NCBI GenBank assembly: GCA_977017575.1
Contig: CDRNVI010000002.1
Span: 496,001-560,000, forward strand
Direction: 5' to 3'
Length of the DNA: 64,000 nucleotides
Source: Paramoeba atlantica
Lineage: Eukaryota > Protista > Discosea
Shown piece after piece: positions 1 through 64,000 of the stretch. Within the stretch, counting starts at the first letter, position 1; every line of letters starts with the position of its first letter. The position numbers and the translations under genes were made by a program. The notes below the pieces were generated by a model that was not told the origin of the DNA, made no database searches, and saw only the letters and a list, made by a program, of their open reading frames with translations.

Positions 1-160
1 GGTGCCGCAGAGTTGGGAATTTAGAGTTGGATATCCATGGTCAAAAGAGAATCCGAACTTCTAATCGATATTAGAAGCTAAGTCAGACTGCATAATTTAC
101 AAAAAGGAAAACATATGATCTACTCAGTGGGTATTAAACATATTATTATAAGAGTTTTCC
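1..160 (+). repeat. 3' end (last codons plus 3'UTR) of a CRE-like element; duplicate of 15435-15592
   Basis: Near-identical (1 mismatch) to 15435-15592, which follows an RLE domain. Confidence 0.85.
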
Positions 161-1118
161 CTGCAATGAGTTTTAGAGCACTCCTATTCGAGGTGAAAAT
201 ATCTATCACTTTTGCAGCAAACTGAGTAACGATATCTTCTTCTGCTGTTGCCGTTGGAGCGTAAACGTTGAAGATTGCTATTTTGCACGACCGCGTACGA
301 TGATGCCCTATCATTATTCGATCTGTTGCTCTCCGCACATCGGATAATGGAAATCGGCTGATCATTAGCATTCCTCCGTATCCGTTATCTGCGCTGCTGA
401 AATATAAGAACCTGGTCGAGCCTAGCATGATTGAACGGTTGACTAGTGGGGTGCTAGTGTTCAAACGAGTTTCTTGCACGCAGCAAACATCCACGCTGCG
501 TAATTCCAGCATGCGCAGTAGTAATTTTAACCTCCCACTCGAACGCAGAGAAATTTTATCGCAGCCCTGTAAATCTAACGTGGTTGTGTTGAGTGTCATT
601 ATGCATAGGTCCTTTTTCCTGGCAATAGCTGAGTTCTTTAAGTTCTCCTTGGAGCCGAGTTTGCCACGCTCAGTCTCCTTGCAAGAGAAATACCGACGTT
701 TCCTCCTTCTTACTCGATCTTTCCTCCTCCGATCTGTTGTCCGCACGCGACCACCGCTGATCACGACCCTCATATCAAGTGGAGGAAAGGGAAATTGTCG
801 TCCAGGTGTCCGATCATAACCAATCCACCATCCTCCCTGAACTCTCTTCTTAATCACGATTCCCTCCCACAACACCAGCTTCGCCGCATACGTCATATGC
901 CACACGACAGCAATGCGAGCACCGGGGGAGCAAGAAAGAGACATCTGGTAAAGTCCTCTTGCGCGAAGTTTTGCCACAGTCTCTTCACACCGAGGAGGTA
1001 GAAAAAGACTGCCCCGACCCAACCTGGCGCACTTGAGCTTCTCAACTGTAGCCGAAAAACCAAATGAACCGGAGGCCTTCGCTTCTTTCACAGTATTTTC
1101 AGATTCAGTCATGTCCAA
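120..1118 (-). pseudogene. 5' part of an APE-type LINE ORF (Tudor-like N-domain plus apurinic endonuclease), truncated near 161
   Basis: APE motifs TLNT, CVQETR, NVYAPT; collinear with the N-terminus of the LINE at 6796. Confidence 0.8.
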
Positions 1119-4100
1119 ACGTTGTTGTCTTATTATTTCATATTCTTACTTCTTCCATGGGAGTGGTCACCCGCTCTCAGTCAAAAGAAACAGGAGTAGC
1201 TCCTGAAATTTTACCTCTCGCACCTGCCCGACGCAGCAAGAAATCCGTGCCCGCCAGAACGAAACCTCCGTCGAGCGATCCGCCCCCACATAAGACACCT
1301 CCGCCAGCGACGCATTTTTCACTGCCGACGCCATCGCTCGCACCGCCACGTACACCACCGCCACGTACACCCCCGCGATTGCCAACGCCCCCGCCCTCGA
1401 TGCGTCCCTCGTTGGCACGCCACCTGCCGTCGACACCTCCGGCGCCACTACCGTCATTACCGCTGGACAAACCGATACAACCGCGAGTCGACAGCGCCCG
1501 TCAGGATTTTTCAGAATTCAATAGCCAAGAATTCAATAGCCAAGAATCGCCGACAGAAACAGCGCCCCCTCGACCGGTAACGCCGCCATCCGCGAAAAAG
1601 AATTTCAGAAAAGGTTTTCGAATGTCCTTTCACGAGCTGAAGAAACAAGTGGATGAAGCAGAAAGGAAGGCAAAGGAAAGAAAAGATCAAGAAGCGGCCG
1701 CATCGAGGCAAGAAAAAGTCAGTTCACTAATTCGGATTCGTCGTCCTGAGGGATATAAGTTCCAGTTACCGTCAGCCACCGCTGTAGTTCAGTCTTTAAA
1801 GCCCATTGCAAGCCTGATATCAAACACGCTGCCTTCTTTGTCTGCGACGCTGCCCTCACTGTCAAGTGACGAGTATTCTGGAGTATGCGTGTCACCTTCG
1901 ATTTTCCAAACAGGCGTGCAACCAGAATCGCGCTCAGCCTTACAACCAGACGCTGGCCCAGATTTCGACACGGTTCGCAGAGCCAATTCAGCAACACTAA
2001 ACACCACCGCGTCCGGAGGAGGTTCCGAATCACAAGAAACAAAACCGTGTGCAGCAAAACGCGAGGCAGATTTCAGTGAGGCAAAAACACCTGACGCGGA
2101 AGAAATTTCTGAAGGAAAGACACACGAACATTGCCCCGTATTTTCAGAAACACCGGACACACCGTTAACCCCAACTCAAACTTCGGGTATAAGTAAGGAG
2201 CCGCAAAGTACGCCGAAATCCGAACGTCCCTTCTTTGACTGCAACTCTACGTCGCGGAATTCAGAGGACAGGCAGTTCTCAAACTCAGACAGGTCGAAGG
2301 ATTCGCAGGAGCTTCCCAGTCCTCTCCAAGTGCCATATGAATTAACTTTTGAAAACATGGTAGAAGAGGCGTCGCAGATAAGGGACTCTGCGCATCATTC
2401 TTCCGACGGTCCTTCACAGCTTGAAGAACAGCTGGAAGAAAACACGGTAGAAGAGGTGTCGCAGGTACGAGACTCTGCAAATCACTCTTCCGACGGTTCT
2501 CCACAGCTTGATGAAGCGGTGTCTCAGAACCCCCGAGATACACCGATCAGGGTCCAGTTTGACATGAACGCTAAATCGACGGAAATTTGCGAAACACTAG
2601 CATCGTGCTCAAATCAGGATTTCCCCATCCTGGCAAGTGAAATCCGATCGTGGTCTGAACACATCAGAAAGGGAGCGATGTGTTCTGTCGCGTGGTCGTT
2701 TGATAGGCAAGATGAGGTCAACGTCTCATTGGGTAAAGTATCCAGCGTATACCGTAGAAAAGGAACGTGGAAGTTAAATATCAGCTACGTAGGCATCGTA
2801 GGTCATAAGGTTGGCGAAGAGTTCATCGGTACACTGCCGCCTCATGAGAATGTTAGGACGCACAGAATCATATGGCACGCTCCTGCGCCCGACTGCAAAT
2901 CCACCAATTTCAATAACCAATCTGAAGGCCAGGAAGAGAGTGTCATGATGGGACAATCAGCCGAGCAACAGAAATTGAAGTCGAAAGAAGGTTGGACATC
3001 CAAGGACCTGGATTATGATCCAATTCCGACGTCACGTGTAATAAAACCGGAAATGATGCCTGCGGTAGTTTCATCGTACAGAGAAATTATGAGCGAGTAC
3101 ACCAACAGTACGTACCCACAACGTCACAAAATCTGGCAGGGCGTTCTCTCAGCGATGAAATTCTCCTTGGCCACAATACGAGAGGTATCCAATCGTCGAC
3201 GACGTCGTCGTCCTTTTGAGACGGACACTAAGATGGATGACGGCACGCCGCGACAACCACAATCTGCAGAAAACGCTGCCGATAAACGGGCTATCAAAAA
3301 GGCAACGCGTCTCTTCATGGAAGGTTGCACAAGTAAGGCTGCGAAAGTCATGGACCAGAAATTTGTTCAAAAAACACTAACTGATGATCAAACATTGGAG
3401 AAATTGAAAGACTTACACCCACAGCATGAGTACAAATTTGATTTGCCAAGTGGCGCGCCATTGCTGACGGGATTAGACATCTCTGAGCTTCGGGCTGCGG
3501 GAACGCGGTTGGCAAAGGGAGTAAGTCCCGGTCCGACAGGCACAACCGACAGCATGGTGCGGATTCTCATCGACGACCCGATTTGCGGCACAAATCTGTG
3601 TCATATGTTAATGGATTTGATCAATGGTGTGCTATCCCAAGAGCTAATGCAGCGACTGACCCGAGCAAGACTGGTAGCGATTGAAAAGTCAGGAGGAGGA
3701 GTACGACCAGTTGCAATCGGGGAGGTTTTTATGAAGCTCGCGGGAAATGTCCTTGTTCAACGTTACGAAACCGTTCTTCAGCCCCTTTTCACTCCGATAC
3801 AACAGGGCGTGCTGTGGAAGGCTGGGTGCGAACGTATCATTCACACATTAAATGAACGCTACAGAACGGGGGCATGCATCTTATCAATAGACCTAAAAAA
3901 TGCGTTTAATTCCCCTTCAAGAGAGAACATAGCGAAACATATTTTTGGTCTTTCAACGCTCCGCCCTTTTCAACGATTCTTTCATGCAGAATATGCGGAA
4001 CCCTCCGAATTATTGTTTTACGGGACAACTACCAATGGGCTGGCTGGGATTGTCAAAAGCACTAATGGAGTCAGACAAGGTTCAACGCTTTCCACTATAT

Positions 4101-4243
4101 ATTTTTGCGCCTTTCTGCAGCCGATACTAGAGACCCTTGCCGGGGAGTTTCCGGAAGTCAACGTCCACGCTTACGTCGACGACGTTAATCTTGTATTAAA
4201 TGACGCAGTTCATTTTTTTTCATTCAGACCTTTGTTTTTTTAG
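1064..4243 (+). mobile_element. CRE-like (family A) non-LTR retrotransposon ORF, 3'-truncated just after the RT YVDD; likely start ATG 1157
   Basis: MGVVTRSQSKETG start, Pro-rich region, LHPQ, GGVRPVAIGE, SIDLKNAFN, GVRQGSTLS, AYVDDV; runs into the satellite. Confidence 0.9.
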
Positions 4244-4443
4244 AAGACCTTTGTTTTTTTGAAGACCTTTGTTTTTTTGAAGACCTTTGTTTTTTTGAAG
4301 ACCTTTGTTTTTTTGAAGACCTTTGTTTTTTTGAAGACCTTTGTTTTTTTGAAGACCTTTGTTTTTTTGAAGACCTTTGTTTTTTTGAAGACCTTTGTTT
4401 TTTTGAAGACCTTTGTTTTTTTGAAGACCTTTGTTTTTTTTGA
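4226..4443 (+). repeat. 18-nt tandem array (GAAGACCTTTGTTTTTTT)n, about 12 units
   Basis: Directly visible. Confidence 0.97.
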
Positions 4444-4444
4444 A

Positions 4445-4897
4445 GGAAATCCACACCGAGGGGCCGCACAGGACATAAAAGAAAATAACTATAAAGATGA
4501 AATAATAATTTATTTTCACATGAGTTCACCTATTCATATCATATACATGAAAAGCAAATTGAAACGTATGTAGCTTCTACATCATCTTGACAAAATAGGC
4601 CTTTCAAAACAAACAATACAAATTTATAATATATCACTATGTTAGCGGGTTGCACCCGCCAAACCCGGCGGCTATAGGATGGGGGTTTGGTGGGTGGGAC
4701 AAAAAACGCGTAAAGGAAAAAGATTCTACAAGTAAGTAATCAGTAAATATGTAAATTTTCAGAATACATATTGTAGCTTTTATACATGATTCAATTACAA
4801 CCCCCTTTCGGGGAAAAGAACAATGAAAATTATAACCCCCTTCCGGGGCATTTGACCCGATATTAGCCCCTCGGTTAAATTTCCATGCGTAGACTTC
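4445..4897. repeat. About 450-bp dispersed repeat, diverged relative of 10679-11113
   Basis: Shared GAAATCCACxCCGAGGGG start, TTGGTGGGTGGG motif and GCCCCTCGGxTAAATTTC end. Confidence 0.7.
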
Positions 4898-4899
4898 TA

Positions 4900-6782
4900 A
4901 TCTTTGTTTTTTTGAAGACCTTTGGTTTTTTGAAGACCTTTGTTTTTTTGAAGACCTTTGTTTTTTTGAAGACCTTTGTTTTTTTGAAGACCTTTGTTTT
5001 TTTGAAGACCTTTGTTTTTTTGAAGACCTTTGTTTTTTTGAAGACCTTTGTTTTTTTGAAGACCTTTGTTTTTTTGAAGACCTATGTTTTTTTGAAGACC
5101 TTTGTTTTTTTGAAGACCTTTGTTTTTTTGAAGACCCTTGTTTTTTTGAAGACCTTTGTTTTTTTGAAGACCTTTGTTTTTTTGAAGACCTTTGTTTTTT
5201 TTGAAGACCTTTGTTTTTTTGAAGACCTTTGTTTTTTTGAAGACCTTTGTTTTTTTGAAGACCTTTGTTTTTTTGAAGACCTTTGTTTTTTTGAAGACCT
5301 TTGTTTTTTTGAAGACCTATGTTTTTTTGAAGACCTTTGTTTTTTTGAAGACCTTTGTTTTTTTGAAGACCTTTGTTTTTTTGAAGACCTTTGTTTTTTT
5401 GAAGACCTTTGTTTTTTTGAAGACCTTTGTTTTTTTGAAGACCTTTGTTTTTTTGAAGACCTTTGTTTTTTTGAAGACCTATGTTTTTTTGAAGACCTTT
5501 GTTTTTTTGAAGACCTTTGTTTTTTTGAAGACCTTTGTTTTTTTGAAGACCTTTGTTTTTTTGAAGACCTATGTTTTTTTGAAGACCTTTGTTTTTTTGA
5601 AGACCTTTGTTTTTTTGAAGACCCTTGTTTTTTTGAAGACCTTTGTTTTTTTGAAGACCTTTGTTTTTTTGAAGACCTTTGTTTTTTTTGAAGACCTTTG
5701 TTTTTTTGAAGACCTTTGTTTTTTTGAAGACCTTTGTTTTTTTGAAGACCTTTGTTTTTTTGAAGACCTTTGTTTTTTTGAAGACCTTTGTTTTTTTGAA
5801 GACCTATGTTTTTTTGAAGACCTTTGTTTTTTTGAAGACCTTTGTTTTTTTGAAGACCTTTGTTTTTTTGAAGACCTTTGTTTTTTTGAAGACCTTTGTT
5901 TTTTTGAAGACCTTTGTTTTTTTGAAGACCTTTGTTTTTTTGAAGACCTTTGTTTTTTTGAAGACCTATGTTTTTTTGAAGACCTTTGTTTTTTTGAAGA
6001 CCTTTGTTTTTTTGAAGACCTTTGTTTTTTTGAAGACCTTTGTTTTTTTGAAGACCTTTGTTTTTTTGAAGACCTTTGTTTTTTTGAAGACCTTTGTTTT
6101 TTTTGAAGACCTTTGTTTTTTTGAAGACCTTTGTTTTTTTGAAGACCTTTGTTTTTTTGAAGACCTTTGTTTTTTTGAAGACCTTTGTTTTTTTGAAGAC
6201 CTTTGTTTTTTTGAAGACCTTTGTTTTTTTGAAGACCTTTGTTTTTTTGAAGACCTTTGTTTTTTTTGAAGACCTTTGTTTTTTTGAAGACCTTTGTTTT
6301 TTTTGAAGACCTTTGTTTTTTTGAAGACCTTTGTTTTTTTGAAGACCTTTGTTTTTTTGAAGACCTTTGTTTTTTTGAAGACCTTTGTTTTTTTGAAGAC
6401 CTTTGTTTTTTTGAAGACCTTTGTTTTTTTGAAGACCTTTGTTTTTTTGAAGACCTTTGTTTTTTTGAAGACCTTTGTTTTTTTTTGAAGACCTTTGTTT
6501 TTTTGAAGACCTTTGTTTTTTTGAAGACCTTTGTTTTTTTGAAGACCTTTGTTTTTTTTGAAGACCTTTGTTTTTTTGAAGACCTTTGTTTTTTTGAAGA
6601 CCTTTGTTTTTTTGAAGACCTTTGTTTTTTTGAAGACCTTTGTTTTTTTTTTGAAGACCTTTGTTTTTTTGAAGACCTTTGTTTTTTTGAAGACCTTTGT
6701 TTTTTTGAAGACCTTTGTTTTTTTGAAGACCTTTGTTTTTTTGAAGACCTTTGTTTTTTTGAAGACCTTTGTTTTTTTGAAT
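4900..6782 (+). repeat. 18-nt satellite (GAAGACCTTTGTTTTTTT)n, about 100 units, with a 487-bp higher-order duplication
   Basis: Variant units recur at +487 (5081/5568, 5135/5622, 5316/5803, 5478/5965). Confidence 0.97.
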
Positions 6783-7395
6783 ATTCTTCAAAATTATGGC
6801 GAAGGCGTCCGGGCCTTGCGAGAAGAGTATAGTGAATCTTCTAGTACGGTCCACGTTAGGTCGGGGTGTCCTTTTTGAACCAACTTTAGATTTTGATGGA
6901 CATGCTAAACTTCGCCTGCGTACTGTGATGAGAATATGTAAAATTCTTCGTCCTGGCGACTGCATCGCGCTGTGCTGGCGATATGCGGGGGCTGCGGAGT
7001 ATCGGATTTGGAGGGGGGATGTCACACAGAGAGGTTATGGGTCTCTCTTTCAGCTAGGTCGCTGGCGGGTGAAATACTACCGGCGATCGGAAACGCTTCC
7101 TTTCCCCCCGTATGACCCACGTATAGTGCTGTGTGGGGTGCGAATTCGGAAACCTCGACGTTCGAATACCCGAAAGAAAGTACGTAAAAATAGGGCACTG
7201 TGTGGCAAGCATGCTCTTCGCGACAACGACCCTGAAGGGTCTGCTGTGAGGAAGTATTTATCTATAGGAACTCTTAACACGACTTCGTTGAAACTTAAGG
7301 GCGACGACGTTTTCAGACTGAAAGCATCCTCCCGATTACATGAAACATTGCGATATATGGCTCAGAAAGATTTGAATGTTCTGGCTTTACAGGAA

Positions 7396-7833
7396 AGAAT
7401 TGCTCTCCGGGAAAGAAACATTAATTTCACAAGTACATACTACTCGAGTCCTAATATTAATCTGCTATTGAAATATCTCAAAATATTTTAACATACATGT
7501 ATTTCTCATTATCTTTTAAACCTACTATCCATCTGTATGCTGAATTTCCAATATGATGCATCTTTCATTATTTGTACGCAAAATAATCAAATATTTTATA
7601 CCTATCCTTTTCACCTCCCAGAGAGATATACATCCCTCCCTATCGCGAACGGGTGTCCACGCGGGGACCACCATACAAAAAGTTTTGTATGGAGAAAAAA
7701 CACTTCTTCAAATAAAGGCGATAATCGTATGGACTAAACTGCAAATTCAATCATTCTAAATACAAGCGTACAATGCCCGCCGGCCATTTATCGGCGTATA
7801 AATCCCTTCGAACAATTCTATTCGTAAACTTCT
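7396..7833. other. 438-bp AT-rich insertion splitting the APE QE|TR motif
   Basis: Removing it restores CAG GAA ACA AGA (QETR) in frame with the 7873 ORF; no clear TSD. Confidence 0.7.
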
Positions 7834-7872
7834 ACAAGATTCTCTTTTACTTCTAGCGGTGGGTCTGACATT

Positions 7873-10704
7873 TTGCGCAGGCAACTACGGTACGGAGATA
7901 AACACTTTTTCATCTACCTTTTGTCGGCGGTGAATGGGTACAACGGTATGGGGTTTATCTCTCAGCATCCGTTTTTGAAGGTTTGGAAGGTGAGTGACAG
8001 GATCATGGGGGCCGAGTTTACTATAGAAGGGGGGTCGGCCTTTATCATGAATGTATATGGGCCGACGCGCGATTCTTCACAAGATGCAATGGAAGAGTTT
8101 GACATTTCTCTCACCACTGCGTTTCATGACGCAGTTGGTAAATATTCACGACGGCCAGCTCTTCTCCTTGGAGATTTGAATGCACCGCTCACTTTTAAAA
8201 ATAAGACAGAAGAGGACGCGCTATCAATGGAAAGATTAGAAGGCCTTTTAGAAGGAATAAATTGTAAATCGGGGCACATCTTATGCCCAAGCCGCCGTAA
8301 ATATACATGTATACTGCCGAACGATGCTAAGCGACAGCTCGATCACATTGCAGTGTGTTCGCGCTTTGCGTCTGCCCTACATAAACATCAAGTTTTTGGC
8401 GCACCAACACCAACTGTACACTTTCTGGTGAGAGCCGAGATCAAGATCAAATGGAAAGTTTCCACAAATACCCACAGAAATAAGATTCCCTGGCTTCAAC
8501 TTTCTAACCCAGAACATAGTGAAAAATTTAACAAACGAATCTGCGATTATGTCAAAGGCGAACTGCACAACAAGGATTTCCCTTCCTGGGATCTTCTTGC
8601 CTCTTGCCTTCGATCGTCTGGCAGGGAAATTCCGAAACCACAAAACAAAATATCTCTTGAAATCGATTCGCCAATGGAAACGCTCGAAGGAACCGAAACT
8701 GGTTATTTGCGCAGAATCTTTGAGCTAAGCAGAAAACACAAGGACTTCAATGAATTGGTTTTACAAACACAGGTGCCAATAGAGGAAGCAATAGCCAAAT
8801 CATGTGATGTCCTGGAAACTAAACTAAGGAAGAATCATGCCAGCCTATGGAGAGCTCTGAAAGAAATATGTGGAGTTCATCGCGCCGATTTTAAGATTTC
8901 AGGGACCTGTAATAAACAAAAGCTGGCGGAAATCAAATCATTCTTCGAAGCCTTTGCGGGAGACGCCGGGGGGGACACGAATATAAAATTTCCTGAGGCC
9001 AAACCATCCCCTAACACGATTAACGACTCCACTTTTACGGAAGATGAGCTTCAAATTGGTATCTCACACTTTGGTAGAGGAAAATCGCCAGGAAAAGACG
9101 AAATCCCAATGGAAGCCTTGAAATGTATAGCTGGTAACGAGTTACTTCGAGATTGGCTGCTATGTGTCATAAACAGAGTTCACGATACCGGGATGGCTCC
9201 GGATGTTTGGGGTGATGTCTTACAAGTTCCTATACCAAAGAAGGGTGATTTGAGTCTTCTTAAGAACTGGCGACCTATTTGCTTAGTGAATTGCATCGTC
9301 AAACTAATGAACAGTTTAATCTTGCAACGAATGAGACCTTATGTGGAGCCCGTGCTTCGCGAGAATCAATATGGGTTTCGACCAGATCGCTCAACAACTC
9401 AAGCCCAGGCGATTCTCAACGAAGCAAGAGTTAAAGCTTTGCGGGAAAATGGGCTCAACATTGGTTTCGTGGATTTTGCAAAGGCTTTTCCATCTGTTTC
9501 GTTTGATGCTATCAGGGCATCTCTGGTAGCATTCCACATTGGCCCCAAGTTAGTAGAAATGATTATGTCGGTCTATCGCAATATGAGAGGCGTCGTTCGT
9601 ACACCGTATGGGCTAACGGAAGCTTTCCCCATCACGACAGGAATTCTACAGGGCGACGTTCTCGCACCGTACCTCTTTGTTATGGTCCTGGATCGAATAT
9701 TATTTAAGGCAATAGATTCAAAACCCCACGGCATCTTATTATCATCCAAGGGTACGAGGAGCAGAGGGTTACGGGAAACGCGGCTCACTGATCTGAATTA
9801 TGCTGACGATTTGCTCCTATTTGGGAGCGACAAGGAAGACTTGCAAAGCATGATGGAAGATACAGCAGAGCAAGCCCTTGCTGCGAATTTAAATATTGCT
9901 GTGGGGCCCACCAAAACCGCCTGGATGAGCATAGGAAAAAATAACAACATCGAAGAAATAATATCCGATACATTGGGAAAGGTTCCACACGTCGAGAGTT
10001 ACCGTTACCTAGGGCACCTTTTTCATGAACAGGACCCCAAGGCGTGCATTAGGGACAGGGTGCGGCTTACCTGGGCAAGCTTCTCAAATTTTCAAGGAAT
10101 ATGGATATCACCACTATCTGTGAAAACTAAACTTCGCCTTTTCGATACACTGGTTTACCCCGTTCTGAACTATAACTCAGGTACTCTTGTATTGACGGAT
10201 AAAACGTTAAATTGGGTAGACATTCAGGTAAACAAAATGCGTCGCATCATATGTCGTTGCCCAAAATTGGACCACCGTGGGAAAAGTATACCTCTTACAG
10301 CCCTTTACGTTGACACACCGTTATTCTCCACACTACATAAGGTAAACCGGGCACGACTTCTAGGGCACCTGATAAGACATTCGGAGATATATTCCGAGCT
10401 TGTGCAGTGGAACGTTAAAGAAAAAAGCAGGATTCATTCTCCTTCTGAAGCCTGCATGGGCGATATGGGGATCATGATTGAACAAGCATTGGTCTATGCA
10501 GGGGATCGAAAATATTGGCAGACCCAAGTTGAGAATCTGCAAGCTAGCCTTGGGCGCAAGAAAACATACGTGAGCTATCGGGGAAAAGGTTGGCATAAGG
10601 TTACCTCAACAGCACTTCGGGATACCAATTTATCGGATCTTCAGTATGCGGAGGAAGGCACCACGCCATTTATAATCGAAATCCACGCCGAGGGGGCTCC
10701 ATGA
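7873..10704 (+). CDS. LINE ORF: APE C-terminal part plus reverse transcriptase (frame open from 7834)
   Basis: 943-aa ORF with APE and RT motifs. Confidence 0.92.
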   Translation: MRRQLRYGDKHFFIYLLSAVNGYNGMGFISQHPFLKVWKVSDRIMGAEFTIEGGSAFIMNVYGPTRDSSQDAMEEFDISLTTAFHDAVGKYSRRPALLLGDLNAPLTFKNKTEEDALSMERLEGLLEGINCKSGHILCPSRRKYTCILPNDAKRQLDHIAVCSRFASALHKHQVFGAPTPTVHFLVRAEIKIKWKVSTNTHRNKIPWLQLSNPEHSEKFNKRICDYVKGELHNKDFPSWDLLASCLRSSGREIPKPQNKISLEIDSPMETLEGTETGYLRRIFELSRKHKDFNELVLQTQVPIEEAIAKSCDVLETKLRKNHASLWRALKEICGVHRADFKISGTCNKQKLAEIKSFFEAFAGDAGGDTNIKFPEAKPSPNTINDSTFTEDELQIGISHFGRGKSPGKDEIPMEALKCIAGNELLRDWLLCVINRVHDTGMAPDVWGDVLQVPIPKKGDLSLLKNWRPICLVNCIVKLMNSLILQRMRPYVEPVLRENQYGFRPDRSTTQAQAILNEARVKALRENGLNIGFVDFAKAFPSVSFDAIRASLVAFHIGPKLVEMIMSVYRNMRGVVRTPYGLTEAFPITTGILQGDVLAPYLFVMVLDRILFKAIDSKPHGILLSSKGTRSRGLRETRLTDLNYADDLLLFGSDKEDLQSMMEDTAEQALAANLNIAVGPTKTAWMSIGKNNNIEEIISDTLGKVPHVESYRYLGHLFHEQDPKACIRDRVRLTWASFSNFQGIWISPLSVKTKLRLFDTLVYPVLNYNSGTLVLTDKTLNWVDIQVNKMRRIICRCPKLDHRGKSIPLTALYVDTPLFSTLHKVNRARLLGHLIRHSEIYSELVQWNVKEKSRIHSPSEACMGDMGIMIEQALVYAGDRKYWQTQVENLQASLGRKKTYVSYRGKGWHKVTSTALRDTNLSDLQYAEEGTTPFIIEIHAEGAP

Positions 10705-11925
10705 AACTTATAAGTGACAAACAAATATAAGTAAATACATATGACTAATATAATCACACTTCCAAATCGTCCCAAAATCAAAGAACACATAATACGATAT
10801 ATAGATAGAATTCACATGCACAAACATAGTTCAAAAGAAAGCCTGCATAGAACCAATAATAATGTGTCACGTTGTTAACGGGGTTCCCCCCCACCGGAAC
10901 CCTCGGCCAAATGGCTGGGGGCTTGGTGGGTGGGCACAAAAACTTAAAGTGAAGTAAAATAACAACCTAACAAGGATATATAAGATAATAGTAAATACCC
11001 ATCCCATGTAAAATTCTGAATACAAATCATAATTCGAAGAAACTATGTGCCCCGAAGGGCCAGCAGGCAAATATATAACAGCCCCTCGGCTAAATTTCAA
11101 AACGTGGACTATTAGAAATCCACGCCGAGGGGGCTCCATGAAACTTATAAGTAACAAACAAATATAAGTAAATACATATGACTAATATAATCACACTTCC
11201 AAATCGTCCCAAAATCAAAGAACACATAATACGATATATAGATAGAATTCACATGCACAAACATAGTTCAAAAGAAAGCCTGCATAGAACCAATAATAAT
11301 GTGTCACGTTGTTAACGGGGTTCCCCCCCACCGGAACCCTCGGCCAACCTGCCCACACACACGTCACACAATCAAAATAAAATAACAAAGAAATGCCCAA
11401 TCACATAGTAAAATAATTTTTCATATACCATCCCAGAACTCACAAAAGGATAACGATAGCAATAGATGACCAGTCCACTGCCACGCCCTTTACAAGCTCA
11501 CACGAGCTACGCAGGTTACGCTTTTAACCCCTGCCCTAGACCAACTTGTGTACCTAGAAGTGTGGAGCAACTAGGCGTGATGCGTAGGGCCGTGTCAACA
11601 GTGACGCGGCTAAAAAACATTAAGGCGCTAACCGCAGAGCAAAGGAAACCTTTACTCATCTCTACCTCACATTGGGGAACCTTGCTTCCGAAAAAACAAG
11701 GCGTGAGAATAAAGACCTGTTAACCGATTAACATCCATAACCTTCCAAAAACTTAAAGTGAAGTAAAATAACAACCTAACAAGGATATATAAGATAATAG
11801 TAAATACCCATCCCATGTAAAATTCTGAATACAAATCATAATTCGAAGAAACTATGTGCCCCGAAGGGCCAGCAGGCAAATATATAACAGCCCCTCGGCT
11901 AAATTTCAAAACGTGGACTATTAGA
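10679..11925. repeat. Cluster of dispersed-repeat copies between RT and RNase H (10679-10905 matches 11118-11347; about 10938-11113 matches 11748-11923)
   Basis: Near-identical direct repeats visible. Confidence 0.85.
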
Positions 11926-12550
11926 CGAAGGTGCTTTACATATTTATTCTGATGCATCGGTGAGTTCTGGGTTTATTGGGAAAATGGGGCTGGGAATGGT
12001 TGAAGTACAATGTGGGAAGGAAGTGTCAAGCTTTGCCATTTGCAAGGAAACTTTAGGCTGCGGCTCGCCGGAGAGGGCGGAACTATATGCGGCACTAACA
12101 GCCATACAAAGGGCACCACAAGATAGGGAAAGAATCATACTGCATACGGATTCCTGGGTAGTTTGGCATTTTTCAAATGTGATTAGAAAAAAGTATTATT
12201 TGATTGGTTTTGAAGGCCTTCCAAATAGCGATATATATTTGGATCTGGAACACGCTTTTCGAGGCTTAGAAGCGCGTAGTGTGCAGCTTTTTGTTTTTAA
12301 GGTGAAAGGTCACTGCGGAAATATTTACAACGAGAAGTGCGATTTAATAGCCAAAGCAGCTCTTTCGCGCAACTCTTCGAAGAAAAAGCGCAAAACCTCC
12401 GCCGCGACAAGCGAAGGCCAAAATCCTGATCTCCTTTCCGAGCCTGGCATGCCAGAGGTAGCAAAGATCTCTAACACCAGTGCCAATTGTCGCCGCGGTA
12501 GTCTACGGGACGGGAATCAAACAGCCCAAGCAAAGCGTCGCCCCCGCTAG
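11924..12550 (+). CDS. RNase H domain of the LINE
   Basis: DEGALHIYSDAS...RAELYAA...LHTDS...KVKGH..NEKCDLIAK. Confidence 0.85.
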   Translation, partial: DEGALHIYSDASVSSGFIGKMGLGMVEVQCGKEVSSFAICKETLGCGSPERAELYAALTAIQRAPQDRERIILHTDSWVVWHFSNVIRKKYYLIGFEGLPNSDIYLDLEHAFRGLEARSVQLFVFKVKGHCGNIYNEKCDLIAKAALSRNSSKKKRKTSAATSEGQNPDLLSEPGMPEVAKISNTSANCRRGSLRDGNQTAQAKRRPR

Positions 12551-13032
12551 AAACCACGAAATGCGGCCACCTACCAGGGCAAGCGATCACTGAGCTGTAT
12601 GCAGTGGGGAAGGTATTGGGGGGAAATTTCCACTTGAAAAATAAGTTGCTCGAAAGTAATATGAGGAAATTTAAGAATGAATATAGATAAATACTTAACT
12701 AACTCTATGGAGTTAGTGTAGAGTGAGTGAGTGAGTGAGTGTGACGCAGTTCAACTTTCGAAAGCATTTACCCGGCTCCAAGCCCTGTTGAAAGACTTTA
12801 GCCTCGTAGTATCAACGCACAAATGCTTGTGGTTTGGAGGGATGGGAAAAGTACCTATGCCTCAAGAGTTATGCGATGCAGAGGTAAGAAATGCGGAACA
12901 CACATTGAAGACTTTAGGCGCATTCATTGGGGAGGACTCTAAGATCAGTGAGCAACTTCTTACTTCTCTCCAGAAACACAACGACATTTTCCGTCGTCTG
13001 AAACTCATGGGGTTAAACAATACTTCTGCGAA

Positions 13033-13470
13033 TTTTTTTTTTTTTTTTTTTTAAATTTTCTTTTTTTGCAATTAATAAGGGGGGGAGAAGTATGAATCGC
13101 GGCATTGCCTCTATATTTTGACCCAGTAGACGAACCAAGTAGGTCCATTGGGGGGGGGGGTATACGAGTTGAAAACAAACAATCAAATTAGCAATTCTTT
13201 TTCTGTCCACAGATGTACCTTTTTTCTCAGCCCAAAACTAGCAATTTAGTCTCCCCTAAGTATATACTACAAACAAGAAAAACAGTAAAAATTAAAACAA
13301 GCAATCCATGCCCAATCCATTCGCGCGTTCCGGACCGGATCTTTCGACCTCTCCACGGCCTGACTTGTGAACCCTTCCCTTGTTATATGGGAGGGCGCAG
13401 GCGCGGGCCTGTGTCGACAGCGACACGGTCGCGAAACAGGATGCTGGCCGACGGGGAGGAGATTCACTTC
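13033..13470 (-). mobile_element. Short polyA-tailed element (CRE 3'UTR-like or SINE-like); homolog of 59507-59927
   Basis: Collinear with 59507-59927; ends TTATTAATTGC-A(n). Confidence 0.75.
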
Positions 13471-13505
13471 CTCTTTTTTTTTTTTTTTTTTTTTTTGCTT
13501 AGTAC

Positions 13506-14253
13506 TTTTTTTTTTTTTTTTTGACTTTATATATGTATGTACGGTATGACTATATGTATAAAACCTCACGAGCGAATTCACAAATGGTCCGAGCAGAAAG
13601 AAATTTTAGAGGCTCAAGAACTATCTGCAAATCCACTGCCGAGAGATGCGGTCCGGTACATCGAGAATACACCGATTTTCGTTTCCTGAGCAGAAAAGGA
13701 TTTTTGGCGCTCGAAAGAAACGCAAACATGATGTTAACCCAACGTCCCATACGCAAACTCTGCGCAGCAGCTTTACGAATTGTACCTGTCGTCACGCACG
13801 TCGACTTGTCCCTCGGCACTTCGACATCCGTTGAAATCATAGCGCAAAGAACCCCGCAAAGAATGATTTGGCACATGGTCCGAGCAGAAAGAGATTTTAA
13901 AGGCTCAAGAACTATTTGCGACACATCCGTTGCCGAGATATGCGAACCTGCCCACCGAGAATACACCAACGCATTCTGTTTCCTGAGCAAAAAAGGACTT
14001 TTGGCGCTCGAAAGAAACATAAACTTGATGTCATTCCAATGACCGATCCACACAAATTGTGCAACAACTCCATGGATTTCGTCGAACAATTCCCACGTTG
14101 ACGTGTCCGAAGGCACTCTACTTCCTCGAAATCCTCCACGCACTCCGATCGTCGCTTGCGGCGCCCCAGCGCCCAGGTACATAAAAGTGAAGGTTGTCAG
14201 AATAAGAAAAAAAAAATCAACAAGGTACAGAAACTGTATCTTTATCGTTAAAG
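13506..14253 (-). pseudogene. Retrocopy of a trans-spliced mRNA: SL, 5'UTR, 210-aa ORF (14182-13550), polyA
   Basis: SL at 14253-14218, ATG 14182, stop at 13550, A17 about 30 nt later; ORF has two internal repeats. Confidence 0.8.
14218..14253 (-). other. Spliced-leader exon copy
   Basis: ACAGTTTCTGTAC core plus 7 nt ending TTG, as in the kinetoplastid SL; no GT donor follows. Confidence 0.85.
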
Positions 14254-15610
14254 AAATTGTTGTCAAAATGCGTTAACGTCCGACAAAGATATCAAATGCG
14301 GGTGCACCATCCCGATGCTTCGGAGGCATTGACAGAACGTTTTGATAAAGAGGTGGAAGACGTTCTACAATCCTGGTTCGGATCACTCACAAAGGAGCAA
14401 ATAACGCAAATCAGGCTACCGGTGAAGAAAGGCGGGTTAGGTTTAACAGCGTGCCTTCCAACGAGACATGCCGCTTTTGAATCTTCATGGTTTTCGGTTT
14501 TTGAGCGCCCAAAAAATCTTTCAGCTCGGACTGAACAACGTGAAGTAAACGCAAGGGACAGCGCCCACAGCGACAAGGACAAAAACGTGCCATTCGACGA
14601 ACACACAGTAGCGGCAAAACTACATACGCAGGCGTGGGAATCTTTAACATCATCGACAGCGAATAGTGCCTCCATCCTGAAAGCGGTAAGTTACACGGGT
14701 AATGCAGAATGGGTTATGTCCAATGCAAAATTTGTGCCCTCGCATTTGTTCTCGCTTGCAATGATGCCGAGATTGGGTATTGCTCATCCGAGTCTACCTA
14801 AGCAATTGCTCTGCCCTGGTTGCAAAATGCTACTAGAATCGCAAACAATTTTAACACACATCCCCGGGTGTTCGAAGTGCCCAGGCTTAAACGCAACTAC
14901 AAAACATAATTCGCTAGTCAATTTTCTTTACGAGCTCTGTTTGAAGGCAGGCATTCCATGCGAAAAAGAACCGCGTAATTTCTCGACATATGCGTGCACG
15001 CAGTGTAACCAGAAAGTGGACTCCGATTACCGGCGGACGCATGAAAAGGTATGCGGTGGTCGTTCTTTTCGAAGATCAGGACCTGACCTTGTCGTTTTTT
15101 GGAATACAGGGGAAATTTTTTATGATTTCACCGTAATTCATGAATTAGCGCCATCGAACCTAGGTACAAACTGTGCAAAGCTGTTTCGTGATGCCATCAA
15201 ACGAAGGCATGACACTTACGTCCGACCCGGCACAATTCCTGAGGACATGTTCAGATGCATTCCAATGCTGTCAGGGGGGCGCTTCACCACAACACGAAGT
15301 CCCTTCTGAGTGCTCTAGCAGATGCGTGCTGTCTCCCCCGGAAGCAAGTACACCTCGAATTTCAGCTCCACCTGCAAGAGTTAAATGGGGCCGTTGTGCA
15401 TTCACAGCTGAGGTCTTTTCTGGAGAAGGATAAGGGTGCCGCAGAGTTGGGAATTTAGAGTTGGAGATCCATGGTCAAAAGAGAATCCGAACTTCTAATC
15501 GATATTAGAAGCTAAGTCAGACTGCATAATTTACAAAAAGGAAAACATATGATCTACTCAGTGGGTATTAAACATATTATTATAAGAGTTTTCCAAGCGC
15601 AAGAAAATAC

Positions 15611-15792
15611 TTAACAAAAGAAAGGGTCTTAACAAAAGAAAGGGTCTTAACAAAAGAAAGGGTCTTAACAAAAGAAAGGGTCTTAACAAAAGAAAGGGTC
15701 TTAACAAAAGAAAGGGTCTTAACAAAAGAAAGGGTCTTAACAAAAGAAAGGGTCTTAACAAAAGAAAGGGTCTTAACAAAAGAAAGGGTCTT
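15611..15792 (+). repeat. 18-nt tandem array (AACAAAAGAAAGGGTCTT)x10
   Basis: Directly visible; reverse complement AAGACCCTTTCTTTTGTT resembles the main satellite. Confidence 0.95.
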
Positions 15793-15838
15793 AACAAAAG
15801 ACTTTCATGCAAGCAATGCCAGCCACACGCAAGAAGAC

Positions 15839-15874
15839 CTTTAACGATAAAGATACAGTTTCTGTACCTTGTTG
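15839..15874 (+). other. Spliced-leader exon copy 22 nt upstream of a CRE ATG
   Basis: Same 36-mer; ATG at 15897. Confidence 0.85.
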
Positions 15875-15896
15875 TTTTTTTTATCTCCTTACCTTT

Positions 15897-18036
15897 ATGG
15901 GCGTGACTACTCGCGCCAAGGCAAAAGAATCGGGGGAAACCCCAATGATTTTGCCCCTTCCAGCTCGGCGGAGGAAGAAAGCACCCCCAGCGTCACCGTC
16001 CACACTCTCGGTCGCCCCTGCCCCCGCCCCCGTGTTAACACCAGAGAAGGTTTCTACAAGCATTGCCGACGCACAGTCAACGCGAATCAAGTCACCGGGT
16101 GTGGAATTCCAGGGAAGCAAGTTGTCCTCGCAGCAAGCGCCGTCCACACCACATTCTACGCCTTCCCCGCCGAGGGCCCCAAGGCCGAGCATGCATACAC
16201 TATCTCGGAGAGCGCGAGTGAAGGCGCACTCGTCTCGAATGTCGACTAGTCCCTCGCCGATATTAAACCAAATGCAAAGGGTCGGAGCGCACATGGAAAA
16301 AAAAGTCGGAGCGCACAGTATATCGGTCACAACACTTTCATACGCTAAGGCACTTTCAAGCTCGCCCGCTAGATCGCCACGCACAGCTAGAGCAGAGGAG
16401 ACAGAGGAACCAATCGACGACATAGTTCTGCGCCCGTTGAATCCGACGGCACGGATACTCTCCGACGAAGAACTGTTCCACCAAAGGAAAGAACGCAAAC
16501 AAGCTAGATGGGAATATCACGAAAAACTACGCAAAGAGAGGATAGCGAAGAATTCAGCTGCAAAGGCCATCGTTGCGCAGAGCGCTACTGAGCCACCCGT
16601 CCCATCTACTCCTCCTTTGATCCCTCCGCGGCTTCCTCCGCCACTTCCCTCGCCAACTCCAGCGATCAAATCCACGGTTACAATACCGGCTAAATTGTTT
16701 TCCAAGGATCTTCTGTCAAACATTTTTTGTCGCCGCGCAAAAAAACACCCGGAAAGTGATACGACCGCGATACTGACCGCGATCAGCCAGGTGGAAACAC
16801 CCAATACGTCAAAGGTCAACGGGATGGAGCCCCACACTCCCATGACGGGCAAGGATGACTCGTGCGAGATCGAAGAGAACCAACTGGTAAGGGAAGATCC
16901 CGCGATACACGCAGCCTCGTCAGAAACTGATCTCATAGAAACACCCCATAGAAACGCTCATCTGATAAATTCTAGCTCGCCAACGAGAACTCAGGAAATA
17001 TTCCATGACTTCACCTCGCCACCGCCAACGATTCCTTTCGACGATCGCAGCCTCGTTAAAGAGCTTATAACAAACGTATCCCCTTCGTATGATTTTCCGC
17101 TATCATCAGAAACAATTTTGAAACACGCGAAATCGGCGAAAACGGGCGAAGAGGTCGTTGTGGCTTGGAGTTTCGACCGTCAAAACAAACTTAACATTTC
17201 ATCCGGGAAGGTCTTAGGGAAGAAAGGAAGAGGAGGTGCGGCAAAAATAGCTGTGGAATATCTCGGACTTTATGGTCACCGCACCGGGGAGAGCCTTACC
17301 GGCCAACTACCCCCACATAACAACGTCCGTATCTACAAAATTATCTGGAAGAGCGGAAAGAATGTCGAAGAAGAGCTACATAACACAGATCAGCTTAATA
17401 CTACTTCTACTACGGAACAGGATCTCGATTTCGAGCCGCTGCCCACCATGCGTACCATACCTGCCGAATATATTCCCGGAGAAGTGATGATTTTTAGAGA
17501 CATACTTCGAGATTATCCCGACAGCAATTACGAGTATCGCAATAGAATATGGCACCGTTTGATGTCTGCTACGAAACATTCCTTAGCCACAATCCGAGAA
17601 ACTGCAGGCAAGAAGCGGCGGCGGAAGCCGCATCCCCATGAGGTGTCCCAGTGTTCACCTGCAGAGGAAAACCTCGAAAAGGCAGATATACGTGCGGCAA
17701 AAAAAGCTATCCGTCTTGCTTTGGAGGGTTGCACCTCCAAAGCAACAAAGGTTCTGGACATAGAGGTAAGAAAAGGTCGATTATCCGACGCTGAAACTCT
17801 TGCAAAGTTAGAGGCTCTTCACCCACAATTGCCGTGCAGTTTCCAACTCCCCACCGATGCACCCGCTATCGCATGTGTCACATCCGTTGAATTGCGAGAA
17901 GCAGGCAGACGTCTAGCAAAGGGGGCTGCTCCAGGTCCTTCTGGCATGACGGACGGTATCCTACGCATTCTTCTCGATGACGAGACCTGTTGCTCATGCC
18001 TCTGCCACATGATGAGGGATTTGGTAAATGGAAATT
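15897..18036 (+). mobile_element. CRE-like (A) 5' portion, truncated in early RT
   Basis: MGVTTRAKAKESG, VAWSFDRQ domain, LHPQ, GAAPGPSG. Confidence 0.85.
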
Positions 18037-18288
18037 ATAAGTATACGTTTAGAAATTTAGGATGATTGATATAATGGCCCTTCGGGGCACATAATATTTA
18101 TATTATGAGATATGATTTGTTTGTTTTGTTTATATAAGTGTACGTTTAGAAATTTAGGATGATTGATATAATGGCCCTTCGGGGCACATAATATTTATAT
18201 TATGAGATATGATTTGTTTGTTTTGTTTAGAGATTTCATTTATTTAGTTTGGTATAGTGACACTCCTTCTCTAACCTTTTTATTGCGG
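18037..18288 (+). repeat. About 250-bp repeat with internal duplication and GCCC-TTCG-GGGC hairpin; identical copy at 21636-21887
   Basis: Identity of the two copies; related to the reverse complement of 10906-11113. Confidence 0.85.
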
Positions 18289-18498
18289 ACGCGTACTACA
18301 AGGCAGTTGCAGAAGAAAAGCTACGGAACATGACGGTATCTAAACAATCGACGAATCGCCCGGCCTTTCTCTGCTACCGCTGCCACAAACCATTTCCGAG
18401 CGAACTGCCCGTTAAATCAATCGTCTACTCGCTTGACCCCGGGTTTTCGCGGAGGGGTGACGAGCGGCACTTCGAGTGCAAAGAGGAGTCACTAGGTA

Positions 18499-19647
18499 GT
18501 GCTCCCCACCCCTTACATCGCTCGTGCCTGTCCGCTGAAAAAGCGGCGGGTGATTTGTCCAGGTCTATCATTCAGCTCATATTTGCACTCTGCAGGGAAG
18601 GTGCATGCCTTTGTGGCATGTCACGGAACGGGACTGCAGAAGCCACAGCATCGGGTGGCGGAAGTAAGGACGTACTCAAGGGCGGGTCAGGCCAAACGAT
18701 CTCTAGAAGTATATCCCGCCGGAAACAAAATCAGGAAACTGGACGTGCAGTCTGCCAAGGACAAGCTAACATGCACAATTTTGAATCTACCAAGTACGAG
18801 CCCGCTAGCACACCAAATGAGAACCCCGATAAATCCCATGTGGACGAATGCTACTTGGCTCTCAAGGGCACGACTGTGGGGAAGGCTCGAACTTTTTTGT
18901 CGGGAAAGAGGGGTACCACCAGATCCAATACACGCCGTTTTGTTCCTTCAGCAAATGGATCTGGCACCTGCGACACTGTTGAGCTACACTTGCAATCTTC
19001 AAACCGTATTTCAGCTGAGTCAAACCGATCCTACCCCTCTCAAAATGTTTGCAAAAGCTCTACAGGCAAGAGGCGCTCTCGAACCAACGCGTCAGATGGA
19101 GCCAATCACTCCGTGGCAACTACGCCGGCTAAGGACAAAATTATCGTTAAGCGAAGGGATCGCCGCGTTGATCTGTTGGAAGGCCGCAGCCAGATGGACA
19201 GAAGTCGCAGAACTAACCCTCGAAAGATTCGTGCGGAATCAACCGAACGAAGTCATAGTCTATTGGGGACGGAACACCAAATCGACTCGTCTCAACCCGT
19301 ACCGCTTATCGATGTGCACAGCCATACAAGGGGAAGGAACTCTAGAGATTGCGGAATACGTCCGGTTTATGAGGAAGGGTCAGCAGGTGACAAGCACAAC
19401 GGTTCGGGAAATGGACGTGAAAATGAAGAAAATTCTGGGCCCCGGCTACGGGACACACTCCCTGAAGCGGGGCGCGATAACGTATCTCTTCAACGAGGTG
19501 GCGCTCGGACGCGTCGCTCTCTCAGACGTGCAAAACATAGCCAAACATCAATGCATCAACTCCCTATTACGATACAACGGGAACCTGATAACTACGGAAA
19601 AGGCGCTCGGTACGCAGCGAGCTTCGGTTCTCCTACCAACCCTATAA
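18499..19647 (+). CDS. Tyrosine recombinase
   Basis: WKAAARW, TK, THSLKRG, AKHQ, LLRY. Confidence 0.88.
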   Translation: MLPTPYIARACPLKKRRVICPGLSFSSYLHSAGKVHAFVACHGTGLQKPQHRVAEVRTYSRAGQAKRSLEVYPAGNKIRKLDVQSAKDKLTCTILNLPSTSPLAHQMRTPINPMWTNATWLSRARLWGRLELFCRERGVPPDPIHAVLFLQQMDLAPATLLSYTCNLQTVFQLSQTDPTPLKMFAKALQARGALEPTRQMEPITPWQLRRLRTKLSLSEGIAALICWKAAARWTEVAELTLERFVRNQPNEVIVYWGRNTKSTRLNPYRLSMCTAIQGEGTLEIAEYVRFMRKGQQVTSTTVREMDVKMKKILGPGYGTHSLKRGAITYLFNEVALGRVALSDVQNIAKHQCINSLLRYNGNLITTEKALGTQRASVLLPTL

Positions 19648-20253
19648 CTCAAGAGGATGTCAACCTTTGTTTCGATCAAATACCGCACGTTAGGCGATAC
19701 AGTGTTATTTGCGCGCGGCGCACTTCCCGTCTTGCACGTCCCGAAGACATGAACCTCCCCCTACACGTTAAGGCTGGAATACCCGTAATGGACGTGCAAG
19801 GTGAAGACTTGGATGTCCCCTGGTGCGCTTCACCGCCTGGAAACCGTGATGAGACACTTATTTGACACGCGACTTGCAGCGCAGACCGAACCAGCAATCA
19901 AAGGTAATCTTTCGGAAGCTGATGTCGTTGGTTTGCTTGACGCTGGAGTGATTGAAACAGTCGAACAGAAAGAACTCCATCAGCATCCGACTTTACAATA
20001 CGTTATTCCTTTTACCGTAGTTGAATCCGATGAGGAGGGGAACGCCCGGCGCCGATTCATATCCTGGACCAAGGACGACAATATCAGATTAAAGGACTAT
20101 AAGCCCGACGTTCCTTTATTGCACCCTTCTTGGTATCTGCATAAGGCTGAGGAAGAAGCAGGCGTTAAGCGCGACTTACGTTGCGGGTTCTACTAAATCG
20201 GAGTTCCGCGCGCGGCACGTGCCAAATTTCGTTTTCGTGACCAAGATGGAGTC

Positions 20254-21240
20254 TTGCACCAGATGAAAGTTATGCCCATGGGGCACCGATGCGCCCCGGA
20301 AATTATGCACAAACTGACAGCAGCTATCGCGTGCGACTCCGCTGTATACAAGCCCACACTGGGCTCCTGTATTGGCTCCGTGGATATTTACATAGACGGT
20401 ATTCGATTTGCCGGAACCCGTGAAGAATGCATCAAATTTGTTAAATTTGTTGACGGACGGTGTGCTCAAGTCGGTGGCTTATTTAAGGAGACCGGATCCG
20501 ACCCTTCCAAAGAATATGTGTTCAATGGAGTCCTGTACAATCATGAAACCCACAAGGTCAGCCTGGGACCTAAGGTTTTACAAAAAATATCGCGCGATCG
20601 CTATCGTAACATAACGTTTTCTCAACTGGAGACGGCGGTGGGGCGCCTCCTCTACGCGGCAGCGGTCTTGGGACATATCATTCCTGAGTATCATTTTCCT
20701 TTAAAGATTGTTCGACGACGGATCAATGAGCTCAATAGAAATCCCAAACTGGCGGAATATCCTGTTCCGCTTCCGACAGCAACTCGTTCTATCCTGGCGG
20801 ACTGGAGGAATATCATTTTACGGAACGAACCAATCGCACCGCCACCACACCCGGATGTCGTTCCTCATAGGCATAGTCTTTACACGGACGCGTCCGCTAA
20901 AGGATGGGGGGCAGTTCTGTACCGGGACGATGGTCAAGTGATCATTGTGGGGGACTCGTGGGAACCGGAATTTAAATATGAAGTTAATCATGCGGAGGCT
21001 ATGGCAGTTCGACTGGCATTTGAAAAACTGGGCCACCACTTTCAAAAGGGGACTTGTGTGGACCTCTTTATAGATAATACGTCGTGCAAAGCTGCCCTTA
21101 ATCGTAAAGTTGCAAAATCAGATAGCATTGCGGTGGAGCTCAAACATATACTCAAAAAGAATCAGAATCTTGGCGTATGCATTATGGCTCGCTACATAAA
21201 ATCTGCCGATAACCCCGCGGACCCGATTAGCCGGTTATGA
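20254..21240 (+). CDS. RT C-terminal part plus DIRS-type RNase H
   Basis: YIDGIRF, YTDAS, HAEAMAV, IDNT, NPAD. Confidence 0.85.
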   Translation: MHQMKVMPMGHRCAPEIMHKLTAAIACDSAVYKPTLGSCIGSVDIYIDGIRFAGTREECIKFVKFVDGRCAQVGGLFKETGSDPSKEYVFNGVLYNHETHKVSLGPKVLQKISRDRYRNITFSQLETAVGRLLYAAAVLGHIIPEYHFPLKIVRRRINELNRNPKLAEYPVPLPTATRSILADWRNIILRNEPIAPPPHPDVVPHRHSLYTDASAKGWGAVLYRDDGQVIIVGDSWEPEFKYEVNHAEAMAVRLAFEKLGHHFQKGTCVDLFIDNTSCKAALNRKVAKSDSIAVELKHILKKNQNLGVCIMARYIKSADNPADPISRL

Positions 21241-21635
21241 AAGTATTCAAATCAGAAATAATGTAGTACTCAAAAAAAAAAAATACTATATATGTAGGCT
21301 ATATATGTAGGTGTTTCAGTAGGTGGCCGCCACCATTTGCTGAAAACACATGCGCTCGGGTGGTAGTATTACGTGCGAGCGGGCTGGTTCGCGGAGTTGG
21401 CGGACGGGATGCCCGTTCGTAAGTAAAGGAGTTTGTTGTGGATTTGTTTCAAATACTGTAAGTTTGATTGAAATGGCCAGGTACCTTAATTTCTTTTCAT
21501 GGATAGGTGGTGAGGATACTAAAGCAGTTGAATTCTTTGAATTGCTTTATGAAGAAAGATATTACATGAATTAGGAATTGGTTTCATTTTATTTATTCTT
21601 GTTCATTATGTGTGAGAAAGAAGACGCTGATTTCT

Positions 21636-21887
21636 ATAAGTATACGTTTAGAAATTTAGGATGATTGATATAATGGCCCTTCGGGGCACATAATATTTAT
21701 ATTATGAGATATGATTTGTTTGTTTTGTTTATATAAGTGTACGTTTAGAAATTTAGGATGATTGATATAATGGCCCTTCGGGGCACATAATATTTATATT
21801 ATGAGATATGATTTGTTTGTTTTGTTTAGAGATTTCATTTATTTAGTTTGGTATAGTGACACTCCTTCTCTAACCTTTTTATTGCGC
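21636..21887 (+). repeat. Second copy of the 250-bp repeat, flanked by a 240-bp direct duplication (21392-21632 / 21909-22152)
   Basis: Direct comparison. Confidence 0.85.
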
Positions 21888-22152
21888 CCGCCCACCAACC
21901 CCCAACCACTTCGCGGAGTTGGCGGACGGGATGCCCGTTCGTAAGTAAAGGAGTTTGTTGTGGATTTGTTTCAAATACTGTAAGTTTGATTGAAATGGCC
22001 AGGTACCTTAATTTCTTTTCATGGATAGGTGGTGAGGATACTAAAGCAGTTGAATTCTTTGAATTGCTTTATGAAGAAAGATATTACATGAATTAGGAAT
22101 TGGTTTCATTTTATTTATTCTTTTTCATTATGTGTGAGAAAGAAGACGCTGA

Positions 22153-22903
22153 TTTCCTGTCCAAAGATATCATGCACCGAATTAAACGAGCCAGGCTCCT
22201 AGCGCTTCCGAAACCGGACAATGGTGTCAGACCGATTGCAATGGGTGAGGTAATCTTGAAACTCGCGGAAATACTTCTTCTTCAGCGCTATGAAAAGTCT
22301 TTACCCCCACTGTTCGCGCCATACCAATACGGGGTAATGATGAAGAGCGGTTGCGAAAAAGTAATACACGAATTAACTGACTTACATCGCTTAGGGCATG
22401 CGATTCTTTCGGTAGACCTCCGTAACGCATTTAACTCGCCGTCCCGCGACGACATATCAAGATGTGTTTTCGGTTTTTCCACACTGAGACCTTTCAGAAG
22501 GATGTTCACAGCTGAGTACGCAGATCCATCCGAGCTTCTTTTCTACGGCGCAGATGGGAAATTTGCAGGAGTGGTGCAAAGTTCCTCTGGCGTGCGTCAA
22601 GGCTCCCCTCTCTTGACGCTCTACTTTTGCGCTTTGATGCAACCAATACTCGAGACGCTGGCAGAAGAATTTCCTGGAATCAAAATCTTTGCCTTCATTG
22701 ATGACATCAACTTGGCCTCAGCAAACAGTACCCTCCTGGCGAAAGCCTTCGACCGGTTACGTGCACTCCTGACGGCGAACAGCTTAGAAGTTGCGCCCAC
22801 GAAATGTGTCTGGTTCGGAGGGAAGAATAAGATACAGCTTCCTGATTTACTACACGATCAAGGCATAAGATGTGAGTTTGAAATCATAAAAATTCTTTCA
22901 TAG
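22153..22903 (+). pseudogene. CRE-like (A) RT fragment
   Basis: GVRPIAMGE, SVDLRNAFN, GVRQGSPL, AFIDDI. Confidence 0.88.
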
Positions 22904-23159
22904 TTTACGGAGAGAATTGGGCGAATAAATTATTTACGTTATACCAGTTTATCTATTGTGTGATGGCCGAGGGGCATTGTACCTGTTGTAAGAATTCAAC
23001 TGATTTGATATATACACCCCCCAGATGTAACCCCATGTGTATACAGACGAATATGACGTTTGCTATGGTGATTATAAATTCAAGACTTTATTTCCTTTGT
23101 TAATTCGCGACAGTTAAAGTTTCCGTCGCAAGGATGATCGTAATGTTGCTCGACAAACG

Positions 23160-23981
23160 TTGATGGGCAAGTTGCGCAAGGAAGGTCTTGACTTATGGGG
23201 GGTGTGGGAAGATAAGCCGTCTAAGGAGTACCCCTTTCCTCACCCGGATTTGGACTATTTTGAGATTAACATTATTGAGGATCGCGAGGTGCCGTCATCA
23301 GTTGCTAATTCGCAAGTCCCTATTTCTGAGCCAGTGGGATCGTCTGGGGAACTGCCAAGTAGCGCCCAAGAAATGGCAGGGGGGAGACAGATTGAGGGAC
23401 CCTCCTTGACGCTTCCGGAGGCCCCACAGGAGGGCAGTCCCAGGCTCCTTGACCCCAACGCATTGAACCCTTATGAACCGATAACCTTTGAACCGTGGAT
23501 TAATGCGTTAGACGACGACGGATTCCGTACCAGAGATTTGATTCGCGAGCTGAGAGAGGCCCCGGAATTTGGTTTGCATGGTAACCGATTTTATTATGAT
23601 CGGAGCTTCGTTGAGCGGCAGGAACGTGTGTTCAATTCGATTTTTTGCAAGTGGATTGTTTTTGCTCGGTTGATACCAAATTGGAACCAAGGGGTCTATC
23701 TCGAGATGGGACGCGGAATAATTCAAACCCTTCGGGATGCTTACTGTCGGGCGCGCCGAGTTGACGTTGATCTCGTCCACCAGAAAATGGAGAAAGATGT
23801 ACGCCCAGAGGACAAATTTTATCATCATGTGAGCGATCAGTTAGTCGAACGACAACAACTGTACGCCCGAGTCCAATCGTTTTCTACTTCAGGAACGCAA
23901 GTTTCACGCCCAAATCCAGTACCTTTTCGTCAGACCGGACCTCTTCAGCGACGAAATTTGTTGTGTTTCTTTTGTTGTTGA
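23160..23981 (+). pseudogene. Gag-like ORF fragment of a YR element
   Basis: YPFPHPDLDYFEINI (Tudor-like tail); helical middle like 39767-41059; ends at an incipient LCFFC knuckle. Confidence 0.55.
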
Positions 23982-24164
23982 TTTCTTTTTCTTTCCTAAT
24001 TGATCCGGGAACTGTTCTTTTTTACTTTGAGGCTTTGCTGGTTTCGAGGGGACAAGTGTCATCCATGCTGTTTTATGCTGTTTTATGTGGTCCAACATAT
24101 ATTCAGCTCGATCTTTTTGTTTCATTCAAAACCAAGGCCAGAGAACAGGAGGATAGGCCATATT

Positions 24165-24370
24165 CCTTTGTTTTTTTGAAGACCTTTGTTTTTTTGAAGA
24201 CCTTTGTTTTTTTGAAGACCTTTGTTTTTTTGAAGACCGTATACTTTATATAGGATCTCTACAAAGTACGATATTCACACAAAATGAAATTCTTAAGACA
24301 ACGTTTTTTATTAAGACAACGTTTTTTATTAAGACAAAAAAAAAAGACCATCGTTTTTTGTAAGACCATC
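24165..24370 (+). repeat. Short AAGAC-(T)n arrays in the leader of the CRE at 24393
   Basis: 4x GAAGACCTTTGTTTTTTT, 2x AAGACAACGTTTTTTATT, 2x AAGACCATCGTT. Confidence 0.85.
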
Positions 24371-25644
24371 GTTCCTACTCTTTTTCTTTGAAATGGGCAT
24401 GCTCACGCGTGCCAAAGCGAAGGAGACGGGGGTAGCTCCCGTCGTCCAGTCGCTTCCCCCCACACGCCGGAAGAAGAGACTCCCCGCGGAAAAGCCAACG
24501 CTACTACCGCCGCCATCGCCACCACCGCCCCAGCAGTCGCCACCGCCGCAGCAACGATCGCCACCACCACCACAGCCACCACTGCAGCCACCACCGCAAC
24601 GACCGGACCAATCGTCAATCAATTTCACGGCCCCGAAGTCGCGTGAGCCATCATGCAACAGACCGGAGAAAGGCAGCGCGAGTTGCGAAACAAGCGTATC
24701 AACAAAGAACACCTCCCTAACCTCTTACCCTTCAATAGGCAAAGCGTCGCCCGGTAAAATCGTCATCCGTCGACGCGGCACTCGTTATAGATCCTTCCAG
24801 CACCTGCTTGATACAATGAAAGAACAGGAGGCTGTCGCAAAAGAAACCGCCACGAAGGAAGCTGCCGCGAAAGAAGGCGCCGCGCAGGAAGCTGCCGCGA
24901 AAGCGATAACAGCGAAACAGGCTTCACAAGAAGGACTCGAAAAAGTAACTCCAAACCGGGTAGCGGTAAATCAGACAAATCGGCTGGCGGCCATCGGGAA
25001 AGTGGCCGGTTTTGTCGGGAAAACAGTCTGGAAGGGACTTCAAACCCTCAACGGAGCTCATTTATTGAAGAGAGATGAAAGCCCACTAAAAAAACAATAC
25101 GTCAACGGCTACTCAAATCATGGGGAGGGATGGTTTCACGACGTGCGAGGTTTCGACATCTTCTCCGACGCGCCCGAAGGGGATACACCTGATACGTCTG
25201 GTCCGTTGAAGCTGAGGAGCCAAAAACCGTTGAAGCTGAGACTTGATACTCCCGAATATGGCACTAGTTTCTCCTTCGGGAGACGTGGGGCATTCGGAAT
25301 GAATCAGGGCTAACACCCAGTTCGCCGAATAGCGAGGGCTTAGCTCTCCACGTGCCCGGGGAAGGAAGTCCTAGGATCTGCGGAGGCAGCAAATCGCTCA
25401 CCGATTTGCATACCCTATTCGAAACTCGCAAGAGTTTCGATGATCCAGCGACCAGGCTCCTTCCCCCAAGTTCCCCTGCTTTCTCAGGGGAGGCGACATC
25501 CTTGTACTAGGGTAACCGCCTGTAATCACTATCACTATCACTATCACACCTGATACGTATTTCACGCCTGTAAAACCCGATTATCGGACTCCCAACGATG
25601 ATGAAACACCACCTACATGTACATCGCGTGCATCACAATCGGAG

Positions 25645-26718
25645 GGCTAGGGGGGACCTTCGATGAATCTTCATCGAAAGTTGTACACTTTCGATGAAGC
25701 ACATCGAAAGTTGTACACTTTCGATGAATCTTCATCGAAGGTGTTTTTGACTTTTTTTGACTTTTTTAACTTTTTGTTTTTGAACGAATTTTTCCATTGG
25801 CTGTTGAAAACACGTTGCATGAAACATATAATTTCATTTTAATTTCAATAATTTTTTGTTTTTTTGTCTGAATTCTGACTTTCCGTTTTCTTTCACATTT
25901 TGGCTTGGGGGTACGTTCGTTGATTTCTCAACGAACGTACCCTGTGACCGTAAAAAATCTGCAGGACCTTAGAGGGAGGAGGAAGAAAGGCCCAACTGAT
26001 AACTACTTGATAATCTTGATAATCTTGACCAACTACCTTGATAACAAATTTTAGTACCCATTCGTGGGAAGCAATTTGCGAAGCCCAACTACCTTGATAA
26101 CAAATTTTAGTACCCATTTTGGCCGCGCGGGGGCCCCCGCGTGAGCGGGGGTGCGCGCGGCCGCGAAACGGCGAGGGCCCGCGTGAGCGGGCCTGAGCCG
26201 TACCCCGCGTAGGGTTCCCCTGTGCGTCGTTAGTGGGAAGCAATTTGCGAAGCTCACTGAATTTCGTAGTTTTCGCTACGCAGGCGTTGTCAACGTATAT
26301 AGCGAAGTGTAGGATACTGAACGCACGGAAAATGAAAATCAAAAAAAAATTCTTGGATGTTCCACAAAAGTCCTTGACTTATGCAAAAGTCCTTGATTTC
26401 CACCGTGAATTTCCGTTCGTTGAGTACTCAACGAAAATCCGGCACTTCGTTGAGTACTCAACGAAAATCCTGTGTTTACCCCTTCCGCAGGATTGTCGCT
26501 CAAAATATGTATATGGATCAGTCAAAAACGCTTCGATGAAGATAAACTGAAGAAACGGTGAAATTCCTCTACGAGCCTTCACAAAACACTTCGATGATGC
26601 ACCAAAAAAGTCAAAATGTCTATATGGATCCGCGGAAAACGTTTGCGTGAAGATTTGAAAAAATAAAAAAAAAGTCAAAAACACCTTCGATGAAGCTTCA
26701 TCGAAGGTCCCCCCTACC
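25645..26718. mobile_element. Non-autonomous TIR DNA transposon (MITE-like), 1074 bp, 9-bp TSD CAATCGGAG
   Basis: TIRs GG(C/G)TAGGGGGACCTTCGATGAA; TSD 25636-25644 and 26719-26727; removal restores ...SRASQSEQDENE. Confidence 0.88.
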
Positions 26719-27378
26719 CCAATCGGAGCAGGATGAAAATGAAACGGCGGGAGACTTCCACGATTGCGAATCTCCTCCACCCTTTTCCACCACCAAGGCA
26801 GAGGCCGCCGTCTCGAATGCACAGGCTGGACACGCAGAAACAAGAACTCTTTCTCCGCAATATCCCCCCCTCCCAGCACCTCTTCCGGTAGACAACGAAA
26901 ACAACCCGTCGATCCCACTACCGATCGGTGAACTTTACACTGCCGGAATGGTTGAAAGAGAGGATGGTGATTATAGCATAGGGGAGATAATTCAACCCAC
27001 CTAAAATCAGGAAGGTACGACAGAAGGAGGACACGAGCCCGACAAGGTCAACTCGATCGATCCGCATGCCAGACACGACGACTTAGAAAGAATTTGCTTC
27101 GACGAAGAAGTCGATTCTGGACGGCTATGCACTGAGCTTGGGTCTATGTCACCGCAGTCTCACTATCCGATTCCCGCCGATCATTTGTGGAATGCCTCGA
27201 AACATGTCAAAAAGGGAGCGATGTGCACCATCGCATGGACATTCGATAACCGAGACCAGATCAATATATCTATTGGCAAAGTTACCAGTCGATCCCGCAC
27301 ATTCCCAATGCAGCCCTTCCCGTCCCTGATTGGACTGACGACGATCTGGACCGCGCACCTATCCCAACATCACGAGTT

Positions 27379-30099
27379 ATGAGGCCTGAGTTAATACCAG
27401 GCGTCATCGCCACATACCGAGAAATAATGAGTGACTACGCGAACAGCCCTTACCCACAAAGACACAAAATCTGGCACGCGGTCCTCTCGGCCATGAAAAC
27501 ATCCTTAGCTACACTTCGACAACAATCCAATCGCAACAGACGTCGGCGACCATTCCCGCCGGAGGAAACAGCGCGAGACTCAGCCCAACAGAATATGAAA
27601 GATGGGAAAGCACTTTTGGATCGTTCGAATGGAAAAGAAGACAATGGAGACGAACTTTCGGAGAACAAGGGAGACCTCACGGCTTCTGATAAACGAGCCA
27701 TTAAAAGAGCAACACGGCTCGTGATAGAAGGATATGCCAGGAAAGGAGCTCAAGTGCTTGACCGCAAAATTGAGAAGCAATACTTATCCGAAGAAGAGAC
27801 ATTCAAGAAACTTCAAGACTTACACCCACAAAACCCATACGAACTTGATCTTCCATGTGACGCCCCCCTAATAGGCGGACTCACCCCTACTGAACTCCGC
27901 TCTGCTGGGTTGCGCCTCGCCAAAGGAGTTAGCCCCGGACCAACTGGTACGACGGACACGATAGTACGCATACTCATCGATGGCCCTGTATGCTGCGGGA
28001 GTCTTTGCCACATGATTCAGGACCTGATCAATGGATTTCTCACTAAAGAACTGATGCGCCGATTAACACGAGCAAGGTTAATTGGTATTCCCAAGCCTGA
28101 TGGAGGCATCCGCCCGATCGCAATTGGTGAAGTCCTAATGAAACTTTCTGGCTTGGTCCTTGTTCAGCGATTTGAACCCACCCTGCAACCGCTATTTGCG
28201 CCGCTCCAACAAGGAGTGCTATCTAAGTCAGGCTGCGAGAAGATTGTACATCGGCTAAACTCCCTATATCGCGACGGCTCGTGCATCCTATCCGTAGATG
28301 TAAAAAACGCCTTCAACTCCCCATCGCGACCAGCCCTGGCGAAAGCCGTATATGGTCTTGCTACATTGAAACCCTTCCAGAGGTTTTTCCATGCTGAATA
28401 CGCAACGGCATCTGAGTTGCTATACTACGGAAATCAAGGTCACCATGTAGGAACAATTCCAAGCACAAATGGTGTCCGACAAGGGTCCACACTTTCATCG
28501 GTTTATTTCTGTGCCCTATTGCAACCAATCCTTGAAACTCTGTCTGCAGAGCACCCTGATATCACAATCAACGCTTATGTCGATGATGTAACTATTGCGT
28601 CAAAAAACCCCGAGCGATTGGCCAGTGCCTTCTCCCGACTAAAAACGCTTCTAGAGGAACAAAATCTAATAGTTGCTCCCAAAAAATGTGTCTGGTTTGG
28701 CGGACTGGAAGAAGAACCATTACCACAAGAATTAGAGAGCGCCGGGGTAATCACCAAAAAAAAAGCAACAAAAATCCTTGGGGCTTTCATCGGGGACGAC
28801 AAATCGGTCAGCGAACGCCTAATACAGTCACTGACGAAGCACAACGACAGCTTCCGACGGCTCAAATTGATGGGGGTTAACAATGTATCGTGCAATCTGC
28901 TTTCCAGATGTATAAACGTTAGACAGGCCTACCACCTCCGTGCACACAACCCCACCGCTTCAGCTGAACTAGCGACCCGATTCGACAAAGAGGTAGAAAA
29001 CGTTCTTACATCATGGTTCGGACATCTCTCGGATGAACAAATCGCGTTGCTGCGAATGCCCACAAAAAAAGGAGGACTTGGCTTGACAGACTGCTCTTCC
29101 ACGCGAGAGGCCGCGTACCGCTCCTCATGCCACTCTGTTCTTGAGCGCCCCATAAACAATTCAGCTCGGACAGATGGAATCAGGGAGCGAAATGTTGGAT
29201 CAGCGGGCCACCTTCAGAGCAACATACCTCCGGTAGACGAAACCACGACGGCGGCTCAAAAGCACATCAAAATTTGGAAAAAGATGACCCGCGAGCAATC
29301 AAACATAGCGAAGGTACTCGAAAAAGTAACACACAAAGGCAATAACGGATGGACGCACTCTGACGCGCGACTCATACCATCACACCTGTTCAGTCTCGCC
29401 GTCATGCCCCGATTGGGGATCGCTCACCCAGATCTGCCATCACACATCACATGCCCCGGCTGCAGAATTCTTCTTGACTCCGATTCAATCTTGACACACA
29501 TCATGGGCTGTACAAAATGCGGTGGTCTCAATGCCACGACTAAACACAACACTCTGGTCAACTTCATTTACGAACTCTGTATGAAAACAGGCATTCCGTG
29601 CGAAAAGGAGCCCCGTGCACTGTCAACTTTCCGCTGCACACAATGTAACGAGATCGTTAACCCCAATCACCGAAAACTTCACGAGAAAACGTGTGGTGGG
29701 CGGTCGTTTCATCGGTCCGGTCCTGACATTGTTATATATTGGGCAACCGGCGAGATATACTACGATCTAACAGTCATCCACGAATTGGCACCCTCAAACC
29801 TTGACACAAAGTGTGCACATTTATTCCGCGACGCCTGTCGACGAAAACATGACACATACTTCAAGACCGGGAAGATCATGGCTGAAAGCTTTCAATGTAT
29901 ACCTGTCCTCTCAGGGGGTGCAATGCATTCAAACACGATGGCTCTTATGGATGCTCTCGCAGATGCCTGTGGAATGCAACGCAAACGCGTTTATGCCGAA
30001 TTTCAGCTATTGTTGCAGGAGCTTAATGGGGCGGTAGCATATTCACAGCTGAGTCGATACCTTCGCAAGGAGGACAAAAGTCGGGAATATGCTTTCTAA
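27379..30099 (+). CDS. RT plus Zn fingers plus RLE of CRE-like element
   Basis: AYVDDV, GGLGL, CPGC..H..C..C, KHN, RSGPDI, YYDLTVIHE. Confidence 0.93.
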   Translation: MRPELIPGVIATYREIMSDYANSPYPQRHKIWHAVLSAMKTSLATLRQQSNRNRRRRPFPPEETARDSAQQNMKDGKALLDRSNGKEDNGDELSENKGDLTASDKRAIKRATRLVIEGYARKGAQVLDRKIEKQYLSEEETFKKLQDLHPQNPYELDLPCDAPLIGGLTPTELRSAGLRLAKGVSPGPTGTTDTIVRILIDGPVCCGSLCHMIQDLINGFLTKELMRRLTRARLIGIPKPDGGIRPIAIGEVLMKLSGLVLVQRFEPTLQPLFAPLQQGVLSKSGCEKIVHRLNSLYRDGSCILSVDVKNAFNSPSRPALAKAVYGLATLKPFQRFFHAEYATASELLYYGNQGHHVGTIPSTNGVRQGSTLSSVYFCALLQPILETLSAEHPDITINAYVDDVTIASKNPERLASAFSRLKTLLEEQNLIVAPKKCVWFGGLEEEPLPQELESAGVITKKKATKILGAFIGDDKSVSERLIQSLTKHNDSFRRLKLMGVNNVSCNLLSRCINVRQAYHLRAHNPTASAELATRFDKEVENVLTSWFGHLSDEQIALLRMPTKKGGLGLTDCSSTREAAYRSSCHSVLERPINNSARTDGIRERNVGSAGHLQSNIPPVDETTTAAQKHIKIWKKMTREQSNIAKVLEKVTHKGNNGWTHSDARLIPSHLFSLAVMPRLGIAHPDLPSHITCPGCRILLDSDSILTHIMGCTKCGGLNATTKHNTLVNFIYELCMKTGIPCEKEPRALSTFRCTQCNEIVNPNHRKLHEKTCGGRSFHRSGPDIVIYWATGEIYYDLTVIHELAPSNLDTKCAHLFRDACRRKHDTYFKTGKIMAESFQCIPVLSGGAMHSNTMALMDALADACGMQRKRVYAEFQLLLQELNGAVAYSQLSRYLRKEDKSREYAF

Positions 30100-30339
30100 A
30101 GCACGGAACAATGCGCCTTCGCCAGTGCACTGATTTCAATTCGCTGAGAATCTAACGCTGAGAATCTAAGAACATATAATATAAGAATGAAAAAAAAACT
30201 ATAAAAGTTTACGAAAAGAATTGCACAATGGAAATTTTGATTTTACTTGAACTTGAATATCGTGAAGTTCTGCCTGATTGACATTCCATGTGCCAGGGTT
30301 GTAGTTATATTCTCACAGTAGTCAAAAAAAAATAAATTT

Positions 30340-32420
30340 TGAACAGATAGCCGAGGCCAGACGCAGCCGGCGACGTCCACTGAAAGAAAACCTTGTGTTT
30401 CGGTTGCCGGTCACCAGAACATATCTGGCGCAATTGTCCCAAGCGCTTTAATCAGGATTTTCGCTCGGGGGTGGCTGGCCCTGCCGCAGGCAGCAAGAGT
30501 TTATGACTAAACCCCACCCAAACGGCCAGTACTATAATTACATTCAAACGAAAACAAACAAGCCTTTTTACGCAAGCCCCGAAGCGGAGGAGAGTGGAAT
30601 GCAATTTGGTTGTGAAGGATGTTCAGAACTTAAGCGGGAGGTGCGTGCAATCCGAGAGTATTTACGGCGGAACTTTGAGTCTACAGCAGGCGTGTCCAGC
30701 ACGCTTCAAATTGGTGAAATTGTTAATGGGGGTGTCCACACTGACACCGGAAATACGAAACGCATTGGATGCCATGGGAGAGATGTGGAGCACAACAACG
30801 TGGCAAGCGAGGGCTCGCTTGTGGGAAAGACTGACAATGTTTTGTCAGTGGAGGGGAATAGAGGTCACCCCAATTCACGCGGTCGCATTTATCGCAAGTT
30901 TGCCAATTCGAATCCAAGCAAAGTTAACGTACGCACGCAGCCTTGCATCAATTCTCAACCTGGCAGGGCAAGTGGTGAATCCTCTGCGCTTCTACGTAAA
31001 ATCATTGATGGCCGAGGGGGCGACGGAGCCGCTACGCCAGATGACCCCATTGACTCTGACCGATCTAAATCAACTGTGGCTCCATCTACCGGACAGCGAA
31101 AGACATACCTTGCTACTTTGTTGGAAGGCAGCAAGTCGGTGGTCAGAGACGGCAGTGTTGACCCGAGACAAGTTTCACGAGATATCGCCTACCAGGATAG
31201 TGATTTGGTGGGGGCGCCACACAAAAACGTCTCGCTTCAATCCTTACCGCCCGTCAATGTATACGGTAGTGGAAGGTCCGGGAACGAGCCGGCTGGCGAA
31301 CTATATTTCCAGACTTGGGGGGTACCAGCCAATGTCTCGAACAACGGTATCCGAAGCGGATCGCCAAATAAGGCGCATTTTGGGGGAAGGATTCGGGACG
31401 CACTCTGCCAAGAGGGGGGCGATAACTCAGTTGTTCGCCGAGGTCGCAAAGGGGGGTACGAGCCTCGAGGAAGTACAGCGGTTAGCGAAGCATCAGTCGC
31501 TGGAGTCACTCCTAAGATACAATGCAGACCCCGTTACGACAGCGCTAGCGCTGGGTACGCAGAACGCGACAAGCCGGTTAAACATAATGTAGACGCTGAT
31601 TTAGTTTTTCGCAAGTTTTTGGAGGACATTCCTCACGAGAAAGTTCGGCATACGATCACACGTACACGACGCACTTCGAAAGTAGCGCTCCCAAAAGATT
31701 TTTCCATCCCATTGCATGTGAGAAAAGGTATTCCACGCATTGAAGTGCAAGCCCTCAGGAATATGATGAATGAGACTGCGGGAGCTCGATTCGATGAGAC
31801 GTGGAATACGTTGTTATCTTTACCAGGGGTGGCATCTCGGGTTCCCACATATCGATCTTTCTTGCCGGAGGGAGATGTAAAGGAGTTGGTCGACGCGGGT
31901 TTCGTTTCGCGTGTGGATGCAGAACAGGAGAGTAGTCGCCCCACGATGGATTGGGTAATCCCTTTCACTGTTGTTGAACCGGCCGATGATGGCTCCGAGA
32001 GAAGACGTTTTATTGCATGGACACAGGAGGATAATGAGCGGATTAAGGAGAGTTACGTGCCATATGTTCCTGTGAGACACGCAGCTTTCTATCTACACCG
32101 CGCGAAGGAACAGAGTGCGGTGAAGCGTGATCTTGCGTGCGGATTTTGGCAGGTCGCAATTCCGTTATCATACCGTCAAAAAATTCGTTTCGTGAATAAA
32201 ATGGGGGACCTGTATGAGATGACGGTGATGCCGATGGGCCACCGGTGTGCACCGGAGCTGATGCACGCATTAACTGCAACGCTGGCTGGAGATAGAGAAT
32301 ATTGTGAGAACAAGATGGCGTTTTTTCATGGAGGCCTCGATACTTATATCGATGGAATTCGATTTGCAGGGAATGACAAGATCACAAACGACTTTGCGCG
32401 ATTCGTGGACGATAGGATAC
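30340..32420 (+). mobile_element. YR retrotransposon family 2 (gag end with CCHC knuckle, YR, RT truncated after YIDG)
   Basis: CFGCRSPEHIWRNC near 30395-30438; RT KRDLACGFWQ, PMGHRCAPE, YIDG. Confidence 0.88.
30594..31592 (+). CDS. Tyrosine recombinase
   Basis: WKAASRW, THSAKRG, AKHQ, LLRY. Confidence 0.88.
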   Translation: MECNLVVKDVQNLSGRCVQSESIYGGTLSLQQACPARFKLVKLLMGVSTLTPEIRNALDAMGEMWSTTTWQARARLWERLTMFCQWRGIEVTPIHAVAFIASLPIRIQAKLTYARSLASILNLAGQVVNPLRFYVKSLMAEGATEPLRQMTPLTLTDLNQLWLHLPDSERHTLLLCWKAASRWSETAVLTRDKFHEISPTRIVIWWGRHTKTSRFNPYRPSMYTVVEGPGTSRLANYISRLGGYQPMSRTTVSEADRQIRRILGEGFGTHSAKRGAITQLFAEVAKGGTSLEEVQRLAKHQSLESLLRYNADPVTTALALGTQNATSRLNIM

Positions 32421-32424
32421 AACA

Positions 32425-33033
32425 TTGCCGCAGCCGAGCTCACCACCAAGTCAATCTGACAAAATTATGGCAAATAAACCCTCCTTCTATGATACCCTTG
32501 CGGCGCACTTCCCTTCACGGTTTCCAACGAGAGCCGCACGTAACCGTCGTCCGCTCCATTCTCCGCCGCTTCTGAACTCCTCCGCCCCCTCAGCTCTACC
32601 GCGCCCTATGCCACCCCCGCTCGCCTCACCACAGCTAATCCGACTGAGCCCCTCTCCCCCAAAAGGTGCTTCAACGGAGACGCCTCCGCCGCCTAAAGGA
32701 TTCTCGCACCGCAAGGATCACGAGATGGGCACGCCACAAAGAACAATACCAGTTGCGGTTTCACGAAAAGATTCAGAATTTCCACCATCGATCTCGTCGA
32801 CAAACGTTTCGCCAAACGTCGCATCAGAATCACCAAACATCAGGTCTCAGAAAACCATGAAAATTACAATTTCAAAGTCAAACATTCGGAGGCAAACGTT
32901 CAACGATTTGTGGACACGCATGCAGAAAGAAAAACGAGAAGCTCAGCGAAAGAACGCCTCGGTAGCACCGCGCATAGTCCAATCTTCTCCTATTAGCAAA
33001 ACTCCTCCAGAAACGCATCCCTTTGCACAGTAG
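32425..33033 (+). pseudogene. Pro-rich N-terminal fragment, probably CRE family A
   Basis: Composition and RRQTFNDLWTRMQKE resemble the CRE N-termini. Confidence 0.45.
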
Positions 33034-34072
33034 TATCGATCGCTGGCGGCGCTTGATGCCACGCTAGTTTATAGATCCGTACGTCCTCTTGTGGAGGTAA
33101 AACCCCGGAAAATTGTTCCCCAACTTTGTGACCAACAACGCCCCGATACGAGATAGATAACTTACCAAATCCTCCACGCTTACTATGTGTTCGAGTGACT
33201 TTGCCTATTGAGATGTTAAGCGCACCTTGTTTGTTAAATGTCCAGGCCACTGTACACATTGCGCCCGGTTTGATTTGCTTCGAATGCGTCCAAATCTCAT
33301 CCGGCGAGGCCGGAAATTGTGACTCGGGCGTTACATTCTTCATCAGGTCAAAGGATTTATTCTCCTCTGTGCTTGGGTCTATTCCGATAAACATGATCGC
33401 TGAATTTTTCTCGTTCTGTGACTTCGTTGCATTTGGCTCCCGCTCGGGTAATTCCGCATCGATTTTGGGACTTGATGGAGACCCCAACTGAGAGAGAAGC
33501 TGATCACGTTGGTTCGTTTTTTTCATGGGAGTTTCGGGAGTGTTGCACTCAAAAAACTGACGTGGCTCATCTGATGGGGAAGACGGCTCTTCAGAGAAAA
33601 CATCAAAATTGTGAACGTCGTGCACGTAACCATTACCGATCCATCTGTAGCCTTCAAATCGAGGGTCTTTGGGATCTGGATGCATCTCGATGTTGGTTTC
33701 ATTGGCGTCATTTGCTACCGTCGGCGGGGTATTCGTGTTCACTTGAGAATTCCCGTGATGTGATTTATGACATGTAACCGCAGTTCCATTTGTCGTTTCC
33801 GCTGTCACATTCTGGATCCTTATCCGAGTTGAATCATCCTCGTTTCGCAGTTTCACTGGTGATGGACTGTGGCTGCGATTAGGAAGTTGAGGCAGCTGAT
33901 TGCTTTGCTGACTGCTTGCAATCGATGTCAAAGTTGAGACAGCTGCGCCGCACGTTTTCGCTGCCATGCCGCACGATTTCGTGATAATGGAACTCCATCC
34001 ATTTACTTGATACGTAATTTTTTCGCCATAGGAAAAAGGTAGTAAACTGTATTGAAATAAACTGTATCTCAA
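32993..34072 (-). pseudogene. CRE-like (A) N-terminal fragment with Tudor-like domain
   Basis: GAMCTVAWTFNKQ...NISIGKV...LPPQEDVRIYK; GYVHDVHNFDVFS matches GWFHDVRGFDIFS at 24393. Confidence 0.8.
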
Positions 34073-34189
34073 TCATTTAATGTTTGGTTGTAATCTGATA
34101 GTGATCTTTGTTGCTATTACAATAGATTTCAAAATATCTGCATAATCATCGAGTATGATGCGCGCTGTCTAAACTAAAAACACCATGAA

Positions 34190-35878
34190 CTAACGACTGG
34201 GAAGTCTGCACCCTCCCCGTCGCCAGTCTCCCTTGGACACAATAACCATACCGTCCTTTCGCCAAGTTCCGTAGCGGTTCCTGCTCCAAGGGTCAGCTAA
34301 GTTCGCATTCGTTTCAACATAGTGTGCCGCTATTTTTATTCCTCGGATGTTGATGAAATTTAAAATTCGAATAAGAACTGTGGATATATTATATGAATCC
34401 GACCACTGCTTTGCAATCGCGTATTTGACACTCGTATTTTTTTTTTTTTTTTTTTTTTTGTGTGTGTAGGCCAAGCCGTTTTTCTTAGAGGGGATTACGA
34501 AAGCCCACTCCGAGGCCCCTTCTCCCGTTTCTGATATCCATCTTTTTTTTTTTTTTTTTTTAGCCCGTGGAGCGCATATATTATATACGCGCCGATTACT
34601 ATCAAATGTGAGACATGTTCACCTTCCCCCCTTCTCTCAATTTTCAAAGAGAAACTATCCCGAAAATGAAATCTATATATTTTTATAAGCTGACTCAGCT
34701 TATAGTGATATTGTGTTTAGAACTTATATACTATATTCTTGAGTTTGCGTGCAGCCGTCTAAGTATTTCTTTAGCTGCGCATAAATCCCTAATCCATTAA
34801 GCTCCTGAATCGTCAGCTTCATTTCGAGTTCGACCTGTTTCCTGTTTAGCATGGCCGCGTCTGCTAGCGAGTGTACCAAGTTCTGCGTATTGCGGTGCAA
34901 AGCGCCTCCTGCCAGTACGGGTAAACATTGAAATGAGTCTTCACGAATTAAGTTCGTACGTACATATGTGTTGGACTTTCGCTGCAGCGCGTCATTCATG
35001 AGCTGTGTGCATTTCTTTCCACGATTAGACATTGAGAGTTCGTGAATAACTGTCAGATCATAGAAGACCGCACCCGTGTTCCAATAGATCACGAGATCGG
35101 GGCCAGACCGACAAAGTTTTTTTCCTGCACAAGTCTTCTGATGTACCAACTGGTTTTCCGGACTGATTGTGGATCGGCAAGCGATGCACTTCCACGTAGA
35201 AAAGTTTCTAGGTTCCGTTTCACATGGGATGCCTGCTTTCACGCATAGACGATGTAAAAATCCGACAAGTGAGTTATGTTTCACGGTCGTATTTATACCT
35301 GAACATTGAGCACAGCCTGGGATATGGGTGAGGGCGTTTCGGTTATTGAGGAGAATACCGCACCCTGGACACAATAGACTGGTCGTATTGTCCACACAGT
35401 CGTATTGTCCACACCTCCTCGTATTGTCCACACATAATCGAATGTTTTTCCAACGTGCCCAATGATCTTTAAAAGTAATCAAAGCCTTTTCAATGGCTGT
35501 AGCCTCTGCATAATTGATTTCCATATCCGATTCCCAAGGTGCACCACCACCATAAACGGCTCCATCCGGACAAATGAGAACAGCACCCCATCCGTCTAGC
35601 GATGCATCAGTGAACAGCACTGCCTCAGGTATATCAATTCTCCTAGGCTGATGTTGCCATTTGTTCAACCGAATTTCTTGTATCCATTTCTTAAGAAGAT
35701 GGCAAACAGTTGGGGGCATGTTAATGTGATCCGTATCTCGAATTTTGCCCTTGTTCAGCTTGCTAACTTGTCGGCGGACAAATTTTATTGTCCAATAATA
35801 CTTGGGTATCAAGACTTGTAGAATTCCAGATGCGTACAATAGGCGTGCACATAGAGATTCCAATTGGTGCATTGGCAA
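34190..35878 (-). pseudogene. YR-element RT tail plus RNase H, split by the 34439-35417 insertion
   Basis: LFTDASLDGWG, YAEA, VDNT|SVKY, NLADPWSR. Confidence 0.82.
34439..35417 (-). mobile_element. Composite retro-insertion: 5'-truncated CRE-A (RLE, 3'UTR, A-tail) plus an 83-nt CRE-B piece with its own A-tail; 8-bp TSD
   Basis: TSD CTCGTATT at 34431-34438 and 35418-35425. Confidence 0.85.
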
Positions 35879-36009
35879 CGGTAAAGCACAGCACCCTGGT
35901 CAACTTCTTATACGAACTGTGTTTTTTTTTTTTTAACTACGGGTACGTCCTTGCAAAAAGTCTGCTCGTCATTACAATTCGTAGAAGAAATTTTTTTTTT
36001 TTTTTTTGG

Positions 36010-37711
36010 CGCTACCCCCCATTGTATGGGGGTAGTTCTAACTAAGCTTACGCGTCTTTGTAAGCTAAATCTTATAATTCTATATATTTAATATTTGACC
36101 TACGATAGTGCTTTGCTCATTTGAGAACACAGCACAGTGCCGTTTAACTCCTGGAGGTGCATTATGAAATCTTGCACAACGATATCGCGATCACGCCCGC
36201 TAGCATCGGCCAGAGATTTCAGGAGAGCCAGGCCACTTTTGTTCATTGCTCCTCCGGCGAGTATTGATACGCATGTAAATTTTTCATGAGGTATTAGATC
36301 CGAGTTAACATACGTGTCGACTTTGCGTTTTTCGGCTTCCTGCATTAGCTGATTGCTCCGTTTAACGAGATTCGTCTTGGATATTTCATTTATGATAGTG
36401 AGGTCATAGAATATCTCACCGAACGCCCAGTAAATTGCTAAGTCTGGCCCGCTGCGATGGAATGATGCGGTTCCACACTTTTTCTGATGTTCATGTTTGC
36501 GCTGTTCATTCACCGATTCATTACATTTCAGGCATCGATAAGTGGTGAATTGTCTCGGTTCCCGCTCGCATGGGACTCCGGTCTGAAGACAGAGGTCGTA
36601 AATATGACGAACGAGAGCATGATGTCGCGTTGTCGCATTTGCGCCTGTGCATTTAACGCAACCGAGCAAGTGTGCTAGAAAGTGTTTTGATTCGAGAATC
36701 ATTTTGCATCCAGGGCATATGATTTTGTCCGGCATACTCTTGTGCGCAAGACCAAGTCGTGCCATCACCATTAGAGAGAATTGAGATGATGGAATATATC
36801 TCGTTTTTCCTTGCAACCAATCGTGATTACCCTTTTCACTGCACGCCTTTACCAAAGGTGCCAACTCCTCGTTTTTCTTTGTCAGCTCTTGATACGTCTT
36901 CTGATTGAGCGTAGCCTCCGTTGCGGGGCCATCATTTACTGATTCGCTGTTTGGGGAGGAGTGGCGGAGTGGCAAGAACTCAAAGTTTGAAGCACATGGT
37001 GCTCAGACGGCGAGTTCAAACCCGCTCATCGCAATATTCCCGGCGGCCTCACTCTAAGAGGCTGGGCTGATAACCGACTAGGCCCAGTACTCGGAGGACC
37101 GTCCCGGACCCTCCCCTCAGGGAACCAGCTCCCTTACCCGGCTTACACCTCTTGGGTAAGCCGTGTTGACGTACAGTTCGTCGACGCAGCGTGTTGGCAA
37201 CAGCACGTTGGTGCCGCCTTGGACAAGCGGAAACTGGTAGAGGACGTCGGCCTCGGAACTTCCAAATCTGTCTGTGAAGGGTCTGGCTTGCCAGTGACCA
37301 TCCGGAGCAATCCGGAATGATTTGGATTTTTTTTTTTTTTTTTGGATTCGCTGTCCTGCGCTATACCTTCGTCGCACGTTAATCGAGCTGATTTTGGTTT
37401 ACATTGCTCAAGAGAAACGCGTTTAGAAGAGTTGTACGCGGACGTACGAGAGTCAGTAGATGATGGCAGGCCGAGCCCACCTTTCTTCAGCGGCAACCGG
37501 CACCAAGCGATGTGTTTATCTGACATTTTGCCAAGCCATGTGTTCAACACCGCTTCAACATCGCTGTCGAATTTTTTGCATAGTTTTTCCGATGCTATTG
37601 GTGTGTGTACCCGGGTGTGGTACCTATGTCTAATGTTTACGCTTTTCGATAGTAGAAGTAGTGATATGTTGTTTAAACCCATGCGCTTGAGACGTCGGAA
37701 TATGGCTTCGT
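36010..37711 (-). mobile_element. 5'-truncated CRE-like (A) copy with 3'UTR hairpin and polyA, interrupted by a SINE-like insert
   Basis: FRRLKRMG..., GGLGL, CPGC, RSGPDL, FYDLTI; A-tail at about 35990-36008. Confidence 0.88.
36951..37344 (+). mobile_element. tRNA-headed SINE-like structured insert, 394 bp, 10-bp TSD, T17 tail
   Basis: A box TGGCGGAGTGG 36962-36972; B box GAGTTCAAACCC 37012-37023; TSD GATTCGCTGT at 36941-36950 and 37345-37354. Confidence 0.75.
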
Positions 37712-38719
37712 GCATTGGCATTACATCAGGAATGTCATGTGGAATTTTGTTCACGAACAGTTCAGCGAGTCTGAAGCACTGAGTATCATGATCATAGCTT
37801 ACACCCAAAAAGTCATACTTTGGGCCACAATATGACTCTTCTTCCTTGAAGGTAGCGTTTAATTTTTTTGCCCGAGTTTCCAACCAATTTTCATATAATT
37901 TGCATTGATGTTGAGCTCCAGTGTAACGTATTCCGTCGATATAGATATCTATATTGCCATTCTTCAGTGAACTTTCTGTCATGATAGAGTCTTTCGTATA
38001 TTTCGGATCACCTGCTACCACTCCTGTTAAAATTTGCTGTATTTCAGGGGCGCAACAATGGCCCATCGGCATGCGAGTTAGTTGATATGTAGCGTCTCCA
38101 TACCGAAAACGATAGAAACACTTAGAATGTTGTGGTAACGCAACCTGATAAAAACTTGATTTTAAATCTCTCTTTACTGCACATGGTGAACGAACACTTT
38201 CAGCGTATGATCCCGGTTGATCTATTGGAACGTGGGCTACGTAAGTATTTTGCAAAATAGCGTTTTGATGCTTGGGCCAACATATAAAACGGCGTCTTTT
38301 TACTCCGTTCCTCTCTTCGACCACGGTAGATGGTAATACCTTGCCTTTCGTAGGATTGCTTCGTAACTCTTCATAACTGACACGCTCGATGATGCCATTT
38401 TCAGATAGCTGCTTAATATCTGTATGCGATAAGGATCCGTTGGAGCGAGGTAGAATTCCAATATTATTCAAAATAGGGAAATGTGGCATCGTTATGTTTT
38501 TCCATACGTCTGTAAACCTTGTTCCCACTTCAGGCTTCATATGTTGTATTGCCGTTGAAAGGTCAATTGGTTGCACTTTGGGGGCGTGTAACGGGATGTT
38601 GAATTGTTCTGGAGTAGCCATACTAGATTTCCGAATTGTGCGTGTCCAGATAACTTTTTTCCTAGGCGCAACGTCTTTCTGCTGTGTATCCCAATACGAC
38701 ATTAAATTCTTCTTGCTGT

Positions 38720-39727
38720 TTAAAGGAAACGTGTCACCCATTGTGTTCCTAAGGCGCGTGCCGTCGTTTCCGATCTTCCGGAGTATCGGAGTAGAGTGGT
38801 TACGTTCTTGTGGTTTGCGAGGTTCATTACTTCTTCCAATGTTAGTTTCTTCAGTGCCACTTGTTTCATCAGGGAGTGCACGGCTCCGTGCTTCATCGAA
38901 TGTGAGGAATACCCCGGACCCAGATGCTTTCTGAGAAAACTCGCTACCTTTTGAGTGCTTGCCTGAGAGATTTTTTGATTGGGTTTCAATTTGCGAAGAT
39001 GGGTGTATATCAGATGGGTATACGCACCTTCGATTACCACAAAACAATCTGGGCGAAAAGGTTGCATCTTTGTAGTTTTTGTTTTGTTTCCCATATGTAG
39101 AACAATGCTTGTAGGGTTCAGGTGAATTACATCCTTTCTTTGTAACTTGCAAATATCGCCTATTCGGGAGGCTGTCTTGTACGCCAACAGAACAGCTATG
39201 AACATGTCTGTGGGCATCAGTCGGCTCAACTCGTTTATGTGATATTTGTTTACAGGTTTCGCTTGATGAGTCGGAATAGTGGCTCCCGTGCGTAAAAGAG
39301 TGTTGCAATACATCCTTATAAGTTCGAAATTTTGTCCGGAGGCTTTCAGAAGGGCTTGCAAGTGCTTCCCGTATGTTAGCTTTGTCTGGTTTGTTACTGT
39401 CATTTGATTGAGAAATTCGATTGCTCCATCGCTGCAAAACTGAAATCTTTTCTCTTCCATTCGTCTTAAAAGGCGGGCTCTTGTTTTCCATGTGTTGACA
39501 CTCCACATTTTCCGAAGGCAATTTCTGGTTATTGGCTGGATTATTCCTAAGAAATTCATTACATAATCTTCCTCCCTGATGTCGGAATTCTTCTTTTGTT
39601 GGCAGTTTATCTTGTTCTGACTTGTCACACTCTTTGTTTGGGGCAGATTTACTGATTTTGAATTTTGTTTTGTAATTTTTAGTTCCATCAAATTTTTCGT
39701 TCTGTATTCCCTTTTTGAAAGTATCAT
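38720..39727 (-). CDS. Tyrosine recombinase
   Basis: R...H-x-x-K-H...H...Y motifs. Confidence 0.88.
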   Translation of the reverse strand: MILSKREYRTKNLMELKITKQNSKSVNLPQTKSVTSQNKINCQQKKNSDIREEDYVMNFLGIIQPITRNCLRKMWSVNTWKTRARLLRRMEEKRFQFCSDGAIEFLNQMTVTNQTKLTYGKHLQALLKASGQNFELIRMYCNTLLRTGATIPTHQAKPVNKYHINELSRLMPTDMFIAVLLAYKTASRIGDICKLQRKDVIHLNPTSIVLHMGNKTKTTKMQPFRPDCFVVIEGAYTHLIYTHLRKLKPNQKISQASTQKVASFLRKHLGPGYSSHSMKHGAVHSLMKQVALKKLTLEEVMNLANHKNVTTLLRYSGRSETTARALGTQWVTRFL

Positions 39728-39766
39728 GTTCGACTGACTTTTTGCACGGGGGCAGACTCCTGTGAG

Positions 39767-41059
39767 TCAATTGCTCCGGCCAGTGGACCCCCGTCCGTAG
39801 AAAACCGGGTTTAAGCCCCCCCGATTTACTGCCCTGAAATTCCGTGAATAAGGCCGTTGAATGTCCCTACCATAGTGATTTTTTTGATTAGTTTCGGTTT
39901 GTGAATATGTTGCGGAAACATTCTGTTGTCCTGATCGGTATCCCCGCATTGGCGTGAAACCTCGTCCTCTGCCCCGGTTATAATTTACGCTTGTATTGAT
40001 CAAATTCCCCAAGACGTCATCTGAATTTCGGTGGGCATTATAATGAGATTGCACATAACTAGTATCGGAGCCCTTTAATGACCCCAGTTTAATGCGTAAA
40101 CGATCAAGTGTCAACTGTCCAACTTCAAAATGTTTTTCTGAATCTTCAGCTTCATTCTGGCGATCTGCTGTTGCTCGCATCCATTGTTTTAATAATTCCC
40201 ACAGAAATTTCAATTCTTCATTCAGATAAATTGGCATTTGCAATGCTTCTTTCAGCCGATTTTCCAAAATATCTAGAGAGAACGGTTCACCAGAGTTTAG
40301 TATTCCAGACCAGGTTCGTACTTTCTGCCATTTAAATGAACTCTCTTCGAATTGACCACGAAGTTCGGATCCTGAGATATCTGAAGTTTCCTCATCTTTC
40401 GGAACCTTAGATACGATCTTAATATTGTTGTACATGACACCTTCCTCAGGTAAAGCGTACAGGCCCTGGCCATAGTCGACTTGTAAAAAGGGTTTTCCAT
40501 TTTCATCAATTCCGGGATAGGCTATTCCTTTCCACACTTGCAAAGCACTTGGACCTAATTCTTCATAGTACCACGAAACATCCAGCTCGACGGTGTACTT
40601 GTCTAGAAGAGAAGTAACTTTGCAAATAACTTTTTTCAACTCGTCGGGGCTCATACAATGATTCGGGTTCACTTGTTCGTGGTGGCGCACTTCACTAGTA
40701 CCCGCATCAGAGGTTCCTATGCTTGATCCTTTTTGATTCTGACGGTCGTTCAACCTTTGGGTCACTTCCATCGTCATGGAGCGCAATATCTTCATTTCAT
40801 TCCGTACTTCCGCATCACGTTTTCCAAACTCTTTTTGGAGATTTTCTTGCGCAGTTGAAACTTTCTTTACGTCCGTACGAAATTCGGAAATCTGCTGTAA
40901 TATTATCTGTAAAGTTTGATTAATGTTCGAATCTTCCCCCGTACCCACAGTAACGCTATCTCCACCACAAGGCTGAACCATAACAGGTTCTTCAGAGAGC
41001 GGGCCCGACTCAGGTGCAGCTTGAGACGAATCCGCCAGTTGAGAACGTGTTGAAACCAT
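39767..41059 (-). CDS. Gag-like ORF1 (coiled coil, Tudor-like domain, RG-rich tail)
   Basis: Intact 430-aa ORF directly upstream of YR and RT; pyrimidine tract plus AG upstream of the ATG. Confidence 0.75.
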   Translation of the reverse strand: MVSTRSQLADSSQAAPESGPLSEEPVMVQPCGGDSVTVGTGEDSNINQTLQIILQQISEFRTDVKKVSTAQENLQKEFGKRDAEVRNEMKILRSMTMEVTQRLNDRQNQKGSSIGTSDAGTSEVRHHEQVNPNHCMSPDELKKVICKVTSLLDKYTVELDVSWYYEELGPSALQVWKGIAYPGIDENGKPFLQVDYGQGLYALPEEGVMYNNIKIVSKVPKDEETSDISGSELRGQFEESSFKWQKVRTWSGILNSGEPFSLDILENRLKEALQMPIYLNEELKFLWELLKQWMRATADRQNEAEDSEKHFEVGQLTLDRLRIKLGSLKGSDTSYVQSHYNAHRNSDDVLGNLINTSVNYNRGRGRGFTPMRGYRSGQQNVSATYSQTETNQKNHYGRDIQRPYSRNFRAVNRGGLNPVFYGRGSTGRSN

Positions 41060-41120
41060 AAAATTTTTAAACTATGAGTAGTGAAAAAAGGCCAATCTCA
41101 ATCAATTGAATTTTTAAATT

Positions 41121-43913
41121 ATGACTGTCTCCAAAATAACCTTCTATGTACATTTTCTCATTCGATACAATGGTCTTCAAAATTACTTTCGCATGCTTTC
41201 AAATCATCAGATGAACTTTCCAGAAAAAGCCAAAGATGATTCATCAGTGGATTTGTTACCAATACCCACGCTACGTTCAATAAGCCCTGACCTCGCTCCG
41301 TGTGTTGTCGTGGTGCTGAGGAACATCGTCCAGGAGTATATAAATTCCGATCACACGCAAAGAACAAAAATATGGCACCGTTTGCTATCAGCCATTAAGT
41401 TATCCCTAGCGACTGTTCGAGAAAACAGTGGAAAAAGGCGAAGACGGCGCCCGTTACGGGAGCCGTCTGACGGTGAACGAAAAGAGGAGACACTGAGCGA
41501 TACACGGGCCATCAAACGAGCGACAAGGCTAGTATTGGAAGGATGTACTTCCAAGGCAGCCAAGGTCTTGGATCAGACCTTTACACCAAAGCAACTAACG
41601 GATGAAGAGACCCTTGACAAGCTTGCCGCATTACATCCGCAAAGACAATACGAAGTTTCTTTGCCGGAGGATGCGCCGATAATTAGCGGAATAATGACGG
41701 AGGAGCTACGGAAAGCTGGGAAGCGACTCGCAAAAGGCGTAAACCCTGGCCCAACTGGAATGACAGACGGGATTGTGCAACTCATGCTCGATGATGAGAT
41801 CTCATGCACTAATCTTGCCCATATGATATCGGATCTAATCAACGGATTCGTGGATCACAGCGTTTTGTTTCGATTAAACCGAGCACGGCTCGTAGCCATT
41901 CCTAAATCCAACGGAGGAGTCAGACCAGTGGCAATGGGCGAGATATTTATGAAGCTTGCCGGCGTTATATTGCTCCAGCGCTACGAACACACTTTGGGCC
42001 CTCTTTTTGCACCACTGCAACACGGCATTTCGTCAAAGGCAGGATGTGAAAAAATCGTTCATAGACTGCATGAGCGTCTTAAGTCTGGACACGTCATTCT
42101 TTCCATTGACGCCAAAAACGCCTTCAACTCCCCGAATAGGGCGGATATTGCCAAACACGTATTTGCTTGTGGTACACTACGCCCGTTTCAACGGATCTTT
42201 CACGCTGAATACGGCCAACCCTCAGAGCTACTGTATTACGGATCCGATGGAACGCTTTTCGGAGCCATTCCCAGCACATGTGGTTTGCGGCAAGGTTCCC
42301 CGCTGGCATCTCTATACTACTGCGCCTTCCTGCAGCCACTATTGGAGATTCTGAAACAAGAGTTTCCCGACATCGAAATATATGCGTTTATTGATGACGT
42401 GAACGTGGCTTCGAAAAACCCACAATCATTGGCCAAAGCATTTGTAAGGCTCCAAGAAATGGTGAATGCTCACAACATTGAACTTGCTCCTGGAAAATGC
42501 GTGTGGTTCGGTGGACAGGAAAAAATCCCGATTCCAGAACAGCTTGCAAATGAAGGGGTCAAGGCTGCGTACGGTTCTATAAAGATCCTTGGGGCACACC
42601 TTGGAGAAGACGAATCTGTAAAGTCGGGTTTGTTTCAGCAGCTTGTCAGGAATACCGAAGCCTTTCGCCGATTAAAACTTATGGGCGCCAACAATGTCTC
42701 ACTTTTGCTACTTTCCAAAAGCATGAATGTGAGGCATCAATACGCCATAAGAGTGCACGAGCCAACGTTAACCGACGCGGTCTCTCTCAGTTTCGACAAC
42801 AACGCCGAAAAAGTGCTGCACCAGTGGTTGGGAGAAATGACCAAAGAGCAAATCGAATTGGCTCGGCTGCCGCTAAAGAAAGGAGGCCTCGGTCTGACAT
42901 CATGTCATAGTATTCGTGCGGCGTCATACGAAACTTCTCGTTACCTAGCTCTAGAGCGCAAAAACTCAATTTCTGCTCGGGCGGGCAATGTGAGTAACGT
43001 ATCCGCTATCATGGATAATGGAATGAGTCAAACAGCAGTGGTCGCCCCAATTGATGAAGTAACAACAGCCGCGCAATTGCACCAGAAAGCATACGAGGCT
43101 TTAAAGGATCACGATCCCAAGCTAGCCACAATATTAAATGCCACCACACGGAAAGGAAGTTATGACTGGTTACAGTCTAATGCTAAATTTGTACCCACGC
43201 GTGCATTTCAGATTGCAATCATGACACGCCTTGGGATGCCTCATCCTCGACTCCCGAAATCGCTGCTGTGCCCCGGCTGTCGTATGTTACTCGACAACAA
43301 AACAGCTTTGCAGCACATCCCCGGATGTTTCCAATGTACAGGGCTTAATGCCACAGTAAAGCACAATCGGCTGGTTAAGTATATCTTCGATTTGGCGCAA
43401 AAGGCCGGTATACAATGCGAGAAAGAACCGCGATCTTTTTCGACTTGGCAATGCGGAATTTGCAAGAATAAAGTGTTTCCAAGCAACAAAATGATTCATG
43501 ACAAAACATGTGCCGGACGTCAGCTGTTTCGCTCAGGGCCGGATTTGGTGATATATTGGTCAACCGGGGAAATATTTTATGATCTAACCGTGGTGCACGA
43601 GCTATCGAACTCCAATCAAGTGAAATCTTGTTCCCAGCTTCTTACAGATGCAATCAAGCGGAAACGGGATACATATGTGACATCCGGAAAAATTCCCGAC
43701 TTCGCATTTCAGTGCATCCCAGTGCTGTCCTGCGGCTCTCTTCATCAAAATACGAGATCTCTGTTGCATGTCCTATCCGACGCGGCACTCTTAAATCGTC
43801 GAGCAACTGAAATGGAGTTCAAGCTCCTACTTCAGGAACTTAATGGGACGGAAGTGTACGCCCAGTTGCGGAACCACTTATCCCCGGAAGGCAGCAGCAG
43901 GTACAGCATTTGA
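41121..43913 (+). CDS. CRE-like (A) RT-RLE ORF (5'-truncated element)
   Basis: AFIDDV, GLRQGSPL, GGLGL, RSGPDL, FYDLTVVHE. Confidence 0.93.
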   Translation: MTVSKITFYVHFLIRYNGLQNYFRMLSNHQMNFPEKAKDDSSVDLLPIPTLRSISPDLAPCVVVVLRNIVQEYINSDHTQRTKIWHRLLSAIKLSLATVRENSGKRRRRRPLREPSDGERKEETLSDTRAIKRATRLVLEGCTSKAAKVLDQTFTPKQLTDEETLDKLAALHPQRQYEVSLPEDAPIISGIMTEELRKAGKRLAKGVNPGPTGMTDGIVQLMLDDEISCTNLAHMISDLINGFVDHSVLFRLNRARLVAIPKSNGGVRPVAMGEIFMKLAGVILLQRYEHTLGPLFAPLQHGISSKAGCEKIVHRLHERLKSGHVILSIDAKNAFNSPNRADIAKHVFACGTLRPFQRIFHAEYGQPSELLYYGSDGTLFGAIPSTCGLRQGSPLASLYYCAFLQPLLEILKQEFPDIEIYAFIDDVNVASKNPQSLAKAFVRLQEMVNAHNIELAPGKCVWFGGQEKIPIPEQLANEGVKAAYGSIKILGAHLGEDESVKSGLFQQLVRNTEAFRRLKLMGANNVSLLLLSKSMNVRHQYAIRVHEPTLTDAVSLSFDNNAEKVLHQWLGEMTKEQIELARLPLKKGGLGLTSCHSIRAASYETSRYLALERKNSISARAGNVSNVSAIMDNGMSQTAVVAPIDEVTTAAQLHQKAYEALKDHDPKLATILNATTRKGSYDWLQSNAKFVPTRAFQIAIMTRLGMPHPRLPKSLLCPGCRMLLDNKTALQHIPGCFQCTGLNATVKHNRLVKYIFDLAQKAGIQCEKEPRSFSTWQCGICKNKVFPSNKMIHDKTCAGRQLFRSGPDLVIYWSTGEIFYDLTVVHELSNSNQVKSCSQLLTDAIKRKRDTYVTSGKIPDFAFQCIPVLSCGSLHQNTRSLLHVLSDAALLNRRATEMEFKLLLQELNGTEVYAQLRNHLSPEGSSRYSI

Positions 43914-44139
43914 GCCAAACGTATCAACATAGTTTCGCTTTTCAATGCCTATATTAAGAGTTTACGAAAAGAATTTTAGGAAGTGTGCAGTGGTTAACGT
44001 GTTTCATGCACGCACCAACCAGTGCAATCTTGAATACATCTTTAGCATATACTGCACTTTTACGCATAAACTTTACGTGTAATGTACTTTTGTTTCGTTA
44101 TTTCATATAATATTTCTTAGAAGAAGATTCTTAGGACGA

Positions 44140-46639
44140 TAGAGCGGAGCGGGTGAATGCCTTGTTTAAGGATCATGGTCTTCCACCTGAGCAGCGGTAC
44201 ACATTCAACGGTATAACATATCACCATCGTGAGGGGAAGGTATCACTGGGACCAAAATTGACCCGCAGATTAGAGCATGATGAATTTATTGGTGCTACGT
44301 ATTCATCGTTAGAGGCTGGTGTCGGACGTCTGGTTTTTGCCTCAGGTGTCATGGGTGTGAATCTACCTCAATATCATCTGGAGTTAAAAATTGTGCGCCG
44401 GAGAATCAATAGGTTAAATCGAGAACCCGAACTGCTCGATCAAATCACTTGGGGATGTCGATCTCGAGGGTAGTGCCGGACGAAGATATCAACAAAGAAA
44501 AGATGGTCTTTAACAAAAGATGGTCTTTAATCTTTTTTTTTTTTTTCGTATTCCTAATTTATCCTCCTACCTTTTCCACTTCTTCCTATTACTACTGAGT
44601 CACCCTTTGCCTTAGCTTTTTGAGCAACCATGGGGTTATAGGTATCATTTTTTTTTTTTTCACTTTTTATAAAGAACAGTGACAAAGAACACTACATAAG
44701 AAAAAGGTCTGTTTCAAAGTAAACTTCGTAGCCTGACATCCTCGTCTTCTTTTCTTCGTCTGACGCAATCGTCTCAAAAGGTGAGTTCACTTTCTTTTCT
44801 GTCCCGTGATATGTATTTCCTAAGTTGTGAGTACGCCACTGCACCATTCAGCTCCTGTAACAATACCTGGAACTCTGATTTGATTTGTTGTCTCTGACTT
44901 CCGCTAGCGTCCGCAAGTGCTGAGAGCAGGGATTGCGTGTTCGTGTGCATCGCGCCTCCTGACAGGATGGGGATACATTGAAAGGAGCTTTCCGATATTT
45001 TTCCAGATTTCACGTATGTGTCGTGTTTGCGCTTGGAGGCCTCTCGAAACAGCTGGGCGCATTTCGTCGCAAGATTGGAGGGAGCGAGTTCATGTACAAC
45101 GGTTAGGTCGTAATATATTTCCCCACTTGCCCAATAGATAACGAGATCTGGCCCGGACCGACGGAAAGATCTGCCTCCACATGCTCGTTCGTGGGTCCGT
45201 TTGTGGTTTGGTTCAACCATATCGTTGCATTGTGTGCAACGGAGGGTGGAAAAAGTTCGAGGCTCCTTTACACACGGAATGCCGGTTTTTAAACACAGTT
45301 CGTATAAGAAGTTGACCAGGGTGCTGTGCTTTACCGTTGCGTTTAAACCAGCGCATTTTGAGCATCCTGTAATATGTCGTATCATGTTGTCAGAATTCAG
45401 AAGAATTTTGCACCCTGGACAAATAATATGGGAGGGCAAATCCGGATGTGCAATTCCAAGTCTCGGCATTATGGCAAGTCGGAAGAGGTGGGGTGGAATT
45501 AATTTTGTGTCCGACAGTACCCACTCGCTGTTTCCTTTGAATGCTACTTTCTCGAGTATTTTGGACATGTCCGATGTGCCGCTTGTCAATTTCTTCCAGG
45601 TTCTAGAGTGTATCTGGGCTGCCGTAGTTGTTGTGTCATTGGGAGGAATACTTGTGTGCTGCTGGTCGTGGGCGCTTTGTATTTCGAGGTTGTCGGTCCG
45701 AGCTGAGTTGTTCACTTGTTGCTCAAGAACCGAGTACCTGGATGATTCATATGCTGCCCTTCTTGTCGTTGCGCATGCTGTTAATCCTAAGCCCCCTTTC
45801 TTCGTTGGCATGCGTATTAGCGACATTTGTTCTTCATTTAATTCTCCGAACCACGATTCGACCACTTTCTCAGTTTCCGTGTCAAAGCCCTCCGCTGAAT
45901 TTTCGGAGGCGGCGGGATTGTGAACACGCATATGATATGTCTGTCTTACATTGACACACTTGGAGAGAATCTTGCATGACAGGTTGCTAGGGCCCATGCG
46001 CTTGAGTCGACGGAATATGTCATTGTGTTTCTCCAACGACTTCGACAAACATTGACTCACAACTTTATCATCTCCAACGAACGCTCCCAGTACAGACACG
46101 CTCCCACGACACGCTCCCAGTATCAAATAGTGCCCTTGCCAACGCCAGTACGGGTTGCGCTAACTGAGTGGCGCGATACCCTTTTATATCGATCGCCGGT
46201 GGTTCCGCTTCCGCATCCGGAAACAGTTCCGCATCGGCACATTTTATGTACAGACGCCTCCTCGAAGGGTTGGGGGGCAGTTTTATATCTGGATTACGGA
46301 CAAATGTTGTGCACTGGATCTCAATGGCCCCCTGATTTCGAGTATGAAGTTAACCGCGCGGAAGCGCGGGCTGTTCGCTTGGTCTTTCAAAAATATGGTC
46401 ATCATTTCAACTCGGATACATGCGTCGACCTGTATGTTGACAATACTTCGTGCGTTGCTGCGATAAATAGAAAAATGCCACGTTCAGACGGTATAACTTC
46501 TGAGCTACGCCGGTTGTTAGATTTCTTAAAGCGTAAAGGTGTCGCCGTTCAGGCACAGTATATTTGTTCGAACGAAAATCCGGCCGATCCTTATAGTAGA
46601 CTCTGCACGGTAGACTCGGATAAAGCAGATGTCATGTAG
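44140..46639 (+). pseudogene. YR-element RT tail plus RNase H (further family), split by the 44446-46121 insertion
   Basis: Uninterrupted copy at 54256-55059; LCTDASSKGWG, NPADPYSR. Confidence 0.85.
44446..46121 (-). mobile_element. Composite insertion: 5'-truncated CRE-A (ORF to 44774, A-tail 44648-44661) plus about 200 bp of extra sequence; 7-bp TSD ATCAAAT
   Basis: TSD 44439-44445 and 46122-46128; empty site at 54542-54548. Confidence 0.9.
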
Positions 46640-47039
46640 TCGACTTACTTTGAATTTGAAGATACGATACCAAAAAAAAAAAAAAAAATGTAGCAGTGAA
46701 TATCGAGAAGCACGGGCACGGTGAGCGATACGGAAATTCCTTATGATTTATTTTGGCGGAGTAGGCACCGCTGAAATACATCAACGTGCGATTGGGTTGT
46801 AAATGGAAGTAGGACGAGCGAATGGGTGGTCCCCGCGTCACCCGTTCGCAAGCTGGGAGAGGACAGAAGTGTTGTGGGATTATTTAATTTTGTTATGTTA
46901 TTACCGGTCATACAGTATTCATATGAATTTTGAATGTGCATAGAATTGAACGTATCAAATATCAGATAGAAGAGGGGAATGAAGATATTGTTTTGCTTAG
47001 TGCTTTCTTTCTTTCTTATAATATTTATGATGCACAATT

Positions 47040-48351
47040 CGGCGCATACATCGGTGATCCAGATTGTATCAGTCAGAAACTTTGTGACATTCTACAGAAG
47101 CACCAATCAGCATTTCGTAGACTAAAAAAAATGGGGATCAACAATGTGTCCACTCTACTACTATCAAAGTGCGTAAACATCAGACACCGTTACCACATTC
47201 TGGTACATGATCCACAACAAACTCTGGATATGGCCTCTGATTTCGACGCAGAAGTAAATAAAACCCTCAAGGCTTGGCTAGGCAACCTCACGGACCGACA
47301 GATATCTTGGCTACGTCTACCGACGCGCAAGGGTGGACTGGGAGTCACCCCCATCGAACCACTACGTGAATCTTCGTACAGCGCTTCAAAATTTGCTGCT
47401 CTTGAGCATCGAAAACCCTCTTCAGCTCGGGCAACCCAAACGATGAATGCGCCAACTCCGGTTGATGGTGATTCTCGCGACCCCTACATCAATTTCGATG
47501 AGCAAGCTAGTGAAGCAAAATACCACAACAAGGTCCGTCAAGCCTTAATAGAGGAAAAAACACTTGCGCCCATCATCAAACTAGCGTCTCACAAGGGTCA
47601 ATACGCTTGGCTCACATCCAAAGCTCGTCTAGTGCCTAGTTCAGCATTCAAATTATCGATTATGCCGAGATTCGCACTACACCACCCACAAATCCCGGAC
47701 GATGTTCAATGCCCTGGGTGCAAAAGTCTCCTTACGTCATCTACCATACTAAATCATATCCCTGAGTGCGCAAAATGTGCAGGAGTAAATGTGACAACCA
47801 AACACCACGCCTTAGTTCGGTACATCTATGAGCTTTGCTTGAAGAGTGGCCTCACCTGTGAAAAAGAACCTCGGCAATTTTCTTCATTTCAGTGCTCCGG
47901 ATGCCAGAATAGTGTAACCGAGGAAAATCTCACAGAACACCAGCGCAGCTGTCGCGGCAGTGTCCGCAGATCTGGGCCCGACCTTATGATCTACTGGGCA
48001 GACGGTCCGATGTATTATGACCTAACTGTAGTTCACGAGTTTTCAGCAGCTCACATAAACAAAACGCCTCAAAAAATGATGAACGAAGTCATCACGAAGA
48101 AACGCGACCGTTACGTAACTTCTGGGATGATTGCGAATGATCGTTTCATGTGTATCCCTGTCCTTTCGGGTGGAGCGCTACATAAGTATACAAAACGTCT
48201 ATTAACAGCTTTAGCAGATCGTTGCCTTATTTCACGGCAACATATATTAGAAGACTTTGCCCTGTACCTCCAAGAACTGAACGGGAACATAGTTCTGTCG
48301 CAGATGCAAAAATATTTAACTCCCGACAAGGAAGAACAATACACCATATAA
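47040..48351 (+). pseudogene. CRE-like (A) C-terminal fragment; duplicate at about 55457-56769
   Basis: FRRLKKMG, GGLGV, CPGC, RSGPDL, YYDLTVVHE. Confidence 0.88.
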
Positions 48352-48632
48352 GTTCAGACAGTGGACCAAAAGAGATGATCTCCCTCTCGTTTTTAATCAG
48401 ACAGGAAAATGCATGTTTGTTCTGCTATTAAAGCTAGTTTGCAAAAAAAAAAACGAGAACGAAAAACTATACGAAGCCACCAATACTGTGGAAAACAGAG
48501 TGATGCGGAACAAAAAAAAAAGTGGTGGAAAGTTGTATTCTATTCTTTTGAATACTTTATATCCTTAATGTTATGTTATGTTATGTGTTCAGGTTAATAC
48601 AAAAAAAAAGTTTATAATAATACCAAAGTGAA

Positions 48633-48686
48633 AAGGTACAGAAACTGTATCTTTAACGATAAAGATAGAGTTTCTGTACCTTGTTG
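48633..48686 (+). other. SL exon (48651-48686) preceded by its own inverted copy (fold-back hairpin)
   Basis: 23-bp arms with ACGA loop; one C>G mismatch in this copy. Confidence 0.85.
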
Positions 48687-48822
48687 AAATTTAGGATGAT
48701 TGATATAATGGCCCTTCGGGGCACATAATATTTATATCTAAACATGAAGCAATCAAACACTCACGAAACTCAAACGTCTTTCTGCTGTGTATCCCAATAC
48801 GACATTAAATTCTTCTTGCTGT

Positions 48823-49830
48823 TTAAAGGAAACGTGTCACCCATTGTGTTCCTAAGGCGCGTGCCGTCGTTTCCGATCTTCCGGAGTATCGGAGTAGAGT
48901 GGTTACGTTCTTGTGGTTTGCGAGGTTCATTACTTCTTCCAATGTTAGTTTCTTCAGTGCCACTTGTTTCATCAGGGAGTGCACGGCTCCGTGCTTCATC
49001 GAATGTGAGGAATACCCCGGACCCAGATGCTTTCTGAGAAAACTCGCTACCTTTTGAGTGCTTGCCTGAGAGATTTTTTGATTGGGTTTCAATTTGCGAA
49101 TATGGGTGTATATCAGATGGGTATACGCACCTTCGATTACCACAAAACAATCTGGGCGAAAAGGTTGCATCTTTGTAGTTTTTGTTTTGTTTCCCATATG
49201 TAGAACAATGCTTGTAGGGTTCAGGTGAATTACATCCTTTCTTTGTAACTTGCAAATATCGCCTATTCGGGAGGCTGTCTTGTACGCCAACAGAACAGCT
49301 ATGAACATGTCTGTGGGCATCAGTCGGCTCAACTCGTTTATGTGATATTTGTTTACAGGTTTCGCTTGATGAGTCGGAATAGTGGCTCCCGTGCGTAAAA
49401 GAGTGTTGCAATACATCCTTATAAGTTCGAAATTTTGTCCGGAGGCTTTCAGAAGGGCTTGCAAGTGCTTCCCGTATGTTAGCTTTGTCTGGTTTGTTAC
49501 TGTCATTTGATTGAGAAATTCGATTGCTCCATCGCTGCAAAACTGAAATCTTTTCTCTTCCATTCGTCTTAAAAGGCGGGCTCTTGTTTTCCATGTGTTG
49601 ACACTCCACATTTTCCGAAGGCAATTTCTGGTTATTGGCTGGATTATTCCTAAGAAATTCATTACATAATCTTCCTCCCTGATGTCGGAATTCTTCTTTT
49701 GTTGGCAGTTTATCTTGTTCTGACTTGTCACACTCTTTGTTTGGGGCAGATTTACTGATTTTGAATTTTGTTTTGTAATTTTTAGTTCCATCAAATTTTT
49801 CGTTCTGTATTCCCTTTTTGAAAGTATCAT
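48823..49830 (-). CDS. Tyrosine recombinase (duplicate)
   Basis: One amino-acid difference from 38720-39727. Confidence 0.88.
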   Translation of the reverse strand: MILSKREYRTKNLMELKITKQNSKSVNLPQTKSVTSQNKINCQQKKNSDIREEDYVMNFLGIIQPITRNCLRKMWSVNTWKTRARLLRRMEEKRFQFCSDGAIEFLNQMTVTNQTKLTYGKHLQALLKASGQNFELIRMYCNTLLRTGATIPTHQAKPVNKYHINELSRLMPTDMFIAVLLAYKTASRIGDICKLQRKDVIHLNPTSIVLHMGNKTKTTKMQPFRPDCFVVIEGAYTHLIYTHIRKLKPNQKISQASTQKVASFLRKHLGPGYSSHSMKHGAVHSLMKQVALKKLTLEEVMNLANHKNVTTLLRYSGRSETTARALGTQWVTRFL

Positions 49831-49869
49831 GTTCGACTGACTTTTTGCACGGGGGCAGACTCCTGTGAG

Positions 49870-51162
49870 TCAATTGCTCCGGCCAGTGGACCCCCGTCCG
49901 TAGAAAACCGGGTTTAAGCCCCCCCGATTTACTGCCCTGAAATTCCGTGAATAAGGCCGTTGAATGTCCCTACCATAGTGATTTTTTTGATTAGTTTCGG
50001 TTTGTGAATATGTTGCGGAAACATTCTGTTGTCCTGATCGGTATCCCCGCATTGGCGTGAAACCTCGTCCTCTGCCCCGGTTATAATTTACGCTTGTATT
50101 GATCAAATCCCCCAAGACGTCATCTGAATTTCGGTGGGCATTATAATGAGATTGCACATAACTAGTATCGGAGCCCTTTAATGACCCCAGTTTAATGCGT
50201 AAACGGTCAAGTGTCAACTGTCCAACTTCAAAATGTTTTTCTGAATCTTCAGCTTCATTCTGGCGATCTGCTGTTGCTCGCATCCATTGTTTTAATAATT
50301 CCCACAGAAATTTCAATTCTTCATTCAGATAAATTGGCATTTGCAATGCTTCTTTCAGCCGATTTTCCAAAATATCTAGAGAGAACGGTTCACCAGAGTT
50401 TAGTATTCCAGACCAGGTTCGTACTTTCTGCCATTTAAATGAACTCTCTTCGAATTGACCACGAAGTTCGGATCCTGAGATATCTGAAGTTTCCTCATCT
50501 TTCGGAACCTTAGATACGATCTTAATATTGTTGTACATGACACCTTCCTCAGGTAAAGCGTACAGGCCCTGGCCATAGTCGACTTGTAAAAAGGGTTTTC
50601 CATTTTCATCAATTCCGGGATAGGCTATTCCTTTCCACACTTGCAAAGCACTTGGACCTAATTCTTCATAGTACCACGAAACATCCAGCTCGACGGTGTA
50701 CTTGTCTAGAAGAGAAGTAACTTTGCAAATAACTTTTTTCAACTCGTCGGGGCTCATACAATGATTCGGGTTCACTTGTTCGTGGTGGCGCACTTCACTA
50801 GTACCCGCATCAGAGGTTCCTATGCTTGATCCTTTTTGATTCTGACGGTCGTTCAACCTTTGGGTCACTTCCATCGTCATGGAGCGCAATATCTTCATTT
50901 CATTCCGTACTTCCTCATCACGTTTTCCAAACTCTTTTTGGAGATTTTCTTGCGCAGTTGAAACTTTCTTTACGTCCGTACGAAATTCGGAAATCTGCTG
51001 TAATATTATCTGTAAAGTTTGATTAATGTTCGAATCTTCCCCCGTACCCACAGTAACGCTATCTCCACCACAAGGCTGAACCATAACAGGTTCTTCAGAG
51101 AGCGGGCCCGACTCAGGTGCAGCTTGAGACGAATCCGCCAGTTGAGAACGTGTTGAAACCAT
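49870..51162 (-). CDS. Gag-like ORF (duplicate)
   Basis: Near-identical to 39767-41059. Confidence 0.75.
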   Translation of the reverse strand: MVSTRSQLADSSQAAPESGPLSEEPVMVQPCGGDSVTVGTGEDSNINQTLQIILQQISEFRTDVKKVSTAQENLQKEFGKRDEEVRNEMKILRSMTMEVTQRLNDRQNQKGSSIGTSDAGTSEVRHHEQVNPNHCMSPDELKKVICKVTSLLDKYTVELDVSWYYEELGPSALQVWKGIAYPGIDENGKPFLQVDYGQGLYALPEEGVMYNNIKIVSKVPKDEETSDISGSELRGQFEESSFKWQKVRTWSGILNSGEPFSLDILENRLKEALQMPIYLNEELKFLWELLKQWMRATADRQNEAEDSEKHFEVGQLTLDRLRIKLGSLKGSDTSYVQSHYNAHRNSDDVLGDLINTSVNYNRGRGRGFTPMRGYRSGQQNVSATYSQTETNQKNHYGRDIQRPYSRNFRAVNRGGLNPVFYGRGSTGRSN

Positions 51163-51223
51163 AAAATTTTTAAACTATGAGTAGTGAAAAAAGGCCAATC
51201 TCAATCAATTGAATTTTTAAATT

Positions 51224-54016
51224 ATGACTGTCTCCAAAATAACCTTCTATGTACATTTTCTCATTCGATACAATGGTCTTCAAAATTACTTTCGCATGCT
51301 TTCAAATCATCAGATGAACTTTCCAGAAAAAGCCAAAGATGATTCATCAGTGGATTTGTTACCAATACCCACGCTACGTTCAATAAGCCCTGACCTCGCT
51401 CCGTGTGTTGTCGTGGTGCTGAGGAACATCGTCCAGGAGTATATAAATTCCGATCACACGCAAAGAACAAAAATATGGCACCGTTTGCTATCAGCCATTA
51501 AGTTATCCCTAGCGACTGTTCGAGAAAACAGTGGAAAAAGGCGAAGACGGCGCCCGTTACGGGAGCCGTCTGACGGTGAACGAAAAGAGGAGACACTGAG
51601 CGATACACGGGCCATCAAACGAGCGACAAGGCTAGTATTGGAAGGATGTACTTCCAAGGCAGCCAAGGTCTTGGATCAGACCTTTACACCAAAGCAACTA
51701 ACGGATGAAGAGACCCTTGACAAGCTTGCCGCATTACATCCGCAAAGACAATACGAAGTTTCTTTGCCGGAGGATGCGCCGATAATTAGCGGAATAATGA
51801 CGGAGGAGCTACGGAAAGCTGGGAAGCGACTCGCAAAAGGCGTAAACCCTGGCCCAACTGGAATGACAGACGGGATTGTGCAACTCATGCTCGATGATGA
51901 GATCTCATGCACTAATCTTGCCCATATGATATCGGATCTAATCAACGGATTCGTGGATCACAGCGTTTTGTTTCGATTAAACCGAGCACGGCTCGTAGCC
52001 ATTCCTAAATCCAACGGAGGAGTCAGACCAGTGGCAATGGGCGAGATATTTATGAAGCTTGCCGGCGTTATATTGCTCCAGCGCTACGAACACACTTTGG
52101 GCCCTCTTTTTGCACCACTGCAACACGGCATTTCGTCAAAGGCAGGATGTGAAAAAATCGTTCATAGACTGCATGAGCGTCTTAAGTCTGGACACGTCAT
52201 TCTTTCCATTGACGCCAAAAACGCCTTCAACTCCCCGAATAGGGCGGATATTGCCAAACACGTATTTGCTTGTGGTACACTACGCCCGTTTCAACGGATC
52301 TTTCACGCTGAATACGGCCAACCCTCAGAGCTACTGTATTACGGATCCGATGGAACGCTATTCGGAGCCATTCCCAGCACATGTGGTTTGCGGCAAGGTT
52401 CCCCGCTGGCATCTCTATACTACTGCGCCTTCCTGCAGCCACTATTGGAGATTCTGAAACAAGAGTTTCCCGACATCGAAATATATGCGTTTATTGATGA
52501 CGTGAACGTGGCTTCGAAAAACCCACAATCATTGGCCAAAGCATTTGTAAGGCTCCAAGAAATGGTGAATGCTCACAACATTGAACTTGCTCCTGGAAAA
52601 TGCGTGTGGTTCGGTGGACAGGAAAAAATCCCGATTCCAGAACAGCTTGCAAATGAAGGGGTCAAGGCTGCGTACGGTTCTATAAAGAACCTTGGGGCAC
52701 ACCTTGGAGAAGACGAATCTGTAAAGTCGGGTTTGTTTCAGCAGCTTGTCAGGAATACCGAAGCCTTTCGCCGATTAAAACTTATGGGCGCCAACAATGT
52801 CTCACTTTTGCTACTTTCCAAAAGCATGAATGTGAGGCATCAATACGCCATAAGAGTGCACGAGCCAACGTTAACCGACGCGGTCTCTCTCAGTTTCGAC
52901 AACAACGCCGAAAAAGTGCTGCACCAGTGGTTGGGAGAAATGACCAAAGAGCAAATCGAATTGGCTCGGCTGCCGCTAAAGAAAGGAGGCCTCGGTCTGA
53001 CATCATGTCATAGTATTCGTGCGGCGTCATACGAAACTTCTCGTTACCTAGCTCTAGAGCGCAAAAACTCAATTTCTGCTCGGGCGGGCAATGTGAGTAA
53101 CGTATCCGCTATCATGGATAATGGAATGAGTCAAACAGCAGTGGTCGCCCCAATTGATGAAGTAACAACAGCCGCGCAATTGCACCAGAAAGCATACGAG
53201 GCTTTAAAGGATCACGATCCCAAGCTAGCCACAATATTAAATGCCACCACACGGAAAGGAAGTTATGACTGGTTACAGTCTAATGCTAAATTTGTACCCA
53301 CGCGTGCATTTCAGATTGCAATCATGACACGCCTTGGGATGCCTCATCCTCGACTCCCGAAATCGCTGCTGTGCCCCGGCTGTCGTATGTTACTCGACAA
53401 CAAAACAGCTTTGCAGCACATCCCCGGATGTTTCCAATGTACAGGGCTTAATGCCACAGTAAAGCACAATCGGCTGGTTAAGTATATCTTCGATTTGGCG
53501 CAAAAGGCCGGTATACAATGCGAGAAAGAACCGCGATCTTTTTCGACTTGGCAATGCGGAATTTGCAAGAATAAAGTGTTTCCAAGCAACAAAATGATTC
53601 ATGACAAAACATGTGCCGGACGTCAGCTGTTTCGCTCAGGGCCGGATTTGGTGATATATTGGTCAACCGGGGAAATATTTTATGATCTAACCGTGGTGCA
53701 CGAGCTATCGAACTCCAATCAAGTGAAATCTTGTTCCCAGCTTCTTACAGATGCAATCAAGCGGAAACGGGATACATATGTGACATCCGGAAAAATTCCC
53801 GACTTCGCATTTCAGTGCATCCCAGTGCTGTCCTGCGGCTCTCTTCATCAAAATACGAGATCTCTGTTGCATGTCCTATCCGACGCGGCACTCTTAAATC
53901 GTCGAGCAACTGAAATGGAGTTCAAGCTCCTACTTCAGGAACTTAATGGGACGGAAGTGTACGCCCAGTTGCGGAACCACTTATCCCCGGAAGGCAGCAG
54001 CAGGTACAGCATTTGA
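51224..54016 (+). CDS. CRE-like RT-RLE ORF (duplicate)
   Basis: Near-identical to 41121-43913. Confidence 0.93.
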   Translation: MTVSKITFYVHFLIRYNGLQNYFRMLSNHQMNFPEKAKDDSSVDLLPIPTLRSISPDLAPCVVVVLRNIVQEYINSDHTQRTKIWHRLLSAIKLSLATVRENSGKRRRRRPLREPSDGERKEETLSDTRAIKRATRLVLEGCTSKAAKVLDQTFTPKQLTDEETLDKLAALHPQRQYEVSLPEDAPIISGIMTEELRKAGKRLAKGVNPGPTGMTDGIVQLMLDDEISCTNLAHMISDLINGFVDHSVLFRLNRARLVAIPKSNGGVRPVAMGEIFMKLAGVILLQRYEHTLGPLFAPLQHGISSKAGCEKIVHRLHERLKSGHVILSIDAKNAFNSPNRADIAKHVFACGTLRPFQRIFHAEYGQPSELLYYGSDGTLFGAIPSTCGLRQGSPLASLYYCAFLQPLLEILKQEFPDIEIYAFIDDVNVASKNPQSLAKAFVRLQEMVNAHNIELAPGKCVWFGGQEKIPIPEQLANEGVKAAYGSIKNLGAHLGEDESVKSGLFQQLVRNTEAFRRLKLMGANNVSLLLLSKSMNVRHQYAIRVHEPTLTDAVSLSFDNNAEKVLHQWLGEMTKEQIELARLPLKKGGLGLTSCHSIRAASYETSRYLALERKNSISARAGNVSNVSAIMDNGMSQTAVVAPIDEVTTAAQLHQKAYEALKDHDPKLATILNATTRKGSYDWLQSNAKFVPTRAFQIAIMTRLGMPHPRLPKSLLCPGCRMLLDNKTALQHIPGCFQCTGLNATVKHNRLVKYIFDLAQKAGIQCEKEPRSFSTWQCGICKNKVFPSNKMIHDKTCAGRQLFRSGPDLVIYWSTGEIFYDLTVVHELSNSNQVKSCSQLLTDAIKRKRDTYVTSGKIPDFAFQCIPVLSCGSLHQNTRSLLHVLSDAALLNRRATEMEFKLLLQELNGTEVYAQLRNHLSPEGSSRYSI

Positions 54017-54255
54017 GCCAAACGTATCAACATAGTTTCGCTTTTCAATGCCTATATTAAGAGTTTACGAAAAGAATTTTAGGAAGTGTGCAGTGGTTAA
54101 CGTGTTTCATGCACGCACCAACCAGTGCAATCTTGAATACATCTTTAGCATATACTGCACTTTTACGCATAAACTTTACGTGTAATGTACTTTTGTTTCG
54201 TTATTTCATATAATATTTCTTAGAAGAAGATTCTTAGGACGATAGAGCGGAGCGG

Positions 54256-55059
54256 GTGAATGCCTTGTTTAAGGATCATGGTCTTCCACCTGAGCAGCGG
54301 TACACATTCAACGGTATAACATATCACCATCGTGAGGGGAAGGTATCACTGGGACCAAAATTGACCCGCAGATTAGAGCATGATGAATTTATTGGTGCTA
54401 CGTATTCATCGTTAGAGGCTGGTGTCGGACGTCTGGTTTTTGCCTCAGGTGTCATGGGTGTGAATCTACCTCAATATCATCTGGAGTTAAAAATTGTGCG
54501 CCGGAGAATCAATAGGTTAAATCGAGAACCCGAACTGCTCGATCAAATAGTGCCCTTGCCAACGCCAGTACGGGTTGCGCTAACTGAGTGGCGCGATACC
54601 CTTTTATATCGATCGCCGGTGGTTCCGCTTCCGCATCCGGAAACAGTTCCGCATCGGCACATTTTATGTACAGACGCCTCCTCGAAGGGTTGGGGGGCAG
54701 TTTTATATCTGGATTACGGACAAATGTTGTGCACTGGATCTCAATGGCCCCCTGATTTCGAGTATGAAGTTAACCGCGCGGAAGCGCGGGCTGTTCGCTT
54801 GGTCTTTCAAAAATATGGTCATCATTTCAACTCGGATACATGCGTCGACCTGTATGTTGACAATACTTCGTGCGTTGCTGCGATAAATAGAAAAATGCCA
54901 CGTTCAGACGGTATAACTTCTGAGCTACGCCGGTTGTTAGATTTCTTAAAGCGTAAAGGTGTCGCCGTTCAGGCACAGTATATTTGTTCGAACGAAAATC
55001 CGGCCGATCCTTATAGTAGACTCTGCACGGTAGACTCGGATAAAGCAGATGTCATGTAG
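54256..55059 (+). pseudogene. YR-element RT tail plus RNase H (empty-site copy)
   Basis: RNase H motifs TDAS, E, DN, NPAD. Confidence 0.85.
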
Positions 55060-57050
55060 TCGACTTACTTTGAATTTGAAGATACGATACCAAAAAAAAA
55101 AAAAAATGTAGCAGTGAATATCGAGAAGCACGGGCACGGTGAGCGATACGGAAATTCCTTATGATTTATTTTGGCGGAGTAGGCACCGCTGAAATACATC
55201 AACGTGCGATTGGGTTGTAAATGGAAGTAGGACGAGCGAATGGGTGGTCCCCGCGTCACCCGTTCGCAAGCTGGGAGAGGACAGAAGTGTTGTGGGATTA
55301 TTTAATTTTGTTATGTTATTACCGGTCATACAGTATTCATATGAATTTTGAATGTGCATAGAATTGAACGTATCAAATATCAGATAGAAGAGGGGAATGA
55401 AGATATTGTTTTGCTTAGTGCTTTCTTTCTTTCTTATAATATTTATGATGCACAATTCGGCGCATACATCGGTGATCCAGATTGTATCAGTCAGAAACTT
55501 TGTGACATTCTACAGAAGCACCAATCAGCATTTCGTAGACTAAAAAAAATGGGGATCAACAATGTGTCCACTCTACTACTATCAAAGTGCGTAAACATCA
55601 GACACCGTTACCACATTCTGGTACATGATCCACAACAAACTCTGGATATGGCCTCTGATTTCGACGCAGAAGTAAATAAAACCCTCAAGGCTTGGCTAGG
55701 CAACCTCACGGACCGACAGATATCTTGGCTACGTCTACCGACGCGCAAGGGTGGACTGGGAGTCACCCCCATCGAACCACTACGTGAATCTTCGTACAGC
55801 GCTTCAAAATTTGCTGCTCTTGAGCATCGAAAACCCTCTTCAGCTCGGGCAACCCAAACGATGAATGCGCCAACTCCGGTTGATGGTGATTCTCGCGACC
55901 CCTACATCAATTTCGATGAGCAAGCTAGTGAAGCAAAATACCACAACAAGGTCCGTCAAGCCTTAATAGAGGAAAAAACACTTGCGCCCATCATCAAACT
56001 AGCGTCTCACAAGGGTCAATACGCTTGGCTCACATCCAAAGCTCGTCTAGTGCCTAGTTCAGCATTCAAATTATCGATTATGCCGAGATTCGCACTACAC
56101 CACCCACAAATCCCGGACGATGTTCAATGCCCTGGGTGCAAAAGTCTCCTTACGTCATCTACCATACTAAATCATATCCCTGAGTGCGCAAAATGTGCAG
56201 GAGTAAATGTGACAACCAAACACCACGCCCTAGTTCGGTACATCTATGAGCTTTGCTTGAAGAGTGGCCTCACCTGTGAAAAAGAACCTCGGCAATTTTC
56301 TTCATTTCAGTGCTCCGGATGCCAGAATAGTGTAACCGAGGAAAATCTCACAGAACACCAGCGCAGCTGTCGCGGCAGTGTCCGCAGATCTGGGCCCGAC
56401 CTTATGATCTACTGGGCAGACGGTCCGATGTATTATGACCTAACTGTAGTTCACGAGTTTTCAGCAGCTCACATAAACAAAACGCCTCAAAAAATGATGA
56501 ACGAAGTCATCACGAAGAAACGCGACCGTTACGTAACTTCTGGGATGATTGCGAATGATCGTTTCATGTGTATCCCTGTCCTTTCGGGTGGAGCGCTACA
56601 TAAGTATACAAAACGTCTATTAACAGCTTTAGCAGATCGTTGCCTTATTTCACGGCAACATATATTAGAAGACTTTGCCCTGTACCTCCAAGAACTGAAC
56701 GGGAACATAGTTCTGTCGCAGATGCAAAAATATTTAACTCCCGACAAGGAAGAACAATACACCATATAAGTTCAGACAGTGGACCAAAAGAGATGATCTC
56801 CCTCTCGTTTTTAATCAGACAGGAAAATGCATGTTTGTTCTGCTATTAAAGCTAGTTTGCAAAAAAAAAAACGAGAACGAAAAACTATACGAAGCCACCA
56901 ATACTGTGGAAAACAGAGTGATGCGGAACAAAAAAAAAAGTGGTGGAAAGTTGTATTCTATTCTTTTGAATACTTTATATCCTTAATGTTATGTTATGTT
57001 ATGTGTTCAGGTTAATACAAAAAAAAAGTTTATAATAATACCAAAGTGAA

Positions 57051-57104
57051 AAGGTACAGAAACTGTATCTTTAACGATAAAGATACAGTTTCTGTACCTT
57101 GTTG
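57051..57104 (+). other. SL exon (57069-57104) with perfect fold-back hairpin
   Basis: AAGGTACAGAAACTGTATCTTTA-ACGA-TAAAGATACAGTTTCTGTACCTT. Confidence 0.88.
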
Positions 57105-57223
57105 AAATTTAGGATGATTGATATAATGGCCCTTCGGGGCACATAATATTTATATCTAAACATGAAGCAATCAAACACTCACGAAACTCAAATCTGACCA
57201 CAGCAAATAGATCACGAGCTAGT

Positions 57224-58604
57224 ATGCTGGCTGAGAGCCAAAAGAAAGAAGTCTCCCGAAAATGTAGAGCCGCCAGACGACAGTACCACGCCCGACAAGC
57301 ATCCCAGCTGGAGAGCGCAAGACAGCGATGTAATCACTTCGAAATATTTAAAACAGCCAATGAAATATGCGACACACAGATTTCCCGGCAGGATAATGCT
57401 CCGCTGGAAAATAAAAAGGGTCAATTAATAAATGAGGCACAAGGAAAAGCTGAAATCTTTGCGTCATATTTCGAAGAGTTATATAGCGTAAAGAAACCTA
57501 AACTAAACTTGGAACAAGTACAAGAAGACCTTGCAAGCATAAAACACCCGAATATTGGCGAATGCGTTCTGAAAACTGAACTGATAGACAATGAGATGCC
57601 GCCCACAGACAGTGAAATAACAGCCGCTATAAGGGATCTTAAGACGAGGAAATCAGCAGGAGCAGACAAAGTGACTCCTGAGCATTTCAAATGCATAGGA
57701 ATAAACACAGTGAACTGGTTTTCTGAAATTGTACGCATGTGCTGGAATAACTCACAGGTACCCTCTGACTGGCTGCAATCAGATCTTTACCCGATCTTTA
57801 AAAATGCTGCCCAATCAAAGCAAGGAAACGAGCGCACAAAGGTAAATTCGTATAGGGGCATCTCGTTAAATAGCGTGGCATCGAAAATTTTTGCCAACGT
57901 GCTTTTGAACAGAGCAAATCCCTGCATAGAACGACGTCTGCACGATTTACAGAACGGCTTCCGGAAAAACAGAGGAACTGACGACGCTATATTCATACTA
58001 CGGCGGGTAACAGAAGAACTAAAAAGAAATCGGACACCACTCTATATTGCGTATATAGACATTATGAAAGCATATGATAGTCTACCGCGAGAAGTCGTAT
58101 GGGAAGTATGTGAAAAGTTCAATATTCGGGGTAAACTTCTTATGGCCATCAAAGCACTGTATAGAGGAACAAATTCGTGTATTCGATTAGGGGGGGACAC
58201 CAGGAGCCGCCGATTTAAAATTCTAAATGGGCTTAAATGAGATTTAAATTCTAAATGGGCTTAAGCAAGGATGTCCGTTAAGCTGTGTACTGTTTAATGC
58301 AGTTCTGGACTGCGTCATAAGGAGAGCTCAACAAATTAAGAGCATAGGAGTAGAAATGAACTGGCGACTACCAAACGGACGTTCCCACTGCGGTGAAAAG
58401 GTACGTGGTCTGGATAAGATAGAATCGATTGCATACGCAGATGACATTGTTCTAATGTCAGACGAAAAGCACTTACTACAAAGCAGTCTGCAGACGCACT
58501 CAGACGTTATGGCTTCATGGGGGTTAACTATCAATACGGACAAGACAAAGACTCAAGTCATTCAGCCGCAAAACACAAGCGAATATATTACATTAAGTTT
58601 GTAT
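57224..58604 (+). pseudogene. RT fragment of an RTE-like LINE, frameshifted by a short tandem duplication near 58213-58265
   Basis: KSAGAD, YRGISL, QNGFR, DIMKAYDS, (GL)KQGCPLS, AYADD. Confidence 0.85.
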
Positions 58605-59294
58605 TCTCGAATCAAAACACTTTCTAGCACACTTGCTCGGTTGCGTTAAATGCACAGGCGCAAATGCGACAACGCGACATCATGCTCTCGTTCGTCATAT
58701 TTACGACCTCTGTCTTCAGACCGGAGTCCCATGCGAGCGGGAACCGAGACAATTCACCACTTATCGATGCCTGAAATGTAATGAATCGGTGAATGAACAG
58801 CGCAAACATGAACATCAGAAAAAGTGTGGAACCGCATCATTCCATCGCAGCGGACCAGACTTAGCAATTTACTGGGCGTCCGGTGAGATATTCTATGACC
58901 TCACCATCATAAATTAAATATCCAAGACGAATCTCGTTAAACGGAGCAATCAGCTAATGCAGGAAGCCGAAAAACGCAAAGTCGACACGTATGTTAACTC
59001 GGATCTAATACCTCATGAAAAATTTACATGCGTATCAATACTCGCCGGAGGAGCAATGAACAAAAGTGGCCTGGCTCTCCTGAAATCTCTGGCCGATGCT
59101 AGCGGGCGTGATCGCGATATCGTTGTGCAAGATTTCATAATGCACCTCCAGGAGTTAAACGGCACTGTGCTGTGTTCTCAAATGAGCAAAGCACTATCGT
59201 AGGTCAAATATTAAATATATAGAATTATAAGATTTAGCTTACAAAGACGCGTAAGCTTAGTTAGAACTACCCCCATACAATGGGGGGTAGCGCC
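58605..59294 (+). repeat. Inverted near-identical copy of the CRE 3' end at about 36010-36698, with a new in-frame stop at 58915
   Basis: Reverse-complement match; translations identical except at a few sites. Confidence 0.88.
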
Positions 59295-59506
59295 AATACG
59301 AAATACTTATAGACATTTCTAGGTTAGCGTATTTATTTATCTATTTATTTATTCATTTACTTGTAAGTTCTGTTCTAGTTATTTTTGGAGGTAGTTTCTC
59401 TCACGAGAGAAGGGGGGAAGGTGATGTTTCGCCCGTGGCTTCCTGTCATAGGATTTCACAGGAGAAATGCCTCCAAGAAAATGAGTATTAAAAAAAAAAA
59501 AAATGG

Positions 59507-59927
59507 CCCCGTCGGCCAGCATCCTGTTTCGTGACCGTGTCGCTGTCGACACAGGCCCGCGCCTGCGCCCTCCCGTATAGCAAGGGAAGGGTTCACAAGT
59601 CAGGCCGTGGAGTGGTCGAAAGACCCGGTCCGGGACGCGCGAATGGATTGGGTCTGGATTGCTTGTTTTTATTTTTACTTTGTCTTATTTGTCGTATATA
59701 CTTAGGGGAGATTGAATTGCTAGTTTTGGGCTGAGAAAAAAGAAAAAGAAAATATACTTCTGTGGAAATGAAAAGAATTGCTAATTTGATTGCTTGTTTT
59801 AAATTCATATACCCCCCTAATGGACCTACTATGTACTTGGTTCGTCTACTGGGTCAAATTATAGAGGCAATGCCGCGATTCATACTTCTCCCCCCTTATT
59901 AATTGCAAAAAAAAAAAAAAAAAAAAA
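59507..59927 (+). mobile_element. Short polyA-tailed element with a structured 5' core
   Basis: Homolog of 13033-13470 and of the CRE-B 3'UTR at 62941-63073. Confidence 0.75.
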
Positions 59928-59963
59928 CACATCCCAAATTGCTGCAAGGCGGAATGGTCTCGA

Positions 59964-62795
59964 GTGTTTACCTCATGCTTGAATGCAGCCATGCTGGATA
60001 ACACGTTGGAGGCTTGGACCCGCCTCGCTATGCTTCCTAAATGCGTACTCCCAGCCCCACACCGGGGCGGTAGCGGGAACAAAACCTCTTATGCGTCTTT
60101 CGTTCGTAAAAGCCTAGCTAGATGGAACCAACAAGAGTATTCGTCCCTCTGGAGCGACGCCATATCCAGTCTACGGCGCAAACGCAAACCCCAGACCCAG
60201 GCATCCAGTTTAGAGGAAGACGAAAAAAGGGCAGCACTACGAGCTGAGCGACTCGTTCGAGACAGAGAACTGTCACGTGCCATGACAGCACTGACCTCCG
60301 AACCACTCGCTCCCAACGACGACGCCACATACGCCAAACTTGTAAGCAAACATCCCTCGCGACTAGCGGAAGAACGCCCGAATATTCAACCTTCCCCCCT
60401 CCCCGTGAATCCGCTAAAGGCCACAGAAGAAGACATAACCGCGGCTCTCTCAAGCTTCCACCGTGGCTCCTCCGGTGGGGCATTTGGCCTCCGGCCCGAG
60501 CACGTGCAAATTGCAACGGAATACCACAACGACGAACGCACAAACCCCTTGGGAACACTTACGAAGTTTACGAACCATCTCCTTTCCGGGAGAGCCCCGG
60601 AGGAGGTCCAGCCATACTTCGCCGGAGGACGATTGTGCGCACTTCATAAGGGGGAGCACGATGTACGACCCATTGCTGCTGGAGAAACCCTCCGGCGCCT
60701 GGCAAGCAAAGTTGCATGTCTTTCCGTCAAAGAAAAAGCCCGAAAGCTCTTTAGTGGGCATCAGTTTGGTGTTGCCATACCAGCAGGGATCGACCGGGTC
60801 ATACATTTGTGTCGTCTAACGATGGCGGAACACTGTGCCGACGAGGATTTTGTTTTCTGCATAGTTGACCTCCGGAATGCATTCAATCACGTGTCGCGTA
60901 ACTGTTTTATTTCGCTTACACGCAAACATTTTCCCGAACTCAGCGCCTTTGTCGAATGGTGCTACGCCACCGACAGTAGTCTCACGTTCGGGGATCGAAC
61001 AGTCACCTCCTCCGAAGGTGTCCAACAGGGAGATCCACTAGGTCCCTTCCTATTCTCCTTGGTAATGAAACAAGTATACCTAAAGATCCATGATGCGGCC
61101 CCAAAACTAGACTTAAACATGTGGTATCTGGACGACGGAACTCTTTCGGGAAGATCTTCAGATGTAAGGCACGCGCTCGACGCAATTGCCATCGAAGGTC
61201 CCAAATGGGGATTACATCTTAACTCCTCCAAATGTGAACTCATTACCAATCCTGCGGCCTCGGATCGACTAGATCTCTTCCCAGATATTCCGGGTCTAAA
61301 CAAGAAGTCGGAAGGCAACCTTGACATCCTAGGCAGCCCCATCGGATCCACGCCCCACTGTCGCCGATACCTTATAGACAACGCGGTCAGCCTAGCTGAG
61401 GAGTCCCTTGACGCGATCGAAAAGCTGGAAGATCCACAGGTAGCCTTATCTCTCATCCGTCATTGTACCGGATTCTGTCAAATGGTGCATACACTTCGAA
61501 CTACACCCGCAACAGAGCTACAGGACCTCTGCCAACGCCTAGATAATGCAGTCCAGCACGCAGCAGAGCGTTTCGTTGGTCCCTTGAGTGGCGCTGCTCG
61601 ACGACAGGCGCAACGTGACAAGAGGTATGGGGGGTTTGGACTGCGCTCAGCGGAATCGCATGCCACATCAGCCTACGTATCGTCAGTCGCTTCCGCATCC
61701 TCTAAGGATCGTTGGGACCCAATGCAAGCCCAAGGCTTCGAGTCGGCAGTACGGGATGTGAATAGTAGTGCAGGATACGACCTCGTTTCTAACTCCGGGA
61801 GAATTATAAAGCCCCCTTCCCCCTCCTCACCGGAACAATCGTACCCCGAGAGCACACGCTCTGATGAAGATATCCCGGACGCAGCCCACCCAAGCGAATC
61901 ACTTAACACAGAATCCCGCCCCAAACTGGTAATCCCCCGCCAGCGCGAGCTAAGCCAGGCGATTTCCTCTCATGAATATGAGCTGGAATACGCGAAAGCT
62001 GATGCCAGAACCAGAGCCAGATGGGTTTCCCAAACGGGGAATGGCGCATCGGAGTGGGCGTTCGTAACCCCATCAAAGAACAACGGTCATGCGTTCACCC
62101 CCACCGAATTTCGCATCCTAACCCGGTGGTGGCTCGGTAACGACGTTTACCCAAAGGCCAGGCCCTGTCCTATGGACAAATGTGGATTGCCATTGGGCCC
62201 TGAAGGAGACCACGCCCTTTCTTGTAAGAGTGGGCACGGTATCATTGCCCGACACAACGCTCTCGCTCGACAATTTTCCCTAGACTGCAACAGGTCTGGG
62301 CTGACAACGAAGCGTGAAGTCAGCCTAGATAATACGGGCCCAGGGGGTGGTCGGACCCGACCGGCCGATGTGTTTATTAAAGAGTTTTGCCTTGGCCAGG
62401 GTCTGGTCCTTGATTTCGCCGTCACCAATGTTCAGCAAACGAAGTATACGGACTTGGTCCGTGATGCTAACTTGGTTGAGGCGGGATCCTTCGCCGAAAG
62501 ATACGCGACAGAGCATAAGCAGAAACAAAGGGAAGAAGCCGAAGCGGCCAAGCTCAGATTCGCCGCCATGGCTGTCGAATCGTATGGATCTTGGTCCCCA
62601 AGCGCTATGGCCGTCATTCGAGATTTATCGGTCAACCGGTCACTCCAATCCGCGAACCTATCCAAAGCAGACGCATTACACGCACTGTTAACTGCCCTGA
62701 ACATTACCTTGATGAGATCACAAGCGCGAATGATGGTGCTGCGCTCTCCTCCCACCCCCGATTCAGACCTCGTAGGCTACGGCTCCGAGCTTTGA
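59964..62795 (+). CDS. CRE/SLACS-like (family B) RT-RLE ORF, 5'-truncated element
   Basis: VRPIAAGE, VDLRNAFN, GVQQGDPLGP, WYLDDG, GGFGLRSA, C..GHGIIARHN, RPADV, DFAVT. Confidence 0.93.
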   Translation: MFTSCLNAAMLDNTLEAWTRLAMLPKCVLPAPHRGGSGNKTSYASFVRKSLARWNQQEYSSLWSDAISSLRRKRKPQTQASSLEEDEKRAALRAERLVRDRELSRAMTALTSEPLAPNDDATYAKLVSKHPSRLAEERPNIQPSPLPVNPLKATEEDITAALSSFHRGSSGGAFGLRPEHVQIATEYHNDERTNPLGTLTKFTNHLLSGRAPEEVQPYFAGGRLCALHKGEHDVRPIAAGETLRRLASKVACLSVKEKARKLFSGHQFGVAIPAGIDRVIHLCRLTMAEHCADEDFVFCIVDLRNAFNHVSRNCFISLTRKHFPELSAFVEWCYATDSSLTFGDRTVTSSEGVQQGDPLGPFLFSLVMKQVYLKIHDAAPKLDLNMWYLDDGTLSGRSSDVRHALDAIAIEGPKWGLHLNSSKCELITNPAASDRLDLFPDIPGLNKKSEGNLDILGSPIGSTPHCRRYLIDNAVSLAEESLDAIEKLEDPQVALSLIRHCTGFCQMVHTLRTTPATELQDLCQRLDNAVQHAAERFVGPLSGAARRQAQRDKRYGGFGLRSAESHATSAYVSSVASASSKDRWDPMQAQGFESAVRDVNSSAGYDLVSNSGRIIKPPSPSSPEQSYPESTRSDEDIPDAAHPSESLNTESRPKLVIPRQRELSQAISSHEYELEYAKADARTRARWVSQTGNGASEWAFVTPSKNNGHAFTPTEFRILTRWWLGNDVYPKARPCPMDKCGLPLGPEGDHALSCKSGHGIIARHNALARQFSLDCNRSGLTTKREVSLDNTGPGGGRTRPADVFIKEFCLGQGLVLDFAVTNVQQTKYTDLVRDANLVEAGSFAERYATEHKQKQREEAEAAKLRFAAMAVESYGSWSPSAMAVIRDLSVNRSLQSANLSKADALHALLTALNITLMRSQARMMVLRSPPTPDSDLVGYGSEL

Positions 62796-63265
62796 GAACT
62801 ACGTGATTCTCGCCCCCCCCCCATTCACCAGCCTGAACCCGTCGGGTGTTGGTCGAGTCGGCAGGACCTATACTCACACCTAGCCCCCGTCGGCTAGGTA
62901 CCCCAAGTGAGGTAGTGCCCGGGGAGGGGACCCTGCCCCTCCCCGTCGGCCACCACCTGGTTCTGTGACTGTTCCGCTGCCGGCGGAGGCCCATTGCTTG
63001 CGCCCTCTCGTACAACAAGAGCAGGGTTACCAAGGCAAGCTGGGAGAGGTCGAAAGACCCGGTCCAGAACACGTAAGGAAGGTTTTCCCTGGGCCGACTC
63101 CTAGCAAAAGCGCAGGGAGTCCTCAACCTCCCCAATGAGTTTGGAAGTCGAGTGAGGAAAGCGAAGGGAAGTAAAGGAAAGGAACGAAAAGGAAAAGCAA
63201 AGGGAGGTAAAGAAAGGGAGGTAAAGGAAGTAAAAGGAAAGAAAGAAGTCGTGAAAAAAAAAAAA
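62796..63265 (+). other. Structured GC-rich 3'UTR, purine-rich tail and polyA of CRE-B
   Basis: Several hairpins, e.g. GGGGAGGGG-ACCCTG-CCCCTCCCC; A-tract near 63256. Confidence 0.7.
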
Positions 63266-63366
63266 TAGAATATATTTTAGAAGTATTCTACTCCATTAAA
63301 AACGTACTGTTGCATCGGTTCTTTGCCTATATCCTTGAACGTTACTAAAAAAAAAAAAAAAAAAAA

Positions 63367-64000
63367 GTGTCCTTTGGATGATGTTTCCAGGTCCCAGGCA
63401 CAGCGACTGAAGAAACATGGGGGATTTGGCATTCGTTCATCCGAGCTACATGCCTCCGGGGCTTATATTTCTTCAGTGACATTCGGCGCCAAGCAAGACT
63501 CCTGGGAACCGCAAGGAGCAGAAGGTTTCGAAGATGCAGTTCATGACTTCAACAACGCACTAGGCATCACGGTACTTGACCGGACCACAGGATCTATCAC
63601 CAACAGCCAACAAGATAATCGCCCAACGAGTAACGACATCGAGGCGGATTTACCGGAAGGAACCTATGCCTCGGAGAAATACACAGTACCACGGCAAAAA
63701 CAGTTAAGCCACATTATTTCAGAACACGAATTCGGGCAAGCATTTTACAACGCAGACATTAAGACCCGAACTCGCTGGATTTCACAGTCTGGCAAGGGAG
63801 CTGGGGACTGGGCATTTTCCACTCCATCCAAAGACCTTGGTTTTGCTTTCACACCAGCTGAATTCCGCGCACTGGTAAGGTGGTGGCTCGGAGCACAACT
63901 TGTACCCAGCGTCCAACCATGTCCCATGGAAAAATGTAAAATGTCTATCGGACTCGATGGGGACCACGCTCTAGTGTGCAAATCTGGACATGGCATCATG
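63367..64000 (+). pseudogene. Fragment of a second CRE-B subfamily (runs off the window)
   Basis: GGFGIRSSELHASGAY...RWISQSGKGAGDWAF...CKSGHG. Confidence 0.85.

Follow-up and report, generated by a model that had tools for sequence, protein, structure and literature searches.

A chain of RNA copies bounded by a spliced leader and poly(A), inserted within a CRE-like LINE of Paramoeba atlantica

The window, by which we mean the whole 64,000-nt stretch of Paramoeba atlantica DNA analysed here, contains a precise 1.2-kb insertion at positions 13033-14253, with the minus strand as its sense strand. The insertion lies in a 5'-truncated copy of a CRE-like LINE whose architecture combines a reverse transcriptase (RT), a CCHC finger and a restriction-like endonuclease (RLE). 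It consists of DNA copies of four or five RNAs arranged head to tail; X, the 37-nt and 9-nt pieces and the LINE-tail unit all read in minus-strand sense. The features of the host copy and of the insert, the latter in sense order, are the following.

12731..13032, plus strand: left part of the host LINE ORF, comprising the end of the RT and the thumb (tblastn; translation)
14256..15455, plus strand: right part of the host LINE ORF, comprising the linker, CCHC finger and restriction-like endonuclease motif (translation; tblastn)
13030..13032, no strand: left copy of the target-site duplication, AA or GAA (empty-site contig; sequence)
14253..14255, no strand: right copy of the target-site duplication, AA at 14254-14255, or GAA from 14253
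14253-14218, minus strand: spliced leader (SL) relic, full 36 nt, joined directly to X
13560..14217, minus strand: RNA X, 658 nt, 97-99% identical to L001-L006
14217-14183, minus strand: T-rich 5'UTR of X
14182-13550, minus strand: 210-aa ORF from ATG (translation), with the X break at 13560
13559-13523, minus strand: 37-nt piece, delimited by comparison with other X copies
13522-13506, minus strand: A17
13505-13497, minus strand: GTACTAAGC (9 nt)
13496-13474, minus strand: A23
13473-13469, minus strand: GAGGA, found in neither neighbour
13468-13068, minus strand: 401-nt unit derived from a LINE 3'UTR
13067-13056, minus strand: A7-G-A4, the short tail of the LINE-tail unit
13055-13053, minus strand: TTT
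13052-13033, minus strand: terminal A20

The left part of the host matches residues ~413-506 of the 906-aa ORF at 27379-30099 (tblastn), and the host copy as a whole covers residues ~413-903 of that ORF. The CCHC and endonuclease motifs were read in the translation of 14257-15309, the endonuclease motif as GPDLVV...YDFTV, and a frameshift lies near 15276. Being both 5'-truncated and frameshifted relative to the 906-aa ORF, the host copy, which sits among other repeats, was already dead before the insertion. Its left half ends in ...MGLNNTSA and its right half (from 14256) starts with KLLSKCVNVRQ, so that joining the flanks restores the reading frame as NNTSA-K-LLSKC, a single codon lying at the joint. 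Five homologous copies within the window carry the uninterrupted motif MG.NN.S...LSKC.N.R, with exactly one residue at the place of the joint. The target duplication measures 2-3 nt: it reads AA, or GAA when the first C of the SL (14253) is assigned to the flank. The primary target, GCGAA/ATTG, contains no A-run.

Four read sets (runs X1-X4) under the same organism label contain most of the stretch. A 1209-nt contig from run X3 (record 19) aligns to 12750-13024 and 14253-14800 with five letters between them; it therefore represents an empty site, reading ...TCTGCGAAATTG..., with AA or GAA as the duplicated sequence. Record 11 of run X2 extends 35 letters beyond 13024, which would correspond to these five letters plus a 30-letter (k-1) overlap with a right-flank contig, as along an empty-site path. 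In run X1 the contigs break off at 13032 and resume at 14253, which are precisely the borders of the insert, as expected if filled and empty forms are both present. The flanks have about the same read depth as X, a family of at least eight copies, so the empty forms could represent paralogous LINE copies instead of alleles. Words across the 13559/13560 joint were recovered in four of four sampled cases (13523-13600) in run X1 and in one of four in X2. By depth arithmetic, the joint between X and the 37-nt piece is present at ~1-2 copy equivalents in X1 and absent from X2, X3 and X4. This leaves two readings of the insertion, a very recent polymorphism or a feature specific to the assembled sample; X1 may be the sample from which the contig was assembled.

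A preliminary description made from the sequence of the window had listed the SL, 5'UTR, 210-aa ORF, A17, GTACTAAGC, second A-run, short element and tail, and all of them are present on the minus strand. Its claim of a CRE ORF split by an insertion, with flanks that rejoin in frame around a 2-3 nt duplication, is confirmed by the five homologs and the empty-site contig. Its account of a precisely bounded single insertion of several RNA-derived pieces, in one orientation and running from a full SL to poly(A), likewise agrees with our findings. Three of the listed elements required correction. The 210-aa ORF exists but is chimeric: X breaks off at 13560, and the undisturbed X ORF has 233 aa. The "440-nt element" is also real, but it measures 401 nt, derives from a LINE 3'UTR, is preceded by GAGGA and lacks 57 nt at its 5' end. 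The insertion does end in poly(A), but its tail is A7-G-A4-TTT-A20 (13067-13033) and not a plain A-run.

The SL relic at the 5' end of the insert is followed directly by X, with no intron-like GT after it in the window copy, and is therefore the spliced form. The 36-nt sequence recurs identically at 15839-15874, 57069-57104, L001 6406-6371 and L007 2514-2549, and begins with CTTTAACG in all five full copies; its 20-nt core has six matches in the window against 0 expected. The leader is of the euglenozoan type (...ACAGTTTCTGTAC...) and presumably resembles the leaders of kinetoplastids and diplonemids. A literature search for the SL string gave no match. Rfam searches at gathering and E-value thresholds and a tRNA search returned nothing for an SL RNA gene, X or the 440-nt unit, and Rfam found no SL RNA gene elsewhere in the window. 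The domain order of the host element is that of CRE/SLACS/CZAR elements, RT followed by the CCHC finger and then the restriction-like endonuclease, and the best solved relatives of the ORF at 27379 are R2 proteins. The host element does not show the site-specific insertion into an SL RNA gene that characterizes CRE and SLACS, and a SLACS/CRE-type origin of the SL sequence in the insert was ruled out: the SL joins X with no SL intron, and the flanks are LINE ORF. A full-length CRE-like relative at 15839 itself begins with a whole SL (15839-15874).

The 210-aa product is the representative of a seven-protein cluster from a single assembly; those loci and one more were fetched for comparison (L001-L007). 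The exact product (P0001) is confined to a single contig. The X sequences form an orphan family with at least eight members, 97-99% identical and divided into two subfamilies, with several copies frameshifted. Searches of 5.8 and 1.8 billion proteins found no relatives of X outside this assembly, and neither X nor the host pieces matched Pfam. No parent locus was found among the eight copies, all of which carry the SL or a remnant of it. X thus lacks both the outside relatives and the identifiable parent with a splice acceptor that would mark a processed pseudogene of a cellular gene. The earlier proposal that cellular mRNAs were captured finds no support in X, which behaves as a repeated 5' partner of chimeras rather than as a demonstrated cellular gene. 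A codon-position test on the X copies gave 5, 6 and 10 changes at positions 1, 2 and 3, which is not significant and therefore uninformative on X coding. Within X, an internal repeat of ~190 nt is formed by 13581-13763 and 13872-14062, which are 80% identical.

The two ends of X behave very differently. The 5' end lies in the SL in eight of eight copies: the leader is full in the window and L007 and reduced to its last 5-8 nt in L001-L006, where the remnants read …(C)(C)TTGTTG. Re-splicing in the dinoflagellate manner was rejected as a source of these remnants, as the AG sites of the leader would leave at least 16 nt rather than 5-8. By contrast, the 3' end of X itself, ...TATTACAGAAT-A14/15, is reached only in L003 and L006, and in six of the eight copies X is cut at different points, with unrelated sequence after each cut. 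In the window copy, the last 143 nt up to the poly(A) site of X are missing; the shortfall is ~10 nt in L001, ~14 nt in L002 and ~30 nt in L004, while L005 retains ~290 nt and L007 ~170 nt of X before the cut. What follows is a trans-spliced RNA in L001, a 5'-truncated RT ORF in L005 and, in L007, a CRE-like element's 5'UTR with GTTG before it. In ordinary retrocopies it is the 5' end that is lost and the 3' end that is retained. The pattern in X, with a constant 5' end and a variable 3' end, is the inverse of this and is what template switching into X predicts. L001-L004 and L006 run on through the break at 13560, so it is the 37-nt piece that supplies the final three codons of the 210-aa ORF and its stop. 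The joint between X and this piece is absent from L001-L007.

Downstream of X, the sources of the 37-nt and 9-nt pieces were not found in 110 kb of this genome, and the 9-mer GTACTAAGC has no other copy there. Together with A23, this 9-mer is either a very short unit or filler followed by a poly(A) tail, and GAGGA would be filler at a switch. The internal and terminal A-runs of the insert are similar in length.

The 3'-most unit of the insert derives from a LINE tail. Its sequence at 13068-13468 is 97.8% identical to L006 4229-4645 and 87% identical to window positions 59507-59927, and it lacks 57 nt at its 5' end relative to L006 4175-4231. Other copies of the LINE tail are found at 59507-59927, partially at 62938-63073, and three times in L006; in these copies ...TTGC leads directly to a plain A-run. 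The head of the unit is 78% identical to the LINE 3'UTR at 62938-63073 and, with the missing 57 nt included, aligns as a homolog of the 3'UTR following the ORF at 59964-62795 (LINE 59964-63265). Over 548 residues this ORF shares 24% identity with the CRE-like ORF; its best solved relative is R2Bm, and it carries a CCHC finger and an RPAD...LDFAV motif. These features identify a second RLE-type LINE family, and the 440-nt element as a derivative of its tail. The unit is present in high copy, its read depth being ~17-90x that of X. It has no pol III-type SINE head (tRNA, 5S or 7SL), with no tRNA and no Rfam match, and the predicted RNA fold of its head is not better than those of shuffled sequences (z = -1.19). 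A protein search with the ORF spanning the inner joints retrieved only two unrelated copies of the LINE-tail head. Target-primed synthesis by an RLE-type LINE would be expected to begin on a template of this kind.

Chains of poly(A)-bearing units are common here. The window contains 17 A-runs of at least 12 nt, which form seven same-strand neighbour pairs no more than 500 nt apart against 1.07 expected; with random placement, none of 10,000 trials reached seven. Chains resembling that of the insert occur on at least five other contigs. L006 shows the order X-A15, 23 nt-A20, LINE-tail variant-A26, LINE tail-A17 and another LINE tail; L003 has X-A14, 34 nt-A19 and 9 nt-A18, with TTGAGGGG flanking both sides; L002 has A23, 13 nt, an 8-nt SL remnant and X. 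In the window, 58603-63366 comprises a CRE 3' end-A14, a LINE tail-A21, a 5'-truncated RLE LINE-A12 and 82 nt-A20. Another composite at 44446-46114 has three units, a 5'-truncated CRE-A13, 101 nt-A14 and 87 nt, within a 7-nt duplication (ATCAAAT). Its empty site is preserved at 54542-54548 in a duplicate that is otherwise 99.7-100% identical, and the time since duplication is so short that three separate insertions at one point are unlikely. L003 and L006 share a block consisting of X-An and a small unit-An in different flanks, which indicates that composite blocks can be recopied whole. Joints of poly(A) to a full SL were also seen in the reads and are hinted at in L001.

The best explanation for the insert, to which we give about an even chance of being correct, is a single target-primed reverse transcription that began on LINE-tail RNA and underwent three or four template switches. 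An RLE-type (R2/CRE-like) LINE enzyme would have nicked the plus strand after ...GCGAA, inside the already dead CRE-like copy. The cDNA synthesis would have started on a poly(A) stretch, represented by the terminal A20, and three untemplated As would have been added to the cDNA (TTT in sense) before the LINE-tail RNA was reached. The RT would then have copied, from its short tail, most of the LINE-3'UTR-derived RNA (13468-13068), come off this template 57 nt short of the 5' end and appended a few untemplated bases (GAGGA). Next, it would have moved on to one or two further RNAs, entering at the poly(A) tail and copying no more than 9 and 37 nt, and finally landed inside RNA X at 13560 and continued to the capped, trans-spliced 5' end. 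Nicking of the second strand 2-3 nt away would account for the duplication.

Several observations argue for this scheme. There is a single short duplication, and the host ORF is restored exactly. X could not have inserted alone, because its own 3' end and poly(A) are absent and no downstream remainder of X lies before the host flank. The 3'-most unit is homologous to the 3'UTR of an RLE LINE; GAGGA has the character of filler at a joint, and the TTT that precedes the last A-run reads as AAA on the cDNA. Further support comes from the second young composite at 44446-46114, from the clustering of poly(A) runs and from the presence of the X/37-nt joint in no other X copy; among the eight X loci there is no second one with the same series of joints. 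The 2-3 nt duplication would fit an RLE enzyme better than an APE enzyme, and an enzyme of the local R2/CRE-like LINEs is a candidate for the reaction. Other observations tell against the scheme. The block shared by L003 and L006 raises the prospect that the window chain might come from a composite transcript, and the X/37-nt joint is confined to run X1 among the four read sets. The preliminary description had an RT chain its templates by jumping from the 5' end of one to the 3' end of the next. The chaining itself fits an RLE-LINE RT and the clustering of poly(A), but the switches are not all clean: the joints entering A17 and A23 are made at 3' ends, while in X the entry point lies 143 nt upstream of the poly(A) site and the LINE-tail donor was abandoned 57 nt short of its 5' end. 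Landing inside X and leaving a template early are unlike the end-to-end jumps described for R2 in vitro.

The shared block lends weight to the reading of the insert as one composite RNA retrocopied in a single pass with no switching, and so does the X1 depth of the X/37-nt joint (~1-2 copy equivalents). Transcription of an older array, with trans-splicing at the X acceptor and polyadenylation downstream of the LINE-tail unit, would have supplied this RNA; euglenozoan polycistronic transcription would read through such arrays. We consider this route unlikely: the joint is found in none of the seven other X loci, the exact product P0001 is on one contig only, and chaining would still be needed to explain how the older array came about. 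A series of independent insertions, in which later elements entered the A-tail of the first retrocopy through an A/T preference of the endonuclease or of priming, would explain the strong clustering of poly(A) runs in one orientation, and nested insertion would preserve the outer duplication. L1 and Alu are well known to insert into A-tails that are already present. The X/37-nt joint cannot arise in this way, as X is cut internally and lacks its own poly(A), though serial insertion could have added units downstream of that joint. The primary target has no A-run, the 9-nt and 37-nt units would require repeated extreme truncation, and the internal A-runs are similar in length to the terminal one. 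The second composite arrived within the short time since a 99.7-100% identical duplication. No partly filled site was seen in the reads, in which the junction flanks (13025-13069 and 13462-13534) are masked as repeats. On this evidence we judge serial insertion rather improbable.

Whether non-LTR RTs copy discontinuous templates in cells, or RNA ligation comes first, is debated; in human assays L1 chimeras arise from pre-ligated RNA and not by discontinuous copying (PMC8857657), which counts against template switching and in favour of joining before or outside reverse transcription. Such joining could involve RNA ligation or the capture of free cDNAs at a double-strand break, and an overlap of 2-3 nt would also fit end joining. 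Against it stands the single orientation of all units, here and in other chains. Poly(A) 3'-OH ends are, moreover, poor substrates for the known RNA ligase route, and target-primed synthesis would predict just what is seen, a chain that starts with a LINE-tail template and stops precisely at the capped SL. Pre-joining therefore seems to us very unlikely. Hardly credible is an artefact of library or assembly, in which a chimeric molecule specific to the sequenced sample would have been incorporated in the contig. The inner joint does occur in run X1 only, with X2 and X3 showing the uninterrupted site, but an in-vitro chimera would come without a target duplication and without restoration of the host ORF to the codon. 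The X1 contigs end at 13032 and start at 14253, precisely at both borders, and chains of this sort are present on at least five other contigs.

Taking template switching beyond this one insert, we consider it possible, and put forward only tentatively, that RLE-type LINE RTs routinely switch several times per insertion, with X as a preferred last acceptor, and that much of the mosaic repeat landscape was built in this way. If so, each joint would record where a template was left and the next one entered, because every pol II RNA has a capped SL and a poly(A) tail. Joints of poly(A) to a full SL cannot come from RNA ligation onto a capped end, and the chains would amount to a natural in-vivo record of true template jumping. 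With both RNA ends tagged by SL and poly(A), chains that are frequent and young, and empty sites available, a census in this genome could settle the frequency of switching, its start and stop points and the LINE responsible. Reverse transcription of trans-spliced RNAs also shapes this genome, which we take to be euglenozoan, as it does those of dinoflagellates.

The process proposed here is known; its form at this locus is unusually long and clearly marked. Chimeric retrogenes produced by template switching of LINEs include U6/L1 in mammals and the WEIRD/Mg-SINE/MGL elements of Magnaporthe, among them rare tripartite ones (PMC2104539; bioRxiv 10.1101/2025.02.02.635956). The insert shares with them the fusion of unrelated transcripts in one orientation, a 3' part derived from a LINE or SINE and here ending in poly(A), a complete 5' end combined with a variable 3' end, and one target duplication around the whole chimera, for which an empty site is at hand. 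Like WEIRD or U6, X contributes the complete 5' end of a highly used RNA. The insert differs in having four or five pieces instead of two or three, in retaining internal poly(A) tails, in its SL-marked 5' end, and in a duplication of 2-3 nt, not 14 nt, in keeping with an enzyme that is likely of the RLE rather than the APE type. In vitro, the R2 RT performs untemplated addition, mostly of A, as well as template jumping (PMC8857657). The local LINEs are R2-like by sequence, with CCHC and RLE motifs; two of the joints enter at a poly(A) tail, and extra bases are found at joints, including TTT (AAA on the cDNA). Unlike the R2 experiments, the present case is a genomic record of events in vivo with a candidate enzyme known from its sequence, and it includes one switch that lands inside its acceptor X and one that exits its donor before the 5' end.

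SL relics are also carried by retrogenes of dinoflagellates (PMC5585692, PMC6050394, PMC12014239), where, as here, the DNA-encoded 5' SL proves passage through a mature trans-spliced RNA. The leader of the present relics is of the euglenozoan type, their carriers are retroelement-like repeats and not host genes, and they are either complete or reduced to the final 5-8 nt, with none of the stacking that re-splicing produces. Among Euglenozoa, our literature search found no report of a chain of this kind, and the Diplonema genome paper mentions only SLACS-like and R2-like genes (PMC10161547). What is new is the combination of four or five pieces, internal poly(A), an SL-marked 5' end, an RLE-type LINE context and high local frequency. 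A word-limited search recovered no named CRE or SLACS protein. The CRE-like LINEs of the window resemble CRE, SLACS and CZAR in their single large ORF, with the RT followed by the CCHC finger and a PD-(D/E)xK-like endonuclease, and in having R2 proteins as closest solved relatives. They depart from these elements in that their copies do not lie in SL RNA genes at nt 11/12, and full-length copies start with a complete SL.

Insertions assembled from several units recur in the window and at other loci carrying X, the repeated RNA of the main insertion. The chains and blocks are as follows.

44446-46114, minus strand: second young composite insertion, in the order 5'-truncated CRE-A13, 101 nt-A14, 87 nt
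58603-63366: further chain of CRE 3' end-A14, LINE-tail unit-A21, 5'-truncated RLE-type LINE with its 3'UTR-A12, and 82 nt-A20
L003 2966-3836 and L006 2966-3827 (other contigs): common two-unit block, X-An followed by a 23-34-nt unit-An

The young insertion is flanked by a 7-nt target duplication (ATCAAAT), and its last unit, of 87 nt, has no A-tail. Its uninterrupted counterpart site is retained at 54542-54548, within a duplicate that is 99.7-100% identical. The two-unit block lies between different flanks in L003 and L006, and reflects either the recopying of composite blocks or a second, downstream poly(A) site of X.

End-to-end jumping would be marked most clearly by joints between a tail and a cap. 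Elsewhere in the genome, in the read contigs, A-runs, or a LINE-tail end with A12, directly abut a full spliced leader (SL) at its 5' end (loose ends at 14249-14254). L001 reads A7-G-SL at 6414-6406.

At the 5' start of X, the SL is reduced to its final 5-8 nt in six of the eight copies (L001-L006), for instance at L002 4122-4129 and L006 2961-2967. The flanks differ among all six copies, and these common remnants suggest that the reverse transcriptase is strongly prone to stop, or to leave the template, approximately 28-31 nt from the cap. TTG also opens several other units that come after A-runs.

At L007 2700-2790, the first ~170 nt of X are joined to the 5'UTR of a CRE-like element, with a tandem duplication of ~38 nt across the joint. 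In L004, X and a 5'-truncated copy of the element with its ORF at window 15807-18065 are arranged head to head; L004 2565-2951 corresponds to window 17649-18035 and L004 2300-2564 to window 22157-22421, leaving ~4.1 kb extra in the window between 18035 and 22157.

Further SL copies lie in the window itself, partly within duplicated sequence.

15600-15874: satellite array, then a full-length CRE-like element (ORF 15807-18065) that opens with a complete 36-nt SL
48629-48687 and 57047-57105: inverted repeat of two SL copies, head to head around ACGA
41121-46900 and 51224-55318: nearly identical segmental duplication, period ~10.1 kb

The complete SL opening the full-length element, immediately preceded by an 18-nt satellite array, shows that this LINE family is itself copied from trans-spliced RNA and not inserted in SL genes. 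In the inverted repeat, one SL is 5'-truncated, and a unit beginning AAATTTAGG is joined to the second; the repeat is present in two places owing to the segmental duplication. The duplication also carries CRE-like ORFs, 41121-43913 being equivalent to 51224-54016 and 46930-48351 to 55348-56769.

Follow-up and report, generated by a model that had tools for sequence, protein, structure and literature searches.

Gag-pol frameshifting is textbook biology for retroviruses and LTR elements. The retroviral gag-pro and gag-pol sites (MMTV, SRV-1) use the heptamers A_AAA_AAC or G_GGA_AAC with an H-type pseudoknot, and they resemble the junction described here in having an in-phase heptamer shortly before gag ends, a spacer of 5-8 nt, a G/C-rich pseudoknot and a Gag-RT fusion as the predicted product; indeed, the MMTV and SRV-1 heptamers are identical to those found in relatives of the present elements. 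In contrast to the retroviral sites, these elements carry a tyrosine recombinase (YR) and neither protease nor integrase, and a shifted ribosome would reach RT only after traversing an entire overprinted gene of 350-430 codons. Compared with known frameshift pseudoknots, the long loop from S2 to the 3' arm of S1 is unusual and carries the gag stop. The slippery heptamers in the elements studied here are also those of several viruses, with G_GGU_UUU in BYDV, G_GAU_UUU in RCNMV and G_GUU_UUU in cardioviruses, and all involve imperfect re-pairing at the P site. Those viruses stimulate slippage by long-range kissing interactions or through a viral protein, whereas a local pseudoknot is conserved here, and the A site of one of the families (family 3) is UUC, not UUU. 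Readthrough of the MuLV type (UAG-G plus a pseudoknot) and UGA-CUA leaky stops are similar in having a single UAG-G or UGA-C gag stop with the enzyme ORF in frame, but the stop context is not uniform here and the stop lies downstream of the putative frameshift site.

Among retrotransposons, VIPER of Trypanosoma cruzi and its relatives has the same gene order gag-YR-RT/RNase H (RT/RH), with YR behind ORF1 in the same frame (PMC5146736; PMC6681497). By its Repbase coordinates, RT/RH is encoded in the -1 frame and overlaps the last part of ORF1 and YR over its full length (PMC5146736). These VIPER studies speak of overlapping genes and alternative start sites, and mention no slippery site, pseudoknot or recoding (Ludwig and Krieger, 2016, PMC5146736; Ribeiro, 2019, PMC6681497). 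In DIRS1-like elements, too, the pol and YR frames overlap over a long stretch, but these elements differ in gene order and repeats; a frameshift signal was not reported for them, and VIPER and Ngaro were said to be usually without ORF overlaps (Piednoel, 2011, PMC3266345). No description of frameshifting or recoding was found in the literature for any tyrosine-recombinase retrotransposon, including VIPER of the Chagas parasite; the original prediction was likewise aware of none for elements of the VIPER, TATE or DIRS type.

Identity of the elements

The window (the whole 64,000-nucleotide stretch of DNA that was analysed) holds copies of three divergent families (Table 1), identified by their domains and the gene order gag-YR-RT/RH as VIPER-like YR retrotransposons (order DIRS). 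The YR has a Phage_integrase match (E 5e-6), pol has RVT_1 and RT_RNaseH matches, and an alignment of 15 YRs keeps the H, R and Y of the catalytic H-x-x-R and R-Y region invariant. A word-index search of proteins found almost nothing, whether the query was one YR or the YR profile, while an exhaustive search with the YR profile found 294 relatives at E <= 1e-30. Among protein clusters, the only names obtained were Diplonema, Rhynchopus and Papus. Two Diplonema loci (L055 and L056) have another layout, a single ORF of ~1000 codons ending in YR. One candidate relative (L051) was set aside because it belongs to the same organism. Searching Rfam yielded no family at gathering score within the window.

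All four heptamers of the original prediction, one for each family and one for a second family 3 copy, lie at their claimed coordinates and in gag phase. In all three families the YR ORF follows directly behind one gag stop, in the gag frame and with no further stop, also as proposed. The copies differ in their state of preservation, and all three frames are open only in the family 3 copy at 37143-41059. The family 1 copy is nested in a non-LTR element, its gag is down to 53 codons, the CCHC knuckle being interrupted by a frame break near 18390, and its RT lies in a different frame (19801-21240) with an internal stop. The family 2 copy is 5'-truncated, leaving 40 codons of gag, and its -1 ORF ends prematurely at 690 codons. 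In the second family 3 copy (cassette at 49836-49909) the pol frame is broken after 367 codons. The family 3 junction is free of indels in DNA contigs from other sequencing runs. The runs that match the element are DNA runs of a single study; one doubtful RNA run yielded no reads on it.

Table 1. Features of the three element families in the window (S1 and S2, pseudoknot stems)
Feature	Position	Strand	Remarks
Family 1 slippery heptamer G_GGU_UUU (GGGTTTT)	18441-18447	+	gag phase, codon GGT from 18442; degenerate copy
Family 1 5' arms	18452-18467	+	S1 GAGGGGUG (18452-18459), S2 ACGAGCGG (18460-18467)
Family 1 gag stop UAG (TAG)	18493-18495	+	within long pseudoknot loop
Family 1 3' arms	18507-18525	+	S1 CACCCCUU (18507-18514), loop ACA, S2 UCGCUCGU (18518-18525)
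Family 1 YR frame	18496-19647	+	continues gag frame; first AUG 107 codons past stop
Family 1 -1 frame, putative corridor over YR	18330-19865	+	without junction to RT frame in this copy
Family 2 gag CCHC zinc knuckle (C-FG-C-RSPE-H-IWRN-C)	30396-30437	+	read by hand
Family 2 slippery heptamer G_GAU_UUU (GGATTTT)	30455-30461	+	gag phase; -1 frame opens 30452
Family 2 5' side	30469-30493	+	S1 GGGUGG (30469-30474), S2 CUGGCC (30475-30480), inner hairpin CUGCC-GCA-GGCAG (30481-30493)
Family 2 gag stop UGA, then CUA	30504-30506	+	overlapped by -1 frame AUG (AUGA)
Family 2 3' arms	30514-30529	+	S1 CCACCC (30514-30519), loop AAAC, S2 GGCCAG (30524-30529)
Family 2 -1 frame, putative corridor and RT	30452-32575	+	shortened in this copy
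Family 2 YR frame after gag stop	30507-31592	+	first AUG is codon 73, downstream of conserved KRRR and YGGTLSLQ motifs
Family 3 gag ORF	39767-41059	-	430 aa from ATG; C-terminus RG-rich; last 100 aa without knuckle
Family 3 slippery heptamer G_GUU_UUC (GGTTTTC)	39800-39806	-	gag phase; -1 frame open from 39866
Family 3 pseudoknot S1	39733-39794 overall	-	ACGGGGGU (39794-39787) with GCCCCCGU (39753-39746)
Family 3 pseudoknot S2		-	ACUGGC (39784-39779) with GUCAGU (39738-39733)
Family 3 inner hairpin GACUC-ACAG-GAGUC	39768-39755	-	contains UGA stop (39769-39767)
Family 3 -1 frame	37143-39866	-	putative corridor over YR, then RT; 875-aa ORF, RVT_1 match aa 525-588
Family 3 YR frame after gag stop	38720-39766	-	348 codons, first AUG codon 13, Phage_integrase match
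Second identical family 3 cassette	49836-49909	-	heptamer 49909-49903, stop 49872-49870

Heptamer and pseudoknot across families

A survey of the same 45.7-Mb genome, which has more than 120 copies, covered 50 loci and gave 25 distinct cassettes; these belong to at least 12 families so divergent that their YRs are 31-74% identical. The presence of the heptamer at gag junctions exceeds chance: it is found in phase in 25 of the 25 distinct cassettes as G_GNU_UUY (in one of them as G_AUU_UUU), while G_GNU_UUY occurs in phase elsewhere in gag at only 2 per 6824 other codons (~0.03%). Heptamer and phase, first noted in the three families of the window, are thus kept in at least 12. Family 1 (G_GGU_UUU) and relatives with G_GGA_AAC or A_AAA_AAC conform to the strict X_XXY_YYZ pattern; at the P site, several others (G_GAU_UUY, G_GUU_UUC, G_AUU_UUU) are not canonical, and those of families 2 and 3 are near-canonical viral variants. 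The heptamer lies within an open -1 window in 24 of 25 distinct cassettes, with the -1 frame sometimes opening merely 3 nt upstream, and the single gag stop follows at 31-88 nt. The spacer from heptamer to S1 measures 4-7 nt; because these lengths differ by non-multiples of three, conservation acts at the RNA level.

Downstream of the spacer a pseudoknot is predicted in which S2 joins the bases that immediately follow the S1 5' arm to bases 3-9 nt past the S1 3' arm. Its internal loop of 22-74 nt, often with a hairpin of its own, contains the gag stop, which is therefore flanked by pseudoknot arms on both sides. In most families at least 97.5% of dinucleotide shuffles score below the best pseudoknot. 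The core of S1 is paired in all 21 sequences compared (one position being U-A in 12, G-C in 7, U-G in 1 and C-G in 1), and S2 in 19-21 of 21 (one position U-A in 13, G-C in 4, C-G in 2 and A-U in 1), so that both stems show compensatory substitutions between families. Arms of S2 differ accordingly by family (CUGGC/GCCAG, ACGAGCGG/UCGCUCGU, CAAGCAG/CUGCUUG and CGAGUGG/CUACUCG); one family (L019) has no clear S2. In one alignment (A3), 92.9% of cells were paired, compared with 30-54% when the partner was slid, and among family 1 relatives (alignment A5) S2 was 97% paired, with 3 pairs altered on both sides. Since the arms of the family 3 group are nearly invariant, covariation rests on the between-group comparison, in which the register was set per sequence by the analyst. 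MAFFT alignments of all cassettes (A1) and of family 2 (A4) misplace the 3' arms, and in A4 the columns of the inner hairpin were also displaced by one; the A4 count therefore understates pairing and was left out as evidence for S1 or S3. Nested minimum free energy (MFE) folding gave unremarkable z-scores (-0.95, +0.84, -0.85); nested folding cannot represent a pseudoknot. For family 1, the GUGAC/GUCAC stem of the original prediction is not conserved in two relatives (L045 and L047b), and the pairing actually kept is GAGGGGUG/CACCCCUU together with ACGAGCGG/UCGCUCGU.

The open -1 frame over the recombinase

The stretch from the heptamer site to RT is about 350-430 codons long, and the -1 ORFs, which extend to RT/RNase H, span 850-1270 codons. 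Wherever the pol frame of a copy is unbroken, its -1 frame has zero stops over YR, where ~22 would be expected per element. Altogether, 9 stops were counted over YR in 9479 codons of the -1 frame, all from three copies with interrupted pol, compared with 802 in the +1 frame (the background stop rate for these frame counts is 5.7%). It is the YR frame whose protein is conserved here: in the YR core, third positions of that frame are the most variable (0.59-0.68, versus 0.16-0.30 for second positions), and the -1 translation is merely 20-32% identical where YR is 48-70% identical. A protein so poorly conserved and yet stop-free points to a corridor to RT. The earlier expectation that the -1 frame leads to RT in all three families was borne out by the family 3 copy at 37143-41059; in the window's other two families the site likewise lies in an open -1 frame, which does not join the RT frame in the family 1 copy and, in the family 2 copy, takes in the corridor and RT but is cut short.

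Relatives in other organisms

The same cassette plan was found in contigs from six unrelated metagenomes and in one diplonemid-like contig. Heptamers in relatives are G_GGA_AAC, A_AAA_AAC or A_AAA_AAA, and S2 arms of the metagenomic relatives include GCGCAA/UUGUGC, CAAGGGG/UCCCUUG, ACCGGC/GCCGGU and GCGGC/GUCGC. Published VIPER copies, proposed earlier as a useful comparison, share the plan with canonical heptamers: that of T. cruzi has A_AAA_AAC, a 6-nt spacer and a 10-bp stem with UGA in the loop, and the copies of C. fasciculata and B. saltans are built alike.

A sister family (L011/L013) departs from the plan: behind a G_GUU_UUU in gag phase, YR occupies the -1 frame and pol the -2 frame. 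Leishmania TATE apparently resembles it, in that a -1 shift at the same site would deliver the recombinase. The heptamer is also that of the arterivirus nsp2 site, at which -2 and -1 shifts occur, and the useful ORFs of L011/L013 lie in the corresponding -1 (YR) and -2 (pol) frames; in contrast to the arterivirus case, no trans-acting protein or C-rich motif at arterivirus spacing is known for this family; this is a resemblance only.

Interpretation and alternatives

Anatomy, phase, conservation, covariation and frame statistics were observed, and from these we infer the occurrence and rates of slipping and of readthrough. Very probably, the cassette is a gag-pol type signal for programmed -1 ribosomal frameshifting. 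Ribosomes translating gag would reach the heptamer and meet, 4-7 nt on, the beginning of a G/C-rich S1 locked by S2. A fraction would slip into the -1 frame, cross the corridor overprinting YR and make a Gag-fused RT/RNase H, while the remaining ribosomes would terminate at the one UGA or UAG; a minority may read through this stop to give Gag-YR, a step that is far less certain than the slip. It is quite unlikely that there is no recoding at all, with pol made from internal starts (the alternative start sites of the published accounts) or a sub-mRNA, the heptamer reflecting the codons of a Gag peptide (x-F-R-G-G) and the fold serving packaging, dimerisation or cDNA synthesis. The peptide following the knuckle is indeed alike between families (GFRGG, DFRSG, VFYGRG), but the heptamers of the relatives code for other residues at the same place. 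The family 2 copy has a -1 frame AUG overlapping the gag stop, which would suit an internal start, yet no conserved -1 frame AUG was found at the junction when families were compared, and a stop-free, barely conserved corridor would be purposeless unless ribosomes entered upstream of YR. The weak MFE z-scores would also suit a cassette without recoding, against which stand the opening of the -1 frame ahead of the heptamer and a spacer whose length is usual for frameshift stimulators and changes without regard to codon phase. That the shift arises at the RNA level, by slippage of a polymerase rather than a ribosome on a run of U or A, is hardly credible. There is an eight-A run at the slip site of C. 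fasciculata VIPER, and some families have U4-U5; most heptamers, however, contain merely three U (GGAUUUC) or three A (GGGAAAC), the known cases of transcriptional slippage (potyviruses, bacterial IS) need longer runs than this, and a spaced downstream pseudoknot is not a known feature of slippage sites.

With frameshifting thus preferred for RT/RNase H, the route to YR has to be considered separately. Judged from the frames, readthrough of the gag stop to yield YR as Gag-YR is plausible, with about an even chance of being correct. From the gag stop to the first AUG, no stop interrupts the gag frame in the 262 codons contributed by 10 independent intact families, where ~5.7% stops would be expected, and relatives add 155 stop-free codons. 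It is somewhat doubtful, though by no means far-fetched, that YR is instead made by reinitiation at an AUG closely following the gag stop, or is translated from an AUG of its own on a separately processed (spliced-leader) mRNA, so that only the frameshift is programmed; reinitiation scanning or a separate mRNA does not need an open frame between stop and AUG. Every intact family of this genome does have an AUG within 57 codons of the gag stop, and it lies 0-2 codons past the stop in T. cruzi VIPER, L058 and L061 (UGA-AUG), in L060 (UGA-AUU-AUG) and in L012, L043 and L046. An AUG adjoining the stop is nevertheless the minority arrangement, most families being without such a restart AUG; the first AUG stands at no fixed position (1-111 codons behind the stop), conserved basic KRRR-type and YGGTLSLQ motifs precede it in some families, and the YR frame of L011/L013 has no AUG for 97 codons past the slip site. 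The YR gene of VIPER was annotated from directly after ORF1 (Ludwig and Krieger, 2016, PMC5146736), which would suit a start of its own, as does a stop context that differs by family and is not uniformly leaky (UGA-C in 11 cassettes, UAG-G in 9, UGA-A in 5 and UAA never), with UGA-CUA at the gag end of the window's family 2 and of L024. The missing UAA was considered as a sign of leakiness and rejected, as UAA accounts for just 5 of the 33 other stops in these elements. The match between the YR and gag frames is not independent evidence, because the overlapping pol ORF forbids indels that are not multiples of three. The pseudoknot, for its part, begins upstream of the stop and so cannot serve as a classical 3' readthrough stimulator; it is already unwound once a ribosome occupies the gag stop, which counts against readthrough.

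The two halves of the double recoding originally predicted have therefore fared differently. Phase, spacer, covarying pseudoknot and stop-free corridor argue strongly for the -1 frameshift, whereas readthrough draws indirect support from the open gag frame between stop and first AUG, and the stop context is not uniform. More tentatively, and with some doubt prevailing, the ~90-nt cassette may give three outcomes, in which ribosomes terminate (Gag), slip (Gag-corridor-RT/RNase H) or read through (Gag-recombinase); in L011/L013, and apparently in Leishmania TATE, it would be the -1 shift that delivers the recombinase.

Implications

A frameshift signal at this position would account both for the existence of the overlap between RT/RH and YR and for its staying open, and it predicts Gag-fused enzymes. 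The cassette may also be used as a marker separating intact from decayed copies, and recoding studies on kinetoplastid ribosomes would gain from it a natural frameshift pseudoknot validated by phylogeny. Should readthrough of the stop occur as well, two recoding events would share one structured cassette, which is rare, and if the reading with three outcomes is true, a retrotransposon without a protease would dose all of its proteins from a single mRNA.

Element copies in the window

The window is a retroelement mosaic of several non-LTR RT ORFs and four tyrosine-recombinase (YR) retrotransposon copies; the latter belong to three families, with only 31-44% YR identity between families. The original prediction had placed a slippery heptamer and a single stop at the gag end of each family; the heptamer coordinates and their gag phase proved correct, and in each family one stop separates gag from a YR ORF that stays in its frame. 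The claim that the -1 frame leads to RT held in part: a long ORF is open across the site in each family, but the family 1 copy has its RT in another frame, with an internal stop. That copy is badly decayed: it sits within a non-LTR element, its gag is down to 53 codons and the reading frame breaks in the knuckle. The family 2 copy is 5'-truncated with a short pol (RT/RNase H) ORF. All three reading frames are open in just one window copy, from family 3 (gag, 430 aa; YR, 335-348; -1 ORF, 875 aa, with RT at aa 525-588), and the family 3 junction is spanned without indels by DNA contigs from other runs.

One non-LTR RT ORF (motifs AAPGPSG ... FIDD) is split into two halves by the inserted degenerate family 1 element, and an 18-nt-unit tandem repeat (LLLRPF on the minus strand) lies just upstream. 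The family 3 element and a neighbouring 930-aa RT ORF recur 10,103 bp further on; in the second copy of the element the pol frame is interrupted after 367 codons.

Coordinates of features in the window (G000:C2:496001-560000) and of loci elsewhere in the genome
Feature	Position	Strand	Detail
Family 1 heptamer G_GGU_UUU	18441-18447	+	in frame ending at UAG 18493
Family 2 heptamer G_GAU_UUU	30455-30461	+	in frame ending at UGA 30504, then CUA
Family 3 heptamer G_GUU_UUC	39806-39800	-	in gag frame ending at UGA 39769-39767
Family 3 heptamer, second copy	49909-49903	-	identical heptamer
Family 3 copy, all frames open	37143-41059
Repeated segment	37143-43913; 47246-54016
930-aa RT ORF	41121-43913; 51224-54016
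Non-LTR RT ORF, halves	15807-18065; 22100-22903
Inserted family 1 element	about 18066-22099
Tandem repeat	15558-15812
Hairpin 3' of family 1 pseudoknot	18529-18552
L007	G000:C1:93438-97373		single copy
L011, L013	G000:C43:8281-12234; C66:341926-345879		variant family
L021	G000:C4:450348-454208		rearranged copy

A conserved slippery heptamer

A six-frame search of the 45.7-Mb genome gave 121 matches to the family 3 YR (31-100% identity), and 50 loci from this genome were analysed. Intact copies share a plan of gag (320-460 codons), one in-frame stop and 350-430 codons of YR frame. Their -1 frame opens 17-81 codons ahead of the gag stop and stays open for 850-1120 codons; their +1 frame closes within a few codons. 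The junctions, 25 distinct sequences representing at least 12 families, all carry an in-phase G_GNU_UUY heptamer (GGGUUUU, GGAUUUU, GGAUUUC, GGUUUUC or GGGUUUC, with one GAUUUUU) 31-88 nt ahead of the gag stop, confirming that heptamer and phase are conserved. Elsewhere in gag, in-phase G_GNU_UUY occurs twice in 6824 codons. The heptamer lies inside the open -1 window in 24 of the 25 cassettes; the exception, locus L007, has a UAG in the -1 frame directly after the slip site, at a position where its siblings L010, L034 and L038 have a sense codon. In the rearranged copy L021, CGA replaces the gag UGA in the pseudoknot loop and the gag and YR frame run on without a stop; its neighbour L022 has a fused frame of 617 codons.

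A pseudoknot spanning the gag stop

After a spacer of 4-7 nt, the G-rich arm of stem S1 (5-8 bp; CGGGGGU, GGGUGG or GGGGUG) pairs with a C-rich arm beyond the gag stop. The 5' arm of S2 (4-8 bp) lies 0-2 nt 3' of the S1 5' arm and its partner 3-9 nt past the S1 3' arm; the 22-74 nt loop between S2 and the S1 3' arm contains the gag stop and usually a small hairpin. Spacer and loop lengths vary by non-multiples of three, and in most families the best pseudoknot score exceeds at least 97.5% of dinucleotide shuffles.

All 21 sequences compared form the five core S1 pairs, and 19-21 of them form the five core S2 pairs. The pairs change and stay complementary between groups: one S1 pair is U-A in 12 sequences, G-C in 7, U-G in 1 and C-G in 1, one S2 pair is U-A in 13, G-C in 4, C-G in 2 and A-U in 1, and another S2 pair is G-C in 16 and A-U in 4. 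Between groups the S2 arms differ wholly in sequence and retain complementarity (CUGGC(C)/(G)GCCAG, ACGAGCGG/UCGCUCGU, CAAGCAG/CUGCUUG and CGAGUGG/CUACUCG). In the family 3 group, which varies little internally, 92.9% of cells are paired, against 30-54% with slid partners, and the figure for S2 among family 1 relatives is 97%, with both bases altered in three of its pairs. The family 2 arms were left out of the tool pair counts, as MAFFT misaligned them and the columns were partly mis-specified. Nested MFE folding recovered S1 in families 1 and 3 and S2 in family 2, with ordinary z-scores. The stem first proposed for family 1, GUGAC/GUCAC, is not retained in relatives. The out-of-phase lengths, the shuffles and the pair changes indicate that structure is conserved, not sequence alone.

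An extra hairpin just 3' of the family 1 pseudoknot has homologues in loci L043, L045 and L047 (CCGCUG-AAAAAG-CGGCGG, CCGUUG...CGGCGG, CCGUUU...AAACGG), and the changes preserve pairing. It overlaps a conserved basic K-K/R-R-R-V stretch in the YR frame, so RNA and protein constraint are indistinguishable there.

A stop-free corridor over the recombinase gene

The stop background is ~5.7% (non-coding frames in gag and pol-only parts); about 22 stops per element were expected in the -1 frame over YR and none was seen. Over 9479 codons across the YR gene this frame contains 9 stops, which are confined to three copies with an interrupted pol frame; the +1 frame has 802. Substitutions in the YR core fit the YR frame (mismatch 0.59-0.68 at third positions, 0.16-0.30 at second), and the -1 translation is 20-32% identical, against 48-70% for YR at the same places. 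Because it is stop-free and yet substitutions follow the YR frame, the -1 frame is kept open without being conserved as protein; it presumably carries ribosomes from an entry point upstream of YR to RT. The corridor, the phased heptamer and the spaced, covarying pseudoknot together offer strong comparative evidence for a predicted -1 frameshift, and the cassette is very probably a real, conserved signal. Its unusual features are the overprinted corridor and the stop-spanning pseudoknot.

Relatives and published elements

A search with a 15-YR profile recovered 294 relatives (E of 1e-30 or lower), of which those with names belong to Diplonema papillatum, Rhynchopus euleeides and Papus ankaliazontas. 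Contigs from unrelated metagenomes have the same plan: a single UGA separates gag from an in-frame YR, and the -1 ORF spans 1000-1270 codons. Loci L061, L066 and L071 fit the cassette plan more poorly, and L068, from a relative's contig, does not fit it.

Cassettes in loci from relatives
Locus	Heptamer	S1	S2
L058	G_GGA_AAC	GCGGGGC/GCCCCGC	GCGCAA/UUGUGC
L060	G_GGA_AAC	GCGGGG/CCCCGC	CAAGGGG/UCCCUUG
L062	G_GGA_AAC	AGGGGGG/CCCCCCU	ACCGGC/GCCGGU
L065	A_AAA_AAC	CGGGGG/CCCCCG	GCGGC/GUCGC
L069	G_GGA_AAG	AGGC/GCCU	GGGGGCG/CGCCCCC

In D. papillatum (GCA_030068145.1; loci L055 and L056) the YR relatives form the last part of one uninterrupted frame (about 1020-1040 codons) that a 442-codon frame overlaps, a layout that differs from that of VIPER. 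In the diplonemid R. euleeides a 331-aa YR in the P0136 cluster is the third predicted ORF (p3) of one Trinity transcript, which hints that whole-element transcripts exist in a relative.

Published VIPER copies were inspected by eye (Ribeiro et al. 2019, PMC6681497, supplement 10). That of T. cruzi Dm28c has a CCHC knuckle and an in-phase A_AAA_AAC; 6 nt separate the heptamer from a perfect 10-bp stem (GGGGCUGCCG/CGGCAGCCCC) whose 24-nt loop contains the gag UGA, with the AUG of the in-frame YR immediately next. C. fasciculata VIPER carries A_AAA_AAA in phase and a stem whose apical loop holds UGA; B. saltans VIPER has an in-phase G_GGA_AAC, a UGA nine codons on and a hairpin just 3' of the stop. 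The Repbase VIPER coordinates (ORF1 169-1509, YR 1510-2517, RT/RH 1386-4214; Ludwig and Krieger 2016, PMC5146736) yield the same frame arrangement as the window's elements. No slippery site, pseudoknot, frameshifting or readthrough was found for YR elements in Ribeiro 2019, Piednoel 2011 (PMC3266345), Ludwig and Krieger 2016, a T. cruzi retrotransposon review, the first 300,000 characters of a 2016 recoding review or full-text literature searches. In agreement with the original prediction, a -1 frameshift cassette in this class of retroelements seems to be undescribed.

Synthesis of the recombinase

The original prediction coupled the frameshift to readthrough of the gag stop. The frameshift half is strongly supported by heptamer, pseudoknot and corridor, but the stop context varies: the following base is C, A or G depending on family, which counts against readthrough. 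A ribosome at the gag stop has, moreover, already unwound the pseudoknot, another point against it. UAA is rare in these elements anyway, so its absence from gag ends is uninformative. In all standard families YR shares the gag frame, but the overlapping pol ORF tolerates no frame-changing indel, so this agreement carries no independent weight. More informative is the lack of another stop ahead of the first AUG of the YR frame, which lies 1 to 111 codons past the gag stop; the intervening stretch sums to 262 codons over 10 independent intact families, with about 155 more in relatives. At 5.7% per codon such openness is very unlikely, so the stretch is presumably translated, and some copies have conserved motifs, KRRR-type basic and others, upstream of the first AUG. 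Stretch and motifs would favour readthrough to a Gag-YR product. Termination-reinitiation would make YR instead, and fits the seven families, T. cruzi VIPER included, in which an AUG lies within two codons of the stop. With arguments on both sides, gag-stop readthrough is a plausible second recoding event, its chances evenly balanced.

A variant family of at least 4 near-identical copies, including loci L011 and L013, has gag ending at a UAG within the pseudoknot loop and G_GUU_UUU in gag phase. Here the -1 frame holds a 470-codon YR ORF, whose first AUG is codon 158, and the -2 frame holds pol (at least 992 codons). The U5 run of this family would permit A-site re-pairing at -1 and at -2. In an L. 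braziliensis TATE copy (PMC6681497, supplement 11, positions 474-1700), examined by eye, the gag-like ORF ends AAA AAC UAA; an in-phase A_AAA_AAC abuts the gag UAA, and the -1 frame, open across the site, is that of ORF2 (YR). This points to a -1 shift that would take ribosomes from gag into the recombinase. L011/L013 and TATE may be one-base derivatives; alternatively, a -1 shift may also serve to deliver the recombinase. If the latter, these elements would support a need for Gag-YR fusions.
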